The notes beneath the pieces were generated by a model. That model did no database searches. It worked only from the letters and a program-made list of their open reading frames with translations, and was not told the origin of the DNA. Positions 1 to 54,525 of a stretch of DNA of 54,525 nt are shown in pieces (positions within the stretch are counted from its first letter, which is position 1; every line of letters starts with the position of its first letter). The position numbers and the translations under genes were made by a program. This stretch comes from Deltaproteobacteria bacterium (GTDB lineage: Bacteria > Desulfobacterota > GWC2-55-46), in contig JBBTGV010000033.1 of assembly GCA_038041305.1 (NCBI GenBank), positions 1 through 54,525 on the forward strand, read 5' to 3'.

Positions 1-286
1 CTTCTAATATCCTGTCAACAATGCTTAAGGCCTTCGGGCTGTAAAGGGTCTTGGAATGAGACGCCGCGACCGTCTCTATCGCGTCCCTGTAGCGTATGCT
101 GTCAAGGAGCGCGATTACGGCAAAGAGCGTCAAGAGCGCCATGGACGCCATCGCAAGCCTGTTTTTCTTGAGCTGATAGAGCGCGAGGCGCAGGGGCGTG
201 TGTTTTTTCCGCGCCTTTACGCAGAGATACGCGCAGGCAACAAAAAGGAAAAACACTATGAGGTCGGACGCTAAGATTACCGGCAT
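1..286 (-). CDS. ABC transporter permease, N-terminal part (DppC/YejE-type); gene continues beyond window start
   Basis: Not in the ORF track because there is no stop in the window. ATG at 286 on the minus strand, frame open to position 1. Translation MPVILASDLIVFFLFVACAYLCVKARKKHTPLRLALYQLKKNRLAMASMALLTLFAVIALLDS... shows the basic KKNRLA segment followed by a TM helix, typical of OppC/DppC-type N-termini. Lies 50 nt downstream of the preceding permease on the same strand. Confidence 0.55.
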   Translation of the reverse strand, partial: MPVILASDLIVFFLFVACAYLCVKARKKHTPLRLALYQLKKNRLAMASMALLTLFAVIALLDSIRYRDAIETVAASHSKTLYSPKALSIVDRILE

Positions 287-336
287 ATCGCGTTGGTCCT
301 TCCGTAAAACGGCTAATAAAAAAAGTTCAGGTAAGG

Positions 337-1317
337 CTATTCAAGCCTTACCCTCGGGTCAACGAGCGTGTAGCTTATGTCGGTCAGTATCAGCCCTATT
401 ATGTAGAGTATTGAGCCGAGATAGACCATTGACCTTACGATCGCGAAGTCCTGCGCCTGTATCGCGTCAATCGTAAAATTTCCAAGCCCGGGTATTGAGA
501 AGAACGTCTCCATAATGAGGCTTCCGTAAAAGAGAAACGGTATGGAGACGACCACGTTCGTAAGTATGGGTATCATGGCGTTCTTCAAGGCGTGTTTAAA
601 GAGCACGGCGCCCTCGGACATGCCCTTCGCCCGCGCCGTCCTCACGTAATCCTTGTTAAGCTCCTCAAGGAAGACCGTCCTGTAGAAGCGCACCCCTGAG
701 CCGGCGGCGCTCAAGACCCCGGTTGCAACGGGCAGTATCAGGAATTTGATTGAATGTATGCCCGTGTCGTAGCCGGATATCGGGAAAAGCCTCAAAACCC
801 TTCCAAGCAGATACTGGCCGCCTATGATGTAGAAAAGGGCTGATACTGACATCATTACGACCGCCAATACAACCCCCCACGCGTCAAGATACGTGCCCCT
901 GTAGTATGCAAGCATCATTGCAAGGAAGAGGTCAACTATTATGCCGAACGCGAACATGGGCAGGGATATGGCAAGGCTCGGGAGCATCCTTTTCTTTACC
1001 TCTATCCCTATGTCAATGTTGTTCCTGTCCGATTTGCCGAAGTCAAAGAACAGGAGAGGGGCGGACTTCTGGAAGAATATGGTCTGCGTTATTTTGGAGA
1101 GCCCGGCCTCGCCCGCGTTTAAGAAAACAGGCAGGTTGTAGCCGTGGTCTTGTTTCCAGTTCTCAATGGCCTCTTTCGTTATGTTTTTCTCTCCGAGTAT
1201 CTTTCTTGCCATGTCCTCAGGCGTGTTGACGTAAAAAAACAGTATCGTCGTAAGGAGATTAACCCCTATTACAATCGGGATCGCGTAAAGTATGCGCCTT
1301 AAGATATAGGCTGTCAT
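337..1317 (-). CDS. ABC transporter permease, peptide/nickel family (DppB/OppB/YejB-type)
   Basis: ORF 337..1407. Likely start is the internal ATG at 1317 (MTAYILRRILYAIPIVIGVNLL, the classic DppB-type N-terminus), which overlaps the upstream stop by 4 nt (ATGA). Multi-TM protein with an EAA-like loop (YVRTARAKGMSE). Confidence 0.8.
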   Translation of the reverse strand: MTAYILRRILYAIPIVIGVNLLTTILFFYVNTPEDMARKILGEKNITKEAIENWKQDHGYNLPVFLNAGEAGLSKITQTIFFQKSAPLLFFDFGKSDRNNIDIGIEVKKRMLPSLAISLPMFAFGIIVDLFLAMMLAYYRGTYLDAWGVVLAVVMMSVSALFYIIGGQYLLGRVLRLFPISGYDTGIHSIKFLILPVATGVLSAAGSGVRFYRTVFLEELNKDYVRTARAKGMSEGAVLFKHALKNAMIPILTNVVVSIPFLFYGSLIMETFFSIPGLGNFTIDAIQAQDFAIVRSMVYLGSILYIIGLILTDISYTLVDPRVRLE

Positions 1318-3563
1318 TTTCGGCCTTTTAAATGCCTTTTCCTTATCGCCATCATCGCAGGCAGGGCGCTTATTGCAAGGACCGCGACAAGGGCCAGGAC
1401 CGGCCAAAGCCTCGGCCTGTTCCAGGAACGCCTTGCCGTCGCCCTTGCCACAGCGTCGATCTTAAGGTATTTAAGGGTGTTGTTCGCCATTGCGTTTGAT
1501 TTTACGTTCTTGACCCATGAGTGGTAAAGCCCGAACGCAACGGGGTGGTAGCCCCATACCCACGGGGAGTCTCTTTGCAGTATTTCGCTCATCCTCCGTA
1601 TTACGGCAAGCCTTTCAGGGGTGTTATCCATGCTTTCCATTTTTTTGAAGAGCGCGTCAAACTCCGGGTTTGCGTAGTTTGCGACGTTTTCACCCTGGAA
1701 CAGCACCTTGCTGTTCGCGGAATTAAGGAGGAAAAAGAAGTTCTCCGGGTCGGGATAATCCGCGTTCCAGCCCCATGAGAAGAACTGGGAATTCCCCTTG
1801 AGCATCTTCTCCTGAAATCTGTTGTAATCAGTGGTCCTGTTTTCCATCTGAATGCCCAGCAGGCTTAGCCTCTTTATGTGCCAGTTTATGATGGGGCTCG
1901 CATCGGCCCCGGTCCACGGGTTGTCAAACCTTAGTATCAGGGGCCTGCCGTCCTTGTCCCTGCCGTTGGGCCATCCCGCCTCTTTCATAAGGGCCTTGGC
2001 GTATTCAATGGATTTCCTCACGGGTCTTTTTTTGTCCTCGTCCCAGTCGTAGACGAACGGGTTTACGCCGTGCCTGCCTTCAATATGGCCGAATATGCCG
2101 GGCGGTATCGGGGACATTGAGGCAAAGCCCCTTCCGTTTGCGAATATCTCAATGAACTCCTCGTAGTCAAGGGCGATTGATATCGCCTGCCGGAGCTTGC
2201 GCGCCCTGTCCGAGTATCCGCCGAATGTGTCGTCAAGCATGTTGAATCCGGAATAATGTATGGAGGGCCTGACCGAGGTTATAAGCCTTATCCCGAGCGA
2301 ACTCATCTCGTCGGTTAGTTCGGCGCCGCCGGCATCCGTTATGGTGACGGCCTGATCAAAGCTGTCGGAGCTTATGCCGGAATTGTCAAAATATCCCTGA
2401 AGAAACTTGTTCCATCTCGGTATGGCCTCTTTCTCAAGCTTAAAGACGATCTTTTCTATAAACGGCAGGGCATGGCCGGAGTCAACAAGGAGATTGTTTT
2501 TAACGTCTTCTTTTTCGCCTTCCTGAGGATAGCGCTCGCCCCGAAAGCCTTTGTTTTTTGAAAGCACCATCTCCATGTTCGCCTTAAAGGTCTCTATCAT
2601 GTACGGCCCGGTGCCGACCGGAAACCTGTCAAGGGTGATGTTTTTCCCGACAAGCGCGCCCTGCTTGTAAAACTCGTCAACCTCCCTTGCGACAGGCGAG
2701 AAAAACGGCATTGCAAGCCAGTAGGCGAACTGAGGATATTTTGTCTTTAAGATTATCCTGAACGCGCGGTCGTCTATTTTCTCAACCCCGGGGAGCCTGA
2801 ACCCGTCGTAGTCAAGCCGTATGGGGTTTTCTTTTTCGTCAAGCGCCTGATTGTAAGAGGGGCCGGCCGCGGCCTTTCTTTTTCCCCGTATCCCCTCAAG
2901 CTCGGCCCTTAAATGCCCCGCGTATTCATCAAGGCCCAAGATGTATTTCTCAAGGATCGGCAGCACCGGGCTTTCAAGGAGCGGGTCTGCAAGCCTTTTT
3001 ATCTGATAGATGTAGTCGTCCGACGAGAGCCGTCTTGAGGCCTTTTCCTTGAAATCATTCGGACTGTCAATGCCAACAAGGTCTTTTTTGGCTAAGTTTG
3101 AATACAGGGGGTCCCCGTTTTTCTTCTTTACAAACGCGGGGTGTTCCTGATACATAATCCCATCCTTAATCCTTAGCGCGTATTGAGCCCGGTAAACTTT
3201 CTCGGCCGGCGCGTTTTGAGGCAGCCTCCTTCCAAAACGGTCGGCGTAAACCGGCGTTGGCACTGATTCTGTTGTCAAGGGAACAAGCCCGTACGGCCGC
3301 TTAAGATAATGGTATTGGAGCAGGGGCTCGTAAATCTGGCAGATAAAATCGTATTCATCGGCGCTGTATGCCCTTGCAGGGTCAAGGTGCTTCGGCGGCT
3401 CGTCAAATGTCGTATAGAAAAAATTACTGCCTTCTTCTTCTGTCCTGTAAGGGCTGTTGGGGGTGCACCCGTACAAGGAAGAAAAGGCAATGGCAAGCAA
3501 AAAAACCATATAAAATAATTTGTTACGCGTCTTAAGGCATGTGGCGGGCCGTTTGCTATGCAT
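1314..3563 (-). CDS. ABC transporter substrate-binding protein, family 5 (peptide/nickel, YejA-like), probable lipoprotein
   Basis: ORF 1314..3587 is large, SBP_bac_5-like in length and composition. The N-terminus has a basic region, a hydrophobic run and LYGC (lipobox-like). Start is uncertain (3587, 3563 or 3509) and no clear SD was seen. An unusual C-terminal hydrophobic segment is present (see findings). Confidence 0.75.
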   Translation of the reverse strand: MHSKRPATCLKTRNKLFYMVFLLAIAFSSLYGCTPNSPYRTEEEGSNFFYTTFDEPPKHLDPARAYSADEYDFICQIYEPLLQYHYLKRPYGLVPLTTESVPTPVYADRFGRRLPQNAPAEKVYRAQYALRIKDGIMYQEHPAFVKKKNGDPLYSNLAKKDLVGIDSPNDFKEKASRRLSSDDYIYQIKRLADPLLESPVLPILEKYILGLDEYAGHLRAELEGIRGKRKAAAGPSYNQALDEKENPIRLDYDGFRLPGVEKIDDRAFRIILKTKYPQFAYWLAMPFFSPVAREVDEFYKQGALVGKNITLDRFPVGTGPYMIETFKANMEMVLSKNKGFRGERYPQEGEKEDVKNNLLVDSGHALPFIEKIVFKLEKEAIPRWNKFLQGYFDNSGISSDSFDQAVTITDAGGAELTDEMSSLGIRLITSVRPSIHYSGFNMLDDTFGGYSDRARKLRQAISIALDYEEFIEIFANGRGFASMSPIPPGIFGHIEGRHGVNPFVYDWDEDKKRPVRKSIEYAKALMKEAGWPNGRDKDGRPLILRFDNPWTGADASPIINWHIKRLSLLGIQMENRTTDYNRFQEKMLKGNSQFFSWGWNADYPDPENFFFLLNSANSKVLFQGENVANYANPEFDALFKKMESMDNTPERLAVIRRMSEILQRDSPWVWGYHPVAFGLYHSWVKNVKSNAMANNTLKYLKIDAVARATARRSWNRPRLWPVLALVAVLAISALPAMMAIRKRHLKGRK

Positions 3564-3736
3564 ATCAGGATAAACAAAAATTAGCATAGTATTTTTATGC
3601 GGTCAACTGGTAAAGTTTTTTGGGAAAGAAACGCTTTTTTCCGTTAATGAAAGGATTTTATCAGGTAAACTACAGAGACAATCTTAAGATCAGGGTTTTT
3701 TTAACACTTATCGTTTGAAAATCAGACTTGACAGCC

Positions 3737-3766
3737 TTGACAATTGCTATACAGTTATGATAGATT
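3737..3766 (+). promoter_or_regulatory. candidate sigma-70 promoter upstream of rpoD
   Basis: TTGACA at 3737-3742 (a second TTGACA lies at 3728-3733), followed about 18 nt later by TG-n-TAGATT (3758-3766). Weak assignment by eye. Confidence 0.3.
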
Positions 3767-3825
3767 GTCTTGCTAAACTATAAACTGCGGCAACTCATTT
3801 AAAAATTACTATAAGAGGACGGCAT

Positions 3826-5343
3826 ATGACCAAGAAAAACAACGCCAGTAGCGCTTCGGCCAATAATGCAAGCGACATTGCAAGCCTTATAGACATAGGA
3901 AAGGACAAGGGTTTCCTGACCTATGACGAGATAAACGACGCATTCCCGCAGGATAATTTCTCCGTTGAGGACATGGACAACCTGCTTGAGACCCTCGGTG
4001 AACTCGGCATAGACGTCGTTGACACGGCGGAAAAGGCCGAGCCGCAGGAGGTCCCCGGCGCAAAGGAAGAGGTTTTAGAGGCTGAAAGGGTTGAAGACCC
4101 TGTTCGGATATACATGAGGGAGATGGGGGCAGTGCCTCTTCTTAAGAGGGAGGAGGAGATTGTTTACGCAAAGAGAATAGAGGAGGGCAGGGCCGAGCTT
4201 AGAAGGCTTACGCTTACAAGCCCGTTTGCGGTAATAGAGGTGTTAAGGGTCGTTGAGCGGGTAAAATCAGGCAAGTCTTCGTTAAGGGACCTTATTGAGG
4301 AGGCCGAGGATGTAGGCCAGTTTGACGAGACCTACGGGCAGGAGGTGCTTCAAAGGCTTGACAGGCTTAAAAGGAGAAAGCCGGAAAGCGCCTACAAGCT
4401 GCTAAAGGACATTAACCTGAGCAATACGCTTATAAGGCGCATTGTAAAAAGGATTGTAAGGTTTGACCACTCGGTTGAAAGGGAGGAGCGCAAAAGGGGC
4501 GCCAAAAAGGCCGAGAGGGCAAGGCTCAGGGTAAAAAGGATTTTAAAGCGGCTTGAATTCAACAGGCCGGGGCTTAAGGAGCTTGCAAGGGCCGTAAAGG
4601 TCCATGATTTCAACATGTGGGAGGCAAAGCAGCGGCTTATTGAGGCGAACCTAAGGCTTGTCGTCAGCATTGCAAAGAGGTATGTGAACCTTGGGCTGAA
4701 GTTCTCGGACCTTATTCAGGAGGGCAATATCGGCCTCATGAAGGCGGTTGACAAGTTTGACTACAAGAAGGGCTACAAGTTCTCCACCTATGCCACGTGG
4801 TGGATAAGGCAGGCTATCACAAGGTCGATCGCGGACCACGGCAGGACCATCAGGATACCCGTGCACATGATAGAGACCATAAACAGGCTCCTGCAGACCT
4901 CAAGGCAGCTCCTTAAGGAACTCGGCAGGGAGCCGTATCCAGAAGAGATTGCCGACAGGATGGACATACCGATAGCAAAGGTTCGGCGCATCCTCAGGCT
5001 CATGAAGCAGACATTAAGCCTTGAAACGCCCATAGGAGACGACGAGGAGAGCTCTTTGGGGGATTTCATAGAGGACGAAAAATCCCCTTCGCCCGCGGAT
5101 GCCGCCATTGAGAAAGACCTTTCAGACCAGACAAACCTCGTGCTTGACACGCTTACGCCGAGGGAGGAGAAGGTGCTGCGCATGAGGTTCGGCATCGGAG
5201 AGAGGCAGGACTACACCCTTGAGGAGGTCGGAAAGGTTTTAGGCGTCACAAGGGAGCGCGTAAGGCAGATTGAGGCAAAGGCGATAAGGAGGTTGAGGCA
5301 CCCCACGAGGGCAAAGCTCCTTAAGGGGTTCAGCGAGAGTTAA
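3826..5343 (+). CDS. rpoD: RNA polymerase primary sigma factor RpoD
   Basis: Acidic region 1.1. Region 2 reads [10 protein letters not shown]...[39 protein letters not shown]. Region 4 reads [40 protein letters not shown] lies upstream of the ATG. Confidence 0.95.
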
Positions 5344-5407
5344 GCGTTTAAGACGCCGGCGCTTGTTGCTTTACAACGGAAAAGAAATGGTATAGTATGA
5401 TTTACAA

Positions 5408-5441
5408 GAATCCGTAATGCGTTATTACGGATTCTTTTTTT
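5408..5441 (+). terminator. rho-independent terminator of rpoD
   Basis: Perfect 11-bp stem GAATCCGTAAT (5408-5418) / ATTACGGATTC (5424-5434), 5-nt loop, then a run of 7 T (5435-5441). Confidence 0.8.
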
Positions 5442-5452
5442 ATTTTACATCC

Positions 5453-7273
5453 ATGATAGCCAAAAGCCTAAGGGCAAAATTCACCCTCCTTTTATTCATT
5501 GTCGGCATTATCCCGTTTATAACGGTCAGCGTATTCCTGTATCTCTCAATAAAGGACGCCCTGTTTAAGAATGTCTTCAAGGAGCTTAAGTGGAATGTGG
5601 AAGACATTTCGCTCGGCATAGAGTCTCAGTTCAACCAGCTTGCGAGGGATTTGATCGTCTCATCCCAGAACACGGCGTTCTCAATGTACTTCAGGGAGCC
5701 AGGCAACAAGACCTACTGGACAAAGAGGCAGCGCGACACATTAAGCCACCTTTACACCATTTACAAGGAAGTCCTTGACGAGGCGTGTTTTATTGACATT
5801 GAGGGCCGTGAGATATCAAGGATAACGCTCGGGAAGATCGCCACGGAGGACGAGTTGTCTTCGGAGGAGGCAAGGTCGTTTTTCTTTAAGCAGGCCTTTC
5901 TCATGAAGGAAGGGGAGATATATCAGGGCAGTCCCGAGATATCCGAAGACACTCAAAGATGGGTGGTCCCGCACGCTACACCCATTTACGTGGACGGGGT
6001 CGCGCAGGCGATACTTCACTTTGAGGTGCCTATTTCCTATTTCCAGAGGCTTCTAAAACAGTCCATAAACCCTGACCGGGGATTCGGGTTCATAGTGTCG
6101 GACGCTGGAGACATAATCGCCCATACGCAGAAAGACATCTCCGAGACAGAGCCTTTCCAAAAGGCGCTTAACCCCGCCATGCCGGATGACTTGAAGTCCA
6201 TATACGAAAGGATGATCTCGGGCGAGAGCGGCATGGAGCATTATACCGAGGGGGCGATTGATTATTACATATATTTCAGCCCCATAGCCAAGACGCGCGT
6301 AAAGGGCAGGAGCAACGTCAGCTGGAGCCTCGGCTATGTGATCCCGACGGAAAGGACATACGTTGAGCTGTCTATAATTAAATATAATGTCATTACCCTC
6401 GGCATAACATTGGTCCTTGTGCTGATAATCGCGTATGTCGCCGGAAACTACATAACAAAGCCCGTGAGAGAGCTTGCAAAGGCAACGCACAAGGTCGCGG
6501 GAGGAGAGATAGCGAAGATAACCGTAAAGAGCGAGGACGAGATTGGCGTTCTCACAAGGTCGTTCAACGACATGGCGGAGGCGGTAAAAAAGAGGGACGA
6601 GGCCCTGAGAGAGCTTGCGATAACAGACGGCCTTACCGGGCTTTACAACCACAGGTTCATGAAGCAGGAGCTTGACAGGGGCATAAAGACGGCGCTTCGC
6701 TTCGCAAGGCCCATCTCGGTTTTGATGATAGACGTGGATTACTTCAAGCACTACAATGACACGAACGGCCACGGTAAGGGCGACATGGCGCTTAAGAAGA
6801 TTGCGGACATAATAGGAAAGTGCTCAAGGGAGGTTGACATAGCCGCAAGGTACGGCGGAGAGGAGTTCTCGGTGATACTGCCCGAGACCGCGCTCGCGGG
6901 GGCTTTAATCCTTGCCGATAGGATAAGGCAGAAGGTAGCCGACGAGGTGATATTGAATGAGGAGAAGCAGCCCAACGGCAACGTAACGGTGAGCGTCGGG
7001 GTCGCCGAGATTAAAGATGACGCGAAGGATGTCACGGCCCTTCTTCAGGCCGCGGACAAGGCTCTTTACAAGGCGAAAGAGCTCGGCAGGAACAGGGTCT
7101 GTTCAATAGAGAATATGAACGAGACCCCGGCCCCCGCAAAAGACGGGGACCCGAAGAAGGACGAGCCTTCCAAGAAGGACGACGCGTTGATAAAGGCCGA
7201 TACGCCCAAGAAGGACGACGCCATGGCAAAGGCTCAACCAACAGGCAAGAACGAGCCGCCGAAGAAGGCCTGA
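5453..7273 (+). CDS. membrane sensor diguanylate cyclase (periplasmic Cache-like domain, HAMP, GGDEF)
   Basis: Two TM segments flank a periplasmic domain of about 280 aa. HAMP region (PVRELAKATHKVAGGEI...RSFNDMAEAV). GGDEF domain with DGLTGLYNHR and RYGGEEFSVILPET. The start was moved from 5417 to ATG 5453 because 5417 lies inside the rpoD terminator hairpin. Confidence 0.85.
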   Translation: MIAKSLRAKFTLLLFIVGIIPFITVSVFLYLSIKDALFKNVFKELKWNVEDISLGIESQFNQLARDLIVSSQNTAFSMYFREPGNKTYWTKRQRDTLSHLYTIYKEVLDEACFIDIEGREISRITLGKIATEDELSSEEARSFFFKQAFLMKEGEIYQGSPEISEDTQRWVVPHATPIYVDGVAQAILHFEVPISYFQRLLKQSINPDRGFGFIVSDAGDIIAHTQKDISETEPFQKALNPAMPDDLKSIYERMISGESGMEHYTEGAIDYYIYFSPIAKTRVKGRSNVSWSLGYVIPTERTYVELSIIKYNVITLGITLVLVLIIAYVAGNYITKPVRELAKATHKVAGGEIAKITVKSEDEIGVLTRSFNDMAEAVKKRDEALRELAITDGLTGLYNHRFMKQELDRGIKTALRFARPISVLMIDVDYFKHYNDTNGHGKGDMALKKIADIIGKCSREVDIAARYGGEEFSVILPETALAGALILADRIRQKVADEVILNEEKQPNGNVTVSVGVAEIKDDAKDVTALLQAADKALYKAKELGRNRVCSIENMNETPAPAKDGDPKKDEPSKKDDALIKADTPKKDDAMAKAQPTGKNEPPKKA

Positions 7274-7280
7274 CAGCCTG

Positions 7281-7604
7281 TTAAAGGATCTTTTTAAGCG
7301 CAAGGATTAAACGCGCCTCATCCATTCCAGAGACCTTGACCGCCTTATTCCTTGAGGAAAACCCGCTTGAGATGCTAAGAGAGGATTTCTTCGCGACAAG
7401 CGCGTTTGCGAGGAATTCAACAAGGGCCTTGTTCGCCGCGCCTTCAACGGCCCGCGCCTTTATGGAGACCTTGAGATAACCGTTGATAATGCCGGAGACC
7501 GAGTTATGCCTTGCCCCTGGGCACACCTTTATCCTTATAAAAAGCCCTTTGGGGGAAATAACGATGAACGGATAGGAGGGAGTGTCTTGTTTTTTTTCTT
7601 CCAA
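7281..7604 (-). CDS. DUF167 (YggU) family protein
   Basis: About 107 aa with IRIKVCPGARHNSVSGI...LKVSIKARAVEGAANKALVEFLA...SISSGFSSRNKAVKV, which matches the YggU pattern. Sits in the conserved yggS-proC-yggT-yggU order. Confidence 0.75.
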   Translation of the reverse strand: MEEKKQDTPSYPFIVISPKGLFIRIKVCPGARHNSVSGIINGYLKVSIKARAVEGAANKALVEFLANALVAKKSSLSISSGFSSRNKAVKVSGMDEARLILALKKIL

Positions 7605-7645
7605 GGGTTTGTTGGCCGGGCGCCCGGCCGTTTACGGCAAGGCGG

Positions 7646-7951
7646 TTAATTCCCAGCCTTCATCCTTACTGCTAAATCAAAAAGAGTGGTTATGACAAAG
7701 CTTCTTAGGAAGTGTATGCCCACAAGCACGATAAACGGGGAGAGGTCTAGGCCCCCGAGGTCCGGCAGTATCTTCCTGATTCTTCCAAGCACCGGCTCGG
7801 TGATCTGATACAAAAACCTTACAATGGGGTTGTACGGGTCCGGGTTAACCCATGAAAGCAATGCCCTGATTATTATGATCCAGAAATAAATCGTAAGCCC
7901 GCTGCTTAAGATAAGCGCTATGGTTTCTATAAGGTTTGACAGGACAAACAT
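7646..7951 (-). CDS. YggT family membrane protein
   Basis: 101 aa, two TM pairs, with IIIRALLSWVNPDPYNPI...ITEPVLGRIRKILPDLGGLDLSPFIV typical of YggT. Confidence 0.8.
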   Translation of the reverse strand: MFVLSNLIETIALILSSGLTIYFWIIIIRALLSWVNPDPYNPIVRFLYQITEPVLGRIRKILPDLGGLDLSPFIVLVGIHFLRSFVITTLFDLAVRMKAGN

Positions 7952-7954
7952 TGA

Positions 7955-8791
7955 TTAATCGTCTCCTTTTATTGAAAGTTCCCTTGCCCTTTTTGTGGCT
8001 GAGGCCACGGCCGTTGCCACCGCCTCTGAAAACCCGCCAAGTTTAAGCCCCTTAAGCCCTTCTATGGTAGTCCCGCCCGGCGAGCTCACCATGCGTATAA
8101 GCTCGCTTAGGTCCCTGTCCGATTCCTTGGCGAGCCTTGCCGCGCCGAGGACGGTCTGGACTGAAAGCGCCTTCGCAAGGTCATACGGCAGCCCCTGGCT
8201 TACGCCCGCCTCAGAGAGCGCCTCAATAAACGTAAACACATAGGCAGGCCCGCTCCCTGACAGCCCGGTTATCGCGTCCATGAGGGATTCGTCCTGAACC
8301 AATACGACCTTCCCGACAGCGCCGAACAAATAATGAGCCGCCTTGATATGCCCTTTTGTGGCGCCTGCGGCCGCGTAAAGCGCTGTTACGGCCTCTCTTA
8401 CCATCGCAGGCGTGTTCGGCATCGCCCTTATGACAGGCGAGGCCTTGGCACCGCCGCCGACAATGCCCGTTATCGCCTCAGTGCAAAGCCCGGCAACCGC
8501 TGATATGAGGAGCTTTGCGCTTGTTAACTCGGAACGGATCTCAATAAGCGCGGCAATGGAGTCCTTGGGCTTGACCGCGAGGATTATTATATCAGAGTTC
8601 CCGACAAGTTCGTAGTTTTTGCTTAAAACCTTTATCTCGTAGCGCTCCGCGAGAAAGGCAAGCCTCTTGCTGTCGCAGTCGCTCGCAAGGAGCAGGCCTT
8701 TTGCGGCTTTTCTTGACGAAAGAAGGCCTTTGATAATGGCCTCTGTCAGATTGCCGCCGCCGAGAAAGCCGATTGTTTTTTTTGTGGGCAT
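7955..8791 (-). CDS. proC: pyrroline-5-carboxylate reductase
   Basis: IGFLGGGNLTEAIIKGL Rossmann motif, RAMPNTPAMV, and the SPGGTTIEGL signature. Confidence 0.9.
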   Translation of the reverse strand: MPTKKTIGFLGGGNLTEAIIKGLLSSRKAAKGLLLASDCDSKRLAFLAERYEIKVLSKNYELVGNSDIIILAVKPKDSIAALIEIRSELTSAKLLISAVAGLCTEAITGIVGGGAKASPVIRAMPNTPAMVREAVTALYAAAGATKGHIKAAHYLFGAVGKVVLVQDESLMDAITGLSGSGPAYVFTFIEALSEAGVSQGLPYDLAKALSVQTVLGAARLAKESDRDLSELIRMVSSPGGTTIEGLKGLKLGGFSEAVATAVASATKRARELSIKGDD

Positions 8792-8826
8792 CTTAAAGAC
8801 AGGCGGTCCCGCCGGATTTTTGCGCG

Positions 8827-9516
8827 CTACGGCCTTGGGCCGAATATGGCGGTGCCGATTCTAACCATTGTTGCGCCTTCTTCTATGGCTACCTCGAAGT
8901 CAGAGGACATGCCCATTGAAAGGTGTCTAAGGAACACGCCGGGTATTTTTTCCTTGTTAATCCTTTCGGCAAGCCTTCTTAATGTCACGAAATACGGCCT
9001 TGCGCCCTCGGGGCCGTTGACCTGAGGCGGCGGTATTGTCATAAGTCCGACGAGTCTTATGTTTTTAAGCCCTGAAATGCCGCGCGCAAGCTTTACGGCG
9101 CCCTCCATGTCAACCCCGTTTTTTGTCTTCTCCCTTGCGATATTCACCTCAATCAGGGCTGTTACCGGGGTCTCCGCCCTTTTGTTTAATTCAACGGCGA
9201 GTTCAAGACTGTCAAGCGTGTGTATCGTTGAAAAGAGTTTTATCGCAAGCCTTGCCTTGTTTTTCTGAAGGTGTCCGATAAAGTGCCACTCAATGCCCTT
9301 TGCCTTTATCTTTTCTTTCTTTTGCTCCGCTTCCTGCACATAGTTCTCACCGAACGCAAAAACGCCGGCGCCTAAGGCCTCTTTTATCTTTTTCGGCTCA
9401 ACGCCCTTTGTCGCGGCAATAAGCCTTACCTCGCCGGGTTCGCGCCCTGCCTTGCGCGCCGCCCTGCTTATACGGTCAAATACGCTTGACAGGTTCTCGG
9501 ATACTGTTGCAGGCAT
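8827..9516 (-). CDS. yggS: YggS family pyridoxal-5-phosphate homeostasis protein
   Basis: LIAATKGV (PLP lysine), WHFIGHLQKNK, LSMGMSSDFEVAIEEGATMVRIGTAIFG. Confidence 0.9.
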   Translation of the reverse strand: MPATVSENLSSVFDRISRAARKAGREPGEVRLIAATKGVEPKKIKEALGAGVFAFGENYVQEAEQKKEKIKAKGIEWHFIGHLQKNKARLAIKLFSTIHTLDSLELAVELNKRAETPVTALIEVNIAREKTKNGVDMEGAVKLARGISGLKNIRLVGLMTIPPPQVNGPEGARPYFVTLRRLAERINKEKIPGVFLRHLSMGMSSDFEVAIEEGATMVRIGTAIFGPRP

Positions 9517-9606
9517 TTTTAGCCAAACACCTTTTTATGTATTTAAAAAGCAGATAAAACCGTTAAGGCAAGTCCGTCTTGTTAAGCAAGATGGCCTTTC
9601 CGGAAA

Positions 9607-9957
9607 TCAGAATACCATGACCTGTCCGCCCTCGCTTATCCATCTTGCAAGGTCAATGGTCTTGCCGATTACGGCGCCTTCAATGAGGTCTTGAGGCTCA
9701 AGCCCCCTCGCATTGGTGCATGTAAGGCAGGACCGCACCTCAACGCCTTTTTCAATAAGCCCTTTCAGCATCTCCCCGATATTGTAATATCCCTTTGGCG
9801 GGGACTGGCCTTTTTTAGCGGAGACGACGCTGTCGCCGTACAGGAATATCCTTACTTTCGTCCCGGTTGTAAGAAGCGCCTGAGAAAGCCTTAACGCGTT
9901 CCACACCTTTTCATTGCCGTAAGGCGCATCCTGAAGCACAATTGTAACCGTGTTCAT
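9607..9957 (-). CDS. DsrE/DsrF-like (YchN-type) family protein
   Basis: 116 aa. The pattern PYGNEKVWNALRLSQAL...VRIFLYGDSV...CLTCTNARGL...DKV-like C-terminus matches DsrE-family small proteins. Confidence 0.65.
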   Translation of the reverse strand: MNTVTIVLQDAPYGNEKVWNALRLSQALLTTGTKVRIFLYGDSVVSAKKGQSPPKGYYNIGEMLKGLIEKGVEVRSCLTCTNARGLEPQDLIEGAVIGKTIDLARWISEGGQVMVF

Positions 9958-10008
9958 TGCAAAAAATCCCTTTTGCGGTCTTTTTATTATGCATATAATT
10001 GCGAAATC

Positions 10009-10030
10009 TCAAGGGTTTGTCAAGGGTTTG
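10009..10030. repeat. perfect tandem duplication of the 11-nt unit TCAAGGGTTTG
   Basis: 10009-10019 and 10020-10030 are identical. Located in the divergent intergenic region between the dsrE-like gene and queF. Confidence 0.9.
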
Positions 10031-10117
10031 ATGAAAGACGCAAAACCGTGATTGCCTCTCTTGGCAAAACTTGCTAATATATATAAGGAAATTATAAAAT
10101 AAACGCGGAGTTTAAAA

Positions 10118-10489
10118 ATGAAAAAAAGTCTTAAGTATGGTGAAGAGGCTGTTTTGAAGGCTAAATTAGAGGCATGGGCGAATCCAAACCAGGAGAGGGA
10201 TTATGAAATAGAGATAATGTGTCCTGAGTTTACATGTTTGTGTCCGCGTTCAGGTTATCCTGATTTTGCGATGATAAGGGTACTGTATGTGCCGGACAAG
10301 AAGGTGGTTGAGCTTAAATCATTAAAGCTTTACTTAAATTCCTTTCGCTCAAAATCAATATCGCACGAGGCCGCGGTGAATCTGATATTCAACGATATTA
10401 AAAAAATTTTAAGCCCGCGTAGCCTTGAGGTTGTCGGTGATTTTAACGCGAGGGGCAATGTTAAGACAATCATAAGGGTAAGGCTTTAG
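10118..10489 (+). CDS. queF: NADPH-dependent 7-cyano-7-deazaguanine (preQ0) reductase, type I
   Basis: [48 protein letters not shown] is the QueF motif with the catalytic Cys. Length is 123 aa. Confidence 0.9.
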
Positions 10490-11559
10490 CCCAATATCTC
10501 CTTCAGCGCCTTTATTAGCAGGGCGTTCTCCCCTCTTTTCCTGACGGCAATCCTGAAAAATTTTTTCCCCAGGCCCGGCCAGGCGCTTAATTCCCGGATT
10601 AGTATGCCCCTTTTTAAAAGCATTGCCTTTAGTTCAGGCGCATCCGGTCTTTTTGACGAGACCCTTACCATCAGGAAGTTTGCGGCGGACGCGTATGGCT
10701 TAAGGCCTTTGACAGATGAGAGGGCGTCATACAAAAATCGTCTTTCGCTTTGAATGAGCCTTAGGGTGTTTTTATGGAAAACCCTGTCGTTTAAAGACGC
10801 GACGGCGGCCTTTGACGCAACCGTGTTTACGGTCCACGGAGGCAGTTTTTCCTTAATTTCCCTTGCCGTGGAGGGATGCGAAATTGAAAAACCGAGCCTT
10901 AGGCCCGCAATGCCGAAGAATTTCGTCAAAGACCTTAATACAATGATGTGCCTTTTGAAAACAGCCTCTTGCCTGATTGAAATGCCTTCATTAAAGTCAA
11001 CAAACGCCTCGTCAACCAAAAGGCGCGTGTTGTGTTTCTTGCAGAGAGAGGAGATCTCCATCATGGATTCTTTTTCTATGGCCGCGCCTGTGGGGTTCGC
11101 CGGGTTTGCGATGCAGACAATCCCGTAGTTTTTTTTTAGCGCCCTTGAGAGCTCGCTTAAGTTTATTGAGAAACCACGGGCCTCCCTCAGCATGAACGAG
11201 TCTGGTTTCAAGCCGTTTAATTCAAGCGCCCTCCTGTATTCGCTGAAGGCGGGCTCAATTATAAGGGCGGTCTTCGGCCTTAAGACCGAGGGTATGAGAT
11301 ATATAAGCTCGGTTGAGCCGTTTGCGGGTATTATGTGTTCCGGGTCCACGCCGTAGAAAGAGGCGATTGCCTGTTTAAGCCCCCTTGAGTCCGGGTCTGG
11401 ATAATGGGGCAGGAGTTTTATTGAGGACTTTATTTCCCTGACTGCGCGGGGCGAAATCCCGAGCGGGTTTATGCTTGCGCTGAAGTCAATTATGCCTGAA
11501 ATGCCCCTCTTGGTCGTCTCCGCCGCATCCCAGACATTGCCTCCGTGGGTGTCTTTCAT
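10486..11559 (-). CDS. cobD: threonine-phosphate decarboxylase CobD (class I/II aminotransferase fold)
   Basis: N-terminal HGGNVW and [10 protein letters not shown] are typical of CobD. PLP lysine region [16 protein letters not shown]. Sits in a cobalamin gene context. A HisC-like aminotransferase cannot be excluded without a search. Confidence 0.7.
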
Positions 11560-11570
11560 CGCGATAAAGA

Positions 11571-12275
11571 TCAGAACCCCAGTATCGCCCTTGCATCAAC
11601 GGCAATGGCGCCTTTCTCATAGACTATAAGCGGGTTTATCTCAAGCTCTTTTATGCCGTGCATGTCCGCCGCGATGTCCGCGAGCTTTACAATCACATCG
11701 GCAATCGCGTCAATATCCTTCGGGTGGTCCCCCCTGAAGCCCGCAAGCAGAGGGTATCCCTTTATCTCCCTTATCATGTCAATGGCGTCCGCCTTTGTTA
11801 TCGGGGCGATCCTGTAGCTTACGTCCCTCATGATTTCAACCGAAATTCCCCCGAGACCGAACATCACGGTCGGGCCGAACTGCTCGTCGTTAACCACACC
11901 GGCAATCACCTCAATCCCCTTTGCGGCCATGCCCTCAACAAGGAAACCCTCTATCTGCGCGAACGGCTTTTCGCATGCCACGGTCAAGACCATCTGCGCC
12001 CACATGTGCTGAAGCTCGTCTATGTCCTTTATTCCGACCGCGACCCCGTGCACCTCGCTTTTGTGCAGTATGTCCGGGGATACGAGCTTAAGCACTATCG
12101 GATACCCGAGGGTCTGGGCCGCCTCTATCGCGGAGCTTACATCCTTTACGAACCTGAACTCGGGCACCGCGATAGAATGCGCCTTTAGAACCTCTTTTGC
12201 GTCAGGCTCAACGAGGACCTTTTTGCCGAGGCTTAACGCCTCCTTTACGAGCCTTTCCGCGCCCCTTCTATCCAT
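11571..12275 (-). CDS. ADP-forming acyl/acetyl-CoA synthetase, beta subunit (ATP-grasp)
   Basis: 234 aa ATP-grasp_5-like: PIVLKLVSPDILHKSEVHGVAVGI...GFLVEGMA...FGLGGISVEI...LEINPL. Overlaps the alpha subunit gene by 8 nt. Confidence 0.75.
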   Translation of the reverse strand: MDRRGAERLVKEALSLGKKVLVEPDAKEVLKAHSIAVPEFRFVKDVSSAIEAAQTLGYPIVLKLVSPDILHKSEVHGVAVGIKDIDELQHMWAQMVLTVACEKPFAQIEGFLVEGMAAKGIEVIAGVVNDEQFGPTVMFGLGGISVEIMRDVSYRIAPITKADAIDMIREIKGYPLLAGFRGDHPKDIDAIADVIVKLADIAADMHGIKELEINPLIVYEKGAIAVDARAILGF

Positions 12276-13662
12276 TGTCTGGTTGGGTTTCCCTTGTTGA
12301 GCCGATCCTTGTTAATACAGAGGCCGCCCTGACCGTTGCCTCAGGCGTCGTGTACACGGGAATGCCCCATTTTTTAAAGAGGGCGTCCCTTTCCCGCGCG
12401 AAACTCCCGCCCGGGGAGCATACCACGACGGGCTTTCCCGACATGGCTGATTTTTCGGAGAGAAGCTGAACAAGGCCGTCCGTAAGGCCCGGGGGGCCCC
12501 AAAGCGCGGCGACTATCGCAAGGTCATAGAAGTCCTTTGACATCGCCTTTTCAAGCGCCTCCGCATAGAGCTCGTCGGTTACGCTCCCAGTCAGGTCCAT
12601 GGGGTTTGACGCGACGAAGAAGGGAGGGAATGAACCGGAGAGTTCCTCTCTGATTGATTCGTCAAGCGGCTGAACGACAAGCCCCGCGGCTGAGGCCGCA
12701 TCCGCAATATTGACCCCCATGCCTCCGCCGTCCGTTATTATCATCACCCTGTTTCCTCTGGACGGCCTCTGAAGGCTTAATGCCCTGCACCCTTCAATAA
12801 GCTCCTCATAACCGGAGACCTCTGTTACGCCGGATTTTTTAAACGCCGCCCTGTAGACCTCGTATCTGCCCGTCATCGCCCCTGTGTGAGAAAGCGCGGC
12901 CGAGGCCCCTGCGTCCATTTTCCCGACCTTTACCGCGAGCACTGGTTTTTTTGCCGTGCATCTTTTAGCGGCCTCAATAAATCTCCTGCCGTCCTCAATT
13001 GATTCAAGGTAGAGGGCGACAACGCCGGTGGCCGGGTCGTCCGCGAGGAATTCAAGGCAATCCGATTCATTGACGTCAACCCTGTTCCCGTAGGACACTA
13101 TCCTTGCAACGCCGATGCCTTCCCTGGCCATCTCATCCATCGCGGTTACGGCAAACGAGCCGCTCTGCGAGATGATGGAAAGAGGGCCTTTCGGGGGCCT
13201 CTTAAGCCTCTCGTGCGGTATGAAAAACGTATCGAGCCCCGAACTGGTGTCAAATACGCCCAGACAGTTTGGCCCCACGACCCTTATGCCGAAGCGCCTT
13301 ACAATGTCTTTTAAGTCCTTTTCAAAGGATTTGCCGGCCTCGTTAATCTCGCCAAAGCCGCCGCTTATGATTATCGCGCATTTAATCTTTCCTACCGCCT
13401 CCTTCAAAAGCCCTACGGCGGGCCTTGCAGGCACTGCGAACACGGCCAGATGCACCTCTGACTCTATCGCTGAAATCGCGGGATAGCATTTCAGGCCGTT
13501 TATTGAATCGTATTTCGGGTTTACGGGGAAGATGGAACCCTTAAAGCCCCCTTTTTTGATGCTCTCCATTATAATGCCCGAGAGCTTACCGGCCTCAGGC
13601 GAGGCGCCTACAACGGCAACCGAGGCGGGATTAAAGAGGAAATCAATCGGGTTTTTACTCAT
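12268..13662 (-). CDS. ADP-forming acyl/acetyl-CoA synthetase, alpha subunit (CoA-binding + ligase-CoA domains)
   Basis: FNPASVAVVGAS (CoA-binding), GPNCLGV, SIISQSGS, and the phosphohistidine loop ALSHTGAMTG. At 464 aa, the same split as archaeal two-subunit ACD enzymes. Confidence 0.8.
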   Translation of the reverse strand: MSKNPIDFLFNPASVAVVGASPEAGKLSGIIMESIKKGGFKGSIFPVNPKYDSINGLKCYPAISAIESEVHLAVFAVPARPAVGLLKEAVGKIKCAIIISGGFGEINEAGKSFEKDLKDIVRRFGIRVVGPNCLGVFDTSSGLDTFFIPHERLKRPPKGPLSIISQSGSFAVTAMDEMAREGIGVARIVSYGNRVDVNESDCLEFLADDPATGVVALYLESIEDGRRFIEAAKRCTAKKPVLAVKVGKMDAGASAALSHTGAMTGRYEVYRAAFKKSGVTEVSGYEELIEGCRALSLQRPSRGNRVMIITDGGGMGVNIADAASAAGLVVQPLDESIREELSGSFPPFFVASNPMDLTGSVTDELYAEALEKAMSKDFYDLAIVAALWGPPGLTDGLVQLLSEKSAMSGKPVVVCSPGGSFARERDALFKKWGIPVYTTPEATVRAASVLTRIGSTRETQPDNG

Positions 13663-13799
13663 AAGTTTTTTTCATGATTGCTGGCCTGAACGGGTTTGTC
13701 AGAAGCCTTTTAGCAATAAAAGGTCTTTGCGGCGCGCGCCTGCGAGACCTAACGCCAAGGGTAATCTTTATTGAGTTTTATACAACAAAGGCCTTATTT

Positions 13800-14804
13800 T
13801 CACAACAGAAATATGGCGAGTATCCTTAAAAGCAGGGTGATGAGAATCATGCCGGCGGCGGTTGTGTGCAATATCTGCACGGTTGAGAGGACATGGCTTT
13901 CGTTAATCTCCGGGCTTGTATCCTTGCAGTCATTTATAAAAGGCTTGTCATGCGCAACGCCGCAATACGTTGAAGGCCCGCCGAGCCTTATCCCGAGGGC
14001 GCCAGCGATTGCCGCCTCGGGATACCCCGCATTGGGGCTCGGGTGCCTGCGGCCGTCCCTGAAAATCGTCTTTACGGCCTTTATCCAGTTGAATCCAAGC
14101 AGGCCCGCCGAGCATGCCATCAACGCCGCAGTAAGACGCGCCGGTATGAAGTTAAGCGCGTCATCAAGCATGGCCGATGCCCGGCCAAGGTCAACGTATC
14201 TTTCGTTTTTGTATCCCACCATTGAGTCAAGGGTATTGACCGCCTTATAGAAAAGCATAAGCGGGGGCCCGCCTATTATAAGATAAAAAAGCGGGGCGAC
14301 GACGCCGTCGGACGTGTTCTCCGCGACGGTCTCAACGGTTGCCCTTAAAACGCCCTGCTCATTGAGCCTCTCCGTGTCCCTGCCGACGATCCCTGAGAGC
14401 GTTTTTCTCGCGTCGTCAATAGCCCCGCAATTAAGGCATTTTAAGACCGCCTTTGCCTCCTTATGAAGCGACCTTATTGATATTGAGGCCCATACCGCGT
14501 ATGTTGAGAGCAGGAAAAAGACCGGGAACGCGTATTTATACGAGAGATAGAGCAGGGCAAGGCATACGAAGTAGGTCCCGAGCGCGATTACCGCGACAAG
14601 GAGAATGCCCGCGTGAAACCTGCCTTTCTTCGTGTCAGGGAATCTTTTTGTTAAAAATCCCTCGGCAAAAATTATTGCCCTGCCTATCCACCTGACGGGA
14701 TGCGGTATTTTTTTCGGGTCCCCTATCGCAAGGTCCAGCGCATAGGCAAGGAGCGCTATAAGGGGGGGGAAGGGTATGATATTAAGGGATTTAAGTATGA
14801 ACAT
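13800..14804 (-). CDS. cbiB: adenosylcobinamide-phosphate synthase CbiB (CobD family membrane protein)
   Basis: ORF 13800..14864. Probable start is ATG 14804 (MFILKSL...LDLAIGDPKKIPHPVRWIGRAI, the CbiB signature). Multi-TM. Overlaps the cobQ end by 14 nt. Confidence 0.85.
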   Translation of the reverse strand: MFILKSLNIIPFPPLIALLAYALDLAIGDPKKIPHPVRWIGRAIIFAEGFLTKRFPDTKKGRFHAGILLVAVIALGTYFVCLALLYLSYKYAFPVFFLLSTYAVWASISIRSLHKEAKAVLKCLNCGAIDDARKTLSGIVGRDTERLNEQGVLRATVETVAENTSDGVVAPLFYLIIGGPPLMLFYKAVNTLDSMVGYKNERYVDLGRASAMLDDALNFIPARLTAALMACSAGLLGFNWIKAVKTIFRDGRRHPSPNAGYPEAAIAGALGIRLGGPSTYCGVAHDKPFINDCKDTSPEINESHVLSTVQILHTTAAGMILITLLLRILAIFLL

Positions 14805-16368
14805 GTTTTGATCTATGGCCCAAGATCCCCAGCACATCCTCAATGGAGACGCTCTTTTCAACAATGGAGGCGATTCGTTCCATGCCCGCGTCCATCTCCG
14901 AGGCGAATGATTTTTTTCGCGAATCGCAGGCTACCCCGGACAGGCCCTTTTTCCTCCGCAGGTGATTTATGAACGAGCGCCTGAAGCCGTCATTGTCAAA
15001 TATGCCGTGCATGTAAGTGCCCCAGACGAGCCTGTCCTCTGAAACGGCCCCGTCAGGGACGTCCGTTTCTTTTGAATTTCTCCTGAAAATACGCGCAAGG
15101 CTTTCATGCCTTGAGTTCGTCTCTCCCATGTGTATCTCGTAGCCTTTTACGATGCATGTCTTCATCTCAGGGGTCTTTGCCTCTGCCTCCACCTGATGGG
15201 TGTTCTTGCGTTTCATCAGCACGGTCTCGGCGTCAAGAAGGCCGATGCCGCGCTCCGAGCCGATTTTCGATTCAACGCCGTGCGGGTCATGGACGACCCT
15301 GCCCAGCATCTGGAATCCGCCGCATATCCCGAATACGAGTTTCCCGGAATTCCTTTCTGCCTTAAGCGCCTCAAAAAATCCGTTTTCCCTGAGCCAGCGC
15401 ATGTCCTCAATCGTGTTTTTAGAGCCCGGCAGCATTATCGCATCCGCGTCCCTAAGCCCCTTGACCGTGGAGGCATAGGCAATGCCTACATCCCCGTGGA
15501 GTTTGAAGGGGTCAAAATCGGTAAAGTTTGATATCCTCGGGACCTTTATGACAACGATATTGACGCGGTCATGGCTTTTCCCTTGTTTTTTATCGTCATC
15601 AAGACACTGGGAGTCCTCTTCGGGATTCACCCCGTCCTTTATATACGGCACGACGCCGAGCACGGGTTTTTTAGTGTGCGCCTCAAGGAATTTCAGGCCG
15701 GGCCTAAGAAGACCGATATCCCCCCTGAATTTGTTTATTATGAATCCCTTTACCCTTTTTTTCTCGCTCTTGCTCAGGAGCTGAAGCGTGCCTATTATTG
15801 ACGCAAAGACCCCGCCCCTGTCTATGTCGCCTATTAAGAGCACGGGCGAATCAATCGCCTCCGCGATGCCCATGTTCGCGATGTCGTTTTCCCTAAGGTT
15901 CACCTCAGCCGGACTTCCAGCCCCTTCCAGCACGATGACGTCGTAAACGGAGGAGAGCCTTTCATAGCTCGCAAGCGCGTATCCCATGGCCTCTTTTTTA
16001 AAGCGATGATACTCCTTTGCGCCCATAACCCCGTAGACCCTGCCGTGTATTATCACCTGCGAGCTTGAATCGGTTGTGGGCTTTAAGAGTATGGGGTTCA
16101 TGTCAAAAGAGGGCTTGATCCTCGCGGCCTCCGCCTGAAAGGCCTGCGCCCTGCCGATCTCGCCCCCGTCCTCTGTTACGAAGGAATTCAGGGCCATGTT
16201 CTGCGCCTTGAACGGCGCGGCCTTAACGCCCATGTTGTTCAATATCCTCAACAGGGCGGCCGTAAGGAGCGTTTTTCCGGCATGGGACTGGGTTGACTGA
16301 AGCATTATGGGTCGTCCCCCGCCCCGGCGGATTCTTTCAGGGACGGTTTTTTTAGTTGATGTGCTCAT
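14791..16368 (-). CDS. cobQ: cobyric acid synthase CobQ/CbiP
   Basis: N-terminal IMLQSTQSHAGKTLLTAALLRIL (DTBS-like P-loop). C-terminal GATase1 domain with FGICGGFQMLG and the YEIHMG His. Confidence 0.9.
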   Translation of the reverse strand: MSTSTKKTVPERIRRGGGRPIMLQSTQSHAGKTLLTAALLRILNNMGVKAAPFKAQNMALNSFVTEDGGEIGRAQAFQAEAARIKPSFDMNPILLKPTTDSSSQVIIHGRVYGVMGAKEYHRFKKEAMGYALASYERLSSVYDVIVLEGAGSPAEVNLRENDIANMGIAEAIDSPVLLIGDIDRGGVFASIIGTLQLLSKSEKKRVKGFIINKFRGDIGLLRPGLKFLEAHTKKPVLGVVPYIKDGVNPEEDSQCLDDDKKQGKSHDRVNIVVIKVPRISNFTDFDPFKLHGDVGIAYASTVKGLRDADAIMLPGSKNTIEDMRWLRENGFFEALKAERNSGKLVFGICGGFQMLGRVVHDPHGVESKIGSERGIGLLDAETVLMKRKNTHQVEAEAKTPEMKTCIVKGYEIHMGETNSRHESLARIFRRNSKETDVPDGAVSEDRLVWGTYMHGIFDNDGFRRSFINHLRRKKGLSGVACDSRKKSFASEMDAGMERIASIVEKSVSIEDVLGILGHRSKHVHT

Positions 16369-16418
16369 TGCTTAGAAATATTATAATAATTCAACGCTGC
16401 TCGCAACACCATAATGCC

Positions 16419-17159
16419 ATGACAAGACGCGGAGAGATTTTTTTAACGGCCCATGCAGGGCCTGATTCAAGACACGCGATACGGGGCGGCCCGTTTGAGG
16501 AGTTTTTAAAGTGGAGGCCGAGGCCAGGAGAGGCTGTCACGGTTCTTGACATGAACGGCGTTGCGTGGAGGGCAAGGGTCCTGGGGTTGGGAAAAGACTT
16601 TGCGGAGGTCCTTGTCTTTGAAAAGGCGCCTCTGCCCTGCGTAGTAGAGCTTACGGTGCTGCAGGCATTGCCTGAGAAGGAGAGGATGGAGCTTATAATA
16701 CAAAAGACCACGGAGCTTGGGGTCTTAAGGATCGTGCCTTTTAAATCCGAAAAGTCCATATCCCTTTGCCAGAGGGAGTCAAGGCAGAAAAAGGCGCACA
16801 AATGGCAGGATGCGGCCCTAAGGGCCTCCAGACAGTGCCGATCAAGCTTTATCACCGAGGTTTCTGAATACGCTTCGTTTTCCGATGCGATAGGCCTTCT
16901 TAAAAACAAAGGCCTTGGCCTTATGCTCCTTGAAAAAGGGGATAGGACCCCCGTAAGGCAGGCCCTTGAACATGCGATTAGGCAGGGCGTAAGACAGGTT
17001 TATATGCTTTGCGGCCCTGAGGCCGGGTTTTCAGCGCATGAGGTTAAGGACGCTGAGCGCGCCGGGTTTGCGCCAATAAGCCTCGGACAGAGGATTTTAA
17101 GGACAGAGACCGCGTCAATTGTCGGCGCGGCCATTATAATGCATGAGCTTTGCGGCTGA
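16419..17159 (+). CDS. rsmE: 16S rRNA (uracil1498-N3)-methyltransferase RsmE
   Basis: LTVLQALPEKERMELIIQKTTELGVLRIVPF and CGPEAGFSAHEV...ISLGQRILRTETA match RsmE motifs. Start is uncertain: 16419 is preferred over 16356, which would overlap the divergent cobQ start. Confidence 0.8.
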   Translation: MTRRGEIFLTAHAGPDSRHAIRGGPFEEFLKWRPRPGEAVTVLDMNGVAWRARVLGLGKDFAEVLVFEKAPLPCVVELTVLQALPEKERMELIIQKTTELGVLRIVPFKSEKSISLCQRESRQKKAHKWQDAALRASRQCRSSFITEVSEYASFSDAIGLLKNKGLGLMLLEKGDRTPVRQALEHAIRQGVRQVYMLCGPEAGFSAHEVKDAERAGFAPISLGQRILRTETASIVGAAIIMHELCG

Positions 17160-17326
17160 GAAAACGCGTAGCGGGCGGATGTAAATGTTGTAACGCCGTG
17201 CCTGTCAAAAAAGGTTTTGCCTTGTGCAATGGATCAAAACGCATTAGAATCTCGGCATGGCAAGGTTAAAGGATCAAACGTCTTTTTTTAATAAAAAAAA
17301 TACAGCATGATAATATTAATCAAAAA

Positions 17327-18184
17327 ATGAACTGGTTCCCAATCGCGCTTTTTTCAGCGCTTTCGCTTTCAACAGCCGATGCCTTAAGCAAAAGCGAGCT
17401 TAAGCACACGGAAGACATCGTGGTTGCATGGGTCAGGGAGGGATATGCGATACCGTTCCTCCTGATAGTGTTTTTTTTCATTGAAATACCCCCTCTGGAT
17501 TCAATATTTTTTTTAACGCTCGCCCTTCTCGTGCCCCTTGAGATACTCGCGCTTTTCCTGTATGTAAAGGCCATAAGGCTCTCACCCATGTCTTTAAGCA
17601 TCCCGTTCATGGCATTAAGCCCCGTGTTTATAATATTAATAGCCTTTCTGCTCTTGGGGGAGGTGCCGAGCGTGGCGGGGGTCTTTGGCATACTCCTGAT
17701 TGTCGCTGGAGTGTATGCCCTTAATGCGGGCGCGTATTCAGCCGGAATTTTAGGGCCTTTTAAGGCAATCTTGAAAGAAAAGGGATCTCTTGTCATGATT
17801 ATCGTCGCGGTTATCTACAGCATTACCGGAACGCTCGGCAAGGTCGCGATACAGCACAGCAGCCCTGTTTTTTTCGGGGCCTTCTACAGCATAATACTTG
17901 CCCTTGCGATGAGCGTTTATCTTATTGCAAGGGGCAGGCTCGGCATGGTTTTATCAAGGCCGGCCTCGTTCCTGCCCATAGGGCTTTGCACTGCCGCCAT
18001 GGCGTTGTCCCACTTTGTGGCGATAAGCGGCACGCAGGTCGCCTACATGATTTCAGTAAAAAGGACGAACCTGATATTCAGCGTGCTTTTTGGGTGGCTT
18101 TTTTTCAAAGAGTCTAATATAAGAGAGAGGCTTGTCGGGACCATAATAATGGCGGCCGGGGTTTTTCTCATAGCCCTGTCTTAG
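17327..18184 (+). CDS. EamA/DMT family transporter
   Basis: 285 aa, about 10 TM helices, with the duplicated EamA-like architecture. Confidence 0.75.
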   Translation: MNWFPIALFSALSLSTADALSKSELKHTEDIVVAWVREGYAIPFLLIVFFFIEIPPLDSIFFLTLALLVPLEILALFLYVKAIRLSPMSLSIPFMALSPVFIILIAFLLLGEVPSVAGVFGILLIVAGVYALNAGAYSAGILGPFKAILKEKGSLVMIIVAVIYSITGTLGKVAIQHSSPVFFGAFYSIILALAMSVYLIARGRLGMVLSRPASFLPIGLCTAAMALSHFVAISGTQVAYMISVKRTNLIFSVLFGWLFFKESNIRERLVGTIIMAAGVFLIALS

Positions 18185-18190
18185 GAGGCG

Positions 18191-18841
18191 TTGATGTTTG
18201 ACATAAGGGGGTTTTTCGCGGGCCCTTTTGAGAGCCTTAAGAGGATGAAGCGCCTTGTCATGTTCTTCATGGCAACGCACGTAGTTTTTCTCGTGTTCGG
18301 CCAATGGATGGTTGCAAAGGGGTACCCGACGGTGGTTGCGCTCCGGGAAACGCAGCTTAAGGCGATTCAGGAGCTTATGTATCTTAAGCCCCTCACTGGC
18401 GCGCTTGCGGAGAGCCTCGCGCTAAAGGTACTCTATACGTTCTTTTTCAACCTTTCTTTCGGCGCGTTCCTTTCAACGACCCTCGGAGGGGTCTTGTTTT
18501 TTCTCCCCTATGTCATCGCGGTATGGAGGGCCTTTGTCATCGGCATGCTTGTGCAGGGCCTTGCCGTAAGTCCTTTGATGGCAGCTGTGTTTTATGCGAC
18601 ATTTGTATTGGAGTTCAGCGCGTACGCCGTGACCTCCGCAATCGGCACTGATTTCGGCCTCACGCTCCTCTGGCCCGGATACAGGGGCAAGGAGACGAGA
18701 AAAGAGGCGCTATCCCTTGTTGTTAGGGACGGGGCGAGGCTCTATGTGTTTGTTATAATACTTCTTTTCATAGGGGCAGTCTGGGAGATAGGCTGGCTTC
18801 ATTATCTCGGCCCATTGATACCTCCTCCTGTCGGCAAATAA
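18191..18841 (+). CDS. integral membrane protein, possibly SpoIIM/DUF95-like
   Basis: 216 aa multi-TM protein, 6 nt after the EamA gene. The family guess is by composition only (FFFNLSFGAFLSTTLGGVLFFLPYVIAVWRAFVIG). Confidence 0.4.
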   Translation: MMFDIRGFFAGPFESLKRMKRLVMFFMATHVVFLVFGQWMVAKGYPTVVALRETQLKAIQELMYLKPLTGALAESLALKVLYTFFFNLSFGAFLSTTLGGVLFFLPYVIAVWRAFVIGMLVQGLAVSPLMAAVFYATFVLEFSAYAVTSAIGTDFGLTLLWPGYRGKETRKEALSLVVRDGARLYVFVIILLFIGAVWEIGWLHYLGPLIPPPVGK

Positions 18842-18873
18842 AACCTGATATAGAATCAAAAAGATTCTCATAT

Positions 18874-18894
18874 GGTGTCAGGATTTTTTACAGC
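18874..18894 (+). promoter_or_regulatory. candidate enhancer (UAS) site GGTGT-N11-ACAGC, copy 1
   Basis: GGTGTCAGGATTTTTTACAGC, with a TGT-N11-ACA core. Repeated 88 nt downstream. Confidence 0.4.
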
Positions 18895-18961
18895 TGGAAA
18901 TCAATAAAATCCCTTTATTAATCAAGTAAATACGCTATTTCTTGCGAAGCGCATGTGAAAA

Positions 18962-18982
18962 GGTGTAAAAAATTTTTACAGC
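18962..18982 (+). promoter_or_regulatory. candidate enhancer (UAS) site GGTGT-N11-ACAGC, copy 2
   Basis: GGTGTAAAAAATTTTTACAGC, nearly palindromic. Its centre is about 84 nt upstream of the sigma-54 GG element. Confidence 0.4.
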
Positions 18983-19054
18983 AAGTAAGGATAAAGCCAA
19001 TATGCTCTTATAAAATTATTCAGTAAAATCATAATGTTATATATTTTAAATGTT

Positions 19055-19070
19055 TGGCATATTTTTTGCA
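19055..19070 (+). promoter_or_regulatory. sigma-54 (-24/-12) promoter for the PEP-CTERM gene
   Basis: TGGCATATTTTTTGCA matches TGGCAC-N5-TTGCA with exact GG-to-GC spacing (G19056 to G19068 = 12 nt). Lies about 70 nt upstream of ATG 19141. Confidence 0.6.
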
Positions 19071-19140
19071 AAACATTATATTACACAATTGAAAGGAAAA
19101 GGTTCAGGAAGGATTAAGCGAATTTCAAGGAGGCTTAATT

Positions 19141-19959
19141 ATGAAAAAGCTGTATTTCTCATTAATAACAGCCGCACTCCTATTGTATGGCCAGAGCGCA
19201 TCCGCGGTATCTGTCGGAACCGAAACATATGCAGGCGTGTCCTCCACGGTCGGAGGTTCATCGGATTTTGACTCCAGCAGCACAGGAAGCTCGTCCTCTG
19301 TAAGTGATTTTAACAATATACAGCCTATGGTTATGGCAAGCGGGTTTTCCTATGCGGACTTTGGCACGAACCGCGCATCATCCGGCACGCTTGGAAGCAC
19401 GAATACCGGCGCAGGCGCGTATTCACATTCTTTTTGGGCTGACGAGTTCGTGATAACAGGCGGCTCAGGCATTGACACAGCATGGTTCGGGTTTTCCCTT
19501 GACGGGACATTGTCCGCTACAGGACAAGCAGGAAGCAGCTACGACTTTGTTGTTGAATACGACTATGATGATAATACGCACATAGGAACACAGAGCGTGG
19601 TCAACACAGGTGCGGACACGTCCGGCGGCACCATAGTCGTTGACTATACATCAGGAGGCTCGGGGCTTCTCTGGGGGAGCTTTGATTTTTACTATGACGA
19701 GAGTTTTTTCATCAGCTCTGTCCTGTACACCTCGTCGTGGGCGGGAAGTTACTCTGGCGGAGGCTCTTCTTATTCGGATTTCTACACAACAGCCGCGCTT
19801 AGTGAAATAATTCTTCCGACTGGATCAAGCCTCACAGCCACATCAGGGACAGACTACACGGGAAGCCAATCCACCGTGCCAGAGCCTTCAACGCTCTTTC
19901 TTCTCGGCGCAGGTATCGGCGGGTTTGCACTAATAAGAAGGAGTTTCAGAAGAAAATAA
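19141..19959 (+). CDS. PEP-CTERM sorting-domain secreted protein
   Basis: Signal peptide MKKLYFSLITAALLLYGQSASA, a Ser/Gly/Thr-rich body, and the C-terminal VPEPSTLFLLGAGIGGFALIRRSFRRK (PEP motif, TM segment and basic tail). SD AGGAGG lies upstream. Confidence 0.9.
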   Translation: MKKLYFSLITAALLLYGQSASAVSVGTETYAGVSSTVGGSSDFDSSSTGSSSSVSDFNNIQPMVMASGFSYADFGTNRASSGTLGSTNTGAGAYSHSFWADEFVITGGSGIDTAWFGFSLDGTLSATGQAGSSYDFVVEYDYDDNTHIGTQSVVNTGADTSGGTIVVDYTSGGSGLLWGSFDFYYDESFFISSVLYTSSWAGSYSGGGSSYSDFYTTAALSEIILPTGSSLTATSGTDYTGSQSTVPEPSTLFLLGAGIGGFALIRRSFRRK

Positions 19960-19984
19960 TCCGCAAAAACAAAAGATTATCCAA

Positions 19985-20017
19985 CGCCCGCTGGTTTTCA
20001 AGCGGGCGGTTTTTTTT
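19985..20017 (+). terminator. rho-independent terminator
   Basis: CGCCCGCT (19985-19992) / AGCGGGCG (20001-20008) stem followed by a T-run at 20010-20017. Confidence 0.8.
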
Positions 20018-20045
20018 GCTTTCAGGCAAATCAACAATTAGTCTT

Positions 20046-20160
20046 GTCATTCCTGCGGAGGCAGGAATCCAGTGTCTTTGTCTTTCTGCATCAATTATTC
20101 AAGACACCGTCATCCCCGATTAATGCCTCGGGGATGACGACGGAGAAAAGACACTGGATT
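20046..20160. repeat. nested inverted-repeat element (GTCATYCC-type), copy A
   Basis: Hairpin ATTCCTGC-GGAG-GCAGGAAT (20049-20068). Long-range inverted repeat AATCCAGTGTCTTT (20066-20079) / AAAGACACTGGATT (20147-20160) encloses a 12-bp hairpin CGTCATCCCCGA...TCGGGGATGACG (20108-20139). Confidence 0.8.
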
Positions 20161-20263
20161 ACGAATCCGCATGATAAACCGATCGGGTTCGTGATGGAAA
20201 GGAAAATATCTTTTATATTGCCTGCCTCACAACCCGCCAAAAACATGCAGGGTTACGGCAGGC

Positions 20264-20399
20264 TCCCATTTCCCGATTAAAGCCTCGGGGTGGGATGACG
20301 GTTTGGGTTTGTCATTCCTGTGGATACAGGAATCCAGCGTCTTTGCCTGTGGTTTCGTTAAGGCATGTATTCTTGATTAAGACTGCGGGAATGACAAAC
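20264..20399. repeat. nested inverted-repeat element (GTCATYCC-type), copy B
   Basis: Contains a degenerate copy of the CCCGATTAA(A/T)GCCTCGGGG hairpin (20264-20295) and a second GTCATTCCTGTGGATACAGGAATCCAGCGTCTTTG unit (20311-20345). A 12-bp inverted repeat GTTTGTCATTCC (20307-20318) / GGAATGACAAAC (20388-20399) is also present. Confidence 0.75.
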
Positions 20400-20481
20400 A
20401 CATTGCCTGCGTTTCCCGCAGACCAAGAACAGTCTGGTTTTCGCAACATAAGCTGAATGGCAAAAATTTCAGCCATGCGTC

Positions 20482-20510
20482 TTGACATAATGGTTTTTTT
20501 TGAGTATGTT
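20482..20510 (+). promoter_or_regulatory. candidate sigma-70 promoter for tRNA-Arg
   Basis: TTGACA (20482-20487), 17 nt, TATGTT (20505-20510). The tRNA starts at 20529. Confidence 0.45.
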
Positions 20511-20528
20511 AAATTGATTAACTTGTTT

Positions 20529-20601
20529 GCGCCTGTAGCTCAGCGGACAGAGCATCGGCCTCCGAAGCCGAGGGTCAGGAGTTCAAATCTCCTCAGGCGC
20601 G
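20529..20601 (+). tRNA. tRNA-Arg (anticodon CCG)
   Basis: Folded by hand. Acceptor GCGCCTG/CAGGCGC, D arm GCTC..GAGC, anticodon stem TCGGC/GCCGA with loop CTCCGAA, T arm AGGAG-TTCAAAT-CTCCT, discriminator G. No encoded CCA. Confidence 0.9.
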
Positions 20602-20713
20602 CTTGGTTTTTTTAAAAACAAATCAGGCGAAGAACAAACAGCAAAAAAGAAGAAAATACTGCGATGAATGTCTTGCCGGAACACGCCTGTTTTCGGCAAG
20701 GCCTTTTTGTCCA

Positions 20714-20790
<77 letters not shown>

Positions 20791-20801
20791 TGTAAATCAA
20801 G

Positions 20802-20834
20802 GGGTTTGAGCGTTTGCGCTCAAGCCCTTTTTTT
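20802..20834 (+). terminator. rho-independent terminator after tRNA-Lys
   Basis: GGGTTTGAGCG (20802-20812) / CGCTCAAGCCC (20817-20827), an 11-bp stem with one G-U pair, followed by a T-run at 20828-20834. Confidence 0.75.
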
Positions 20835-20949
20835 ATATTTCAAAGAATTGCCGCTGATTTTTCCTTGCCTTTTGGGTAGCCTTGCCTTAACTCGTTTATA
20901 GATATGGCGGATATTTTAAAAAGAATCCGGCCTGGCAACCAACAGGGGG

Positions 20950-21282
20950 TTGATATTTAGATTATTGCCACAACGGCAAAGATTGCGTTTGCGCTGGCTT
21001 TGGCCGCCGGGTTTTGAAGCCATGCAGGCAATCATCGGCTCGGCAATGGACTCAAACAAGAATATTGAGATTAATCTTGTTGAAGGGGTTCGGAATTTCC
21101 AAAACCCGGTGCTTTTTTTGGCGAGCGGATGCAATTCTCTTATAGGCGCGGGACATCAGGCGAGACAGGCCGAATTTTTTGCCAATGCCGAGCTTAAGGT
21201 GATAAAACATGGCGGGCACATGATGTTCGGGGAAAGGCCCGTTGAGGCAGCCGAAATCGTAAGGGATTATCTTAAGCGTTGA
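20950..21282 (+). pseudogene. C-terminal fragment of an alpha/beta-fold hydrolase (probable gene remnant)
   Basis: Only the last 85 aa or so look hydrolase-like (NPVLFLASGCNSLIG...AELKVIKHGGHMMFGERPVEAAEIVRDYL, i.e. the catalytic-His region). There is no nucleophile-elbow part, no ATG and no SD. The upstream part of the ORF is low-quality (RLRLRWLWPPGF). tRNA-Lys lies immediately upstream. Confidence 0.5.
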
Positions 21283-21345
21283 CGCCTTTGTGTTCATTCA
21301 TGCCTTGACTTGTCCGGGATATTCGTTTAAATTACGGAAATAGAT

Positions 21346-21521
21346 GTCAGGTATCCCCATCCGGGGATTTTTAAAAGGGAATCCCGTGATCTGCGCTGAG
21401 CAGAGATTCGGGAGCGGTCCCGCCGCTGTAACCGGGTACGAAGGCCGACAATGCCACTGGGGATTAAACCCCGGGAAGGCTGAGCCGTAGGATTATCCGG
21501 GAGCCAGAAGACCTGCCTGAC
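21346..21521 (+). promoter_or_regulatory. cobalamin (B12) riboswitch 1
   Basis: AAAAGGGAATCCCGTGA..., CCCGCCGCTGTAA, GCCACTGG...CCCGGGAAGGC, and the B12 box GAGCCAGAAGACCTGCC. P1 pairs GTCAGGT (21346-21352) with GCCTGAC (21515-21521). The first 24 nt of the core are identical to riboswitch 2. Confidence 0.8.
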
Positions 21522-21616
21522 GCATAGCGTAGCATTAAAGCCTTCTCGCGGACAGGAAGGCCCCTTAAGGACTTTAGTCTTTGGGGTAGGAAACTGAGGG
21601 TCAAGAAACAGGGTGC

Positions 21617-21649
21617 AATCCTCGGAGTTAAGGCTCCGGGGATTTTTTT
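21617..21649 (+). terminator. riboswitch expression-platform terminator (attenuator)
   Basis: AATCCTCGGAG (21617-21627) / CTCCGGGGATT (21634-21644) stem with one mismatch, merging into a T-run to 21649. Confidence 0.55.
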
Positions 21650-21786
21650 ATTTCAATCGGATGCCCGGCTTGACCCGCCCCTTCAGGGCGTGGGTCGGCC
21701 GGGCCACAGAAAAGAAAAATGCCTTGCCGACAATCCCGGCCATTTTTGGCAGGCGATTGAAAATTATTTCAACAAGGAGACAAGAC

Positions 21787-23088
21787 ATGACGCAGATAGA
21801 GGCCGCAAGAAAGGGCGTTATAACCAATGAGATGAGGGAGGTCTCCGCAAGAGAGGGGCATACTCCGGAATACATAATGGAGATGATAGCCCTCGGCAGG
21901 GTCGTGATTCCAAACAACAAAAACAGGAAGGCAAGGCTCGTCGGCATAGGCGCAGGGCTAAGGACAAAGGTCAATGCGAGCATCGGCACCTCGTCCGACA
22001 TAGTTGACGCAAAGGCAGAGGTGGAAAAGGCGGTTGCCGCCGAAGAGGCGGGGGCGGACACATTAATGGAGCTCTCGGTCGGAGGCGACTTGGACAGCAT
22101 AAGAAAGCAGGTGCTTGGGGCAACGAACCTCTCGGTGGGCAGCGTCCCGCTTTATCAGGCGTTTAAGGAGGCGATAGAAAAGTATCACGACCCGAATAAA
22201 CTGACAGAGGGGCTTTTGTTTGATGTGATTGAGAGGCAGTGCGAAGACGGCATATCCTTCATGGCCGTGCACTGCGGCATAACGAGGCTTACGATAGAGA
22301 GGCTAAACAGGCAGGGTTACCGCTACGGGGGGCTTGTCTCAAGGGGGGGATCCTACATGGTGGGCTGGATGCTTAAGAACAACAGGGAAAATCCCCTTTA
22401 CGAGAGGTTTGACCGCGTTGCCGGGATACTTAAGAAATACGACTGCGTCCTAAGCCTCGGCAATGGCCTGAGGGCCGGCGCCGTGCACGACAGCCTTGAC
22501 AGGGCGCAGGTGCAGGAGCTTTTGATAAACTGCGAGCTTGCCGAGACGGGCCAGGACATGGGATGCCAGATGATGTGCGAGGGCCCCGGGCACCTGCCGT
22601 TGGACGACATAGAGGCCAATGTAAGGCTTCAGAAAAGGATGAGCGCGGATGCGCCTTTTTACGTGTTGGGCCCTCTTACAACCGACATTGCCGCGGGCTA
22701 TGACCACATATCCGCCGCAATCGGGGCCGCCGAGGCCGCAAGATACGGGGCGGACCTCATATGCTATGTCACCCCGGCGGAGCATCTGGCCCTGCCGAAC
22801 AAGGAAGATGTCGTTGAAGGGGTGAGGGCGGCTCGTATCGCGGCCCATGTCGGCGACATGGTAAAGCTCAAAGGCAGGGACAGGGACATGCGCATGGCAA
22901 AGGCAAGAAGGGATTTGAAATGGGATGAGCAGCAAAGGCTCGGTCTTTTCGGGGAAAGGGCCGCACAAATAAGGGCGAGCCGCGCGCCGGACAATTCCGA
23001 CACATGCACCATGTGCGGGAGCTTCTGCGCCCTTGACAATGTCAATGCCTTTTTCAGGGAATGCCTTGAAAAAGGCCCGAAACGCTGA
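21787..23088 (+). CDS. bzaF: ThiC-family radical-SAM enzyme; given the B12 riboswitch, probably 5-hydroxybenzimidazole synthase (BzaF-type) rather than HMP-P synthase ThiC
   Basis: Start at ATG 21787 (MTQIEAARKGVITNEM, SD AAGGAGA 7 nt upstream). ThiC hallmarks are present throughout (NASIGTS, LMELSVGG, VPLYQA, MCEGPGH, VTPAEHL) with the C-terminal CTMCGSFCAL cluster motif. The ORF-track start 21613 lies inside the attenuator. Confidence 0.8.
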   Translation: MTQIEAARKGVITNEMREVSAREGHTPEYIMEMIALGRVVIPNNKNRKARLVGIGAGLRTKVNASIGTSSDIVDAKAEVEKAVAAEEAGADTLMELSVGGDLDSIRKQVLGATNLSVGSVPLYQAFKEAIEKYHDPNKLTEGLLFDVIERQCEDGISFMAVHCGITRLTIERLNRQGYRYGGLVSRGGSYMVGWMLKNNRENPLYERFDRVAGILKKYDCVLSLGNGLRAGAVHDSLDRAQVQELLINCELAETGQDMGCQMMCEGPGHLPLDDIEANVRLQKRMSADAPFYVLGPLTTDIAAGYDHISAAIGAAEAARYGADLICYVTPAEHLALPNKEDVVEGVRAARIAAHVGDMVKLKGRDRDMRMAKARRDLKWDEQQRLGLFGERAAQIRASRAPDNSDTCTMCGSFCALDNVNAFFRECLEKGPKR

Positions 23089-23345
23089 ATGGGGAGCCCG
23101 CGTTGACCGGGCAGGGGCTTGTGCCGGGCGGGCGGATATGAACGACATGACTCTGCCGTCAAAAATCCCCGTTGTTTATGGCAAGGGATTCTAAAACACC
23201 GCTTTTCTTGCAGCAGGCTAATACGTCCGCAAGGCCGGTTTTTAGACAACAAAGATTTCTTAATTACCGCGGGTAAAGATGACTAATGTCATTTTAGGGG
23301 CTCGTTTTATGTGGTTTGATGGATGCATAGGCCCACATAAACCAC

Positions 23346-24806
23346 ATGCAACGCGCACTGGACGCACTGGAAAACCTAATAGATGAAACATTAAGCCCGC
23401 GCTACAACCCGCTTTATTGCCTCGGCGCCATCTGCGTATTCTTCCTATGGGTGCTTTTAGTAAGCGGCGTATACCTCTTTGTATTCTATAAGATAGGCAG
23501 CCCCTATGAATCCGTTAAGACAATAACCGAGAATCAGTGGATGATCGGCGCGTTTTTCCGGGGCATGCATCGTTATTCAGCGGACGGCCTTGTGTTTTTC
23601 GCGCTTTTACACCTAAGCCGCGAGTTCATAAGGGGAAGGTTTCGCCACGGGAGGTGGACGCAGTGGGTTACCGGCGTACTGACGCTCGGCGTCATATGGA
23701 CAACAGGGGTCATCGGGTACTGGATGGTATGGGACCAGAGGAGCCAGCTCGTAGCCGAACTCTCCTCAAAACTCCTTGATTACCTGCCCATATTCGGCGA
23801 ATCCCTGTCAATCGCCTTTACAACGCCGGAGCTTGTCACGAACCTTTTCTTTCTCATAGCTTTATTCCTGCACCTTACGCTTCCGGTGCTTCTTTTCATA
23901 TTCATATGGCTTCATGTCATGAGGGTGACAAAGCCCCGCATACACCCGCCGAGGCCCGTCTATGCAGGGGTCGCCGTCTCCCTTGCCTTTATGGCCGTAT
24001 TCGCGCCGGTTAAAAGCCTTTTGCCCGCGAATACGGATAAGATTATTTCAGTTATCGGCATTGATTGGTTCTACCTCTTTATATATCCGATGCTAAACAG
24101 CGCTCCTGCCTGGCTTTCGTGGCTTACCATCTCCGCGTCTACGGCTGTTCTCATTGCCGTGCCGTGGATATTCCCAAAAAAAAGGCCGGCCCCGGCAGCG
24201 ATAAAAACAGAGAACTGTTCGGGATGCGCCGTATGCCGCGAGGAATGCCCGTATTCCGCCATATTCATAAGGCCCTCAGGGCCCGATGCAGGCACCGCCG
24301 AGGTGATACCCTCAAGGTGCGCCAGCTGCGGCATATGCGTCGGGTCATGCGCGTTCAACGCAGTGGACTTTCCCATTAAGAGGCACGAGGACATAATGGC
24401 GGAGATTTCCGCAAAGGTCCTCGGCGCGGGCAATAAAGGCCCTTTTAAGCTCTTTTTCGCCTGCTCGCACATAAGCGGCCTTGACCATGCCTTTGCAGGG
24501 CATGCCGGGCCGGATATGCGCCAAGCGGGTCTTATAAAACTCCCGTGCGCCGGCATGGTGAATGCCGGCTGGATTGAATACGCCCTCAAGCTCGGGGCGG
24601 GCAATGTGGTCATCTTAGGGTGCAAAGAGGGCGCCGGGTGGTACCGCACAGGAAATACGCTTTTGTCAGAGAGGGTCGCGATGCTTTCTGATAAGGACAA
24701 TGCCTCAAGGGTCAGCGTTCACCTCACGTCAAGGCTGACTGAAAAGACGCTCCATGAGCGCATAAGCGCGGTAAATGAGGGGGTTCGCCTAACCGGAGAT
24801 GTTTAA
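23346..24806 (+). CDS. fusion protein: bc-type cytochrome b (helices A-F) + 2x[4Fe-4S] ferredoxin + MvhD/FlpD-like domain
   Basis: Two H-x13-H haem-ligand pairs (MHRYSADGLVFFALLH; LHLTLPVLLFIFIWLH), GYWMVWDQ, and an ef-loop IDWFYLFIYPML in place of PEWY. After TM6 come CSGCAVCREECP and CASCGICVGSCA, then LIKLPCAGMVNAGWIEYALKLGAGNVVILGCKEGAGWYRTGN (MvhD-like). Confidence 0.75.
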   Translation: MQRALDALENLIDETLSPRYNPLYCLGAICVFFLWVLLVSGVYLFVFYKIGSPYESVKTITENQWMIGAFFRGMHRYSADGLVFFALLHLSREFIRGRFRHGRWTQWVTGVLTLGVIWTTGVIGYWMVWDQRSQLVAELSSKLLDYLPIFGESLSIAFTTPELVTNLFFLIALFLHLTLPVLLFIFIWLHVMRVTKPRIHPPRPVYAGVAVSLAFMAVFAPVKSLLPANTDKIISVIGIDWFYLFIYPMLNSAPAWLSWLTISASTAVLIAVPWIFPKKRPAPAAIKTENCSGCAVCREECPYSAIFIRPSGPDAGTAEVIPSRCASCGICVGSCAFNAVDFPIKRHEDIMAEISAKVLGAGNKGPFKLFFACSHISGLDHAFAGHAGPDMRQAGLIKLPCAGMVNAGWIEYALKLGAGNVVILGCKEGAGWYRTGNTLLSERVAMLSDKDNASRVSVHLTSRLTEKTLHERISAVNEGVRLTGDV

Positions 24807-25347
24807 AAAAGCCCTGAAATGTTTAGCCGCAGTAATCGCGCTGGCCGCGCCTCTGGCCGTGGTGCTCTTTTTTTCAGAGTCGGATTACGGATTTTACGAC
24901 CCGCAAAGCGCGGTCTTGAAGTTGAGCATAAAGCACGCCGGGCACAGGACGGTTGAGTGCGACGACATGCAGATCCTTAAAGAGGAGGCCGAACGATACA
25001 GGGCCATGATCAAGGATACCAAGAGCGCGAAGATGAAGCTTAAAAAGCTCGGCTCGTGCAGCAGGGGCAGAAACCCGGTGTATGTTGAGCTGTATGCCGA
25101 TGAAAGGCTTCTGGTCTCAGGGTCGTTTGAGGCTGGCGGATGGACAAAGGACGGTGCGTCCTTCATATACGGCAAATATCCGATAGCGCCGGGAAAGAGG
25201 CGCGTTGTCGTAAAGATGCGCGATTCAGGGCAGTCGGATGCCTTTGATTATTCGTTCAGCAAGGAAGTGGAGTTTGAGGCAGGACGCTTAAGGGTCGTTA
25301 AATTTGACGAGACAGGCAAGAAAATCTTTGTGCAGCAGGCTCCATGA
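24799..25347 (+). CDS. hypothetical membrane-anchored protein
   Basis: 182 aa with an N-terminal TM/signal anchor (LKCLAAVIALAAPLAVVLFF), then a beta-rich soluble domain. No recognisable motif. Its start overlaps the upstream gene by 8 nt. Confidence 0.55.
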   Translation: MFKKALKCLAAVIALAAPLAVVLFFSESDYGFYDPQSAVLKLSIKHAGHRTVECDDMQILKEEAERYRAMIKDTKSAKMKLKKLGSCSRGRNPVYVELYADERLLVSGSFEAGGWTKDGASFIYGKYPIAPGKRRVVVKMRDSGQSDAFDYSFSKEVEFEAGRLRVVKFDETGKKIFVQQAP

Positions 25348-25396
25348 GTTAAAACCTTCGCAGTCGATTCACCCGTTGCATTCTTAGCAGGCGTTC

Positions 25397-26233
25397 TCAA
25401 TCCAGGAGCTTTGGACTGCCCCTTCTAAAAAGTTTATATACTATCCAGACAAGGGTCGCCCCCTGAAGGGCCGAGCCTAACGCGAGCGCCGCTATCGCGC
25501 CGAAGTTAAGCCTGTAAATGCCCGAGACCTCGTCATAGCGGTAGCAGAAAAGTATCACCTTGTCTATTATGCCCGAGGGGTTTAAGAAGGCCGAGGCAAC
25601 CCCTGAGCCGGAGGCAAGAACCACGGCGTTGACAAGCTCCTCCTGATTGAAGTTCATGCCGTAGACCTGCTTTAGTATCGTCCCGTCCCTGCCAACTACG
25701 GTTGTGAGGTTCATGTGGTCAAAACCCCCGTCCGGGAGCCTCTCATAATAAAAACCGAGTTCCTTTGTGAGGGCCTGTATTGTCTTTGCGCCGGCGGTTG
25801 CAAACCTCCATTTGGTGAAGTCGTCCGTAAAGCGCGCGCCAAAAGACTTAAGCACGGACGGGGTGTCATGATCGGGGTCAAAGCCGATTGAGAGGGCCGT
25901 AAAATCCCCGCCTGATTTCATCTTTGCGATGGCGAAGGCCTGCTTGAGCCTGCCCGTTATGTTGGAGCAGACATGCGGACAACTCGTGTATATGTAGCTT
26001 ATGACGAGCGGCCTGCCCATAAGCCCTTTGAGGGGAAGGGCATTGTTGTCCTGATCAATAAGCGTGTAGCCGGGTATTTTTTTGCCTATCGCCGCGTTTG
26101 CCGTTGCAACTGGGTCCGAGGCCCATAGGGGCGTTGCAGGGCCTGAGATTAAGGCAACGAGGGACACGACAAAGGCAATAAGCGTATTTTTGGAATAAAG
26201 GCGGCTCATTCCGCTAACGTAGAGAGATGTCAA
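25397..26233 (-). CDS. SCO1/SenC family copper chaperone with extra C-terminal TM segment
   Basis: Thioredoxin-like fold with the CPHVC motif (YIYTSCPHVCSNI). N-terminal anchor and a C-terminal hydrophobic tail. An alternative start at ATG 26209 is possible. Confidence 0.85.
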   Translation of the reverse strand: MTSLYVSGMSRLYSKNTLIAFVVSLVALISGPATPLWASDPVATANAAIGKKIPGYTLIDQDNNALPLKGLMGRPLVISYIYTSCPHVCSNITGRLKQAFAIAKMKSGGDFTALSIGFDPDHDTPSVLKSFGARFTDDFTKWRFATAGAKTIQALTKELGFYYERLPDGGFDHMNLTTVVGRDGTILKQVYGMNFNQEELVNAVVLASGSGVASAFLNPSGIIDKVILFCYRYDEVSGIYRLNFGAIAALALGSALQGATLVWIVYKLFRRGSPKLLD

Positions 26234-27089
26234 GTATCACGGACAGGAAAAGTCCGCTTAGATATATCATGGAGGCCCTGAAATTCCTCCGCGCGATCTC
26301 CTTTGACTGGTCGCGGATGAACTCAATGTTCCTGTAAATGAAAAAAGCGCCGAATATAACGGCAGAGGCCGTGTATACGCTGCCGAGGAACCCGAACCAC
26401 ACCGGCAGCAGGGACGAGAGCACGAGAAGCAGGGTGTTCAGGAGCACGTACCGGGCGGTCTTGAAATCCCCTATGATGTTAGGCAGCATGGGGATGCCGG
26501 CCCTGCCGTATTCCTCTCTGTGGAGGACCGCGAAGCTCCAGAAGTGCGACGGGGTCCAGAAAAACATCACAACGGCAAGGAATACCGGCAGCAGGCAGAA
26601 CTCAGGAGAGGCCGAGGCCCCGCCCGCAAGCACGGCAAAGCTGCCCGCCAGCCCGCCGATGACTATGTTAATCCAGCTCCGCCTCTTCAGCCACACGGTG
26701 TATACGATTGCGTAGACAAAGCCGCCGAGGAAGAGGTGCAGGGCGACCATGGGGTTAAGCACCTTAAGGGAAAGCAGTATTGACGCGATGAACAGCCCCG
26801 TTGCCGCGATAAGAATCCTGCCTGAGCCCGCCACATGGCCGGCGGGCAGGGGTCTCTTTTCCGTCCTCTTCATTATGAGGTCTATGTCCCTGTCAAAATA
26901 ATGGTTGAACGCGCTTGCGCCCGCGGAGGCCATCATGGTAACGAGCGCGAGATACAACAGGGTTGATGCGGATACTGATACGCCAGCGTTTGACGAGGAT
27001 ATAAGGCCCACGATCGCGGTGAATGTTATAAGGGAGCAGATCCGGAATTTAAAAAGCGGCAAATAGTTTTTAAGCGAGGCCGAGGTCAT
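26214..27089 (-). CDS. ctaB: protohaem IX farnesyltransferase (haem O synthase)
   Basis: UbiA-family polytopic protein with NHYFDRDIDLIMKRTEKRPLPAG and FWTPSHFW motifs. 4-nt overlap with the upstream gene. Confidence 0.9.
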   Translation of the reverse strand: MTSASLKNYLPLFKFRICSLITFTAIVGLISSSNAGVSVSASTLLYLALVTMMASAGASAFNHYFDRDIDLIMKRTEKRPLPAGHVAGSGRILIAATGLFIASILLSLKVLNPMVALHLFLGGFVYAIVYTVWLKRRSWINIVIGGLAGSFAVLAGGASASPEFCLLPVFLAVVMFFWTPSHFWSFAVLHREEYGRAGIPMLPNIIGDFKTARYVLLNTLLLVLSSLLPVWFGFLGSVYTASAVIFGAFFIYRNIEFIRDQSKEIARRNFRASMIYLSGLFLSVILDISLR

Positions 27090-28522
27090 GCCGCCTCCCC
27101 CGGGGGTTCTGCCAAGGCCTTGCGCCTTAACAGCGAGAGCCCGGCATTGGCGACGAACATCGCCCCGCCTATTATGGCCACGAGGCCGCCGAGCCCGAAA
27201 ACGGCCATGCTCAGGAGCTTGATCGGGTCGTCAAGGTTCTGCGCCGCCCCGAAGGTCTTTCTCGCCACCCCGTGCGAGCCCGCCCAGAACATCCCGAGCA
27301 CGAAAAGCGTTTGCCCTATGCCGAACACGTACGGCTGAATGGAGGCCGCCTTCTCGGAGTAAAGGGTTCCCTTTAGGTTCCGGATTAGATGATACGCCAT
27401 GCCCATGAACGCCGCCGTCACGCCGCCGATTGCGCCGTGGTAATGCGAAGGTATCTTGGTGTTGTATCCGTGTATGAACATTGACATGAGGCCCCCGAGC
27501 GCAAAAAGGACAATAGACATCGCAAGGGATGCAAACTCCGGGCTTCGCCACGGGAGTTTTTTAATCCCTTCATAAAGGCCGCTTGTCCTGCCCGGCGAGG
27601 CGGACGCTACGACAACGGCCGCGAATATCACCGTGGAAGGCCCAAGGCCGAACTGCATGAGCCTTGTGAAGACCGTCCTGTAGCCCATGGTGTCCACGTC
27701 GTAGAACAGGTATGCAAACGGCGCAAAGGCTACGCTTGCCAGATACAGGCCGAAGACGGGTCTGCCAAGGGCCGCCTGTATGGAGATCTTCTTAAACAGG
27801 ACATCCGCGAGATAAAGCCATACAGAGGCCATTGCCATTGTGTTCGCGAACTGGAGCATGTGCCCGCCGCCCCAGAAAAGCGTCTCAAGGTCCGCTGTCC
27901 CTATCCCCGCGCCTGAGGAGGTCTTAAAATAGAAAGACAGCGCAAAACACATAAAGGCCACGAAGACCGCAATACTTGACGCAATCATACCGAACCTCAC
28001 AAGGGCCGTTGAACCGCGGTATCCGTTCCCTTTGATCCCGTAAAAAACCGTTAAAAAGACATTTGCGAGCAGTATAAGCATTCCCGCGGCAAGCAGCAGG
28101 AGCCCCGCGTAAAAGGCCGGATGGTTCAGCACCGGCACATAATTGATGAAAAGCGGAGTTCCGAGCCCCAAGAGGGATGCGGCTATTATGACGGCCGTGC
28201 CGCAGACCGACGCGGCGAGGCCCGCCCATCCGAGGATTGGGCTAAAGACCCCTGTTGAGAGGAAGTCCGTGCTCCCCAACAGCCACAGCGCGCCCTCAAA
28301 GGCAAGAAACCATATCACAAAGGCGAGATTGACGTGCGCAACGAGCGCAACGCGCACATAATCGGTTGAAGGGAATATGGACTGGATGAAAGGGGTGCGC
28401 GCCATTGCCACGAGGAATGCGAATACGCCCGCAAATATGAGAGAAACGACCGCGAAAAGCACAAGGCCGTAGAAAAGTCTTTTGCTGTGTTTGTTTTCGG
28501 ACAGACCTTTTATGTTATTCAT
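27086..28522 (-). CDS. haem-copper oxidase subunit-I-like paralogue lacking the helix-VII CuB histidine pair
   Basis: About 12 TM. Helix II His (VALVAHVNL), helix VI LFWGGGHMLQF (compare FWFFGHPEVY), and helix X HGYNTKIPSHYHGAIGG (compare HNT...GHFH). Where the neighbouring paralogue has SEHHLLVDP, this protein has TRLMQFGLGP. Confidence 0.7.
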   Translation of the reverse strand: MNNIKGLSENKHSKRLFYGLVLFAVVSLIFAGVFAFLVAMARTPFIQSIFPSTDYVRVALVAHVNLAFVIWFLAFEGALWLLGSTDFLSTGVFSPILGWAGLAASVCGTAVIIAASLLGLGTPLFINYVPVLNHPAFYAGLLLLAAGMLILLANVFLTVFYGIKGNGYRGSTALVRFGMIASSIAVFVAFMCFALSFYFKTSSGAGIGTADLETLFWGGGHMLQFANTMAMASVWLYLADVLFKKISIQAALGRPVFGLYLASVAFAPFAYLFYDVDTMGYRTVFTRLMQFGLGPSTVIFAAVVVASASPGRTSGLYEGIKKLPWRSPEFASLAMSIVLFALGGLMSMFIHGYNTKIPSHYHGAIGGVTAAFMGMAYHLIRNLKGTLYSEKAASIQPYVFGIGQTLFVLGMFWAGSHGVARKTFGAAQNLDDPIKLLSMAVFGLGGLVAIIGGAMFVANAGLSLLRRKALAEPPGEAA

Positions 28523-28584
28523 GTCGGATCCCCGGCGGTCCGGGCGCAGGGTTTAACCCTGCGCGCCGCCATAATGCCCGCCCC

Positions 28585-28719
28585 TTAATGGAGCTCCCAG
28601 ATTGTTGAGAGGTACTTAAAGTTCAGAAAATAAACCGCTATGAAGGTGATTAGGAATATGAGCGCAAGCACGAATGTGCCGGGCGCTACGAACCTTCCGT
28701 TGCCGTGTTCGTCTGACAT
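28585..28719 (-). CDS. small single-TM protein (44 aa), possible oxidase subunit IIa-like peptide
   Basis: Below the ORF-track size cutoff. ATG at 28719 is preceded by GGGAGG 9 nt upstream. Translation MSDEHGNGRFVAPGTFVLALIFLITFIAVYFLNFKYLSTIWELH. Fills the gap between the two subunit-I-like genes. Confidence 0.55.
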   Translation of the reverse strand: MSDEHGNGRFVAPGTFVLALIFLITFIAVYFLNFKYLSTIWELH

Positions 28720-28753
28720 TGGACTATGCCTCCCTTTTTTGCCTGTAAGATGG

Positions 28754-30268
28754 CTATGCGAGTTTTTTGCCGTACATTACGGTTCCAAGCGTTACGACCA
28801 CGTACGCGATGCCGCCGAGCGCCGCGAGTATCGCCCCTATGCCGAACACCCCTATCCACATGTAGACGGTCGGGTCCCACGAGAAGGCGAACGGAGAGCC
28901 GCCGAAGTTGACGATGTCCCAGTGCCTCCTCGGGACGCCGTATGCGCCGGCAAGCATCATGCCTCCGCTTACAAGCGTAATGCCGACGCCGAAGAGCCAC
29001 GGCTGTATCTTGGCGAGCTTCATTGCCCAGACCTCCCTCCTGAATATCAAGGGGAGTATGTAGTAGGTGACGGCCATGAAGGCCATGGTGGTGCCTCCCA
29101 CGACCGTTCCGTGGAAGTGCCCCGTGATCCTCCATGTGTTGTGGGCGGTGATGTTGATCTGCTCTGTGCCGAATGTCACGCCCGTGATGCCGCCCAGGAA
29201 CCCGAACATGAATATGGAGAGTATCGCCCCTGAAAAGGCGGGGTTGCCCCACGGCGCCATCTTGAACCACTCAAACAGGCCCTTTGTGTAGCCCTGCTTC
29301 CTGAGCGCCACCTCCATGCCCGCGGGCACCGCGAGGGCGTGTATCATGCTGGCAAGCACCGCCAGATGCATGATGTAGCCCGTGTTCCATATCTTGTGCG
29401 CGTTGGAGAATACCGGGTCAACGAGCAAGTGGTGCTCGGAGGCGACGTTTATAAAGAGTATGTAGAGCACGAAGGCCGTCCTGCAGAGCTTCTCGTTTAT
29501 GGGCTTCATGCCGACCGAGAGCGCCCCGATGAGGTACCATATTGAGATCATGGCGCAGACGTTAATCTGCTGGGATGCATGTCCGAGCGCCCACCATACG
29601 AGCCTGTAAGCCGAGGGGTCCATGCCCGTAAGCCCGAGCGACCAAAGGAGCGTCGGGATATAGATGCCGGCCCCGTGCAGGAGCGTCGTCGTTGCGATAG
29701 CGGCCGCCGCGAAAAGCCCGAATGTCACGAGCGGGAAGCTCTGGGCCGTATAGGTCTTTTCCTTTCTTGCCTTGTAGAGCGTGGCGAAGAAGAGAAAAAC
29801 GCCGATAAGCGCGCCCACGGCGAAAAGTATTATGCCGGTGTAATAGAACGGGTGGGCCATCAGCGGCGGATACGACGTAAAGAGCACGTCCGCCTTGCCC
29901 GAAAGCACCATTATGTTCGTAAGCACGGCCCCGCCGAGCATGAGGAAGTAAGATATCCACCCGACGGTAGGCGCCGCGAGCCTTGAGTTCAGGAGCACCG
30001 CGCTTCCTATGTAGAGGGCGGCCACCTCAAAGAATATTACCCATACGATAAGCATGTCAAGGCCGTGAGCCGTCAGGACCCTGTAGAACCACTCGGCCGG
30101 CAGTATGTGGAACGCGGGCCAGCGTGTGAACGCGGCGCCGAGGGCGGCAAGCCCGCCTATTGCTATGAATATGACCGCCGTGATAGTATTTGCCTTTATG
30201 AGCTTTTCCGCCGGCAGATGCACCTTAAGGCCGGTAACGGAACAAGTCCTGAATTCCTGCTCGTTCAT
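28754..30268 (-). CDS. haem-copper oxidoreductase subunit I, B-family-like, without the cross-linked tyrosine (NOR-like active site)
   Basis: Helix II YRVLTAHGLDML. Helix VI WWALGHASQQINV (Gln where A/B-family oxidases have Tyr). Helix VII SEHHLLVDP. Helix X AHNTWRITGHFHGTVVGG. Confidence 0.85.
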   Translation of the reverse strand: MNEQEFRTCSVTGLKVHLPAEKLIKANTITAVIFIAIGGLAALGAAFTRWPAFHILPAEWFYRVLTAHGLDMLIVWVIFFEVAALYIGSAVLLNSRLAAPTVGWISYFLMLGGAVLTNIMVLSGKADVLFTSYPPLMAHPFYYTGIILFAVGALIGVFLFFATLYKARKEKTYTAQSFPLVTFGLFAAAAIATTTLLHGAGIYIPTLLWSLGLTGMDPSAYRLVWWALGHASQQINVCAMISIWYLIGALSVGMKPINEKLCRTAFVLYILFINVASEHHLLVDPVFSNAHKIWNTGYIMHLAVLASMIHALAVPAGMEVALRKQGYTKGLFEWFKMAPWGNPAFSGAILSIFMFGFLGGITGVTFGTEQINITAHNTWRITGHFHGTVVGGTTMAFMAVTYYILPLIFRREVWAMKLAKIQPWLFGVGITLVSGGMMLAGAYGVPRRHWDIVNFGGSPFAFSWDPTVYMWIGVFGIGAILAALGGIAYVVVTLGTVMYGKKLA

Positions 30269-30277
30269 TGTTGCCTC

Positions 30278-30823
30278 CTATTTGACTATCAATTTCCCGA
30301 CCATGGTGTGGTGCCCAAGGCCGCAGTATTCGTTGCAGAGTATTGAAAACTCCCCGCTTGTGGTCGGCTTTATGGTCAGCACGTAGTCCTGTCCGGGTAT
30401 TGCCATAAAGTTGATGTTCATCGGATATATTGAAAACCCGTGCTGAAAATCCAGGGATGAAAGATGCAGCCTGTAAGTCTTGTTCTTTTCAAGCTCAAGT
30501 ATTGGGTCAAAGTTCCACGCCTTCGCGACAAGGAAGATGTCGGAGCCCGCCGGCGGATGCACGACCGCGAACCCGTTTATGGAGACCGGGGCGTTGTTTT
30601 CGTCCCGGACCTGATATTTGCTTATGAACTCATCGGCCAGCGCGCTGAAGCGTTCAGGCGTCACCTTGTAGGATTCCGAGGAAGGGTTCTGCTTTCCCAT
30701 CACATGCCATAAGGGCATCATGGAGAAGGTGAAGATCATCCATACGAGCGCAAGGATGAGCCAGATCTTTTCCTCCCTGTCTATCGGTTTCCACCAGACC
30801 CTTTCCGGTGCGGTTAAACTCAT
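30278..30823 (-). CDS. haem-copper oxidase subunit II, single-TM cupredoxin with complete CuA site
   Basis: DFQHGFSI ... FSILCNEYCGLGHHTMVGKLIV provides all CuA ligands (H, C, C, H, M). The size and single TM resemble ba3-type subunit II. Confidence 0.85.
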   Translation of the reverse strand: MSLTAPERVWWKPIDREEKIWLILALVWMIFTFSMMPLWHVMGKQNPSSESYKVTPERFSALADEFISKYQVRDENNAPVSINGFAVVHPPAGSDIFLVAKAWNFDPILELEKNKTYRLHLSSLDFQHGFSIYPMNINFMAIPGQDYVLTIKPTTSGEFSILCNEYCGLGHHTMVGKLIVK

Positions 30824-30850
30824 AATGTCATCTCCTTCATTCGTTCTTTT

Positions 30851-30997
30851 TTAAGGTAATGTAGGCTGAGACCAGACTTCCCAGAGCCCCCAGAGCGTAT
30901 AGGAAACAACGGTAATCGCAAGCCCGAGGATAAAAAGGAGCGGAAGATTATCGTAAAATCTCTGCCCCGAAGGCACCTTCCCGCTGCTGTCTTCCAT
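30851..30997 (-). CDS. small single-TM protein (48 aa) at the head of the oxidase operon
   Basis: Below the ORF-track cutoff. ATG 30997 with a GGGGGA SD-like element upstream. Translation MEDSSGKVPSGQRFYDNLPLLFILGLAITVVSYTLWGLWEVWSQPTLP. Its stop lies 27 nt before the subunit II start. Confidence 0.5.
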   Translation of the reverse strand: MEDSSGKVPSGQRFYDNLPLLFILGLAITVVSYTLWGLWEVWSQPTLP

Positions 30998-31123
30998 AAC
31001 CGATTCCCCCTTTCCTTGTTTTCGTAAAGCATAAACTCAAAGGCCAAAGGTGTATATGATAAAAGTCAGAAAATGCTTTTTTAAGGCGACTGTCGCCGGA
31101 AAGCGCGTGCAAGGCGGAATAAA

Positions 31124-31137
31124 CTGATTTTTATCAT
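31124..31137. promoter_or_regulatory. candidate FNR/DNR(CRP-family) box
   Basis: CTGATTTTTATCAT compared with TTGAT-N4-ATCAA: both TGAT/ATCA cores are present with a 4-nt spacer. Located in the divergent region between the oxidase operon and the hemerythrin gene. Confidence 0.35.
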
Positions 31138-31200
31138 TCTTTTTATTGTCTTATTCGTGCAGAATGTTTATATTGAAAAACATTGGAGGAAAAATCACAC

Positions 31201-31896
31201 ATGGAGAATGTTATGTTTATGGAAAAAACGCTGGACGTAAGGGGAATGGAGCCGAGGCTCAGGCACCCGAAGATATTTGAGACCTTCAGGGCATTGGCGC
31301 CCGGGGAATCCTTTGTGCTCATAAACGACCATGAGCCGAGGCCGCTTCTTTACCAGTTCCAGGCTGAGCACGACGGCGAGTTTGAGTGGTGGCCCCTTGA
31401 GCAGGGTCCTGTTGACTGGAGGGTTTCAATAGGAAAAAGAAAGGTTAGGGATTTGGACAGGACCATCACCGACTACATGCAGACGGACCACAGGCGGCTG
31501 GATGCCCTATACGGCGCATTTCAGGAGAAATACAAACAGGGCGACTGGGCCGGCGCGGACGCGCTCTTCAGGGAATTCAGCCTCGGCTTAAGAAGGCACA
31601 TAAAGGTTGAGGAGGAGATACTTTTTCCCGTGTTTGAGGAAAAAACAGGCATGAAGGACGCGGGCCCGACCTTCGTGATGCGCATGGAGCACGGCGAGAT
31701 AAAGGAGCTTCTTGACGGCATCCTTGCGGGCATCGGCAGGAAGGACGAGGCGGGCGTAAAGAACTCGGAATACAACCTCGCGAACATACTCGCTGACCAC
31801 AACATGAAGGAAGAGCACATACTCTATCCCGAATCCGACGCGTTTATAGCCGGCAGGGAGCGCGCGGACGTCATAAAAAAATCTCAGGCCGCTTAA
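31201..31896 (+). CDS. DUF2249 + hemerythrin-like (HHE cation-binding) domain protein
   Basis: N-terminal LDVRGMEPRLRHPKIFETF...FVLINDHEPRPL (DUF2249-like). C-terminal DHRRLD..., HIKVEEEILFPVFEE, MEHGEIKELL and DHNMKEEHILYP (di-iron hemerythrin ligand pattern). SD GGAGGA lies 10 nt before ATG 31201. Confidence 0.8.
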   Translation: MENVMFMEKTLDVRGMEPRLRHPKIFETFRALAPGESFVLINDHEPRPLLYQFQAEHDGEFEWWPLEQGPVDWRVSIGKRKVRDLDRTITDYMQTDHRRLDALYGAFQEKYKQGDWAGADALFREFSLGLRRHIKVEEEILFPVFEEKTGMKDAGPTFVMRMEHGEIKELLDGILAGIGRKDEAGVKNSEYNLANILADHNMKEEHILYPESDAFIAGRERADVIKKSQAA

Positions 31897-31931
31897 ACCC
31901 AAGACGCTTTTTCCACGACGCGATAAAGGCG

Positions 31932-31965
31932 AAAAAAAAGGGGGCTTTTTAAAAGCCCCCTTTTT
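31932..31965. terminator. bidirectional rho-independent terminator
   Basis: Palindrome GGGGGCTTTT-T-AAAAGCCCCC (31940-31960), flanked by an A-run (31932-31939) and a T-run (31961-31965). Confidence 0.7.
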
Positions 31966-31986
31966 GTATTCAGCGGCTGTTCTTTT

Positions 31987-32097
31987 TTATGCGAAAAAGC
32001 CCTGGGGCAGCAATGCCGCGCCGCCGAGCATCGCAATCGTAAAGATTGCCGCAACAGCAACGTATACGGCGTTTGCGATCCTTATCTCGTTATACAT
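31987..32097 (-). CDS. small hydrophobic protein (36 aa)
   Basis: Below the ORF-track cutoff. AAGGAGGTG SD lies 6 nt upstream of ATG 32097. Translation MYNEIRIANAVYVAVAAIFTIAMLGGAALLPQGFFA. Followed by the bidirectional terminator. Confidence 0.5.
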   Translation of the reverse strand: MYNEIRIANAVYVAVAAIFTIAMLGGAALLPQGFFA

Positions 32098-32298
32098 GTT
32101 GTTCACCTCCTTAAGATTATCAAGACACCCTGACGGCAGGTTTTGTCTTTTAGTTAATTACCATTATACTGACCGGACATTAAAGGGGTGTTAAGGCTTA
32201 AGAAGAGGCCAAGAGATTTTTAAGGAGGGCGCCGATGAATGGAAGATGCCAGCTTTCCCGGCATCTCAGCCGAGGGTCTACGGCGGACAAGGGCAAAC

Positions 32299-32838
32299 CT
32301 ATCTCTGGTAAAGCCCGGTATACCGCGCCTCTGCGAGCACATGGCCTTTTTCAGCCCTTTGGACTTCCTTGAGGCTCACGCCTTCCGGAAGGCCGAGTTC
32401 CGCCACGTCAAGGGCCTTGAGTATGAAGATGTATCTGTGGCGTCCGTGTCCCCTCGGAGGGCACGGACCGCCGTAGCCTTTTTTGCCGAAGTCGTTTACG
32501 CCCTGCTTAAAGGAGCTTGCTGTTTTGTTTCCCGCGCCGCGCTCAATCCGCGCCGTCTTTGAAGGGATATCGTAAGCGACCCAGTGGATAAAGGTGCCCA
32601 TGGGCGCGTCAGGGTCTTCAACAACGAGGGTAAAGCCTAACGTGCCTTGCGGGGCATTGCCCCAGAGGACCTCGGGGGACAGGTCCGCGCCGTCGCATGT
32701 GAATTTTTTCGGTATGACATCGTTGTCCTTGAAGTCAGGGCTCTTGATTGAAATATCCATCGCGTCTCCTCCTTTTGCGCCTAATGGAAAGGCAAAAAAC
32801 AATCCGAGCGCTATGATAAAAGCATAAGCCGCCCTCAT
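32299..32838 (-). CDS. YbhB/YbcL (PEBP, Raf-kinase-inhibitor-like) family protein, secreted
   Basis: FTCDGADLSPEVLW, LVVEDPDAPMGTFIHWVAYDIP, GYGGPCPPRGHGRHRYIFILKALD. Start at ATG 32838 (signal peptide MRAAYAFIIALGLFFAFPLGA) with GGAGGG immediately upstream. Confidence 0.85.
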   Translation of the reverse strand: MRAAYAFIIALGLFFAFPLGAKGGDAMDISIKSPDFKDNDVIPKKFTCDGADLSPEVLWGNAPQGTLGFTLVVEDPDAPMGTFIHWVAYDIPSKTARIERGAGNKTASSFKQGVNDFGKKGYGGPCPPRGHGRHRYIFILKALDVAELGLPEGVSLKEVQRAEKGHVLAEARYTGLYQR

Positions 32839-32993
32839 TCTCCCTCCGTTTGCCTCTATGCCGTATATGGGCATATTCTACATCAAAAAACGATTTTGGC
32901 AAGTTTGCCTTGCAAAATTAAGGATCAGCACTTATACTTTTTGTGTTCGCCGGTCACCCGATTAAAAGGTTTAAGACAAGGGAAAATGAGCTG

Positions 32994-33878
32994 ATGAAGG
33001 TTCGTTTTATCATAGGCCCCGGCCCAAGGCAGAAGCGGTTCGCTGAAAAGGTAACGGATGCCGTGCGCGAGCGCCTTGAGGCGGAGTCCGGGATATTTGA
33101 GGTAAAATCGGCAATGTCAAAGGCCCATGCCGGGGACCTCTCTATGGAGGCCGTAAAGAGAGGCTTTGAGGCGGTATTCGCGTGCGGGGACGCTGTTACG
33201 GTCAACAGGGCCGCCGCGCCCCTCGTGGACACCCCGGCCGCGCTCGGCATCGTAAGCAGGGGCAGCTCGGCGGGCCTTGCGCTCTCGCTCGGCATCCCGC
33301 TTGATATTGACGGCGCCGTGGGGCTTTTAAGGAAATGGAAGATACGGCCCATGGACGTCGGCGTCGTGTGCGGCAGGTATTTTCTGTCAACGGCGGAGTG
33401 CGCGGTTGACGCGCTCATGAGCAAAAGGCGCGCCGCCGGGTTTCTGAAAAACATAAGCCCCACGGCCGCGCAGGGCCTGCCCCTGCTTGTATGGGAGTAT
33501 CTGCGCCATAAGCCGAGGGAGGTTTTCATAAAGACCTCTTCATACGCGAAAAACATAACCCCGCTTTTTCTCGTGGCCGCGAACACGGACAGGGGCGCAA
33601 ACTCTTTTGTCTCGGCCCCGGAGGCCGCCCCTGACGACGGCGCGCTTGACGTGTGCTATGTGCCCGACAAGGGCCTGTCCGGGGCGACGGCCGCGATAAA
33701 AAAACTCATCTCAGGCAAGGTCAACGGCGCAACCGGGTTTGAGCGCGTACGCACGGATAAGATGGAGATAATCGCAAAAGGCACCACAACCGTATTCGCG
33801 GACGGAGAGGCCTTTGAATGCCCGGGCACGATAACCCTCGGCATTCTCCCGAAAAAACTCAATGTCTTTGTCTCTTAA
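32994..33878 (+). CDS. diacylglycerol/lipid kinase-like protein (YegS/BmrU fold) with degenerate GGDGT motif
   Basis: The overall DAGK_cat layout is present, but the nucleotide-binding GGDGT reads CGDAV (VFACGDAVTVNRAA). Start chosen at ATG 32994 (MKVRFIIGPG). Confidence 0.65.
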   Translation: MKVRFIIGPGPRQKRFAEKVTDAVRERLEAESGIFEVKSAMSKAHAGDLSMEAVKRGFEAVFACGDAVTVNRAAAPLVDTPAALGIVSRGSSAGLALSLGIPLDIDGAVGLLRKWKIRPMDVGVVCGRYFLSTAECAVDALMSKRRAAGFLKNISPTAAQGLPLLVWEYLRHKPREVFIKTSSYAKNITPLFLVAANTDRGANSFVSAPEAAPDDGALDVCYVPDKGLSGATAAIKKLISGKVNGATGFERVRTDKMEIIAKGTTTVFADGEAFECPGTITLGILPKKLNVFVS

Positions 33879-33937
33879 GGCGTTCGTTTAACGACAAGGG
33901 AAATACCCCAGCCGTGCTCTTAAGAAGAGGCGTTTAA

Positions 33938-34789
33938 ATGAACCCAGTCGCGTTCAGGGCAACCCTTATAAACATACTGGGCAATGTCTGCCTTTTTGCG
34001 ATCAAGCTCGTCGCGGGCATCGCCTCAGGCTCAATCGCGCTCATATCCGAGGCCATTAATTCATTCAACGACATCGCGGCGTCCATCGCGACATTCATCT
34101 GCGTGAAGATATCCGACAAGGAGGCCGACGAGGGGCATCCCTTCGGACACGGCAGGGCAGAGCCCATCGCAGGCCTCATAATAGCGATCCTTGCCGGCAT
34201 ATTGGGCTTTGAGGTCATAAGGGCCTCCGTTGAAAGGCTCCTTGAGAGGAGCACACCGGAGATAACGTATCTGTCGCTCCTTGTCCCTGTCGTAACCATG
34301 GTTGCGAAGGCCTTTATGTCATGGCACTTTAAGGCGGTCGGCAGGCGTTTCAACAGCCCCGCGCTTATCGCGACGGCCATTGATTCGCTCATGGATGTCT
34401 TTGTGGCGATTGCGGCGCTCATAGGACTCCTCGGCGCATACTTCGGGCACTGGTATCTTGACCCGATTGCCGGGTTTGCGATAAGCATCTGGATAATCTA
34501 CGCGGGATACAGGATAGGCATGGAAAACATCGCGTACCTGATGGGCGAGGCCCCCCCTCCCGAACTCATGCGCGAGATAAAGGAAAAGGCGCTTAACATA
34601 GCAGGGGTAAAGGCGGTTAATTCCGCAAGGGCGCACTATGTGGGAAACTTCATACATGTTGAGTTGCGGATAGCGGTGGATAAGCACCTCCCGACGATTG
34701 ATTCGCATGCAATCGGCGAGGCGGTTGCCGTGGCCGTGGAATCAATCAGGTCAATTGAAAAATCCTTCGTGCACATAGACCCTTTTTAG
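33938..34789 (+). CDS. cation diffusion facilitator (CDF) family metal efflux transporter
   Basis: Six TM helices with SEAINSFNDIAASI and DSLMDVFVAI metal-site motifs. C-terminal cytoplasmic domain (AHYVGNFIHVELRIAVD). Confidence 0.85.
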   Translation: MNPVAFRATLINILGNVCLFAIKLVAGIASGSIALISEAINSFNDIAASIATFICVKISDKEADEGHPFGHGRAEPIAGLIIAILAGILGFEVIRASVERLLERSTPEITYLSLLVPVVTMVAKAFMSWHFKAVGRRFNSPALIATAIDSLMDVFVAIAALIGLLGAYFGHWYLDPIAGFAISIWIIYAGYRIGMENIAYLMGEAPPPELMREIKEKALNIAGVKAVNSARAHYVGNFIHVELRIAVDKHLPTIDSHAIGEAVAVAVESIRSIEKSFVHIDPF

Positions 34790-34825
34790 CGTAACCCAGG
34801 CCAGAGGCTCGGTTTAAGGGCAAAA

Positions 34826-36466
34826 GTGATTTCCGATCCGCTAAAAAAAATTGATGAACCCCAGTTTCTGGCCTCCACAACCGGTGCGCGGCGCGTGCTT
34901 GTGGTCGCGGGCCCCGGAAGCGGCAAGACAAGGGTGCTTGCCTCAAGGTTCGCATTTCTTGTTAGGTCCGGCGTCCTGCCCGAAAAGATCCTCGCGATAA
35001 CCTTTACGGCACGGGCCGCCCTTGAGATGGCAAAAAGGGTCGCTCAACTTACGGGCCTGAGTCCCTCTTTGCTTAACATCGGCACATTCCACGGCTTTTG
35101 CCTTAGATACCTGAAACTCAGGCTCCCCGGGTTTGCGCTTTATGCGAGGCAGGATTCCTTGAGGGTCCTTAAGGGGCTTGGGGCAAAGGACCCTGAGGCA
35201 GAGGCAAATAGAATCAGCGCGCATAAGAATCTTATAGAAGACCGCGCGCCGGATTTCTATCCGGCTTATAAAGAGCGGCTTAAGGAGGAAAACGCCCTTG
35301 ACCTTGACGACCTTATTATAGAGGCATTAAGGGTTTTGAAGGAAAACCCCGGCGATAGAAGTCCGTTTGACCACATAATGGTTGACGAGTATCAGGATAT
35401 AAACAGCGTTCAGGAGGCCCTTGTGAGGGGGCTTGCGGAGGCCGGGGGCGCGCTTTTCGCGATAGGGGACCCCGACCAGTCAATATACTCCTTCAGGGGC
35501 GCGTCAATTGGGTGTTTTTCAGGGTTTGAAAAGGCATACCCCGATTGCAGCATCATAAGGCTTTCAAAAAACTACCGCTCAACAAAGGCCGTTGTTGAGG
35601 CCTCCCATGCGCTTATAAGCAGGGCGTCAAAAAGGCACGCAGAGGACGCGGCCGCTTCCATGGAAGGCGGAGGCGTTCAAATCATTGAGTGCCATGATGA
35701 AAAGGCGGAGGCGGAGTTTATCGCAAAAGAGATTGAGAAAAAAATGGGCGGGCTAAGGAGCCTGAGCGCGGCGCCATCCGACGGGACGGAAGGTTTCTCT
35801 GATTTTGCGGTCTTTTTCAGGACAAGGAAACAGGCGGACGCGATAGTTGAGGCCTTAAGGCGCGCATCCATACCGTATAATGTCGCGGCATCGGAAGGCG
35901 CTGGGCTTAAGCGTTTCATTGACGGGCTTAACGCGGGAGAAGTCAGGCGGGGCGAGGGCGTGTTGCAATTCATCAAGAGAAAAGGCATGGAATCAGGCGT
36001 TGACGCGGATATGACCCAAACCCTTGTTTCACTCGCGGAGGCATACGAAGAAACGGACGGGCCTGAAGCCCTTTCAATGCTCATTGAGCACGTGCGCCTT
36101 ATTGATGAGTATGATTCAATTGCCATAAAGGCGGACAAGGTTAATCTGATGACACTGCATGCGTCAAAGGGCCTTGAGTTCCCGGTGGTCTTTATTGCGG
36201 GGGTTGAGGACGGCCTTGTCCCCTTGAGGCTCAAAGGCAGGCAAACGGATGTTGAGGAGGAGAGAAGGCTCTTTTATGTGGGCATCACAAGGGCGGCACG
36301 CTCTGTCTACATCCTAAGCGCCCGCAAAAGAAGGCTGTGGGGGGATTTTCGGGAGCAGGCAATATCCCCGTTTCTTCAGGATATCCCGGCGCGCCTTGCA
36401 AAGAGAATGGTTGTTGAAAAAAAGGCTTTCAAAACAAGGCCCTCGCAGGAGGGGCTTTTTGAGTGA
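34826..36466 (+). CDS. UvrD/Rep/PcrA-family ATP-dependent DNA helicase (short form, 546 aa)
   Basis: Walker A VVAGPGSGKT, motif II MVDEYQDIN, GDPDQSIYSFRGA, NYRS, LMTLHASKGLEFPVVF, YVGITRA. Confidence 0.85.
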   Translation: MISDPLKKIDEPQFLASTTGARRVLVVAGPGSGKTRVLASRFAFLVRSGVLPEKILAITFTARAALEMAKRVAQLTGLSPSLLNIGTFHGFCLRYLKLRLPGFALYARQDSLRVLKGLGAKDPEAEANRISAHKNLIEDRAPDFYPAYKERLKEENALDLDDLIIEALRVLKENPGDRSPFDHIMVDEYQDINSVQEALVRGLAEAGGALFAIGDPDQSIYSFRGASIGCFSGFEKAYPDCSIIRLSKNYRSTKAVVEASHALISRASKRHAEDAAASMEGGGVQIIECHDEKAEAEFIAKEIEKKMGGLRSLSAAPSDGTEGFSDFAVFFRTRKQADAIVEALRRASIPYNVAASEGAGLKRFIDGLNAGEVRRGEGVLQFIKRKGMESGVDADMTQTLVSLAEAYEETDGPEALSMLIEHVRLIDEYDSIAIKADKVNLMTLHASKGLEFPVVFIAGVEDGLVPLRLKGRQTDVEEERRLFYVGITRAARSVYILSARKRRLWGDFREQAISPFLQDIPARLAKRMVVEKKAFKTRPSQEGLFE

Positions 36467-36545
36467 TATATTTTTATGTTGGAAAAATAAACGGATGAGG
36501 GCAGACCTGACAGGTCGCGGAAAAACTCAACATCCGTTCAGGCCG

Positions 36546-37103
36546 CTAAATCCGCGCAAGCACGCTTTTGTTTATCTCTTTGACCTTTTCCTTTCCGTAT
36601 AAAATCTCAACAAGGGCAAAGGCAAACTCCATCGCGGTGCCGGGCGACTGGCTTGTGATGATGCTGCCGTCCACAACAACCCGGTCATGCGATATTATCT
36701 CGTCTCTCAACTCATGCCTTACGCCGGGGTATGACGCGACCTTCCTTCCCCTTGTGACGCCAGCGGCGGAAAGCACGGTCGGGGCCGCGCATATGGCGGC
36801 AATGAGCCTGTTGTCGCCGTGGAATTTTTTTATGATGTCAATCACCCTTTTGTCTTTTTTGAGGTTCTCAGTCCCCTTCGCGCCTCCGGGAAGCACAAGC
36901 ATGTGAAACGCCTCTTCCGTTATATCGTCAAGGTCCGCGTCGGGAAGGACCCTGATCCCGTTCCTGCCCTCTATCGGCCCAGCGGCAAGGCCGGCGGTCA
37001 CAACAAGCGCGCCTGCGCGCCTTAAGATGTCAACAACGGTCAATGCCTCTATCTCCTCAAAGCCCGGTGCAAGGGGGATCAGTATGTTTTTTGCGTCATT
37101 CAT
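36546..37103 (-). CDS. DJ-1/PfpI/YajL family protein
   Basis: LVLPGG...G and AAICAAP, the nucleophile-elbow Cys motif. Length 185 aa. Confidence 0.85.
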   Translation of the reverse strand: MNDAKNILIPLAPGFEEIEALTVVDILRRAGALVVTAGLAAGPIEGRNGIRVLPDADLDDITEEAFHMLVLPGGAKGTENLKKDKRVIDIIKKFHGDNRLIAAICAAPTVLSAAGVTRGRKVASYPGVRHELRDEIISHDRVVVDGSIITSQSPGTAMEFAFALVEILYGKEKVKEINKSVLARI

Positions 37104-37215
37104 GGGCGCCTCATGGGCCCGCTGTTGACAACGGGCATGTTAAAAATATTGCACGGCGAAGGTAAAGTGTCAAGGGGTGTTGACATGGGTTCTTTCTCAA
37201 TCTAAAATAGGCGTA

Positions 37216-38031
37216 ATGAAGGGGATAGCGATACATGCGGCGTACGCCATTGTCTTTATCTTGTTGACCGCTGGCATTGGGCACGGCTATGTCTCCGAGC
37301 CTGAAGGCCCGTGCTCTCCGTTAAATCTCATCGTCCTCGACCCGGGACACGGAGGAGAGGATTCCGGGGCAATAGGGCCTGAGGGTGTCAAAGAAAAGGA
37401 TGTCGTGCTGAGCGTTGCGCTTAAGCTAAAGCGTCTCCTCGTTGAGCAGTACGGGTGCAATGTTGAGATGACGCGGAAAGACGATGTGTTCATTCCCCTT
37501 AAGCAGAGGCCGGCCTTTGCCAACAGGGCCATGGCGGATGTGTTCATAAGCATACACGCGAACGCCTCCCCCAAGAGGGATTCAAGCGGGATTGAGACTT
37601 TTTTCCTGAGCATTGACGCGACGGATGAGGAGGCAAGGCGCGTCGCGGCGTTTGAAAACAGCTTCGCGGACCCCGCCCTTGCGGGGCCTTCAGCGGCGGG
37701 CGACGACATAAAGGACATACTCTGGGACATGACTAACACCGAGTCCCACCACGAAAGCCAGATACTCGCCGAATCAATGCACCTTAATCTCATTGAGGGC
37801 GCCGAGAGGCTGAACAGGGGCATCCGGCAGGCGCCTTTCGCGGTGCTCTTCGGCTCTGCCATGCCTGCCGTGCTTGTTGAGATAGGCTTTATATCAAACC
37901 ATGCCGAAGAGAAGTGGCTTGAAACGCCCGATGCGCAGGCGATTATCGCCGGGGCCCTTGCAAAGGGCATCCTCGGGTTTAAGGATATCATGCAGAAGGC
38001 CTCGCCGCCGGCAACCGCCGGGGCGTATTAG
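37216..38031 (+). CDS. N-acetylmuramoyl-L-alanine amidase (Amidase_3, AmiC-like)
   Basis: LDPGHGGEDSGAIG, SIHANA, ETFFLS, VLVEIGFISN. Signal/anchor at the N-terminus. Start ATG 37216 is preferred to the non-ATG 37177. Confidence 0.85.
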   Translation: MKGIAIHAAYAIVFILLTAGIGHGYVSEPEGPCSPLNLIVLDPGHGGEDSGAIGPEGVKEKDVVLSVALKLKRLLVEQYGCNVEMTRKDDVFIPLKQRPAFANRAMADVFISIHANASPKRDSSGIETFFLSIDATDEEARRVAAFENSFADPALAGPSAAGDDIKDILWDMTNTESHHESQILAESMHLNLIEGAERLNRGIRQAPFAVLFGSAMPAVLVEIGFISNHAEEKWLETPDAQAIIAGALAKGILGFKDIMQKASPPATAGAY

Positions 38032-38032
38032 A

Positions 38033-38626
38033 TTGAAGAGGCTTCTCATCGCAACCGCCAATAAGGCCAAGGCGGGAGAACTCGTTGACATGATCGGGAT
38101 GCCGGGCATGGAGATAAAGACCCTTACCGACTTCCCTTCCGTTGGAATGCCCCCTGAGACAGGCGAGACCTTTACAGAGAACGCATTGATTAAGGCGCGG
38201 CACGCGGCAGCAAAGACCGGTATGCCCTCAATCGCGGACGACTCCGGGCTTGAGGTTGCGGCCCTTTCAGGAATGCCGGGGGTCTTCTCGGCAAGGTATG
38301 CCGGGGTCAATGCGACTGACGAGGAGAATTTTCTTAAACTCCTTGAGGCGCTTAAAGGCGTGCCGATGGATAAGAGGCAGGCAAGGTTCGTATGCGTAAT
38401 CGCGTTTTGCGCCCCGGCGGGCCCGAAGGCGGTGTTCGAGGGGGAGCTTAAAGGCATGATAGCCTTTGGGCCGAAAGGGAAAAACGGGTTCGGCTATGAC
38501 CCTGTTTTTTTCCTGCCCGGGCAGGGCAAGACCGTTGCGGAGCTTAAGCCCGAGGAGAAGAACCTGATAAGCCACAGGCGCATGGCGATTGAGAAAATGA
38601 GGCGGTGGTTTGCCGGACATAATTAA
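38033..38626 (+). CDS. rdgB: RdgB/HAM1 non-canonical purine NTP pyrophosphatase
   Basis: LLIATANKAKAGE, ETGETFTENALIKA, IADDSGLEV, PGVFSARY, FGYDPVF, SHR. The in-frame TTG at 38033 gives the canonical length of about 197 aa and lies 1 nt after the amidase stop. The ORF-track extension to 37901 overlaps the amidase. Confidence 0.85.
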   Translation: MKRLLIATANKAKAGELVDMIGMPGMEIKTLTDFPSVGMPPETGETFTENALIKARHAAAKTGMPSIADDSGLEVAALSGMPGVFSARYAGVNATDEENFLKLLEALKGVPMDKRQARFVCVIAFCAPAGPKAVFEGELKGMIAFGPKGKNGFGYDPVFFLPGQGKTVAELKPEEKNLISHRRMAIEKMRRWFAGHN

Positions 38627-38640
38627 GAAAATTAAAAAAC

Positions 38641-38669
38641 TTGACATATCCCGCCGTATATACTAAAAT
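38641..38669 (+). promoter_or_regulatory. near-consensus sigma-70 promoter of the cold-shock gene
   Basis: TTGACA (38641-38646), 17 nt, TAAAAT (38664-38669). Predicts a 5-prime UTR of about 95 nt, as is typical for cspA-type genes. Confidence 0.65.
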
Positions 38670-38769
38670 CGCATGAAGTGAGTTTGTAGCCGGGTTGTAC
38701 GAGAGGGCATTAAAGCCGTAGAAGCACAACCCCCTATGACTTATAATTTTGAAGAAAGGAGATTGTGCG

Positions 38770-38970
38770 ATGCCTTCAGGAAAAGTGAAGTGGTTTAATG
38801 AGTCAAAAGGTTTTGGATTCATTGAGCAGGATTCAGGCGAGGATGTATTTGTTCATTATACATCCATTCAGGGTAATGGTTTTAAGACCCTGAAAGAAGG
38901 CCAGAGGGTTGAGTTTGAGGTAGCGAAGGGCCCGAAGGGCCTCAAGGCCGAAAATGTAATGCCCGGCTAA
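38770..38970 (+). CDS. cspA: cold-shock protein (CspA family)
   Basis: [18 protein letters not shown] (RNP1) and DVFVHYTSI (RNP2). 66 aa. SD AAAGGAGA lies upstream. Confidence 0.95.
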
Positions 38971-38992
38971 GCTTAGCAGATATGCGGCTTGC

Positions 38993-39033
38993 AGGCCCTT
39001 GTCCTTAACTTTCAGGATAAGGGCCTTTTTTTT
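38993..39033 (+). terminator. rho-independent terminator
   Basis: AGGCCCTTGTC (38993-39003) / GATAAGGGCCT (39016-39026), followed by a T-run to 39033. Confidence 0.75.
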
Positions 39034-39066
39034 ACATTATTTTTATAAACAGACAAGGGGAGGCAT

Positions 39067-40218
39067 ATGGAGGAAAGGGCTCTTAGGGAGGTGGTGCCCG
39101 GGCTTGAGGGCATACCGGCAGCAGAGTCTGCGATAAGCTTTATAGACGGTGAAAAGGGCATGCTTGAATACAGGGGCATCCCGATAGACGTCCTTGCTGA
39201 AAGAGCCACATTCCTTGAGACCGCGTATCTGCTCATGTTCGGCGACCTGCCGACAAGGGCGGAGTACGAAAGATTCTCGTCCGACATAACATACCATACA
39301 AGGCTTAAGCTTAAGATCCTGAGGATGATGGAGTATCTGCCCGAAAACGGGCATCCGATGCATTATCTGCAGGCGGTAACCTCCGCAATGGGCATGTACT
39401 ATCCGGCCAGGGATACGCTGAACCAAGAGGCCCGGTACGGGAGCGCGATAAGGCTTATCGCGAAGATGCCGACGATCGTCGCGCATTGCTACAGGCTAAA
39501 GCACGGGGACGCGCCAATACTGCCGCGCAATGACCTGAGCTTTTCCGCGAACTTCTATTACATGCTATTTGAAAAGGAGCCGAGCCCGCTTGTTGAAAAG
39601 GTCATTGACGCGGTTCTTATACTGCACGCGGACCACACCATGAACGCCTCAACATTCTCGGCAAGGGTGGTCGGGTCAACACTTGCCGACCCGTATACGA
39701 TCGTATCGTCGGCAATAGGCACGCTTTCAGGCCCGCTTCACGGCGGGGCCAACGAAGAGGTCGTCTACATGCTTGAGGAGATCGGCTCAAGGCAGAAGGC
39801 GCGGCAGTTTATTGAAAAGAAGATTGAACAAAAAGAAAAGATTATGGGCATCGGCCACAGGGAATACAAGGCAATGGACCCGCGCGGGAAGGTCTTAAAG
39901 GGCCTTATAAAGCTCCTCGTTCAGAACAAATGCATTGATGAGAATATCGTGGAGATATCGGAGGAGGTTGAAAAGGTGGTGCACGAAAGGCTTTCCCACA
40001 AGAGGCTCTACCCGAATGTGGATTTCTATTCAGGCATTGTGTTCAAAGGCCTCGGCATCCCCACGGAGCTTTTTACGCCCATATTCGCGATGGGAAGGGT
40101 GGCGGGCTGGCTCGCCCACTGGATGGAGCAGCTTAAGACTAATAGGATCTACAGGCCGACGCAGAAATACACGGGAAGGCGCGGCCAGCAATACGTGCCC
40201 ATAGACGAGAGGGGGTAG
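39067..40218 (+). CDS. gltA: citrate synthase (small, about 380-aa type)
   Basis: LILHADHTMNASTF, GPLHGGANE, MGIGHREYKAMDPR, NVDFYSG, GRVAGW. Confidence 0.9.
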   Translation: MEERALREVVPGLEGIPAAESAISFIDGEKGMLEYRGIPIDVLAERATFLETAYLLMFGDLPTRAEYERFSSDITYHTRLKLKILRMMEYLPENGHPMHYLQAVTSAMGMYYPARDTLNQEARYGSAIRLIAKMPTIVAHCYRLKHGDAPILPRNDLSFSANFYYMLFEKEPSPLVEKVIDAVLILHADHTMNASTFSARVVGSTLADPYTIVSSAIGTLSGPLHGGANEEVVYMLEEIGSRQKARQFIEKKIEQKEKIMGIGHREYKAMDPRGKVLKGLIKLLVQNKCIDENIVEISEEVEKVVHERLSHKRLYPNVDFYSGIVFKGLGIPTELFTPIFAMGRVAGWLAHWMEQLKTNRIYRPTQKYTGRRGQQYVPIDERG

Positions 40219-40345
40219 GCGGCGCCGGAAAGACCCCTTGGCCATTAAACGGCGCGTGACTAAAATCCTTGACTCAAAAACCATATTCTAATATTATTGG
40301 CTCAGACACCCCCGGAAATTAAAACTGAAAAAAGGAGCGCGCCTA

Positions 40346-41692
40346 TTGACGTTAAGAGAAGACATGCATGCCAAGAACGGCGGTAAGCATTACATAAGGC
40401 CTGCCTTTATAGCCCTGCTCGTCGGCACAGCCCTCTTTTTATCAGCGTTTTTCCTTTTAAGCCCGGATGCGTCCTCAGAGAGGCTTTTACAGGGGGTTAG
40501 CCCGTCCAATGGTGTTTTTTCCGGCAACGGAGCTTCCAAGAACGAGGCAATTGATCCAGGGGAAAAAGCCCTCACAAGATACGACTTCAGGCTCACCGCA
40601 ACAGACACTTTTTTCAGCGTAATGTCCGTGTTTAACCTGACCGGCATAGAGATAAACGAGATTGCAGGCCATGCCAAAGGCGTATACGACCTGAGCAGGA
40701 TCAAGGAAGACGCCGTCTTGCGGGTCTTTTCCGGCAAGGACAAGTGGCAGAGGATTGAGTACGACTTAAGCGCATACGAAACGCTCGTCGTTGAGAATAC
40801 GGCTCAAGGAATAATCGCCGGGAAAAAGGAACTTCCCCACGAGACAAGGGTTACGGCCGTCGCGGGCACGATAGAGAGCTCTTTGTATGAGGCGGGGCTT
40901 GGCGCGGGGGCGGACCCTGAGCTTGTAATGAACCTCTCCGACATATTCGCATGGGAGATAGACTTCGCATCCGACATACAGAAGGGCGATACGTTCAACA
41001 TACTCTACGAGGCGACGTTCGTTGAGGGAAAGCCGGTAGCCTCAGGCAAGGTCCTTGCGGCGGAGATGATTAACAACGGCAAGACTTATGCGGCCGTGTA
41101 TTTTGAGGAAAACGGGCAAAAAGGCGGTTACTATGACGCGGACGGCAGGTCTTTAAGAAGGGCGCTTTTAAAGTCCCCCTTGAGGTTCAGGCGCATATCG
41201 AGCTATTTTACCAAAAAGAGGTTTCATCCGATACTTAAGCGCTATAGACCCCACCACGGCATTGATTATGCCGCCCCCATGGGCACGCCCCTTGAATCCG
41301 CAGGCTCAGGCAAGGTCAGGTTCGCGGGCTGGAGGAACGGATACGGCAATACGATAGAGATAAGGCACAACAACAATTATGCAACCGTCTACGCGCACCT
41401 TTCAAGGATTGCCAAGGGTGTCCGCACCGGCGCGTCGGTTGAGCAGGGAGAGGTTATTGGCTATGTCGGGTCAACCGGGATATCAACAGGCCCGCACCTC
41501 CACTATGAGGTAAGGGTCGCTGGCAGGCTCGTAAACCCTTTAAGCATCAGGTCAATGCCGACAAAGGCAATCGCAAAATCAGAGATGGCGAGATTTAATT
41601 CAGCCAAACAGGGCCTTATGGCGAGGCTTGCCGATTCAAGGATAGTGGTGGCGTCAAACCCGAGGCAGGCCGCGTCAGGCAGGAGCAACTAA
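40346..41692 (+). CDS. M23 family metallopeptidase (LytM-type) with N-terminal anchor
   Basis: HHGIDYAAPMGTPLESAGSGKV and GSTGISTGPHLHYEV zinc-ligand motifs. N-terminal TM. Start is TTG 40346 or ATG 40361. Confidence 0.85.
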   Translation: MTLREDMHAKNGGKHYIRPAFIALLVGTALFLSAFFLLSPDASSERLLQGVSPSNGVFSGNGASKNEAIDPGEKALTRYDFRLTATDTFFSVMSVFNLTGIEINEIAGHAKGVYDLSRIKEDAVLRVFSGKDKWQRIEYDLSAYETLVVENTAQGIIAGKKELPHETRVTAVAGTIESSLYEAGLGAGADPELVMNLSDIFAWEIDFASDIQKGDTFNILYEATFVEGKPVASGKVLAAEMINNGKTYAAVYFEENGQKGGYYDADGRSLRRALLKSPLRFRRISSYFTKKRFHPILKRYRPHHGIDYAAPMGTPLESAGSGKVRFAGWRNGYGNTIEIRHNNNYATVYAHLSRIAKGVRTGASVEQGEVIGYVGSTGISTGPHLHYEVRVAGRLVNPLSIRSMPTKAIAKSEMARFNSAKQGLMARLADSRIVVASNPRQAASGRSN

Positions 41693-41720
41693 ATTGCCCC
41701 GCCATTTCTGGCGGGGCAAT
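41693..41720. terminator. stem-loop between convergent genes (possible terminator)
   Basis: Perfect 11-bp stem ATTGCCCCGCC (41693-41703) / GGCGGGGCAAT (41710-41720). No clean T-run on either strand. Confidence 0.4.
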
Positions 41721-41743
41721 CGGCAAGGTTTTTCCAGAAAAAC

Positions 41744-42190
41744 CTACCTTCCCCTTTCAAGCGGCCCGTCCCAGCCCCGTATGCCTCTCTTGAGATTATA
41801 CACATGCTTGTAGTGGTTTTTTACGAGGAATTCTCCGAGCTCGTCGCCCATGTCCCCGCCGTGGCACACGAACACGATATGCTCTTTCGGGTCAAGCTCC
41901 TTCAAAAGCCTCTTTCTTGCGCCCTCGTACGGGATGTTTATTGACCCCGGCACGCGCCCCTTTAAAAAAAGCTCCGGCTCCCTGACATCCACGATAACAG
42001 GCCTTGGCCCGTGCTTCATCATTTTCTGAAGCTCTTCGCCTGATATGACATCGTATCTTGCCGGCTCAATTAGCGGTATTGGCGGCAGCGCCTTTTTAAG
42101 CGGAGGCGCCGCGTTCGCCAGACTGCCGAGGCATGAGAACGATAAGATTGAGGCTGCAAGGATTCCGGGCATTATTAAGGATTTTTTCAT
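41744..42190 (-). CDS. secreted rhodanese-domain protein
   Basis: Signal peptide. VIVDVREPELFLKGRVPGSINIP and active-site loop FVCHGGDMG. Confidence 0.8.
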   Translation of the reverse strand: MKKSLIMPGILAASILSFSCLGSLANAAPPLKKALPPIPLIEPARYDVISGEELQKMMKHGPRPVIVDVREPELFLKGRVPGSINIPYEGARKRLLKELDPKEHIVFVCHGGDMGDELGEFLVKNHYKHVYNLKRGIRGWDGPLERGR

Positions 42191-42283
42191 GGCATTTGCC
42201 TCCGTTTTTTTTTAACATAGCAGAAACTCCCGCATATGTCAAAGCCCCGTGCGTTAGAATTTTTGATTGACAAGGATCACGGC

Positions 42284-42778
42284 ATGGAAAAGATCATTTA
42301 CGCGCAATACGGCTCGGAGATCGGAAGCATCTTCATTGCCTCAAAAAAAGGGCGCATTATAAGGCTTAAGATTGGCGGCAAAGGCGAGGAGTTTTTAGCG
42401 TCTGTCAGGCAGGGTTTAGGCGCAATGCCTTCTATGGACAAAAACGCCTTTCATGGGGTTTTTAAGGAGCTTGACCGGTATTTTAAGGGCAGGCCCGTTG
42501 AATTCAGCGCGCCCGTAAGCCTTGAGGGTTCTGCCTTTCAATTAAAGGCATGGGGGCGGATAAAAAAAATACCGTGGGGCCGCACCATGGCCTACAACGC
42601 CGTTGCGGATGCCGCGGGTTCGCCCAATGCCGCAAGGGCCGCCGGGGCCGCGTGCGGGGCAAACCCAGTGCCCATAATCATACCGTGCCACAGGGTTATA
42701 AGGTCTGACGGTACTATCGGCGGGTATACTGGCGGCATTTGGATTAAACAGGCGTTGCTGAGGATAGAAGGTCTTTAG
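42284..42778 (+). CDS. ogt: methylated-DNA--protein-cysteine methyltransferase
   Basis: IPCHRVI active site, GAACGANPVPIIIPCHRV, GGYTGG. ATG 42284 has AAGGA upstream, whereas 42236 has none. Confidence 0.85.
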   Translation: MEKIIYAQYGSEIGSIFIASKKGRIIRLKIGGKGEEFLASVRQGLGAMPSMDKNAFHGVFKELDRYFKGRPVEFSAPVSLEGSAFQLKAWGRIKKIPWGRTMAYNAVADAAGSPNAARAAGAACGANPVPIIIPCHRVIRSDGTIGGYTGGIWIKQALLRIEGL

Positions 42779-42852
42779 CAGGGTGTTAAAAAACATCCCG
42801 CCCTGCGGCTGTGCGCCCGGGGAATACATGGACTGACATTTCCAACATCCTG

Positions 42853-43338
42853 TTAGAACGAAGGCGCGCCGTGCGCCGCTATCGCGCCCGCCGCCGCGGC
42901 AACAAGGGATATGACGACCATAAACCAGTGCATCCTGTTGAGCCTTATGAATATCGCGTCAATGTCCATCTTGTCCCCTTCCTTTGCCATTCTGGAAAGC
43001 ATTTTTTTTATGACAATAGGCTCAAGGCCCCAGAGCATCACGAACCAGAAAACCCATATCATCGTCATTACGGTCAGCGCAATCCCGGCCCTGGTGAAAA
43101 GGAGCCTGTGCCATCCCATCATGAAAAGCATCGCAAAACCGGATGCGCCGGTAATTACATTGTAAATCCTCGCAAGACCCGCGAACCTGTGTTCCACCCT
43201 TTGAAACATCAAGACCTTTTGGAGCGCATCCGGGGTCTTTATAGCCATTGGCAGCACTATTATCGTTACAAAGGCAAGCCCGCCTATCCACAGTATGACT
43301 GTCAGGACATGTATAATATGAAGAAGCGAAAAAACCAT
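42853..43338 (-). CDS. four-TM membrane protein (CopD/DUF4149/HemJ-like N-terminal motif)
   Basis: LLHIIHVLTVILWIGGLAF resembles the first helix of the CopD/HemJ-type families. The assignment is tentative. Confidence 0.45.
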   Translation of the reverse strand: MVFSLLHIIHVLTVILWIGGLAFVTIIVLPMAIKTPDALQKVLMFQRVEHRFAGLARIYNVITGASGFAMLFMMGWHRLLFTRAGIALTVMTMIWVFWFVMLWGLEPIVIKKMLSRMAKEGDKMDIDAIFIRLNRMHWFMVVISLVAAAAGAIAAHGAPSF

Positions 43339-43410
43339 TTTTAAAAACCCTCCTTTTACGTATGGAATTTCAATTGATGGCTATCACATGTTTTTATTTA
43401 GGATATAATA

Positions 43411-43441
43411 GATATTATATATTATCTATGATAATTATCAT
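43411..43441. promoter_or_regulatory. two adjacent Fur-family-type palindromes
   Basis: GATATTATATATTATC (43411-43426, half-sites match 7 of 8) and the perfect 14-nt palindrome ATGATAATTATCAT (43428-43441). Both lie in the very AT-rich divergent region upstream of the Fur-family gene. Confidence 0.5.
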
Positions 43442-43544
43442 CTGACTTTTTTATAAATTTAATAAAGGCAAAAGCATTGCCTGGTTTAAAATATATTTGA
43501 AAATCAAATACTTGTAAGGATAAAAAAATTTTTGTAAAAATAGC

Positions 43545-43572
43545 TTGACATATTTGTAATATATATTATAAT
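43545..43572 (+). promoter_or_regulatory. consensus sigma-70 promoter of the perR-like operon
   Basis: TTGACA (43545-43550), 16 nt, TATAAT (43567-43572). The AT-rich inverted repeat TTATAATAGAATTATTA overlaps the -10 element. Confidence 0.6.
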
Positions 43573-43605
43573 AGAATTATTATTAGATAGGAAATAATAA
43601 AACTA

Positions 43606-44031
43606 ATGAAAAACATAATCAAAAAATTCAGGGAAAAGGGTTTTAAGCTTACCCCGCAGAGGCTTGCCATTCTAAAGTATCTTGACGGCAACACAGCGCA
43701 CCCGAGCGCAGAGGACGTGTTCATTGGGATTAAAAAAGAGTATCCAACGGTTTCCTTTGCAACTGTTTATAATACGCTTGAGGCATTGCTGAACCTCGGG
43801 GAGATAGTGGAGGTTACGATAGACCCTGAGAGGAAGCACTTTGACCCGAACCCGGCCCCGCATCACCATGTCGTCTGCACCGTATGCGGCAGGATAGGGG
43901 ACGTGTTCGCTGATTACAGCAAAGAGCTTAAATTGCCGGAAGAGACGCTTGATGAATTCAACGTGTCCGGCAATCACGTGAACTTCTACGGCGTTTGCAG
44001 GGAATGCAGGACCAAGGAATTCAAACAATAA
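43606..44031 (+). CDS. Fur-family transcriptional regulator, PerR-like
   Basis: LTPQRLAILKYL, HPSAEDVF, SFATVYNTLEAL, HHHVVCTVCG and GVCRECR (structural Zn CxxC pairs). Located immediately upstream of a peroxiredoxin gene. Confidence 0.85.
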   Translation: MKNIIKKFREKGFKLTPQRLAILKYLDGNTAHPSAEDVFIGIKKEYPTVSFATVYNTLEALLNLGEIVEVTIDPERKHFDPNPAPHHHVVCTVCGRIGDVFADYSKELKLPEETLDEFNVSGNHVNFYGVCRECRTKEFKQ

Positions 44032-44055
44032 TTTTTCAAAAAAAGGAGGCAGTAT

Positions 44056-44649
44056 ATGTCAGAGGCATTTGTTCAGAATCAGGCGCCGGAATTCAAGGCG
44101 CAGGCAGTGATGGAGGACGGGAGCTTCAAGGAGCTTAATTTGGCGGATTACAGGGGAAAACACGTGGTGCTTTTCTTCTATCCCCTTGACTTCACCTTTG
44201 TCTGTCCGACGGAGCTTATATCCTTAAGCGACAGGATTGATGAGTTTAAGCAAAGGAACGCCGAGGTTATCGGCATATCCGTTGACAGCCACTTCTCGCA
44301 CCTTGCATGGAGAAACACGCCGAGGAAAAAGGGCGGCATAGGCGACATTGATTATCCGTTGGTAGCCGACCTTGACAAAAGCATAAGCAGGAGATACGGC
44401 GTTCTGCTTGAAAAACCGGGCATCGCGCTAAGGGGTGCTTTTATAATAGATAAAGAAGGTAAACTCCGCCACATAACGGTAAACGACCTTCCCCTCGGAA
44501 GGAATGTGGACGAGATATTAAGGGTAATAGACGCCATACAGTTCAATGAAAAACACGGAGAGGTCTGCCCGGCCAACTGGAAAAAGGGAGAAGAAGGCAT
44601 GAAGCCCAACCAGAAGGGGCTTGAGCAGTATGCAGGGGCGCATTTTTAA
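44056..44649 (+). CDS. ahpC: typical 2-Cys peroxiredoxin (AhpC/Tsa)
   Basis: [14 protein letters not shown] (peroxidatic Cys) and GEVCPANW (resolving Cys). Confidence 0.9.
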
Positions 44650-44684
44650 GGTGTTTTTCGCAAACGATAGAAAGAGAGGCAGTT

Positions 44685-45602
44685 ATGCTGTGTAATACTG
44701 GAAATTGCGTTGAGGCAGTTTATGACAGCGGTTTTGAAGACGCGGCCAATGGGTCCTTGCATGAAGCAGGGCCGTCCGCGTTGTCCACGGACTCAATAAG
44801 CGCATACCTTGGCAGTCTGAGAAAGATACCGCTTCTTTCGGCTGACGAGGAGCGGACCCTCTCAAGAGGGGTTTTAAGCGGAGACAATTCAGCGAGGAAG
44901 AGGCTCATTGAGTCCAATCTGCGCCTCGTCGTAAGCATTGCAAGACGGTATCTCATGAGGGGCCTGCCGCTTCAAGACCTTATTGAAGAGGGGAACATCG
45001 GGCTTATAAAGGCCGTAGAGCGCTTTAAGCCCACAAAGGGATGCAGGTTTTCCACCTATGCGACATACTGGATCAGGCAGTCCGTTGAAAGGGCCATTGC
45101 GAATCAGGCGTCAACCGTGAGGCTTCCCGTGCACCTCGGGCTTGACCTCTGGAGGGTTACAAAGGCAGAGCGGCTCCTTAAATCAGAGTTAAACAGGACC
45201 CCGAGCATTAACGAGCTTTCAGAGAAGACGGGGCTTTCCGGCAGATACGTAAAGAAGCTCACGGGCATTAACACGAAGGTCTACTCCATTGAGGCCTCAA
45301 ATGACGACTTTGACAGGCCCCTTTCCGAAAGGCTTGAGGACAGCCCTGAAAAATCCCCGTTTGAGGTGGTAAACTCACGCGAGATGGGGCTTAAGCTCGA
45401 CGGGTGGCTTAAGGGGCTTGACGCGAACGAAAGGGAGGTGCTGAATCTGAGGTTTGGCCTTGACGGAGGCGACCCTGAGACGCTTGATGCCGTCGGAAAA
45501 AGATACGGCATAACAAGGGAGCGCGTAAGGCAGATTGAGTCGCGGGCAATAAACAAGATAAAAAAATCCGCAGACAGGTCGGATGTTTCACACCTGTCAT
45601 GA
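44685..45602 (+). CDS. sigma-70 family sigma factor, group-2/RpoS-like
   Basis: [58 protein letters not shown], region 3 and region 4 ([22 protein letters not shown]). 305 aa. No terminator between it and ahpC. Confidence 0.85.
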
Positions 45603-45654
45603 CATGGGTTTTAAGACTCCGCTGTAAACCGCCGCAAAAACCCGCCTAACCCCC

Positions 45655-45696
45655 GAAACAGCAGGCCTTAAAGAGGCCTGCTGTTTCGTTCTTTTT
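45655..45696 (+). terminator. rho-independent terminator
   Basis: GAAACAGCAGGCCT (45655-45668) / AGGCCTGCTGTTTC (45674-45687), a perfect 14-bp stem, followed by GTTCTTTTT. Confidence 0.8.
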
Positions 45697-45753
45697 AACC
45701 AGTTTATTGTTAATATTTTTTAGATTCCATCCGATAATAAGAAAGGAGAATTT

Positions 45754-46236
45754 ATGTTTATTTCAAGCTCTGATATGGCAATGACCTCCGGCCGGACATA
45801 CTCCGAGGTCTATGAAAAGAAGGAGGAACTTAAGCTCTGGATAGGCCCTGAACCGCCCTCTGAAGGGACTTTAGCGCCTAATGCGGCCCCGTCCATGGGC
45901 GCGAAGGATATCGTAAACCTTTCTGACGAGGCGAAGACAAGGCTTAAGGCCATGCAGGAGAACAGGTATCTTGAATACGGCAGGGGCATTGACATAGAGG
46001 GGAGCATTGACAATGAGATGTTAATAAGAAAGCTCCTTATTGAGGCGCTGACAGGCGTTAAGATAACGATAAAAGACCTTAAGGATTTAGAGGGCGAGGC
46101 AGTGGAAATAGAGGCAAAGGCAGAGGAGCTGACAACAGCGCATGATGACGACAGGCAGGGCTGGGGGCTTATATACAATAACAACGAACGTTACGCTGAA
46201 AAGAGAAGGCCGTCGTATCCGCGTCCGGCGTCATAA
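45754..46236 (+). CDS. hypothetical protein, probable N-terminal part of a frameshift-split gene
   Basis: SD AAGGAGA lies upstream of ATG 45754. Acidic, coiled-coil-like sequence. The last 11 residues or so (KRRPSYPRPAS) look out of frame. Confidence 0.5.
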   Translation: MFISSSDMAMTSGRTYSEVYEKKEELKLWIGPEPPSEGTLAPNAAPSMGAKDIVNLSDEAKTRLKAMQENRYLEYGRGIDIEGSIDNEMLIRKLLIEALTGVKITIKDLKDLEGEAVEIEAKAEELTTAHDDDRQGWGLIYNNNERYAEKRRPSYPRPAS

Positions 46237-46250
46237 GGACCTCAGACGGG

Positions 46251-46826
46251 GTGGAGTTCAAGTTCACGCTTGAGCTTTTAATGGAGAGGACTTCAGTAGT
46301 TGAAAACAATCTTAGCGTCCGCGCAGGCGATGCCGTTAGGATTGACCCGCTCGTAATAAACTACGGCGGCAAGGCCGCCGAGCTTACGGACAAGAAATTT
46401 TCATTTGACCTTGATTCAGACGGCAGGAGCGACTCCATCTCATTCGTGAAATCAGGCGGCGGATTTTTGTTCCTTGACGCGAACAACGACGGAAAGGTGA
46501 ACAACGGAGGCGAACTCTTCGGCCCGTCAACAGGCAACGGCTTTACGGAGCTAAAAAGGCACGACTCGGACGGCAATTCATGGATAGACGAGGCCGACCC
46601 GATATTTTCAAGGCTTTTGATATGGACAAAGGACGAGGCCGGGGAAGACTCATTTTTTACCTTAAAGCAGAAGGACATCGGCGCAATCTATCTTGATTCC
46701 AGGCCCACGGCCTTTAGCCTCCTTAACCCTACAAACAGGCTTGACGGGGCGGTTGCCTCAACCGGCGTGTTCCTTAAGGAAGACTTAACCCCAGGCACAA
46801 TCCAGCAGATAGACCTCGCGGTGTAA
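46251..46826 (+). CDS. hypothetical protein with DxDxDG-type Ca-binding loops, probable C-terminal part of the split gene
   Basis: The frame is open from 46200. There is no convincing SD before GTG 46251. Motifs DLDSDGRSD, DANNDGKVNNGGELFG and HDSDGNSWIDEAD. Confidence 0.55.
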   Translation: MEFKFTLELLMERTSVVENNLSVRAGDAVRIDPLVINYGGKAAELTDKKFSFDLDSDGRSDSISFVKSGGGFLFLDANNDGKVNNGGELFGPSTGNGFTELKRHDSDGNSWIDEADPIFSRLLIWTKDEAGEDSFFTLKQKDIGAIYLDSRPTAFSLLNPTNRLDGAVASTGVFLKEDLTPGTIQQIDLAV

Positions 46827-46967
46827 CGCACCCGCTTTTTTGCAAAAAAGCAGGCAAAAAACCTTTGCATGTATTCTTGCGTTCAACAGGTCATAGTTGA
46901 CGCCGGGCCAAGCCTGCCCATAAATCACTCCAACCTTTAAGTCATTTCTGCTATACTTTCACTGAAA

Positions 46968-48329
46968 ATGCGCTATGACTGCATAATAGTCGGCACCGGG
47001 CCCGCCGGCATATTTGCCGCGCTTGAGCTCTCAAATGGCCTGCCCGGCGCCAAGATCCTCCTTATTGACAGGGGCAGGGACCTGCACGAGAGGGACAGGA
47101 CGGATATATTCTCAGGCTGGGGCGGGGCAGGCACGTTCAGCGACGGAAAGCTTAATCTCTCCGGCGAGGTGGGCGGGCTTCTCGGAGAGTATGTTGAAAG
47201 GGACGAGCTTGCGGGCCTTATCAGATACGCGGACTCTATTTTCGTGAAGTTCGGCGCGCCGGACGATGTTAAGGGTTTTAATAGAAATAAAAATGAAGAG
47301 AACGAGATCCTTGATATTGAAATGGCCGCAAGCCTGGCGGGCTTAACCCTTATCCCATTCCCGATACGGCACATCGGAACCGACAGGTGTCTTGGGCTTC
47401 TTAAGAACCTGAGATCCGAGCTTCAGGGCCGCGTGGAGGCGCGTTTTTCAGGCGATGTAAAAGAGATCATCGTTGATGACGAAAAAAAGGCCCGCGGCGT
47501 AAGGCTCTCAGACGGAGAGGAGATAGGTTCGGATTTCGTGGTCCTCTGTCCGGGCAGGGTCGGGGCGCGCTGGCTTCAGGGTGTAGCCGCGGGCCTGGGG
47601 CTTTCTACTGAGCTTAACCCCGTTGACATAGGGGTAAGGGTTGAGGTCCCGGCCTCGGCGCTTAAGAGGGCGACGGACGCGCTCCATGAGGCGAAGCTCA
47701 CATACAGGTCAAAGAGGTTTAACGACCACATACGGACATTCTGCATGAATCCTTACGGGGTGGTGGTCAAGGAGAGGCACTCTGGGTTCTCAACCGTAAA
47801 CGGCCACAGCTTTTCAACGAAGAAATCAGAGAACACGAATTTCGCCATACTCGTCTCAACCACATTCACGGAGCCGTTTCACGAGCCGAACGCCTACGGG
47901 GAATACATCGCGAGTCTCGCAAACCTCCTGGGCAACGGCATCATCCTCCAGAGCCTCGGGGACTTGAGGCAGGGCAGGCGTTCAACGCATGAGAGGATAA
48001 AGGCGTGCAAAACACAGCCGACCCTGCTTGAGGCCACGCCCGGGGACTTGTCCTTTGTGCTCCCTTACCGCTACGTATCCGACATACTTGAGATGTTGGA
48101 GGCCCTTGACAAATTCGCGCCCGGGCTTAATTCCCCGGATACGCTCCTCTACGGGGTTGAGGTGAAGTTCTATTCAATGAGGCTTAAGCTTAAGAGGACG
48201 CTTGAAACAGAGGTTCAAAACCTCTTCGCCGCGGGCGACGGGGCTGGCGTCACGAGGGGCATAATGCACGCCGCAATATCCGGGGTTATCGCCGCCAGGG
48301 GGGTCATTGAGAAGGCTGTTGACAAATGA
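46968..48329 (+). CDS. FAD-dependent oxidoreductase (COG2509-type uncharacterised flavoprotein)
   Basis: YDCIIVGTGPAGIFAAL dinucleotide-binding motif and C-terminal FAAGDGAGVTRGI. Confidence 0.75.
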   Translation: MRYDCIIVGTGPAGIFAALELSNGLPGAKILLIDRGRDLHERDRTDIFSGWGGAGTFSDGKLNLSGEVGGLLGEYVERDELAGLIRYADSIFVKFGAPDDVKGFNRNKNEENEILDIEMAASLAGLTLIPFPIRHIGTDRCLGLLKNLRSELQGRVEARFSGDVKEIIVDDEKKARGVRLSDGEEIGSDFVVLCPGRVGARWLQGVAAGLGLSTELNPVDIGVRVEVPASALKRATDALHEAKLTYRSKRFNDHIRTFCMNPYGVVVKERHSGFSTVNGHSFSTKKSENTNFAILVSTTFTEPFHEPNAYGEYIASLANLLGNGIILQSLGDLRQGRRSTHERIKACKTQPTLLEATPGDLSFVLPYRYVSDILEMLEALDKFAPGLNSPDTLLYGVEVKFYSMRLKLKRTLETEVQNLFAAGDGAGVTRGIMHAAISGVIAARGVIEKAVDK

Positions 48330-48338
48330 GGCCGGGTA

Positions 48339-49073
48339 ATGAAGGCAATTAAAAAGCCGGGCGCGGTCCGGAAAAACATCTCAATAGTTCTTGTTGAGCC
48401 CATGTCGTCCGGGAACGTCGGGAGCGTGGCAAGGGCCATGAAAAACACCGGGTTTTCCAACCTCCGCCTTGTTAATCCGTGCGATTACGGGAATAACGAG
48501 GCGTTTTCAATGGCATGCAAGGCCGATGACGTTCTTAAAAACGCGGAGGTCTTTAAGGACCTTAAAACCTGCGTGCAGGATGCGGGCCTTGTCGTGGGCG
48601 CGACGCGGAGAAAGGGAAAGTTAAGATACCCTGTTGCAACGCTCCCAGAGGCCGTGCCCCATATAATGCGCCTTGCGAAAAAAAATAGAGTTGCGATACT
48701 CTTCGGCAGGGAGGACAAGGGCCTTAAAAACAGCGAGATTGCCCTTTGCGACCTGCTCCTTGAGATACCGACGTCGGAGGCATGCGGCTCGCTTAACATA
48801 TCGCACGCGGTATTGATGGTCTGCCACGCTGTCTTCACCTCAGGCGAAGATATCAAGAAGGCTATTGAAACAGCGCCGAGACAGGAGGTCTCGGCAATGT
48901 ACGGCCACCTTGAGAATATGCTCGTCCGCCTCGGATACGCGGATGCCGGCAGAGAGTTTCTTAAGGAGTCAATCCTAAGGGGGTTTAAAAGGCTTTTCGG
49001 CAGGACGGGCCTGATGCAGAAGGAGATAAACATGCTCCGCGGGATATTCGCGCAGATAGAGAAAAGGACATGA
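48339..49073 (+). CDS. trmJ: SpoU/TrmH-class RNA 2-prime-O-methyltransferase, TrmJ-like
   Basis: ISIVLVEPMSSGNVGSVARAMKNTGFSNLRLV, FGREDKGL, LLEIPTS...SLNISHAV. Confidence 0.8.
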   Translation: MKAIKKPGAVRKNISIVLVEPMSSGNVGSVARAMKNTGFSNLRLVNPCDYGNNEAFSMACKADDVLKNAEVFKDLKTCVQDAGLVVGATRRKGKLRYPVATLPEAVPHIMRLAKKNRVAILFGREDKGLKNSEIALCDLLLEIPTSEACGSLNISHAVLMVCHAVFTSGEDIKKAIETAPRQEVSAMYGHLENMLVRLGYADAGREFLKESILRGFKRLFGRTGLMQKEINMLRGIFAQIEKRT

Positions 49074-49975
49074 AGGGATTAAACGGGCTGATAATGAGGG
49101 ATGCGATTGCCGCGCTAAAGATGGTGAAAGGCGCCGCAATCATGCTTTTCATTGACGCCCTGAATGAAGACGGATGGGATGCGTGGTTGAGGCTTAAGAG
49201 GAAAAAAGACATCATAATCATTACCCAGAGCCCTGAGACCGAGGCGGCCCTTGACGGCCTCAGAAAAGAGTTTAAGGCGATCGTAAGGCTGCCGAAGGCA
49301 AGGCTTACGAGGATGGGGTATCTAAAGCTTTCGCTTATAATGTGCATAACAGAGGGGCTGATACGCGGGAAAGACAAGATAATAAGCGTGACAGGCGCAT
49401 GCGGCAGCGGCGCGCTTGATACCATGATGGTGCTTGACGTTGACAAGGAGACAGAGGTCTTTTCAGCGATGGGCAATATCAGGGGGCTTTTCAGGCACAT
49501 CAGGCCCGCCGTGCTTGAAGCGGCGTTAAGCATCGCCATTGAGCTTTCTTCGGAAGGCAGGGAGGGCAGGTCCGTTGGCGCGACGTTCGTCATAGGGGAC
49601 CATGAAAAGGTGCTCGGCCTTTCAAGGCCGCTTATAATGAACCCGTTTAAGGGATATGCGGAGGACCTGAGGAACATCCTAAATCACGACATGAGGGAGA
49701 GCATAAAGGAATACGCGCTGCTTGACGGCGCGTTCGTGGTAAGGGAGGACGGGGTCGTGATGAGCGCCGGGGTGCACCTTGACGCGGCGCTTGAGGACGA
49801 GGGCTTGACCCCGGGGCTCGGGTGCCGGCACATGGCCGCGGCAGGCATAACGGATGTCACGGACGCGGCCGCGATAACGATTTCAGGCTCAACGGGCATA
49901 GTAAGGATATTCAGAAAAGGCAGGGTCGTCGTTGAGATAGAGCGTCCGCAAAGGAACGTTGACAGGCCCGCTTAA
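49070..49975 (+). CDS. soluble diadenylate-cyclase (DAC/DisA_N) domain protein with an uncharacterised alpha/beta domain of about 150 aa at the N-terminus
   Basis: C-terminal half: GRSVGATFVIGD, LLDGAFVVREDGVVMSAGVHL, GLGCRHMAAAGITDVTDAAAITISGSTGIVRIF. No TM segments. ATGA overlap with trmJ. Confidence 0.8.
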   Translation: MKGLNGLIMRDAIAALKMVKGAAIMLFIDALNEDGWDAWLRLKRKKDIIIITQSPETEAALDGLRKEFKAIVRLPKARLTRMGYLKLSLIMCITEGLIRGKDKIISVTGACGSGALDTMMVLDVDKETEVFSAMGNIRGLFRHIRPAVLEAALSIAIELSSEGREGRSVGATFVIGDHEKVLGLSRPLIMNPFKGYAEDLRNILNHDMRESIKEYALLDGAFVVREDGVVMSAGVHLDAALEDEGLTPGLGCRHMAAAGITDVTDAAAITISGSTGIVRIFRKGRVVVEIERPQRNVDRPA

Positions 49976-50060
49976 TGTGAGGCGATACCGCTTGACTTAA
50001 ATGCCTTAAAATGTAAAGATGCGCTCTGGAGTTTTTTGCAGTCAAAACCGAATACTGAAG

Positions 50061-50250
50061 ATGTCCGGGCACCATTTGAACTGGTTTAAAAGGGAATCCC
50101 GTGATCTGCCTTTAAGATGAGGCGGAGAATCGGGGACGGACCCGCCACTGTGAACGGGACGAAATCTTAAATTGCCACTGACCTTGCAAAAAAGGCCGGG
50201 AAGGCTTAAGAGAGTAGGAAGACCGTAAGTCAGGAGACCTGCCCGGATAT
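50061..50250 (+). promoter_or_regulatory. cobalamin (B12) riboswitch 2
   Basis: AAAAGGGAATCCCGTGA, GACCCGCCACTGTGAA, TTGCCACTG, CCGGGAAGGC, and the B12 box GTCAGGAGACCTGCC. P1 pairs TCCGGGC (about 50064-50070) with GCCCGGA (about 50241-50247). Confidence 0.85.
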
Positions 50251-50303
50251 TCCTCACGCATTCTTCGACGGTAAAGAAGGTGGGGGGCGTGTGTTTTTTT
50301 AAA

Positions 50304-50343
50304 CCCTCACTTCTTTTTTTATAATGGAAGCGGGGGTTTTTTT
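50304..50343 (+). terminator. riboswitch expression-platform terminator
   Basis: CCCTCACTTC (50304-50313) / GAAGCGGGGG (50327-50336), an imperfect 10-bp stem, followed by 7 T (50337-50343). Confidence 0.5.
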
Positions 50344-50375
50344 ATGAGCCGCTTGAAAAAGGGGGTTGATTGACG

Positions 50376-51416
50376 ATGGCGGTTGAATTAAAGGCAACGC
50401 AGGACAAAAAAAGGCTTGCAGTGCTTCTCCTCGGACACGGGAGCAGGAAAAAAGAGGCAAACGACATATTAAGGGAGGTTGCGGGGTCCATTGAGAGGGC
50501 CGGACGCTACGGCGTGGTTCTGCCCGCGTTTCTTCAGATGGAAAAGCCGGACTTCAGGGAGGCGGTTCATATACTTGAGGCAAAGGGTTTTAAGGACATT
50601 GCCATCCTGCCGTATTTTCTCTATTCAGGCGCGCATGTTCAGGAAGACCTGCCCAATGAGATTAATGAGGCAGTGAAAAAACACCCTGACATCAGCTTCA
50701 GGCTCGGGGCATGTCTCGGATTTCATGCTAAACTTGTGGATATAGCGGTTGAAAGGATTGAGGAGATGTTCGGGGGGCATGCTGTTCAATGCGCCATGCC
50801 TGCCCAGCACCCGATTGAGGCTGAGAGTTTTAGGATCATAGAAAAAGAGCTCGGCCAAACCGGTCTTGCCGGAGGCGAGCTTGAAGTACTGAAAAGGGTC
50901 ATACACACAACCGCTGATTTTGAATTCAAAGACATCCTTGTGTTCGGCCCCGGCGCCCTTGTTGCCGGAAAGGCCGCGATAAAAAGAGGCGCGAACATAA
51001 TAACGGATGTCAGGATGGCTGAGGCCGGGATTACGAAAGAAAGACTGGCGCATACAGGCTCAAAGGTCATGTGTTTCTCCGCAGACGCGGATGTCTCAAT
51101 GACCGCGGCCTCCGCGGGCATCACAAAGACGGCGGCCTCCATGAGAAAGGCGCGCCCCTTGCTTGAGGGCAGCATCGTGGCAATCGGCAACTCCCCTACG
51201 GCGCTCAGGGAGGTCATAAGGCTCTCCGCGGAGAATCCGCCGGCGCTTATAATAGGCGTGCCGGTCGGGTTTGTGGGGGCGGTTGAGGCAAAGGATGACC
51301 TCATGAGTTCCGGGCTTAAATACATCGCGACAAGGGGGAGAAAAGGCGGCAGCACGGTGGCCGCGGCGATTGCGAACGCGATCGTGATAGAGGCCGGGAA
51401 AGATGCACATACCTGA
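50376..51416 (+). CDS. fusion of small sirohydrochlorin cobaltochelatase (CbiX-S) and precorrin-8X methylmutase (CbiC)
   Basis: N-terminal LAVLLLGHGSR...ILPYFLYSGAHV (CbiX). C-terminal VIHTTADFEF, DVRM, IGNSPTAL, IGVPVGFVGA, KGGSTVAAAI (CbiC/CobH). Confidence 0.85.
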   Translation: MAVELKATQDKKRLAVLLLGHGSRKKEANDILREVAGSIERAGRYGVVLPAFLQMEKPDFREAVHILEAKGFKDIAILPYFLYSGAHVQEDLPNEINEAVKKHPDISFRLGACLGFHAKLVDIAVERIEEMFGGHAVQCAMPAQHPIEAESFRIIEKELGQTGLAGGELEVLKRVIHTTADFEFKDILVFGPGALVAGKAAIKRGANIITDVRMAEAGITKERLAHTGSKVMCFSADADVSMTAASAGITKTAASMRKARPLLEGSIVAIGNSPTALREVIRLSAENPPALIIGVPVGFVGAVEAKDDLMSSGLKYIATRGRKGGSTVAAAIANAIVIEAGKDAHT

Positions 51417-52386
51417 CGGATACTTAAGCCCAAAGACATGCATCGCGTTTTACGGCGTGATGCTGCCGGTGTGGTATGTTGCCTCGCGCAAGGCGGAAAA
51501 GGCCGTTAAGATAAACAACCTGCCGCTGCTTGCCCTGACCGCGGCGTTTGCGTTCGTCGTGATGATGTTCAATGTCCCGGTGCCGGGCGGCTCAACCGGC
51601 CATATGGTCGGCACCGCGGTTGTCGCAATCACTCTCGGGCCGTGGGCGTCCATAGTCGCGATAAGCCTCACGGGCGCGCTCCAGGCCCTTGCGTTCGGGG
51701 ACGGAGGGCTTACAACTCTCGGCGCGAACACTTTTAACATGGCGCTCCTTATGAGCGCGTCAGGCTATCTTATATACGAGACGATAGGCTACGGAAGGCC
51801 CGGCCCTTTCAGAAAGGCCATTGCGGCCGGGCTTGCGGGATACGTTGCGACGAACATCTCGGCGTTTTCAGCGGCAATAATGCTCGGGACACAGCCCGTT
51901 ATCGCCTCCGGCCCTGACGGAAGGGCCTTGTACTTTCCGTATCCGCTTTCCGTTTCAATACCGGCCATGGTAGTGCCGCATCTTTTGTTTTTTGGCCCGC
52001 TTGAGGCCATAGGCACGGCCCTTGCGGTGCCATACATACAGAGGGTCAATGAGGCCAGGCACGCGAGAGGGGTCTTGCCGGGCAGGAGATGGGGGTTCTG
52101 GGCGCTTATTGTCTTCATGATAATCCTTGCGCCCATAGGGCTTATTGCAACTGGTTCGTCGTGGGGGGAGTGGAGCCTGGAGGAGTTTAAGACCCTTATA
52201 GGATACGCGCCTGAAGGCATGAAGAGCCTCAAGACCGGCTGGCGCGGCATACTGCCTGAATACGGGCTCCCTTCGGCTGGGTCTTCATTGGGCGCAGCCG
52301 CGCTCTACGCGATCTCGGCTTTTTTTGGAAGCGCGGTGATTGTTTTTTTAATATACATGTGGGGCAGGGTATGGCCGGGGAAGTAA
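51403..52386 (+). CDS. cbiM: cobalt ECF transporter substrate component CbiM with fused C-terminal CbiN/PDGLE-like region
   Basis: The MHIPDGYLSP N-terminus is diagnostic of CbiM/NikM. About 100 extra C-terminal residues carry two TM segments and APEGMKS (PDGLE-like). Confidence 0.85.
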   Translation: MHIPDGYLSPKTCIAFYGVMLPVWYVASRKAEKAVKINNLPLLALTAAFAFVVMMFNVPVPGGSTGHMVGTAVVAITLGPWASIVAISLTGALQALAFGDGGLTTLGANTFNMALLMSASGYLIYETIGYGRPGPFRKAIAAGLAGYVATNISAFSAAIMLGTQPVIASGPDGRALYFPYPLSVSIPAMVVPHLLFFGPLEAIGTALAVPYIQRVNEARHARGVLPGRRWGFWALIVFMIILAPIGLIATGSSWGEWSLEEFKTLIGYAPEGMKSLKTGWRGILPEYGLPSAGSSLGAAALYAISAFFGSAVIVFLIYMWGRVWPGK

Positions 52387-53270
52387 AATTGCCTCATTGG
52401 TTTAAGGAGCCGAGGCCAGGGGCCTGTCCGATTTCAAAGAGGCTCAACAAGGACGGTTTTGTTGAAAAGACGCTTAAGAACATAGATTCGTTCATGAAAG
52501 AAACGGTTTTTCTGGAGAAAGGGGATGCCTCAACGGGCATCTTGCAGTCAGTTGACCCGAGGGCGAGGATTGCCGGGCTTTTCATGCTTATGGCGTCATG
52601 CGCGATATCAACGAATGCGGCATTCCTCCTTTTTGCCGGCCTTGTTGCCTTTGCGCTCATGAAGCTCTCCGGGGTCTCCGCAGGCGAACTTGGAAAAAGG
52701 GTCTTTATACCGGTGGCGTTCACATTTGTACTGACCTTGCCTGTGTTTTTCAGCCTCTTTGACTCAGGCAACGAGGCCATTGACATAGGCGGCGGGATAC
52801 TGCCCGTTGCTATAACCAAAGAAGGCCTTTTGACCGGGTTTGTTTTCATCCTGAGGGTAACGGTTATGGTCTCGTTCTCCGCCCTGATACTCGTTACGAC
52901 GACGCATAACGGGCTTTTTGGAGGCCTTAAGGGGCTTAAAATTCCGGGGTTTTTCATAACAGCGCTTTTCATGACCTTCAGATACATATTCATACTTTTA
53001 AAGCTGCTTGAAGACTCCGCGCTTGCAAGGAAATCAAGGATGATAAGCCCAACCGGGTTTACAGAAGCCCGGACCTGGTTCGCCTCCCGCCTGTCTCTTC
53101 TGCTCGCAAGGTCTCTGCACACTGCCGAGGCGGTCTCAGGCGCAATGGAGTCGCGGGGCTTTTCAGGCGTTGTAAGGACGTTTAAGGCCGAGGGCCTTAA
53201 GCCCCGGGACTATGTCTTTATATGGGCTTCAATATTCGTGTTTCTTGTTTCCGTTGGATTAGGCGTTTAA
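52371..53270 (+). CDS. cbiQ: ECF transporter transmembrane (T) component CbiQ
   Basis: LQSVDPRARIAGL, a multi-TM body, and the ARKSR coupling-helix motif. Start is uncertain (52359, 52371 or 52494). Confidence 0.8.
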   Translation: MAGEVKLPHWFKEPRPGACPISKRLNKDGFVEKTLKNIDSFMKETVFLEKGDASTGILQSVDPRARIAGLFMLMASCAISTNAAFLLFAGLVAFALMKLSGVSAGELGKRVFIPVAFTFVLTLPVFFSLFDSGNEAIDIGGGILPVAITKEGLLTGFVFILRVTVMVSFSALILVTTTHNGLFGGLKGLKIPGFFITALFMTFRYIFILLKLLEDSALARKSRMISPTGFTEARTWFASRLSLLLARSLHTAEAVSGAMESRGFSGVVRTFKAEGLKPRDYVFIWASIFVFLVSVGLGV

Positions 53271-53277
53271 AATCTTG

Positions 53278-54123
53278 ATGAACGAACTTATATACAGATT
53301 AAGCAATGTGAGCTATTCATACGGCGCCGCGTGCGCGGTAGAGGACTTTAGCTTAAGCATCTCCGGCGGAGAGACGGTGGCCGTGCTCGGTTCAAACGGC
53401 AGCGGAAAGACAACGCTTTTAAAGATGCTGAACGGCCTGTTGTTCCCCACGGACGGCGCCATTGAGTTCTCAGGCGCGCCGCTTAAGGAAGAGGCCCTTA
53501 CCGGGGAATTCCGCAGGTGTTTCAGGGAAAGGGTCGGCTACGTATTCCCTGAAAGCGATGTGCAGCTTTTCTGTCCGACCGTGTTTGACGAGCTTGCGTT
53601 CGGGCCGCTTCAGCTTCAGATGCCGGATGACGAGGTCAGGGGGAGGGTTTCAAGCCTTATGGAGATGCTCGGCATTGAGGCCCTTAAGGCCCGGCCTCCG
53701 TACACCTTAAGCACGGGCGAGAAAAAAAAGGTGGCGATCGCGTCCGTGCTTTCAATCAACCCGGACGTGCTTTTGCTTGATGAGCCGACCGACGGGCTTG
53801 ACCCGAGGTCGCAGGTCTGGCTGTTTGAGGTCCTTCAGGGGTTAAGGGAGCTGAAAAAGACAATCATTATTTCAACCCACGACCTAAGCCTCGCGGAGGA
53901 CTTGACCGAAAGGTCGGTGGTCATTGACGAGTCGCACCATAAGGCGGCGGACGGCCCGACTCACGAGATTTTGAACAACAGGGAGCTGCTCTTGAGGGCG
54001 AACATGATACACGAGCACACGCACAGGCACGGGGCAATCGTTCATTCGCACAGCCACGGGCCTTTCTCAAGGCATGACGAGCATGATTTCGCGGATAAAG
54101 AAAGAAAAAGGAGAGGGGATTGA
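53278..54123 (+). CDS. cbiO: ECF transporter ATPase CbiO with His-rich C-terminal tail
   Basis: GSNGSGKTTLLKMLNG (Walker A), LSTGEKKKVAIASVL (signature), LLLDEPTDGLD (Walker B). The tail is HEHTHRHGAIVHSHSHGPFSRHDEH. Confidence 0.9.
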   Translation: MNELIYRLSNVSYSYGAACAVEDFSLSISGGETVAVLGSNGSGKTTLLKMLNGLLFPTDGAIEFSGAPLKEEALTGEFRRCFRERVGYVFPESDVQLFCPTVFDELAFGPLQLQMPDDEVRGRVSSLMEMLGIEALKARPPYTLSTGEKKKVAIASVLSINPDVLLLDEPTDGLDPRSQVWLFEVLQGLRELKKTIIISTHDLSLAEDLTERSVVIDESHHKAADGPTHEILNNRELLLRANMIHEHTHRHGAIVHSHSHGPFSRHDEHDFADKERKRRGD

Positions 54124-54125
54124 AA

Positions 54126-54525
54126 ATGAAAAAGTTCGTCCTTTTGTTGGCCTCAATGCTCTTTTTTTCGCCCGTCGCGTTGATGGCAGACGACGCAGGG
54201 CGCGGCGCGCAAGACGAGGAGGTTCAGGAACTCGGGCACAAGCTCCACCCCATACACAGCCTGTACGGCCTTAAGATAAGCGGGGGGCTCACGCTCGTGG
54301 CGCAGGGCGCAACAGCGGGCGCTGACAACAACGCAAATGGCGCATTTTCGGCCTCGGCGGACATCTCGCTTGAAACGCCCGTTGGAGAGGAAGGCAGGGT
54401 CGTAGGGGTCCTTGACTTTCAGAGGGGCGCGGGCATAACAGGGCTTCCAACGCTCTTTGCGTCTCCAAACGGCAATGCAACGGGCGTAAACAGCGACATA
54501 GAATCATTTGACAGCAATACGGTGA
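54126..54525 (+). CDS. putative outer-membrane porin, N-terminal part (runs off window end)
   Basis: Not in the ORF track (no stop). ATG 54126 lies 2 nt after the cbiO stop, with GGAGAGGGGA upstream. Signal peptide MKKFVLLLASMLFFSPVALMA, then an alternating beta-strand-like sequence (LKISGGLTLVAQGATAG...SADISLE...VVGVLDFQ). Confidence 0.5.
   Translation, partial: MKKFVLLLASMLFFSPVALMADDAGRGAQDEEVQELGHKLHPIHSLYGLKISGGLTLVAQGATAGADNNANGAFSASADISLETPVGEEGRVVGVLDFQRGAGITGLPTLFASPNGNATGVNSDIESFDSNTV

Follow-up and report, generated by a model that had tools for sequence, protein, structure and literature searches.

The window, that is, the whole 54,525-nt stretch of DNA analysed, carries a gene, here termed cytbFus, coding for a 486-aa protein (ATG start, TAA stop) in which a cytochrome b is joined to a 2x[4Fe-4S] ferredoxin and an MvhD-like domain (Table 1). 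The ORF of p182, a 182-aa protein, overlaps that of cytbFus by 8 nt (ATGTTTAA), and p182 is translationally coupled to cytbFus through this overlap; the coupled membrane-anchored protein described in an earlier sequence-only reading was confirmed from the ORFs and the TM prediction. An operon coding for a haem-copper oxidase (HCO) runs towards this pair from the opposite strand. The same reading had placed the operon convergent with the fusion gene and 50 nt from it; the orientation was right, but the gap between the end of p182 and SCO1 is 49 nt. In most relatives SCO1 lies directly upstream of cytbFus on the same strand; the convergent arrangement is that of this window.

Table 1. Features of the cytbFus locus, with positions in the window
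Feature	Coordinates	Strand	Basis
cytbFus, cytochrome b::2x[4Fe-4S] ferredoxin::MvhD-like fusion	23346..24806	+	ORF, Pfam, relatives
Cytochrome b membrane domain, helices A-F, aa 1-275	23346..24170	+	PF00033/PF13631, TM prediction, AF2, Foldseek
2x[4Fe-4S] ferredoxin domain, aa 284-343	24195..24374	+	Fer4 families, conserved Cys, HdrA match
MvhD/FlpD-like domain, aa 366-486	24441..24803	+	Pfam FlpD, alignment to MvhD chains
p182, N-in single-TM protein, periplasmic helix and 8-strand beta-sandwich	24799..25347	+	TM prediction, AF2
SCO1/SenC copper chaperone, N- and C-terminal TM helices, CPHVC motif	25397..26233	-	Pfam SCO1-SenC 2.1e-16
Haem O synthase (CtaB/CyoE), inside the HCO operon	26214..27089	-	TIGR01473 267 bits, above cutoff
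COX1b, divergent HCO subunit I paralogue	27086..28522	-	Pfam COX1 2.3e-17
44-aa single-TM ORF between both subunit I genes	28585..28719	-	Homologues, same position, many loci
COX1a, HCO subunit I, B-family-derived NOR type	28754..30268	-	Pfam COX1 4.5e-60
HCO subunit II, CuA motif CNEYCGLGHHTM	30278..30823	-	Pfam COX2, TIGR02866
DUF2249 and hemerythrin protein, divergent from the HCO operon	31183..31896	+	Pfam

Domain content and topology of cytbFus

Two Pfam families cover the membrane part of cytbFus, Cytochrome_B (PF00033) at aa 13-194 (68.7 bits, cutoff 27.2) and Cytochrom_B_N_2 (PF13631) at aa 83-249 (56.2 bits). The family profile matched cytochrome b6 of the PDB with E=3e-32, and Foldseek placed helices A-F, including the subunit-IV-equivalent helices E and F, on the cytochrome b of bc1 and bcc complexes over 285-350 columns (E ~1e-6 to 3e-7). 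Both bis-haem His pairs proposed earlier were confirmed as H75/H89 and H176/H190, the members of each pair 13 residues apart and all four His invariant in 70 relatives. The GYxxxWxQ motif is present as the Qo-like GYWMVWDQ (aa 124-131), in which G124, Y125, W129 and D130 are invariant in the 70 relatives, but its Gln (Q131) is not conserved in the family. The replacement of PEWY by IDWF in the ef-loop (aa 239-242) also stands: the acidic residue and the Trp are retained and the Pro and Tyr are lost, with D240 invariant and W241 and F242 present in at least 90% of relatives. The Cys of the b6 CxGG motif associated with haem cn is not conserved (C25, within YCLGA, in this protein; C, H, Y or N across the family), and the position of the n-side quinone site is taken by the fused Fe-S domain. 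A Rieske motif and a credible CxxCH protein were both absent from the whole window, so that the reported lack of a Rieske or cytochrome c partner holds within it, and no Rieske-like cluster was found among the recurrent neighbours of 83 loci.

Fer4 dicluster families of Pfam matched aa 284-343, a domain that also matches the C-terminal ferredoxin domain of HdrA. Its two CxxCxxCxxxC motifs (C291/294/297/301 and C325/328/331/335) contribute eight conserved Cys, seven of them invariant and C297 present in at least 90% of relatives; both motifs had been read as ending in CP, but the second ends in CA. The C-terminal segment, likened earlier to MvhD/FlpD, matched Pfam FlpD (PF02662) at aa 370-449 with 44 bits (cutoff 22.3), and the family profile matched full-length MvhD with E about 3e-17. 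Residue alignment to the MvhD chains 9sw2_D and 8rvu_F (5odc_D was matched too) revealed that cytbFus retains C373, C401 and C426 and that the fourth [2Fe-2S] Cys is gone (GDC to GAG); the GCKEGAGW pointed out previously is real, its last cluster Cys being a Gly on this alignment. The Cys to Gly loss occurs only in cytbFus and a 78%-identical relative (P0002), the family retaining the Cys in at least 90%. The Pfam scan supported the cytochrome b, Fer4 and FlpD assignments alike and, together with the profile matches, bore out the three-domain architecture.

Hydropathy and the AlphaFold (AF2) model agree on six TM helices in cytbFus. The model is confident (pLDDT 89.4, pTM 0.87), with the Fe-S domain docked confidently on the n-side of the cytochrome b. 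The DE loop and the PKKRPAP segment after helix F are positively charged, which argues for a cytoplasmic Fe-S part; both Fe-S domains are predicted to be cytoplasmic, and the six-helix topology suggested at the outset is consistent with hydropathy, the model and the positive loops. The AF2 model of p182 reached a pLDDT of 89, and its fold matches were generic Ig/CBM-like beta-sandwiches only. Its conserved residues are H46, C54, C87, R89, R91, D101, G114 and D118. In most relatives (95 of 150 representatives) cytbFus carries p182 as a C-terminal fusion.

The haem-copper oxidase cluster and the distribution of the family

The COX1a protein contains all six canonical His. In its alignment to ba3, H233/Y237 correspond to H230/Q234, the cross-link Tyr being replaced by Gln; the motif GH(S/A)SQQINV is conserved in 66 COX1a homologues, with an invariant Asn two residues downstream of the Gln. 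A Gln at the cross-linked Tyr position of oxygen reductases is diagnostic of eNOR (PMC8756737, Table A4), whose operons contain a CuA-type subunit II and haem A/O biosynthesis genes (PMC11214002) and whose representative from R. marinus has been verified experimentally as an NO reductase (PMC8756737; PMC11214002). A CuA subunit II and CtaB are present here; CtaA was not found in the window and occurs in 16 of the 83 loci. The Gln residue and the gene content suggest that the HCO cluster beside cytbFus is of the eNOR type. The COX1b paralogue retains both haem ligand sets and one CuB/FeB His and lacks the helix VII His-His pair; other loci link it to NorQ, SCO1 and a second cytbFus copy. The haem O synthase gene recurs in HCO/cytbFus clusters, and the DUF2249/hemerythrin protein is probably an NO/O2-responsive accessory.

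Relatives of cytbFus were found in at least 576 species genomes of at least five phyla, on plasmids and in metagenomes too, and the family comprises about 370 clusters at 50% identity (E<=1e-30). As the window is a contig of a metagenome-assembled genome, the fusion might be suspected to be an assembly chimera or a frameshift, an artefact that the sequence-only reading had itself named as a possible refutation. This is effectively refuted by the recurrence of the same continuous architecture in different phyla, in genomes, plasmids and metagenomes that are independent of each other and number in the hundreds, and the confident packing of the domains by AF2 and the occurrence of the identical 486-aa protein on 2 contigs likewise speak against it. 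Hence, cytbFus is a real and widespread membrane protein whose function is uncharacterised. Literature searches gave no description of the protein, in agreement with the earlier remark that the architecture was not recognised as a described complex; a related ORF appears in an appendix listing (PMC8756737), and one paper mentions a cytochrome b clade from 'large conserved operons of unknown function' (PMC5600118). The database names of the relatives are generic and automated only, and such names ('hydrogenase iron-sulfur subunit', 'cytochrome b N-terminal domain-containing protein') give a misleading picture of this family.

The HCO operon had initially been treated as incidental; it proved instead to be the defining context of the family. 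The conserved cluster consists of the CuA subunit II, HCO subunit I, haem O synthase, SCO1, cytbFus and p182, often among nirS, NnrS and hemerythrin genes. Isolates and plasmids that carry it include Litoreibacter arenae DSM 19593 (L081) and a Defluviimonas plasmid (L085). Among the 51 loci in which 5 kb or more of upstream DNA was available, 46 encoded COX1a on the same strand within 4 kb upstream of cytbFus and 43 of the 51 had SCO1 directly upstream; three of the five loci without an upstream COX1a are second cytbFus copies that follow COX1b in the same cluster, each HCO paralogue being paired with its own cytbFus copy. Conversely, of the 22 COX1a loci whose sequence extends 2.5 kb or more past SCO1, 19 contain cytbFus. 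The HCO occurs without cytbFus on Thermus and Thermomicrobium plasmids and in metagenomic loci (3/22), and cytbFus is therefore not an obligatory HCO subunit. Start/stop overlaps of 1-4 nt join SCO1, cytbFus and p182 in two loci (L001 and L085). The cytbFus family is the most consistent unexplained neighbour of eNOR/sNOR-type NO reductases.

Among the 83 neighbourhoods, nirS-like genes occurred in 28 and hemerythrin in 27 (L085, L151 and L152 also carry hemerythrin), along with NirJ/NirD-type genes, Crp/Dnr, Rrf2/NsrR and NnrS; in Hydrogenobacter, nirS and nosZ lie near the cytbFus relative. This NO-responsive neighbourhood, and the label of NO/low-oxygen sensor given to SenC in work on ammonia oxidisers (PMC6967387), would suit a redox or NO sensor in which NO-labile Fe-S clusters and b haems report on the quinone pool or NO and control HCO assembly or activity. 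We consider such a regulator highly improbable, since the protein has no output or signalling domain and carries a complete chain of electron-transfer cofactors whose ligands are strictly conserved, and since the variants that have cytochrome c and flavin modules oxidising NAD(P)H resemble throughput electron transfer.

Proposed electron transfer through cytbFus

Rare variants of the family bear on its partners. SCO1 is fused to the N-terminus of one relative (P0390), and five relatives, P0386 among them, carry an appended periplasmic cytochrome c domain, with a further cytochrome c gene after such a cytbFus in locus L153. In P0358 the Fer4 and FlpD domains are replaced by the flavodoxin, FAD-binding and NAD-binding domains of an NADPH-diflavin reductase, and the gene immediately follows PCuAC, CtaG and SCO1 and precedes NnrS. 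In three Nitrospirota loci a NuoF-like gene (Complex1_51K, SLBB, NADH_4Fe-4S) overlaps two cytbFus genes. From the fusions of SCO1 and p182 to cytbFus in relatives we infer that the two are its physical partners in a complex.

Since cytbFus is almost always encoded beside a copper chaperone and an oxidase, it is probably an electron carrier across the membrane for the NOR-like oxidase and not a standalone enzyme. We give an even chance to the reading in which cytbFus is a transmembrane haem b wire from the cytoplasm to the SCO1/CuA side and makes up, with p182 and SCO1, an accessory redox module of the eNOR-type HCO cluster. Flow from the inside to the outside is, in our estimate, the somewhat more probable direction, and cytoplasmic entry of electrons is favoured by the NAD(P)H flavoproteins (NuoF-like, CPR-like) that serve as partners in relatives. 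Electrons at the level of NAD(P)H or ferredoxin would enter through the MvhD-like adaptor and the two [4Fe-4S] clusters, a donor role that may be played in relatives by the NuoF-like flavoprotein or the fused NADPH-diflavin reductase. They would cross the membrane through haem bH on the n-side and then haem bL on the p-side, and would leave into the periplasm at the SCO1 domain, the p182 beta-sandwich (the cytochrome c domain in some relatives) and the CuA subunit. MvhD-type domains serve as adaptors that pass electrons between dehydrogenase modules and their partners, SCO proteins assist CuA assembly as copper chaperones and thiol-disulfide oxidoreductases, and NADPH-flavin and di-haem transmembrane reductases (NOX/FRE/STEAP) pass electrons outward to metal ions.

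Within this outward flow, SCO1 and its copper may be kept reduced so that Cu centres can be metallated and repaired in a periplasm rich in NO; we advance this use, the maturation or maintenance of the copper centres through SCO1, tentatively. A quinone-pool-independent electron input for NO reduction could be the other use, and we regard catalytic electron donation as rather unlikely. The cytochrome c variants favour catalysis, and the SCO1 fusion and the PCuAC-CtaG neighbourhood favour maturation.

Several observations are at odds with a simple outward wire. The most conserved non-ligand residues (G124, Y125, W129, D130, D240, W241, F242) form a p-side Qo-like pocket, and a simple wire needs neither this pocket nor helices E and F, which suggests quinone chemistry. 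A gene for a cytoplasmic donor is absent from this window and from most loci, the NuoF-like gene being present in three loci and the CPR-like module in one representative. One of the four MvhD cluster Cys is missing in the window protein, and the module is not obligatory, as the HCO also occurs without it. The sequence-only reading had proposed a link between the quinone pool and ferredoxin or Hdr-type partners; the strict conservation of the Qo-like pocket agrees with its quinone side, whereas the flavoprotein partners point to cytoplasmic electron entry. The Hdr/hydrogenase flavour of that proposal did not hold, the cytoplasmic partners in relatives being the NuoF-like gene and the CPR-like fused module.

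An extension of the quinol-to-ferredoxin idea, which we judge unlikely overall, is a Rieske-less bifurcating quinol oxidase. Quinol would be oxidised at the Qo-like pocket, and one electron would pass to periplasmic Cu-loaded SCO1, a fused cytochrome c or the CuA of the NO-reducing HCO. The second would travel from bL to bH, the two [4Fe-4S] clusters and the [2Fe-2S] cluster to ferredoxin, or to NAD(P)+ via the NuoF-like or diflavin module, the Fe-S chain standing in for the Qi site. This scheme is consistent with the near-invariant pocket residues and with the presence of helices E and F, the helices that in bc complexes give the quinol-oxidising site its shape (PMC5600118). It is also consistent with the TM-anchored, redox-capable periplasmic SCO1 (cytochrome c in variants) in the genetic position of Rieske/c1 and with the confident n-side docking of the Fe-S domain (pTM 0.87). 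Many of the hosts, Gallionella, Sulfuricaulis, Nitrospirota and Hydrogenobacter among them, are chemolithoautotrophs and depend on reverse electron flow, and similar NAD(P)H-generating roles are proposed for anammox Rieske/cytochrome b complexes (PMC12954380). The scheme is, however, energetically demanding, because the second electron would move against the membrane potential and then to about -320 mV or lower, with little pull from CuA-type acceptors. Such acceptors lie at about +250 mV. Diflavin modules of the CPR/CysJ type normally run from NADPH to the acceptor, many hosts such as Rhodobacterales and Bradyrhizobium already possess bc1, and the window contains no catalytic cytoplasmic acceptor and has lost one MvhD Cys. 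The full version, in which Cu-loaded SCO1 or fused cytochrome c feeds the CuA of the NO-reducing HCO and the second electron reaches ferredoxin or NAD(P)+, appears distinctly unlikely.

We know of no description of how eNOR/sNOR-type NO reductases are supplied with electrons or how their copper centres are built. If the wiring from the cytoplasm to SCO1/CuA is true, their bioenergetic accounting changes, because the electron path would be quinone-pool-independent and pmf-dissipating; SCO proteins would gain a dedicated reductase, and NOX/FRE/STEAP a bacterial counterpart on a cytochrome b6 scaffold. These haem-copper enzymes represent a large share of environmental NO-reductase diversity and hence of N2O production (Murali et al. 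2024). Were cytbFus a quinol oxidiser, it would be the first bc-type cytochrome b without Rieske and with an Fe-S exit replacing the Qi site, and would bear on Q-cycle evolution and quinone-based electron bifurcation; if bifurcation is true, NO (or O2) reduction would directly drive the production of low-potential reductant and a SCO-family protein would have a catalytic electron-transfer role. Under either reading, the family merits its own name.

Relation to described systems

The membrane domain resembles cytochrome b6/b of b6f and bc1 (PF00033, COG1290) in its fold of helices A-F, its two bis-His sites with 13-residue spacing and its xDWF motif in the PEWY position, and shares b6-like motifs (NP.Y.LG at the N-terminus, GY..(V/P)WD at the end of helix C, H....R after helix D). 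Unlike those complexes, it has neither Rieske nor cytochrome c1/f, has six helices only, does not conserve the haem cn Cys and carries a covalently fused n-side Fe-S chain instead of a Qi site, its genetic partner being the HCO/SCO1 cluster. The best NCBIfam match of this part is ExtP of Geobacter (NF040969; 104 bits, far under the cutoff of 290). The ExtP/Cbc proteins of Geobacter are likewise cytochrome b proteins without a Rieske partner, but ExtP has 205 aa, four helices and periplasmic multihaem cytochrome partners and lacks an Fe-S fusion.

Residues 281-450 align to the C-terminal ferredoxin and MvhD segment of HdrA2 (NCBIfam, 95.6 bits). As in such systems (HdrA2 of Methanosarcina, QmoB, FlxD), the cytbFus family keeps all four MvhD cluster Cys, the window copy lacking one, but it has no HdrA flavin domain, HdrBC or nearby hydrogenase/Flx genes and is joined to a bc-type cytochrome b; Hdr, Mvh and Flx genes were absent from the window and from the recurrent neighbours of the 83 loci.

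In its would-be working, with a quinone site on the p-side, a stack of two haems and an Fe-S relay in the cytoplasm, cytbFus recalls NarI/NarH, HdrE/HdrD, QmoC and DsrMK, although the membrane folds are unrelated (bc type versus NarI type). It might accordingly anchor a redox loop in which p-side quinol feeds a putative soluble cytoplasmic reductase docked on the MvhD-like domain, the link to the HCO cluster being regulatory co-expression only. The matching layout speaks for such an anchor, as do MvhD domains as docking adaptors, known from Mvh-Hdr and Flx-Hdr. We nevertheless hold it to be very unlikely: the described systems end in a defined cytoplasmic catalytic subunit and none is present here, no candidate reductase recurs in the neighbourhoods of the 83 loci, the recurrent or fused partners are periplasmic or membrane proteins (SCO1, p182, cytochrome c), and each HCO paralogue has its own cytbFus copy.

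CcoG/FixG, reportedly a cupric reductase and assembly factor of cbb3 oxidase (Marckmann et al. 2019), has a parallel layout with a polytopic membrane part, cytoplasmic 2x[4Fe-4S], an extra TM helix and a periplasmic Ig-like beta-sandwich, and is, like cytbFus, encoded with HCO maturation genes. It is haem-free, and its reported Cu(II) reduction site is cytoplasmic. No CcoG/FixG or FixG_C Pfam match was found in cytbFus or p182. The variant P0358 shares the logic of NOX/FRE/STEAP, from NADPH over flavin and two haems to an outside acceptor, which in those enzymes is often Fe(III) or Cu(II). The membrane and flavin-domain families differ, however, and the window protein is Fe-S-based with no flavin domain encoded alongside.

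The gene order of the HCO cluster is shared with norSY-senC-orf1 (sNOR) of ammonia oxidisers and cbaCBA-senC-cbaD of Bacillus (PMC4940428, PMC3475470), which likewise comprise subunit II, subunit I, SenC/SCO1 and a membrane protein of unknown role, a 190-aa protein in Bacillus. The entries for orf1 are NE0686 and BAZO_06409. The position of the cross-link Tyr is occupied by Asn in sNOR and by Gln in COX1a.

A di-haem cytochrome b with a covalent cytoplasmic iron-sulfur chain

The cytochrome b fusion protein encoded in the window, here called cytbFus, consists of a bc-type membrane domain with two haems, to which a cytoplasmic chain is covalently joined; this chain carries two [4Fe-4S] clusters and, in the family, one additional [2Fe-2S] cluster. 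Pfam searches placed Cytochrome_B at aa 13-194 (68.7 bits against a cutoff of 27.2), Cytochrom_B_N_2 at aa 83-249, a 2x[4Fe-4S] domain at aa 284-343 and FlpD at aa 370-449 (44 bits against a cutoff of 22.3). The family profile matched b6 at 3e-32 and full-length MvhD at about 3e-17, which bears out the cytochrome b and MvhD assignments of the sequence-only reading, and the membrane part was aligned by Foldseek to bc1/bcc cytochrome b across 285-350 columns. No named family was found for the protein: NCBIfam returned only sub-threshold matches, to ExtP and b6 for the membrane half and to the C-terminal ferredoxin and MvhD part of HdrA2 for aa 281-450, and the database names of its relatives are all automated and generic.

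Conservation was scored on a 70-sequence alignment. The proposed bis-haem ligand pairs H75/H89 and H176/H190 are invariant, as are seven of the eight ferredoxin cysteines, the eighth (C297) being kept in at least 90% of sequences. The second ferredoxin motif, previously read as ending in CP, actually ends in CA. Cysteines C373, C401 and C426 of the MvhD-like domain are invariant, and the fourth cysteine is indeed absent here (GAG in place of GDC); the degeneracy noted earlier is confined to cytbFus and a 78%-identical relative, and the family retains the cysteine. The p-side residues G124, Y125, W129, D130 and D240 do not vary, and W241 and F242 occur in at least 90% of sequences. Because hydropathy and an AlphaFold model (pLDDT 89.4, pTM 0.87) indicated six helices (A-F) whose n-side loops are positively charged, the Fe-S half is placed in the cytoplasm, as had been predicted. 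Binding of a haem cn via C25, in a b6-like YCLG motif, was ruled out, the position not being conserved.

When 1.84 billion cluster representatives were searched exhaustively with HMMER, 370 proteins reached E<=1e-30, and relatives were present in at least 576 genomes, with one genome scanned per species; hosts among the matches listed include Alpha-, Beta- and Gammaproteobacteria, Thermodesulfobacteriota, Nitrospirota and Aquificota, and a plasmid of Defluviimonas sp. SAOS-178_SWC (NZ_CP156080, locus L085) carries a copy. Conservation of the architecture over so many genomes rules out an assembly chimera or frameshift, and it is scarcely conceivable that the fusion is an artefact. A match in a Bacillus 'plasmid' record was the sole cytochrome b match of that record and lay within unannotated DNA, in a 12-kb locus devoid of homologues of the haem-copper oxidase (HCO), of SCO1 and of p182, the 182-aa protein encoded 3' of cytbFus. 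Each module is known in itself, but no publication was found in which they are combined, have these partners (SCO1, a beta-sandwich protein and an HCO) or occur without a Rieske protein. Searchable publications contained no description of the family or of its association with clusters of the HCO-type nitric oxide reductase classes eNOR and sNOR, and the paper on NOR diversity mentions no cytochrome b partner. The nearest published items are the domain listing of RME88945.1 in an appendix (PMC8756737) and a comment about an uncharacterised cytochrome b clade (PMC5600118).

Coordinates of features in the window and in two related loci
Feature	Position	Strand	Remarks
tRNA genes (two)	20529-20601, 20715-20787	+	
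Cobalamin riboswitch	21332-21534	+	RF00174, 122.6 bits
ThiC_Rad_SAM-family ORF	21613-23088	+	
cytbFus	23346-24806	+	486 aa
p182	24799-25347	+	182 aa
SCO1/SenC	25397-26233	-	extra TM helix aa 244-262
COX1b, HCO subunit I paralogue	27086-28522	-	
Small single-TM ORF	28585-28719	-	44 aa
COX1a, HCO subunit I	28754-30268	-	
Small single-TM ORF	30851-30997	-	48 aa
DUF2249 + hemerythrin fusion gene	31183-31896	+	
Second cobalamin riboswitch	50050-50260	+	106.5 bits
Locus L011, NuoF-like gene	5053-6363		Complex1_51K, SLBB, NADH_4Fe-4S; between two cytbFus paralogues
Locus L151 (JGI Ga0256829_1000073)	695-10798		CtaB, cytbFus, p167, COX1, PCuAC (PF04314), Caa3_CtaG, SCO1, P0358, NnrS

Linkage to a haem-copper oxidase of the NO-reductase type

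The gene context is the key point about cytbFus. Synteny analysis, in which the proteins of the window served as queries against the ORFs of the retrieved loci, revealed a canonical one-strand order of CuA subunit II, COX1a, sometimes CtaB, SCO1, cytbFus, p182 and sometimes COX1b. In the 51 loci whose upstream DNA reached 5 kb or more, COX1a lay on the same strand within 4 kb upstream in 46 and SCO1 directly preceded cytbFus in 43. Three of the five exceptions to the COX1a rule were second cytbFus copies after COX1b in the same cluster, one was a SCO1-cytbFus-p182 group standing alone and one had no HCO. The linkage also held in reverse: 61 metagenomic loci were retrieved with COX1a, and cytbFus was present in 19 of the 22 that extended at least 2.5 kb beyond SCO1. 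In two loci (L001 and L085) SCO1 and cytbFus, and likewise cytbFus and p182, share 1-4 nt, and the 8-nt overlap with the 182-aa ORF claimed for the window is present in its sequence. The same genes are convergent or divergent in the window, in a close relative (L090), in a Nitrospirota locus (L008) and in Hydrogenobacter hydrogenophilus (L004). Litoreibacter arenae DSM 19593 (L081) is a further isolate with the cluster. Plasmids of Thermus and Thermomicrobium carry more distant HCO homologues (47-49% identity), and SCO1, cytbFus and p182 are jointly absent from them. These data show that cytbFus is tightly linked to an NO-reductase-type HCO.

The COX1a protein has a complete histidine sextet and is accompanied by a CuA subunit II. 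The HCO was first assigned as sNOR from gene order; this was replaced by the eNOR type after alignment to T. thermophilus ba3, in which the cross-linked Tyr237 corresponded to Gln in COX1a, within a motif GH(S/A)SQQINV conserved in 66 homologues. Gln at the cross-link Tyr position is diagnostic of eNOR, with Asn in sNOR (PMC8756737 Table A4), and the R. marinus eNOR is a verified NO reductase (PMC11214002). CtaA is frequent in eNOR operons and eNOR has been found in Gallionellaceae (PMC11214002); CtaA occurs nearby in 16 of the 83 cytbFus loci, which include Gallionella. The HCO thus appears to be of the eNOR type, an assignment based on one diagnostic residue and on context. Recurrent neighbours of the cluster are genes of denitrification or NO response, namely cd1 NirS-like (28/83 loci), hemerythrin (27/83, and also L085, L151 and L152), NirD/L/G/H-type (14/83), Crp/Dnr (13/83), NirJ (11/83) and NnrS (6/83).

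A second HCO subunit I paralogue, COX1b, lies inside the operon of the window. Both of its haem ligand sets and one CuB/FeB His are preserved, but the His-His pair of helix VII is missing. NorQ and a second SCO1 come after it in Nitrospirota loci, and in Gallionella it has a cytbFus copy on either side. The role of COX1b may be catalytic, as an unusual NOR-like subunit, or that of a partner without catalytic activity. Two small single-TM ORFs beside the subunit I/II genes probably encode small, CoxIIa-like HCO subunits: homologues of the 44-aa ORF stand at the corresponding place in many loci, and L001 has a 52-aa ORF at the position upstream of subunit II. The DUF2249-hemerythrin fusion gene of the window is divergent from the HCO operon, and DUF2249 genes, like hemerythrin, recur beside the cluster in many loci.

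Partners on both sides of the membrane and the direction of electron transfer

Neither a Rieske protein nor a c-type cytochrome is encoded in the window, in agreement with the sequence-only reading, and the periplasmic partners of the family are SCO1 and p182, or cytochrome c. p182 is predicted to have one N-in TM helix followed by a periplasmic helix and an 8-stranded beta-sandwich, for which Foldseek matched only generic Ig/CBM-like sandwiches. A word-indexed search found three close relatives, and the family was assembled from fused forms and loci. In 95 of the best 150 representatives p182 is part of the cytbFus chain, joined to its C-terminus, which makes the split form of the window the minority state. 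Its conserved residues include H46, C54, C87 and usually H134 (Arg in the window copy), a possible metal site or disulfide. Its identity as a degenerate cupredoxin or subunit II was rejected (hhalign of profiles built from 66 p182 and 100 subunit II sequences, probability 0.2%). The SCO1 of the window has an extra TM helix after the thioredoxin-like domain; both of its ends would therefore be cytoplasmic, an uncommon arrangement among SCO proteins that makes the fusion of SCO1 to the N-terminus of a relative (P0390) topologically natural. CxxCH after residue 450 occurs in five representatives, and the variant P0386 has a Pfam cytochrome c domain and directly follows COX2-COX1, before another cytochrome c; an ORF similar to such variants is listed in PMC8756737.

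The link to Hdr- or hydrogenase-type systems proposed earlier was not borne out, the cytoplasmic modules of relatives being NAD(P)H-linked. A NuoF-like gene (FMN/NADH site, SLBB, N3-type 4Fe-4S) occurs in three Nitrospirota loci (L010, L011 and L073); in L011 it overlaps the upstream and downstream cytbFus copies by 4 nt each, and the downstream copy precedes COX1b, NorQ and SCO1. Its product is a candidate NAD(P)H-oxidising partner of the MvhD-like domain. In the variant P0358, flavodoxin, FAD-binding and NAD-binding domains of the CPR/CysJ type replace the Fer4/FlpD half, and its gene stands after PCuAC, Caa3_CtaG and SCO1 and before NnrS. Locus L151 unites two cytochrome b paralogues with a complete copper chaperone set.

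We consider it an evenly balanced proposition that cytbFus transfers electrons from the inside to the outside for the SCO1/CuA side of the NO-reductase-type HCO. The protein, p182 and SCO1 would together form one complex, in which electrons from NAD(P)H- or ferredoxin-level donors would pass through the Fe-S clusters to bH, bL and the periplasmic SCO1/CuA side. This direction is suggested since the NAD(P)H flavoprotein modules of relatives point outward, membrane potential favours outward electron movement and NOX/FRE/STEAP-type reductases operate likewise. One possible role is the reductive metallation or repair of Cu centres via SCO1, as suggested by the SCO1 fusion together with the PCuAC-CtaG neighbourhood, by the fact that the Thermus and Thermomicrobium clusters lack both SCO1 and cytbFus, and by a comparable layout in the cupric reductase CcoG. 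Catalytic electron supply might be the role instead, in view of the cytochrome c variants, the one cytbFus copy per HCO paralogue and the COX1b cassette without its own subunit II.

Apart from the ligands, the most conserved residues of cytbFus line a Qo-like pocket, and the protein has kept helices E and F. Both features suggest quinone chemistry and are in favour of the main rival, a Rieske-less bifurcating complex in which the high-potential branch would be SCO1-Cu, cytochrome c or CuA and an Fe-S exit would substitute for the Qi site. Bifurcation is energetically demanding and the diflavin variant P0358 speaks against it; we regard such a complex as rather unlikely, and its full version, with reduction of NAD(P)+/ferredoxin, as more doubtful still. 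A conventional redox-loop anchor serving a cytoplasmic reductase is improbable, and a function of cytbFus as a sensor slightly more so.

Cobalamin-related features of the window

Directly upstream of the ThiC_Rad_SAM-family gene lies a cobalamin riboswitch, and the two tRNA genes precede both. We take this B12-controlled ThiC paralogue to be probably a BzaF/BzaAB-type 5-hydroxybenzimidazole synthase (anaerobic B12 lower ligand) and not the thiamine ThiC, a reading in keeping with the large number of cobalamin genes in the window. The second cobalamin riboswitch is located upstream of CbiX/CbiC and CbiM cobalt-uptake/chelatase genes.

Follow-up and report, generated by a model that had tools for sequence, protein, structure and literature searches.

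The window analysed here comprises 54,525 nucleotides of contig JBBTGV010000033.1 from a Deltaproteobacteria bacterium. It carries a gene for a haem-copper oxidase (HCO) subunit-I paralogue in which the two helix-VII histidines of the CuB site are missing (hereafter, the paralogue), lying in an operon-like block with a second subunit I, a CuA-type subunit II, ctaB and a Sco1 gene (Table 1).

Table 1. Genes and residue-level features at the locus, in window positions (residue numbers refer to the paralogue)
Feature	Position	Strand	Basis and remarks
Cytochrome b (b6-type) + 2x[4Fe-4S] + FlpD/MvhD-like domain fusion	23346..24806	+	Pfam
Conserved 182-aa partner, N-terminal TM anchor + beta-sandwich domain	24799..25347	+	AF2 pLDDT 89.5
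Sco1/SenC copper chaperone	25397..26233	-	Pfam SCO1-SenC 60.5 bits
ctaB, haem O synthase	26214..27089	-	TIGR01473 267 bits, above cutoff; overlaps the paralogue by 4 nt (27086-27089)
CuB-His-depleted HCO subunit-I paralogue, 478 aa, 12 TM helices	27086..28522	-	Intact ORF; Pfam COX1
His360-Tyr361-His362, helix X ligands of high-spin and low-spin haems (PSHYHG)	27437..27445	-	Translation
Ala270-Tyr271, site of the lost helix-VII His-His pair (FAPFAYLFYD)	27710..27715	-	Translation and alignments
His221-Met-Leu-Gln224, single retained CuB/FeB-type His (helix VI, FWGGGHMLQF) + Gln at His+3	27851..27862	-	Translation
His63 codon, helix II axial ligand of low-spin haem (AHVNL)	28334..28336	-	Translation
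44-aa single-TM ORF between subunit I and the paralogue	28585..28719	-	Translation
eNOR-type HCO subunit I, 504 aa, all six canonical His, GHASQQ	28754..30268	-	Pfam COX1 204 bits; best PDB match ba3, 1e-34
CuA-type subunit II, 181 aa (CNEYCGLGHHTM)	30278..30823	-	Pfam COX2, NCBIfam CoxB; CuA motif read from sequence
DUF2249 + hemerythrin-domain protein (RIC/YtfE/DnrN-like), divergent from the operon	31183..31896	+	Pfam, NCBIfam; same position in L001/L002

An earlier note on this DNA described the block as an operon with a functional-looking I/II pair, ctaB and sco1. The operon-like arrangement was recovered, as was the short overlap between ctaB and the paralogue, but the I/II pair is of the eNOR type and not a standard oxidase. 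Its subunit I has Gln at the position of the cross-linked Tyr, the feature by which eNOR is recognised (PMC8756737), together with the HH and HFH motifs and an adjacent CuA subunit II. GHxSQQIN, HH and HFH were present in all co-located subunit-I orthologues (32/32). The Gln in place of the cross-linked Tyr is a residue pattern pointing to NO rather than O2 reduction by this enzyme. The 44-aa ORF had no Pfam match; a 44-aa gene was called at the same place in loci L001 and L002, and weak homologues adjoined an eNOR-like subunit I in L029 and L032, with a third weak match (L080) not adjoining one. It is a possible small subunit of the eNOR-like enzyme. When the operon was scanned for promoters and terminators, the counts did not differ from those in shuffled sequence.

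Fold and ligand residues of the paralogue

The paralogue scored 63.5 bits with Pfam PF00115 (COX1), the cutoff of which is 34.8, and its AlphaFold2 (AF2) model had a pLDDT of 90.1 and a pTM of 0.91, with the 12 TM helices and the 478-aa ORF that the earlier note had read from the sequence. The top PDB fold match in Foldseek was subunit I of the Thermus thermophilus ba3 oxidase (TM-score 0.82, probability 1.00), whereas cbb3 structures fitted less well (0.63-0.64). Similarity to PDB sequences was marginal (E=0.036); the paralogue shared 29% identity with the upstream subunit I (BLASTP, E=1e-42), and its closest sequence relative was the eNOR family. The database annotation as cbb3-type CcoN was rejected on C-family affinity: in addition to the poorer cbb3 fold fit, there was no NCBIfam ccoN match, ccoO and ccoP were not found nearby, and the His3 site was absent.

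Conservation was assessed in an alignment of 87 relatives and in another of 150 more diverse representatives at 50% identity. The histidines previously recognised in helices II, VI and X correspond to His63, His221 and His360/His362 in the translation, and the Gln at His+3 is indeed common to both subunit-I proteins of the operon. His63 was kept in 87/87 and 147/150 relatives, His221 in 87/87 and 149/150, and Gln224 in 87/87 and 146/150. The helix X triplet was intact in all 87 relatives; across the 150 representatives, His360 and Tyr361 were invariant (150/150) and His362 was kept in 148. Trp217, Arg421 and Lys422 were as invariant as these residues in the 87-sequence set, and the pattern was nearly the same in the 150.

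The position of the helix-VII pair required correction. The earlier note had placed it at TRLMQFGLGP, but these residues (286-295) start helix VIII in the AF2 model. In BLASTP, MAFFT and phmmer alignments, the last against a PDB B-family oxidase, ASEHHLLVD of the neighbouring subunit I was concordantly aligned to FAPFAYLFYD of the paralogue, so that the true site is Ala270-Tyr271. The absence of both histidines was itself borne out at these columns, with His in 0/87 relatives; column 270 was occupied by I, A, L or V and column 271 by Tyr (80/87), Phe (6) or Ala (1). Among the 150 diverse representatives, 141 had no His in the two columns, eight had one and a single sequence had both. Because a few members keep one or both, the metal site was lost inside an already distinct family, which suggests that the chemistry of the family does not need that site. 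The paralogue is a genuine conserved HCO subunit-I homologue, with the predicted ligands for two haems and one of the three CuB/FeB histidines retained.

It is also conceivable, though unlikely, that the binuclear site was remodelled, the paralogue binding non-haem Fe or Cu via His221 and non-His ligands (Gln224, Tyr271, Met289 or Glu213) and acting as a NOR-like enzyme with a novel ligand set. Such a site would fit the invariance of Glu213, Gln224 and Met289 and the 92% occurrence of Tyr271 in the 87-sequence set, the retention of one or two helix-VII histidines in some family members, and the precedent of gNOR, in which one His is replaced by Asp (PMC11214002). In the wider family, however, Glu213 was found in 135/150, Met289 in 111/150 and Tyr271 in 72/150 sequences, and column 270 is hydrophobic. 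Met289 would correspond, by gap-free alignment, to Leu301 of ba3, which is not a residue known to face CuB. The limited occurrence of Tyr271 also weakens its candidacy as an essential catalytic residue. Genes for metal insertion bear on the same question: Sco1 was encoded in 30/41 of the loci with well-resolved flanks (see below), NorQ-like ATPases in six loci, and in Nitrospirota a NorQ/CbbQ-type AAA+ gene lay directly downstream of the paralogue. Their proximity could mean that a metal is still inserted into the paralogue and thus counts against a haem-only site, but both Sco1 and NorQ are accounted for equally well by the eNOR-like enzyme encoded alongside, with its CuA and FeB sites.

None of the HCO families examined accommodated the ligand pattern. 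An O2-reducing enzyme of the A, B or C family was rejected on the absence of the cross-linked Tyr (at His+4 in the A and B families), this position being Phe225 in 85/87 relatives. Membership of eNOR was rejected on the same Phe and the single His out of three. Upon residue inspection, gNOR, nNOR, sNOR and bNOR were likewise rejected, two of the three histidines being gone with no Asp or Asn replacing them. NOD, which is derived from qNOR, has one active-site His replaced by Asn. In the most recent survey of the superfamily, every HCO family but gNOR, which alters one, is said to have fully conserved its three active-site histidines (PMC11214002). Like gNOR and NOD, the paralogue has an altered His3 site within the superfamily, but the single substitution in gNOR yields Asp, a metal ligand, whereas in the paralogue the two histidines gave way to a hydrophobic residue and Tyr in a lineage related to the B family and eNOR.

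The closest structural counterpart, ba3 (PDB 3S8F/1EHK), has the same 12-TM fold as the paralogue and several residues in common with it: the two His that bind the low-spin haem, the His proximal to the high-spin haem, and the His in helix VI with a Trp four residues ahead of it; Arg449/Arg450 of ba3 are matched by Arg421/Lys422. The paralogue differs in lacking both helix-VII CuB histidines, in having Phe in place of Tyr237 and in the hydrophobic character of every position of the ba3 K-path (positions listed in PMC3141039). Moreover, no dedicated CuA subunit II could be assigned to it. Similarly to the eNOR family (known from Rhodothermus marinus; Murali et al. 2024, PMC11214002), represented here by the adjacent subunit I, the paralogue is B-family-derived, has Gln at His+3 and lacks the cross-linked Tyr, and the two frequently share a cluster that also includes ctaB and sco1; in contrast to the one His and Phe225 of the paralogue, eNOR has three metal-site histidines and Gln at His+4. 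The nearest match in residue pattern was OccS of 'Candidatus Dechloromonas occultata', described in a preprint as COX1-like, with the haem histidines and the helix-VI His present, the Tyr absent and the two helix-VII histidines mostly absent (Szeinbaum et al. 2020, bioRxiv 10.1101/695007). Judged by the published description, it has the same pattern as the paralogue family, including a loss of 'most but not all' helix-VII histidines. However, the OccS gene is part of a cluster of 19 genes, many of them for multihaem cytochromes c, and neither the window gene nor most of its relatives have such surroundings; any nearby ORF with two or more CxxCH motifs was found in only six of the examined loci. 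OccS was the only protein found in a literature search for HCO families lacking CuB histidines, and no further literature on OccS was found. Literature on eNOR in Desulfobacterota yielded no description of the gene cluster of the paralogue.

Distribution, selection and gene neighbourhood

Homology searches recovered more than 513 homologues of the paralogue, and 715 sequence clusters (50% identity) matched it at E<=1e-30. The relatives had a median length of 470 aa. Approximately 573 loci were found in GTDB species representatives, spanning Deltaproteobacteria/Thermodesulfobacteriota, Nitrospirota, Nitrospinota and Beta- and Gammaproteobacteria; Rhodocyclaceae and other Betaproteobacteria were among the carriers. 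Many carriers are groundwater and sediment bacteria. When a plasmid collection was searched at the protein level, the matches were limited to distant HCOs (26-28% identity), and no family member in a cultured host was among them.

The dN/dS of the paralogue was 0.185 against an 86%-identical orthologue, which is approximately four times that of the eNOR-like subunit I. The proximity of a second subunit I and the loss of canonical ligands might suggest a decaying duplicate of that gene, and the earlier note had named both a pseudogene and the NnrS family as outcomes that would overturn its reading. Both can practically be dismissed: the ORF is intact and under purifying selection, hundreds of orthologues in several phyla carry the invariant motifs, the AF2 model is confident, and the Pfam scan gave COX1 as the sole match, which rules out NnrS.

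Neighbourhood counts given as fractions refer to 41 well-flanked loci of the family. The ctaB gene adjoined the paralogue in 38/41 loci, and did so even where no other HCO was encoded within about 7-10 kb; many Deltaproteobacteria loci of this kind carried the paralogue and ctaB, with or without a cytochrome c. A monohaem cytochrome c followed ctaB in 13 loci. Fusions of cytochrome b, FeS and FlpD domains occurred in 28/41 loci, and in Proteobacteria a cytochrome b-Fer2-FAD-NAD fusion (an FNR-like module) lay immediately downstream of the paralogue. On two contigs, cytochrome b and the paralogue formed a single polypeptide. The cytochrome b fusion of the window is a candidate electron-input module; NuoF-like genes were also present in some loci. 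An eNOR-like I/II pair was encoded in 25/41 loci, NirS within 7 kb of the paralogue in ten, and Fe-S-repair genes (ScdA_N/DUF1858/NifU/Mrp) in 12-16. The hemerythrin/RIC-like gene of the window belongs to the same NO- and stress-related setting.

The 182-aa protein was found in 22/41 loci, usually just upstream of the paralogue, and had at least 643 homologues, all annotated as hypothetical. It matched no Pfam or NCBIfam model, and its AF2 model had no informative PDB match in Foldseek (best TM-scores, 0.37-0.38). The idea that it is a degenerate cupredoxin subunit II found no support, either in this fold comparison or in an hhalign comparison of its alignment with that of subunit II (probability 0.7%). 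The tandem arrangement with a subunit I, the conservation of which had been raised in the earlier note, did not hold in many other genomes, where the paralogue is away from any I/II pair. The conserved unit is not the tandem with I/II; the constant partners are haem O synthase, the cytochrome b fusions and the 182-aa protein.

This neighbourhood could also be that of a non-catalytic partner, that is, a scaffold for haem O/A hand-over or assembly, or a structural or electron-relay subunit of nearby eNOR-type or A-type enzymes. The linkage to ctaB, to ctaA (17 loci), to eNOR-like I/II genes and to A-type oxidase operons (six loci) would also be expected of an assembly factor, and this, together with a constraint laxer than that on the eNOR-like subunit I, counts against a catalytic role. 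C-terminal TPR fusions of the paralogue in three clusters and one fusion to UbiA are in the same direction, although the UbiA fusion was seen only once and could have arisen through misassembly or faulty gene calling. Nevertheless, a non-catalytic role is fairly unlikely. Many Deltaproteobacteria loci lack any other HCO within about 7-10 kb to either side, His221, Gln224 and Trp217 are conserved just as strictly as the haem ligands and would be unnecessary for a mere scaffold, and the dedicated cytochrome b partners and the fusion of cytochrome b to the paralogue point to electron through-put.

Proposed function and implications

Of the roles suggested in the earlier note (haem-only catalyst, sensor or structural partner), the gene context favours that of a redox-active haem-only enzyme. 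Specifically, we propose, with somewhat less than an even chance of being right, that it is the core of a CuB-less, B-family-derived haem reductase that receives its electrons from cytochrome b or c and serves NO or oxidative-stress metabolism. From the observed fold, ligand pattern, conservation, linkage and fusions, we infer which cofactors are bound, that a non-haem metal is absent, how electrons arrive and what is reduced, as follows. A low-spin haem b would be bound by His63 and His362, and a high-spin haem by His360; the latter is probably haem O, given that haem O synthase is an almost constant neighbour and that one fusion of the paralogue to UbiA exists. Arg421/Lys422 may anchor the haem propionates. 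The distal pocket is predicted to be lined by His221, Gln224 and, in the subgroup of the window protein, Tyr271, in place of the His3-metal site. The dedicated membrane cytochrome b, which carries an FeS/FlpD or flavin/NAD(P)H module on the cytoplasmic side, would supply the electrons; in some lineages a small cytochrome c would do so instead. A small molecule would then be bound and reduced at the haem alone; judged by the gene neighbourhood, it is most probably NO, with O2 or peroxide as alternatives. As no cytoplasmic proton channel is predicted, the role is expected to be non-electrogenic, either detoxifying or accessory, beside the adjacent eNOR-type NO reductase. In addition to the points raised above, the fact that Tyr271 is not universal and the higher dN/dS of the paralogue count against this proposal.

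A haem-based gas sensor or an NO/O2 buffer without turnover, which would signal to the respiratory enzymes encoded next to it or gate them, would likewise retain a high-spin haem site and a polar distal pocket in an NO-related gene context, and the TPR-fused variants could mediate protein-protein contacts. Such a function is very improbable: neither the paralogue nor most of its relatives, given their length, has a signalling output domain, and a redox enzyme is the better fit for a protein with a conserved low-spin haem, propionate anchors and electron donors of its own.

The haem reductase proposal can be extended to the whole family, as the catalytic core of a copper-independent, haem-only class of terminal reductases that arose from B-family/eNOR-type HCOs. 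The core would form a complex with the 182-aa protein and the cytochrome b-FeS/FlpD or FNR fusion, receive electrons either from quinol or directly from donors in the cytoplasm (NAD(P)H or low-potential ones), and use them to reduce NO (or O2 or peroxide) at a haem O lined by His and Gln. In this extended form, the proposal is possible but doubtful. If it is true, it would represent a new and widespread route of NO/O2 turnover in anoxic groundwater and sediment bacteria that has been missed by surveys based on nor and cox marker genes.

A large family under purifying selection has dropped two active-site histidines while keeping both haem sites. If its members are catalytically active, the HCO scaffold can work without CuB/FeB, and they would constitute an unrecognised enzyme in the NO or O2 metabolism of Desulfobacterota-like bacteria, Nitrospirota, Nitrospinota and sulfur-oxidising or denitrifying Proteobacteria. 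The cytochrome b-FeS-FlpD and cytochrome b-FNR fusions and the 182-aa family point to a new electron-input arrangement. Since the paralogue is annotated in databases as cbb3-type CcoN, aerobic respiration inferred from metagenomic hits of this kind is likely wrong.

Residues and structural identity of the subunit I paralogue

The 478-aa ORF of interest (the paralogue) encodes a genuine homologue of haem-copper oxidoreductase (HCO) subunit I, as an earlier note had claimed. COX1 was its sole Pfam match (63.5 bits; gathering cutoff, 34.8), which refutes an NnrS affiliation, and it shared 29% identity with the upstream subunit I (E = 1e-42). The AF2 model, with 84 homologues as input (mean pLDDT, 90.1; pTM, 0.91), contained twelve long helices; its top PDB fold match was subunit I of T. 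thermophilus cytochrome ba3 (TM 0.82), with cbb3, cNOR and aa3 structures ranking lower. The NCBI name of the protein, C-family CcoN, was rejected as its identity.

Translation confirmed the proposed ligands His63 (AHVNL), His221 (FWGGGHMLQF) and His360/His362 (PSHYHG), as well as the 4-nt overlap with ctaB. Both His residues of the helix VII pair are absent, as previously noted, but the site had been misplaced at TRLMQFGLGP, which is the start of helix VIII (residues 286–295) in the AF2 model. The ASEHHLLVD segment of the neighbour paired with FAPFAYLFYD of the paralogue concordantly in BLASTP, MAFFT and phmmer alignments (the latter against a PDB B-family oxidase); therefore, the former His-His position is Ala270-Tyr271, at the periplasmic end of helix VII. 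With the alignment corrected, the core observation is real: the paralogue belongs structurally to the HCO superfamily, although it lacks the His3 binuclear site by which the superfamily is defined.

The neighbouring subunit I proved not to be an ordinary oxidase component. Its nearest solved structure was ba3 (1e-34) and all six canonical His are present, with GHASQQ placing Gln at His+4 (counted from the helix VI His), where oxygen reductases have the cross-linked Tyr. A Gln here is diagnostic of eNOR (PMC8756737), and the eNOR of Rhodothermus marinus is an NO reductase by experiment (PMC11214002). GHxSQQIN, HH and HFH were found in 32/32 co-located orthologues from other genomes. In contrast, the paralogue has Phe at His+4 and keeps one of the three metal-site His, and is thus not an eNOR; nor is it gNOR-like, since it lacks the Asp substitution.

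The 44-aa ORF between the two genes is a candidate small subunit, comparable to subunit IIa of ba3. It had no Pfam match; a 44-aa gene was called at the matching position in the closest relatives (L001 and L002), and weak homologues followed eNOR-like subunit I in two further loci (L029 and L032). The hemerythrin-domain gene divergent from the eNOR-like operon, also conserved in position in L001 and L002, encodes a protein weakly similar to the Fe-S repair proteins YtfE/RIC/DnrN. Elsewhere in the window, a ThiC paralogue under B12 control may be a BzaF/HBI-synthase-type gene (anaerobic benzimidazole biosynthesis) rather than one for thiamine synthesis.

Features of the window and of related loci in other genomes (L003, L015, L049)
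Feature	Position	Strand	Remark
tRNA-Arg(CCG)	20529-20602	+	
tRNA-Lys(CTT)	20715-20790	+	
Cobalamin riboswitch	21332-21534	+	Rfam RF00174, 122.6 bits
ThiC paralogue	21613-23088	+	Directly 3' of riboswitch; L001 orthologue has Pfam ThiC_Rad_SAM
Cytochrome b fusion	23346-24806	+	Cytochrome b (b6-type), 2x[4Fe-4S], FlpD/MvhD-like domain
182-aa protein	24799-25347	+	N-terminal TM anchor, beta-sandwich domain
sco1	25397-26233	-	
ctaB	26214-27089	-	Haem O synthase
Paralogue	27086-28522	-	478 aa
Ala270-Tyr271 codons	27710-27715	-	Lost His-His position
44-aa ORF	28585-28719	-	Single TM; MSDEHGNGRF...STIWELH
eNOR-like subunit I	28754-30268	-	
Subunit II	30278-30823	-	Complete CuA motif
DUF2249 + hemerythrin-domain protein	31183-31896	+	
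Second cobalamin riboswitch	50050-50260	+	106.5 bits; 5' of gene block from ~50370
Second cytochrome b fusion, Proteobacteria	L049:11352-13286		Cytochrome b, [2Fe-2S], FAD, NAD(P)-binding (FNR-like)
Helix X-only COX1-like protein	L015:8681-9103	-	
Helix X-only COX1-like protein	L003:5554-5958	-	

Distribution and conservation of the family

At least 513 homologues were found in a word-indexed protein search; the top 120 were all approximately 460–500 aa long, with 44%–86% identity to the paralogue. Family-specific peptide patterns identified at least 573 loci in species-representative genomes of Deltaproteobacteria/Thermodesulfobacteriota, Nitrospirota, Nitrospinota, and Beta- and Gammaproteobacteria, including Rhodocyclaceae, Burkholderiales, Sterolibacteriaceae, Woeseiaceae, Thioploca and Competibacteraceae. 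When 1.84 billion cluster representatives were searched exhaustively with a profile, 715 matched at E ≤ 1e-30.

Among 87 sequences from the related loci, His63, Glu213, Trp217, His221, Gln224, Met289, His360, Tyr361, His362, Arg421 and Lys422 were invariant. Column 270 was aliphatic or small throughout, column 271 contained Tyr (80 sequences), Phe (6) or Ala (1), and neither column held His in any of the 87. Similar conservation was seen in the 150 best representatives at 50% identity (His63, 147; His221, 149; Gln224, 146; His360, 150; His362, 148; Arg421, 148; Lys422, 149), with one helix VII His kept in 8/150 and both in 1/150. As a few members still keep them, the metal-site His were lost within a family that was already distinct; the rare members that retain them look like transitional forms and could date the loss. 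Representatives P0266, P0267, P0279, P0289, P0347, P0349 and P0380 (one His) and P0290 (both) otherwise carry the family motifs FWGGGHxLQF, PAHYHG and RK.

Purifying selection acts on the paralogue (dN/dS 0.185 against an 86%-identical orthologue), more weakly than on the neighbouring subunit I (0.049). This value and the motifs conserved across the 87 relatives refute a pseudogene; neither this nor the NnrS possibility, both raised in the earlier note, holds.

Genomic neighbourhood and partner proteins

ORFs were called in 86 related loci and matched to the window proteins. In the 41 loci whose flanks were long enough, the paralogue was accompanied by ctaB in 38, sco1 in 30, a cytochrome b fusion in 28, eNOR-like subunit I in 25 and a homologue of the 182-aa protein in 22. 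Among the related loci, other recurrent neighbours were CtaA in 17, NirS in 10, an A-type oxidase operon in six and a NorQ-like AAA+ ATPase in six (five in Nitrospirota). The order in Proteobacteria was strikingly constant: subunit II, eNOR-like subunit I, ctaB, sco1, the cytochrome b-2x[4Fe-4S]-FlpD fusion, the 182-aa protein and the paralogue, in many cases with the cytochrome b-[2Fe-2S]-FAD-NAD(P) fusion 3' of it. NuoF-like genes often accompany the latter fusion. The eNOR-paralogue tandem is nevertheless not a constant unit: many Deltaproteobacteria have only ctaB beside the paralogue, frequently with a monohaem cytochrome c gene coming next, and no other HCO was detected within flanks of ~7–10 kb. 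These loci face a block of Fe-S assembly and repair genes (NifU-like, ScdA_N, DUF1858 and Mrp/ApbC). Beside this block, opposite the paralogue, a ~135–140-aa membrane protein with a COX1 match confined to the helix X region (IHVHFNLLGW, H-x-H motif) is conserved in L015, L003 and another 14 Deltaproteobacteria/Nitrospirota loci. The window lacks it.

Fusion proteins reinforce the links to cytochrome b and ctaB, namely a 761-aa cytochrome b-paralogue polypeptide on two contigs and a single paralogue-UbiA fusion. The 182-aa protein, usually encoded directly 5' of the paralogue, had no Pfam or NCBIfam family; its at least 643 relatives are all annotated as hypothetical. Its invariant residues include His46, Cys54, Cys87, Arg89, Arg91, Asp118, Tyr124 and Asp142. 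A PDB fold search with its AF2 model (pLDDT 89.5) gave no informative match. The paralogue, haem O synthase, unusual cytochrome b fusions and this unannotated partner form a conserved module, often beside an eNOR-type NO reductase.

Possible function of the paralogue

The reading that we tentatively favour is that the paralogue is a haem-only reductase of NO, with O2 or peroxide as alternative substrates; the substrate assignment is the weakest step. Both haem-ligand sets are present, together with an Arg/Lys pair corresponding to ba3 Arg449/Arg450, which solvate and anchor the haem propionates (PMC3141039). The protein would hold two haems, a low-spin one (haem b) and a high-spin one, the latter probably haem O because ctaB is near-obligate even without another HCO nearby. 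A non-catalytic role in haem hand-over, assembly or structural support of eNOR and A-type enzymes fits in part, namely the linkage to ctaB, ctaA and HCO genes and the constraint relaxed relative to the neighbour, but does not explain why the distal pocket is invariant, why there are dedicated electron donors or why some loci have no other HCO.

In the distal pocket, His221 would be retained alongside an invariant Gln at His+3, with an aliphatic residue and Tyr replacing the His-His pair. Gln224 presumably occupies the position of Val236, which in ba3 lies where the gas channel has its inner end; the PDB fold matches included structures of Val236 mutants. A rebuilt non-haem metal site, formed by His221 with Gln224, Tyr271, Met289 or Glu213, is possible. 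Nearby Sco1 and NorQ would fit such a site, but the CuA and FeB sites of eNOR account for them equally well, and several candidate ligands are unconserved among the 150 representatives.

For a haem-only reductase, electrons would reach the low-spin haem via a transmembrane dihaem cytochrome b drawing on quinol or on cytoplasmic NAD(P)H or low-potential donors, a route suggested by the FeS/FlpD or FNR-type modules of the partners and by the cytochrome b-paralogue fusion; in lineages with paralogue, ctaB and cytochrome c, the small cytochrome might serve instead. The ba3 K proton-pathway positions (Tyr237, Tyr244, Tyr248, Ser309, Thr312 and Thr315; PMC3141039) are all hydrophobic in the family, so any chemical protons would have the periplasm as their source, as they do in cNOR, and no energy would be conserved by the reaction. 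The nearby eNOR, NirS, hemerythrin/RIC-like and Fe-S repair genes point to an NO or oxidative-stress setting. A haem-based sensor is a less likely reading; C-terminal TPR repeats occur in three clusters, but most members lack an output domain.

The only literature precedent found for an HCO without the helix VII His pair was OccS, a COX1-like protein of 'Candidatus Dechloromonas occultata' described in one preprint, which keeps the haem and helix VI His and mostly lacks the helix VII pair (bioRxiv 10.1101/695007). By this description, its residue pattern matches the paralogue family, relatives of which occur in Rhodocyclaceae; in contrast, occS sits in a multihaem-cytochrome cluster, and no such cluster surrounds the paralogue. 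gNOR was the first HCO family with one active-site His replaced, these His being otherwise completely conserved (Murali et al., PMC11214002), whereas the paralogue family replaces two. The family is widespread, essentially uncharacterised and under selection, an HCO derivative whose distal site keeps a single His.

Follow-up and report, generated by a model that had tools for sequence, protein, structure and literature searches.

An operon on the reverse strand of the DNA analysed here, a stretch of 54,525 nucleotides that we call the window, probably encodes an eNOR-type NO reductase, i.e. an enzyme derived from the B family of haem-copper oxidases; this assignment is based on family fingerprints published in the literature rather than on an alignment or a tree containing the Rhodothermus marinus enzyme. 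The protein is as such a new member of a family that has already been described and of which one member has been characterised. A preliminary description, made from the DNA alone, had proposed a B-family-like enzyme with a CuA centre belonging to one of the non-canonical NO reductase families and had left the family undecided. The finding that a Gln takes the place of the cross-linked Tyr supported this proposal, and comparison of the active-site column with a published table pointed to eNOR. The boundaries given for the two main ORFs were also exact.

The gene for subunit I (28754..30268, reverse strand) encodes a protein of 504 aa that matched PF00115 at 4.5e-60 and whose top match among proteins of solved structure was the Thermus thermophilus ba3 oxidase (E = 1e-34). 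Alignment of the two proteins paired H68, H230 and H279 with H72, H233 and H282 of ba3, and H280, H384 and H386 with H283, H384 and H386. Subunit I therefore has the six His ligands that are canonical in the haem-copper superfamily, as had been reported. From the sequence, the low-spin haem would be bound by H68 and H386, the high-spin haem by H384, and the non-haem metal by H230, H279 and H280.

The decisive feature is the helix VI motif GHASQQIN (29561..29584, reverse strand), a diagnostic eNOR signature that was identified by translation and by alignment with ba3. It aligned without gaps with GHPIVYFW of ba3, which places Q234 opposite Y237, while B-family oxidases have GHP(I/V)VY at the same place. 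Four residues after the helix VI His, a Gln is thus found instead of the cross-linked Tyr, in agreement with the earlier observation that GHASQQ replaces GHP(E/I)VY and that the canonical Tyr is missing. A sequencing accident could be ruled out as the origin of this motif, as H230, Q233, Q234 and N236 were found in 86 of 86 relatives. We also looked at the place where C-family enzymes carry their Tyr, six residues before the His pair, and found Ile (I273, invariant in an alignment of 18 sequences). Two other tyrosines were located at the sequence level, not from coordinates: Y269, which is invariant and lies ten residues before the His pair, and Y245, which aligns with Y248 of the ba3 K-path. 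According to Murali et al. 2024 (PMC11214002), no migration of the Tyr has occurred in these B-derived NO reductase families.

The residues of the proton channel are also reminiscent of the B family. Using a list of ba3 K-path residues that reportedly goes back to Chang and colleagues in 2009, we found that S307 corresponds to S309, H310 to T312, Y245 to Y248, and N258 to S261, i.e. a K-channel-like set that includes the S309 equivalent. A Glu (E278) adjoins the His pair; its presence in only 18 of the 86 relatives led us to reject the idea that it is an additional metal ligand throughout the family.

Subunit II (30278..30823, reverse strand, 181 aa) comprises a single predicted transmembrane helix (residues 20-38) and a CuA cupredoxin domain. 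Its Pfam matches, to COX2 and Cupredoxin_1, were weak, and its top solved relatives were the B-family subunits II of Aquifex and of T. thermophilus ba3 (E about 1e-12). The HGF motif and CNEYCGLGHHTM aligned with the CuA ligand motif of ba3, indicating H128, C163, E165 (through its main chain), C167, H171 and M174 as the CuA ligands. These residues, as well as E18, which corresponds to E15 of ba3 subunit II, were conserved in at least 95% of 83 relatives. The full CuA ligand set and the ba3-like layout with one transmembrane helix had been recognised before.

Two small single-helix proteins are encoded close to these subunits. Upstream of subunit II, the ORF list contained a 48-aa protein (30851..30997, reverse strand). 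Of 82 related loci, 77 have a small hydrophobic ORF with the pattern GQ[RK][FL]YDN..LL..G....YT.WG..E immediately upstream of the subunit II gene, and Thermus, Defluviimonas and Thermomicrobium roseum carry small genes annotated as hypothetical there. This position is presumably that of the subunit IIa gene in the ba3 operon. The second protein (44 aa; 28585..28719, reverse strand) could be aligned with a stretch (...FVLYYFVNWKYLSELW...) by which subunit I of Defluviimonas, Thermus and T. roseum is extended at its C-terminus. Judging from this alignment, it is a C-terminal helix that has separated from subunit I and become a gene of its own, as in 24 loci where it was found as a separate ORF.

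Residues H68, E81, H230, Q233, Q234, N236, Y245, Y269, H279, H280, H310, E319 and H384 were invariant in the 86 relatives, while S307 and H386 were each present in 85. The exception for H386 was a protein encoded by a Thermus megaplasmid, in which a Lys (in the sequence HFK) would serve as a ligand of the low-spin haem; His/Lys haem ligation has been reported for 'some eNORs' (Murali et al., PMC11214002). In a neighbour-joining tree, the proteins with Gln formed a monophyletic group (96/100 bootstraps). Members of this clade shared 47-97% identity with subunit I of the window, compared with 26-30% for B-family oxidases with the Tyr. The T. roseum protein, which falls in the Gln clade, has CtaA and CtaB encoded downstream, a published eNOR trait. 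Taken together, the Thermus, Thermomicrobium and Defluviimonas relatives display three such traits: His/Lys ligation, a CtaA gene, and the order subunit II, subunit I, haem O synthase, SCO. Relatives were found in at least 596 species genomes, a figure comparable in magnitude to the 547 eNORs that Murali et al. (PMC11214002) counted in GTDB. They are annotated as 'cbb3-type' or 'b(o/a)3-type cytochrome c oxidase subunit I'. The closest ones come from MAGs assigned to Thermodesulfobacteriota or Deltaproteobacteria, lineages that comprise many anaerobes.

To assign the family, we took the active-site columns from Table A4 of PMC8756737, a table that goes back to Hemp & Gennis (see also section 3.3 of that paper), according to which the Tyr is replaced by Q in eNOR, N in sNOR and CuANOR/bNOR, D in gNOR, and E in cNOR/qNOR. 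Because this position is occupied by Gln, the published diagnostic residue of eNOR, we assign the protein to eNOR and not to sNOR. In gNOR, one active-site His is replaced by Asp and the cupredoxin of subunit II lacks the CuA ligands, according to the literature; this family was ruled out by the presence of the three metal-binding His and of the complete CuA set. nNOR, described as having a His/Met-ligated low-spin haem and a cNOR-like active-site Glu, was ruled out by the H68/H386 pair and by the Gln at the Tyr position. Neither tblastn against plasmids nor a protein search for homologs of the Defluviimonas protein returned Rhodothermus or Magnetospirillum sequences.

sNOR, encoded by the norSY-senC clusters of ammonia oxidisers, and the bNOR/qCuANOR of Bacillus azotoformans share with the window protein a B-family descent, a CuA subunit II and the loss of the cross-linked Tyr, and sNOR clusters, like the present one, contain a senC/SCO gene. 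Yet both have Asn where Gln234 is found here. Furthermore, the S309 equivalent, which the literature describes as kept in eNOR and bNOR, is lost in sNOR, where a conserved Glu is present elsewhere in the channel, whereas S307 was present in 85 of the 86 relatives. bNOR has been reported in Bacillales only (Murali et al., PMC11214002), while the present family is distributed over many phyla in both domains. SCO genes are common next to eNOR too. With these published descriptions setting the families apart, we regard membership of sNOR or bNOR as extremely improbable.

It is also very unlikely, though the automatic annotation of the relatives suggests it, that the protein is an ordinary O2-reducing cytochrome c oxidase of the ba3 type. 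The ba3 oxidase is indeed its best solved relative, and the presence of CuA, the six His, the K-channel-like residues, haem O synthase and SCO would be typical of an oxidase. Against this stand the replacement of the Tyr by Gln in every one of the 86 relatives, the occupation of the C-family position by I273, and the fact that the enzymes bearing the Tyr are only 26-30% identical and lie outside the clade. The members of the family that have been studied are not oxidases: the R. marinus eNOR reduced NO at 0.68 per second and did not reduce O2 with any of the donors tried (Murali et al. 2024, PMC11214002). It is the only eNOR assayed so far, and the function of the Magnetospirillum magnetotacticum protein has never been determined (PMC11214002).

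[quoted passage not shown] We consider this improbable. It would fit with the low turnover of the single assayed eNOR, with the presence of E278 next to the metal ligands, shared by a minority of the relatives, with the lack of nir and nos genes in the 54.5 kb, and with the neighbouring hemerythrin/DUF2249 gene, whose product gave weak YtfE/RIC-like matches. However, all the residues that are invariant in the family are kept, including Q233, Q234 and N236, and in the published view the loss of the Tyr in B-derived families accompanies NO reduction. The lack of nir genes in one window says little about the genome as a whole.

The neighbourhood provided few indications of NO metabolism. The DUF2249-hemerythrin gene (31183..31896, forward strand), whose presence and divergent orientation had been noted and were confirmed, was conserved next to the operon in the closest relatives and was sporadic elsewhere (6 of 90 loci). 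The FNR/DNR-like box that had been put forward as support for a link with NO did not hold up. The sole intergenic candidate is CTGATTTTTATCAT (31124..31137, unstranded), a weak palindrome with two mismatches to TTGAT-N4-ATCAA; the window contained 31 sites of this quality versus about 21 expected by chance, and the corresponding place in a close relative (L001) reads TGACAAAAATCA. No nirS, nirK or nosZ was found among the annotated ORFs of the 54.5-kb window, the scan covering all but a few short ORFs. In a random sample of 150 ORFs taken across the family, NO-related neighbours were few: three Rrf2 proteins, two multicopper oxidases and one cytochrome d1.

Downstream of the 44-aa gene, the operon continues with three genes on the reverse strand. 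The first (27086..28522) encodes a 478-aa B-type HCO-like paralog that matched PF00115 at 2e-17. Both sets of haem ligands are kept in this protein, and the helix VII His pair of the FeB/CuB site is absent. A predicted structural model resembled ba3 (TM 0.80). The paralog belonged to a clade of its own (100/100 bootstraps; some very large distances in the tree were undefined and the branching within this clade is unreliable) and was 19-28% identical to subunit I, which made us reject a recent duplication of the latter. Its family comprises about 694 clusters. Elsewhere it occurs as a fusion with haem O synthase, with cytochrome b or with TPR domains, and it was also found with CtaB alone, in the absence of any eNOR genes. 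In the window, its stop codon overlaps the start codon of ctaB (26214..27089), which encodes a haem O synthase (CtaB/CyoE; UbiA family match, and TIGR01473 at 2e-79, above the curated cutoff). The third gene (25397..26233) encodes a SCO1/SenC copper chaperone (PF02630 at 2e-16) that likely serves in the assembly of CuA. SCO genes were detected by BLAST at 44 of 90 eNOR loci, and a Pfam census of the neighbours added 10 more divergent copies. The preliminary description had correctly identified the senC/sco1 gene; the likeness that it drew with norSY-senC clusters points to the wrong family, sNOR.

No CtaA was found within the 54.5-kb window. With a home-made CtaA HMM, we detected this enzyme at only 3 of 90 loci, one of which (L056) also has the paralog, so that we could not support the idea that CtaA and the paralog exclude each other as neighbours. 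The R. marinus eNOR contains haem As at both haem sites (PMC11214002), an a-type haem that is made by an O2-dependent enzyme. There is a puzzle, in that the family is reported to need a haem whose synthesis depends on O2, while the hosts are likely anaerobic. The 478-aa paralog may represent an enzyme or scaffold for haem handling that has not been described before. If it replaced the O2-dependent haem A synthase CtaA, maturation of a NO reductase of the haem-a type would be possible without oxygen.

Convergent with the operon, the forward strand carries a gene (23346..24806) for a fusion protein that, according to Pfam, comprises a cytochrome b, two [4Fe-4S] clusters and an FlpD/MvhD-like domain. 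Its sequence predicts two b haems and a Qo-like IDWF motif; H75, H89, H176, H190 and 11 Cys were at least 90% conserved in 61 sequences. At 67 of 90 loci, this fusion was encoded next to eNOR. The end of its gene is overlapped by that of a membrane-anchored protein of 182 aa (24799..25347, forward strand), for which no Pfam or NCBIfam match was found. The latter protein followed the fusion in 13 loci, with conservation of C54, C87, R89 and R91. The cytochrome b fusion could couple a Qo-type quinol site directly with the CuA of eNOR, without a Rieske protein, and the second electron could then go to a cytoplasmic acceptor. A similar supercomplex, in which NO reduction is coupled to the reduction of NAD+, has been suggested for Ferrigenium (bioRxiv 10.64898/2026.01.22.701106). 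That the operon goes beyond a standard eNOR in one or both of these ways, i.e. through a role of the paralog with haem, perhaps in place of CtaA, or through a cytochrome b-FeS-eNOR coupling, is rather doubtful.

The eNOR reading suggests the following mechanism. A one-electron donor in the periplasm, probably a cupredoxin or a c-type cytochrome, would reduce the binuclear CuA of subunit II, from which electrons would pass to the low-spin haem (H68/H386) and then to the high-spin haem (H384) and the non-haem metal (H230, H279, H280). With Gln234 in place of the cross-linked Tyr of oxidases, the site would lack a source for the fourth electron that O2 splitting requires, and a two-electron reaction (2NO + 2e- + 2H+ -> N2O + H2O) would still be possible. 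Protons would probably be taken up from the cytoplasm by a K-channel-like path leading from E18 of subunit II to H310, S307, Y245 and N258 of subunit I, and the reaction would therefore be electrogenic. Four polypeptides would make up the complex, namely subunits I and II together with the 48-aa helix and the split C-terminal helix of 44 aa, and its haem and CuA cofactors would be supplied by the haem O synthase and the SCO chaperone of the same operon. We infer the NO reductase activity from homology with ba3 oxidase and the R. marinus eNOR, and the same holds for the electron donor, the route of the protons, the type of haem and the choice between Fe and Cu as the metal.

As in the R. marinus eNOR and the 'cytochrome a1-like' haemoprotein of M. 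magnetotacticum, B-family descent is here combined with a CuA subunit II and a Gln in place of the Tyr; the K-channel-like residues with the S309 equivalent, the genes for haem biosynthesis in the operon and the broad phylogenetic spread are also those of the eNOR family (PMC11214002). Compared with the published descriptions of eNOR, the window protein differs by falling in a separate subclade, whose proteins have about 500 aa and a C-terminal helix encoded by a 44-aa gene of its own, and by the additional Glu278 beside the His pair; its operon differs by containing CtaB without CtaA and by the extra HCO-like paralog. T. thermophilus ba3 (PDB 1EHK, 3S8F) has the same six His, the CuA motif, a single-helix subunit II, a similar K-path and a small extra helix subunit encoded upstream of subunit II. 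Unlike ba3, the window protein has Gln234 for Y237, His310 for T312 and Ile241 for Y244, and would be expected to reduce NO rather than O2. Glu81 of helix II, invariant in the eNOR relatives, is replaced by Ile or Ala in four B-family sequences with the Tyr, and by Ala in ba3.

The eNOR operon of Ferrigenium straubiae KS (bioRxiv 10.64898/2026.01.22.701106) has the same order of eNOR II, eNOR I, haem O synthase and sco1, with a protein of unknown function and a cytochrome b + Fe-S protein nearby. The cytochrome b-FeS genes, which this preprint calls 'rather unusual', lay beside eNOR in most of the loci that we inspected, as indicated above. One of the Ferrigenium cytochrome b copies has additional FAD and NADH domains, whereas the window copy has only the cytochrome b, the two [4Fe-4S] clusters and the FlpD-like domain. 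Moreover, the gene pair is convergent with the operon in the window and co-directional in Ferrigenium.

The present finding adds a member to the family, not a new principle, its less ordinary aspects being the paralog, the cytochrome b-FeS fusion and the two small helix subunits. In genomes with such operons, a capacity to produce N2O would be missed and an aerobic lifestyle wrongly inferred. Recognition of the operon for what its sequence suggests would assign a NO-reducing potential to an uncultured lineage.

The 504-aa protein encoded at 30268..28754 on the minus strand matched PF00115 (4.5e-60), which identifies it as a haem-copper oxidoreductase subunit I, and its closest solved relative was the B-family oxidase cytochrome ba3 of Thermus thermophilus (E = 1e-34). 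In a pairwise alignment, H72, H233, H282, H283, H384 and H386 of ba3 corresponded to H68, H230, H279, H280, H384 and H386. Helix VI, translated directly from the window, read WWALGHASQQIN and aligned without gaps with WWTGHPIVYF of ba3, so that Gln234 stands in the place of the cross-link tyrosine, Y237. The translation and this alignment bear out the preliminary description, which had reported a subunit I with six histidines, a GHASQQ motif and no cross-link tyrosine. Because Q233, Q234, N236 and the six His ligands were conserved in an alignment of 86 relatives, as were the CuA ligands of subunit II (at least 95% in 83 relatives), the features described are no local oddity. A separate variation was observed at Glu278 (29435-29437, minus strand), where the protein has ASEHH and most relatives have ASAHH. 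Glu directly N-terminal to the two metal-binding histidines was found in 18 of the 86 family members, all belonging to the short, split-helix subclade (Thermodesulfobacteriota, Nitrospinota, Nitrospirota).

Subunit I starts nine bases after the ORF of a B-type subunit II (181 aa, 30823..30278, minus strand) with one predicted membrane helix. The best solved relatives of this protein were the subunits II of Aquifex and of ba3, and on alignment with them HGF and CNEYCGLGHHTM, as translated, fell on the CuA ligands; the CuA subunit II was therefore rightly described as intact. Two small single-helix ORFs on the same strand flank the catalytic genes, and both are part of the complex. A counterpart of the upstream one (48 aa, 30997..30851), recognisable by a clear motif, preceded subunit II in 77 of 82 loci; in the ba3 operon this position is occupied by the subunit IIa gene. 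The other (44 aa, 28719..28585) represents the C-terminal helix of subunit I as a separate gene: it aligned with the helix that longer relatives (~570 aa) carry as part of subunit I. Such a split is typical of the ~500-aa subclade.

The residue at the tyrosine position is Y in oxygen reductases, E in cNOR and qNOR, N in sNOR and CuANOR/bNOR, Q in eNOR and D in gNOR (PMC8756737, table modified from Hemp & Gennis 2008), and in the same paper eNOR homologs were called by ‘the characteristic Gln’. The window enzyme carries this published eNOR marker. According to Murali et al. (PMC11214002), eNOR and bNOR retain a serine equivalent to ba3 S309 that sNOR has lost; its counterpart here, S307, was present in 85 of 86 relatives. 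An sNOR is thus argued against both by S307 and by Gln, rather than Asn, at the tyrosine position, and bNOR (CuANOR) likewise has Asn there. The presence of the CuA ligands and of all three metal histidines excluded gNOR, and His/His ligation of the low-spin haem excluded nNOR.

As a stand-in for the sequence of the characterised Rhodothermus marinus enzyme, we searched named relatives for published eNOR fingerprints. Full-length relatives, 47-53% identical, were found by tblastn against plasmids on the megaplasmids of T. thermophilus and Thermomicrobium roseum and on a plasmid of Defluviimonas, all with GH..QQ.N. In a neighbour-joining tree the Gln-bearing sequences formed one clade (96/100 bootstraps), which did not include the B-family oxidases with Tyr encoded on plasmids of Haloarcula, Deinococcus, Variovorax and Geobacillus; these share 26-30% identity with the window protein. 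In the Thermus copy (subunit I at 8983-10665 of L084, a T. thermophilus HB5018 plasmid) Lys replaces the second low-spin haem His (HFK), as in the His/Lys ligation reported for ‘some eNORs’ (Murali et al., PMC11214002). This copy is neighboured by genes for a two-domain multicopper oxidase/cupredoxin protein, a cytochrome c, an Rrf2 regulator, DUF542 and YwiC-like proteins. A scan with one genome per species found relatives in at least 596 species, the same order of magnitude as the 547 eNORs counted in GTDB (Murali et al., PMC11214002). The proposal of a non-canonical NOR, its family then undecided, is consequently supported, with Gln, S307 and the published traits of the relatives pointing to eNOR rather than sNOR; this placement was made on the active-site residue and published fingerprints.

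By homology, electrons would pass in the window enzyme from CuA to the low-spin haem and on to the high-spin haem and non-haem metal. Lacking the His-Tyr cofactor, the site would be short of the fourth electron for O2 reduction, but two electrons would suffice for it to convert two NO to N2O. The turnover of R. marinus eNOR was 0.68 NO per second, and the enzyme showed no reduction of O2 (PMC11214002). Because a K-channel-like set is conserved (E18 of subunit II, equivalent to ba3 E15, and S307, H310, Y245 and N258 of subunit I), we infer that protons may be taken up from the cytoplasm.

The genomic context was less telling. The divergent DUF2249-hemerythrin gene (31183..31896, plus strand) that had been cited for an NO link is present, its adjacency being retained in the closest relatives only. 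The claimed FNR-like box proved to be a two-mismatch site, of which the window holds 31 versus ~21 expected by chance. No nir or nos genes were found among the annotated ORFs of the 54.5-kb window. Among 150 ORFs drawn at random from the neighbourhoods of 80 loci, the families that recurred were SCO1 (10), c-type cytochromes (5 and 4) and Rrf2 (3); the sample also held two multicopper oxidases and one cytochrome d1 protein. The context therefore gives an NO link only modest support, and the NOR assignment is based chiefly on active-site residues and family membership.

Elsewhere in the window, a cobalamin riboswitch (122.6 bits; 21332-21534, plus strand) lies directly 5' of a ThiC-family radical SAM gene (21613-23088, plus strand). 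Because a thiamine gene is unexpected behind a B12 riboswitch, we presume that the gene may be of the BzaF/HBI synthase type and serve to make the lower ligand of cobamides. A second cobalamin riboswitch (50050-50260, plus strand) precedes CbiX/CbiC and CbiM cobalt-uptake/corrin genes, CobD and CobQ genes lie at 13800-16368, and tRNA-Arg(ccg) and tRNA-Lys(ctt) at 20529-20602 and 20715-20790 (both plus strand).

Downstream of the subunit genes, on the minus strand, follow a FeB-less, 478-aa HCO-like paralog (28522..27086), whose stop codon overlaps the ctaB start codon, haem O synthase (ctaB, 27089..26214; TIGR01473 at 2e-79) and a SCO1/SenC protein (26233..25397); no CtaA was found in the window. 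The paralog retains one His each in helices II and VI and the H-x-H of helix X (both haem-ligand sets), and the helix VII His pair was absent in 20 of 20 copies from related loci. Its 19-28% identity to subunit I and its separate clade (100/100 bootstraps, neighbour-joining) ruled out a recent duplicate. The predicted fold is ba3-like, an AlphaFold model (pLDDT 82.7) being most similar to ba3 (TM 0.80). A profile search (E <= 1e-30) gave ~694 clusters at 50% identity, and among the members are fusion proteins with haem O synthase, cytochrome b or TPR domains. In a Deltaproteobacteria MAG (GCA_016177845.1; L091, 10001-12765), the paralog occurs with a UbiA-family (haem O synthase-like) gene and a small cytochrome c, amid NifU, ferredoxin, DUF1858, ScdA_N and Mrp-like genes and with no eNOR subunit I or II nearby, which makes the paralog-CtaB pair a separable module. 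Fusions, overlap and this locus tie the paralog to haem O synthase; its role could be to modify haem as an enzyme or to act as an assembly scaffold, or it might be an independent haemoprotein needing haem O. We found no published description of it in the literature searched. Two Nitrospinota MAGs (L009, 843-3970; L035, 3880-6952) carry an additional eNOR-like subunit I with 56% identity and, after it, a highly divergent COX1-like gene (26%), which the tree places close to the paralog clade.

Two plus-strand genes converge on the operon: one fuses cytochrome b with 2x[4Fe-4S] and an FlpD/MvhD-like domain (23346..24806), and the other, which overlaps the end of the first, encodes a 182-aa membrane-anchored protein (24799..25347). 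The fusion, which adjoins eNOR genes in 67 of the 90 loci examined and occurs in two length classes (~510 and ~665 aa), has four conserved haem histidines, conserved cluster cysteines, and IDWF where bc1 complexes have the Qo-site PEWY. The Ferrigenium straubiae eNOR operon has the same order as the window and the Defluviimonas cluster, namely II, I, haem O synthase, SCO and cytochrome b-FeS, and such cytochrome b-FeS genes were there termed unusual (bioRxiv 10.64898/2026.01.22.701106). The window enzyme adds a member to a family that is already known and biochemically sampled; less ordinary are two of the genes that accompany it, those for the FeB-less paralog and for the cytochrome b-FeS partner, which is widespread.
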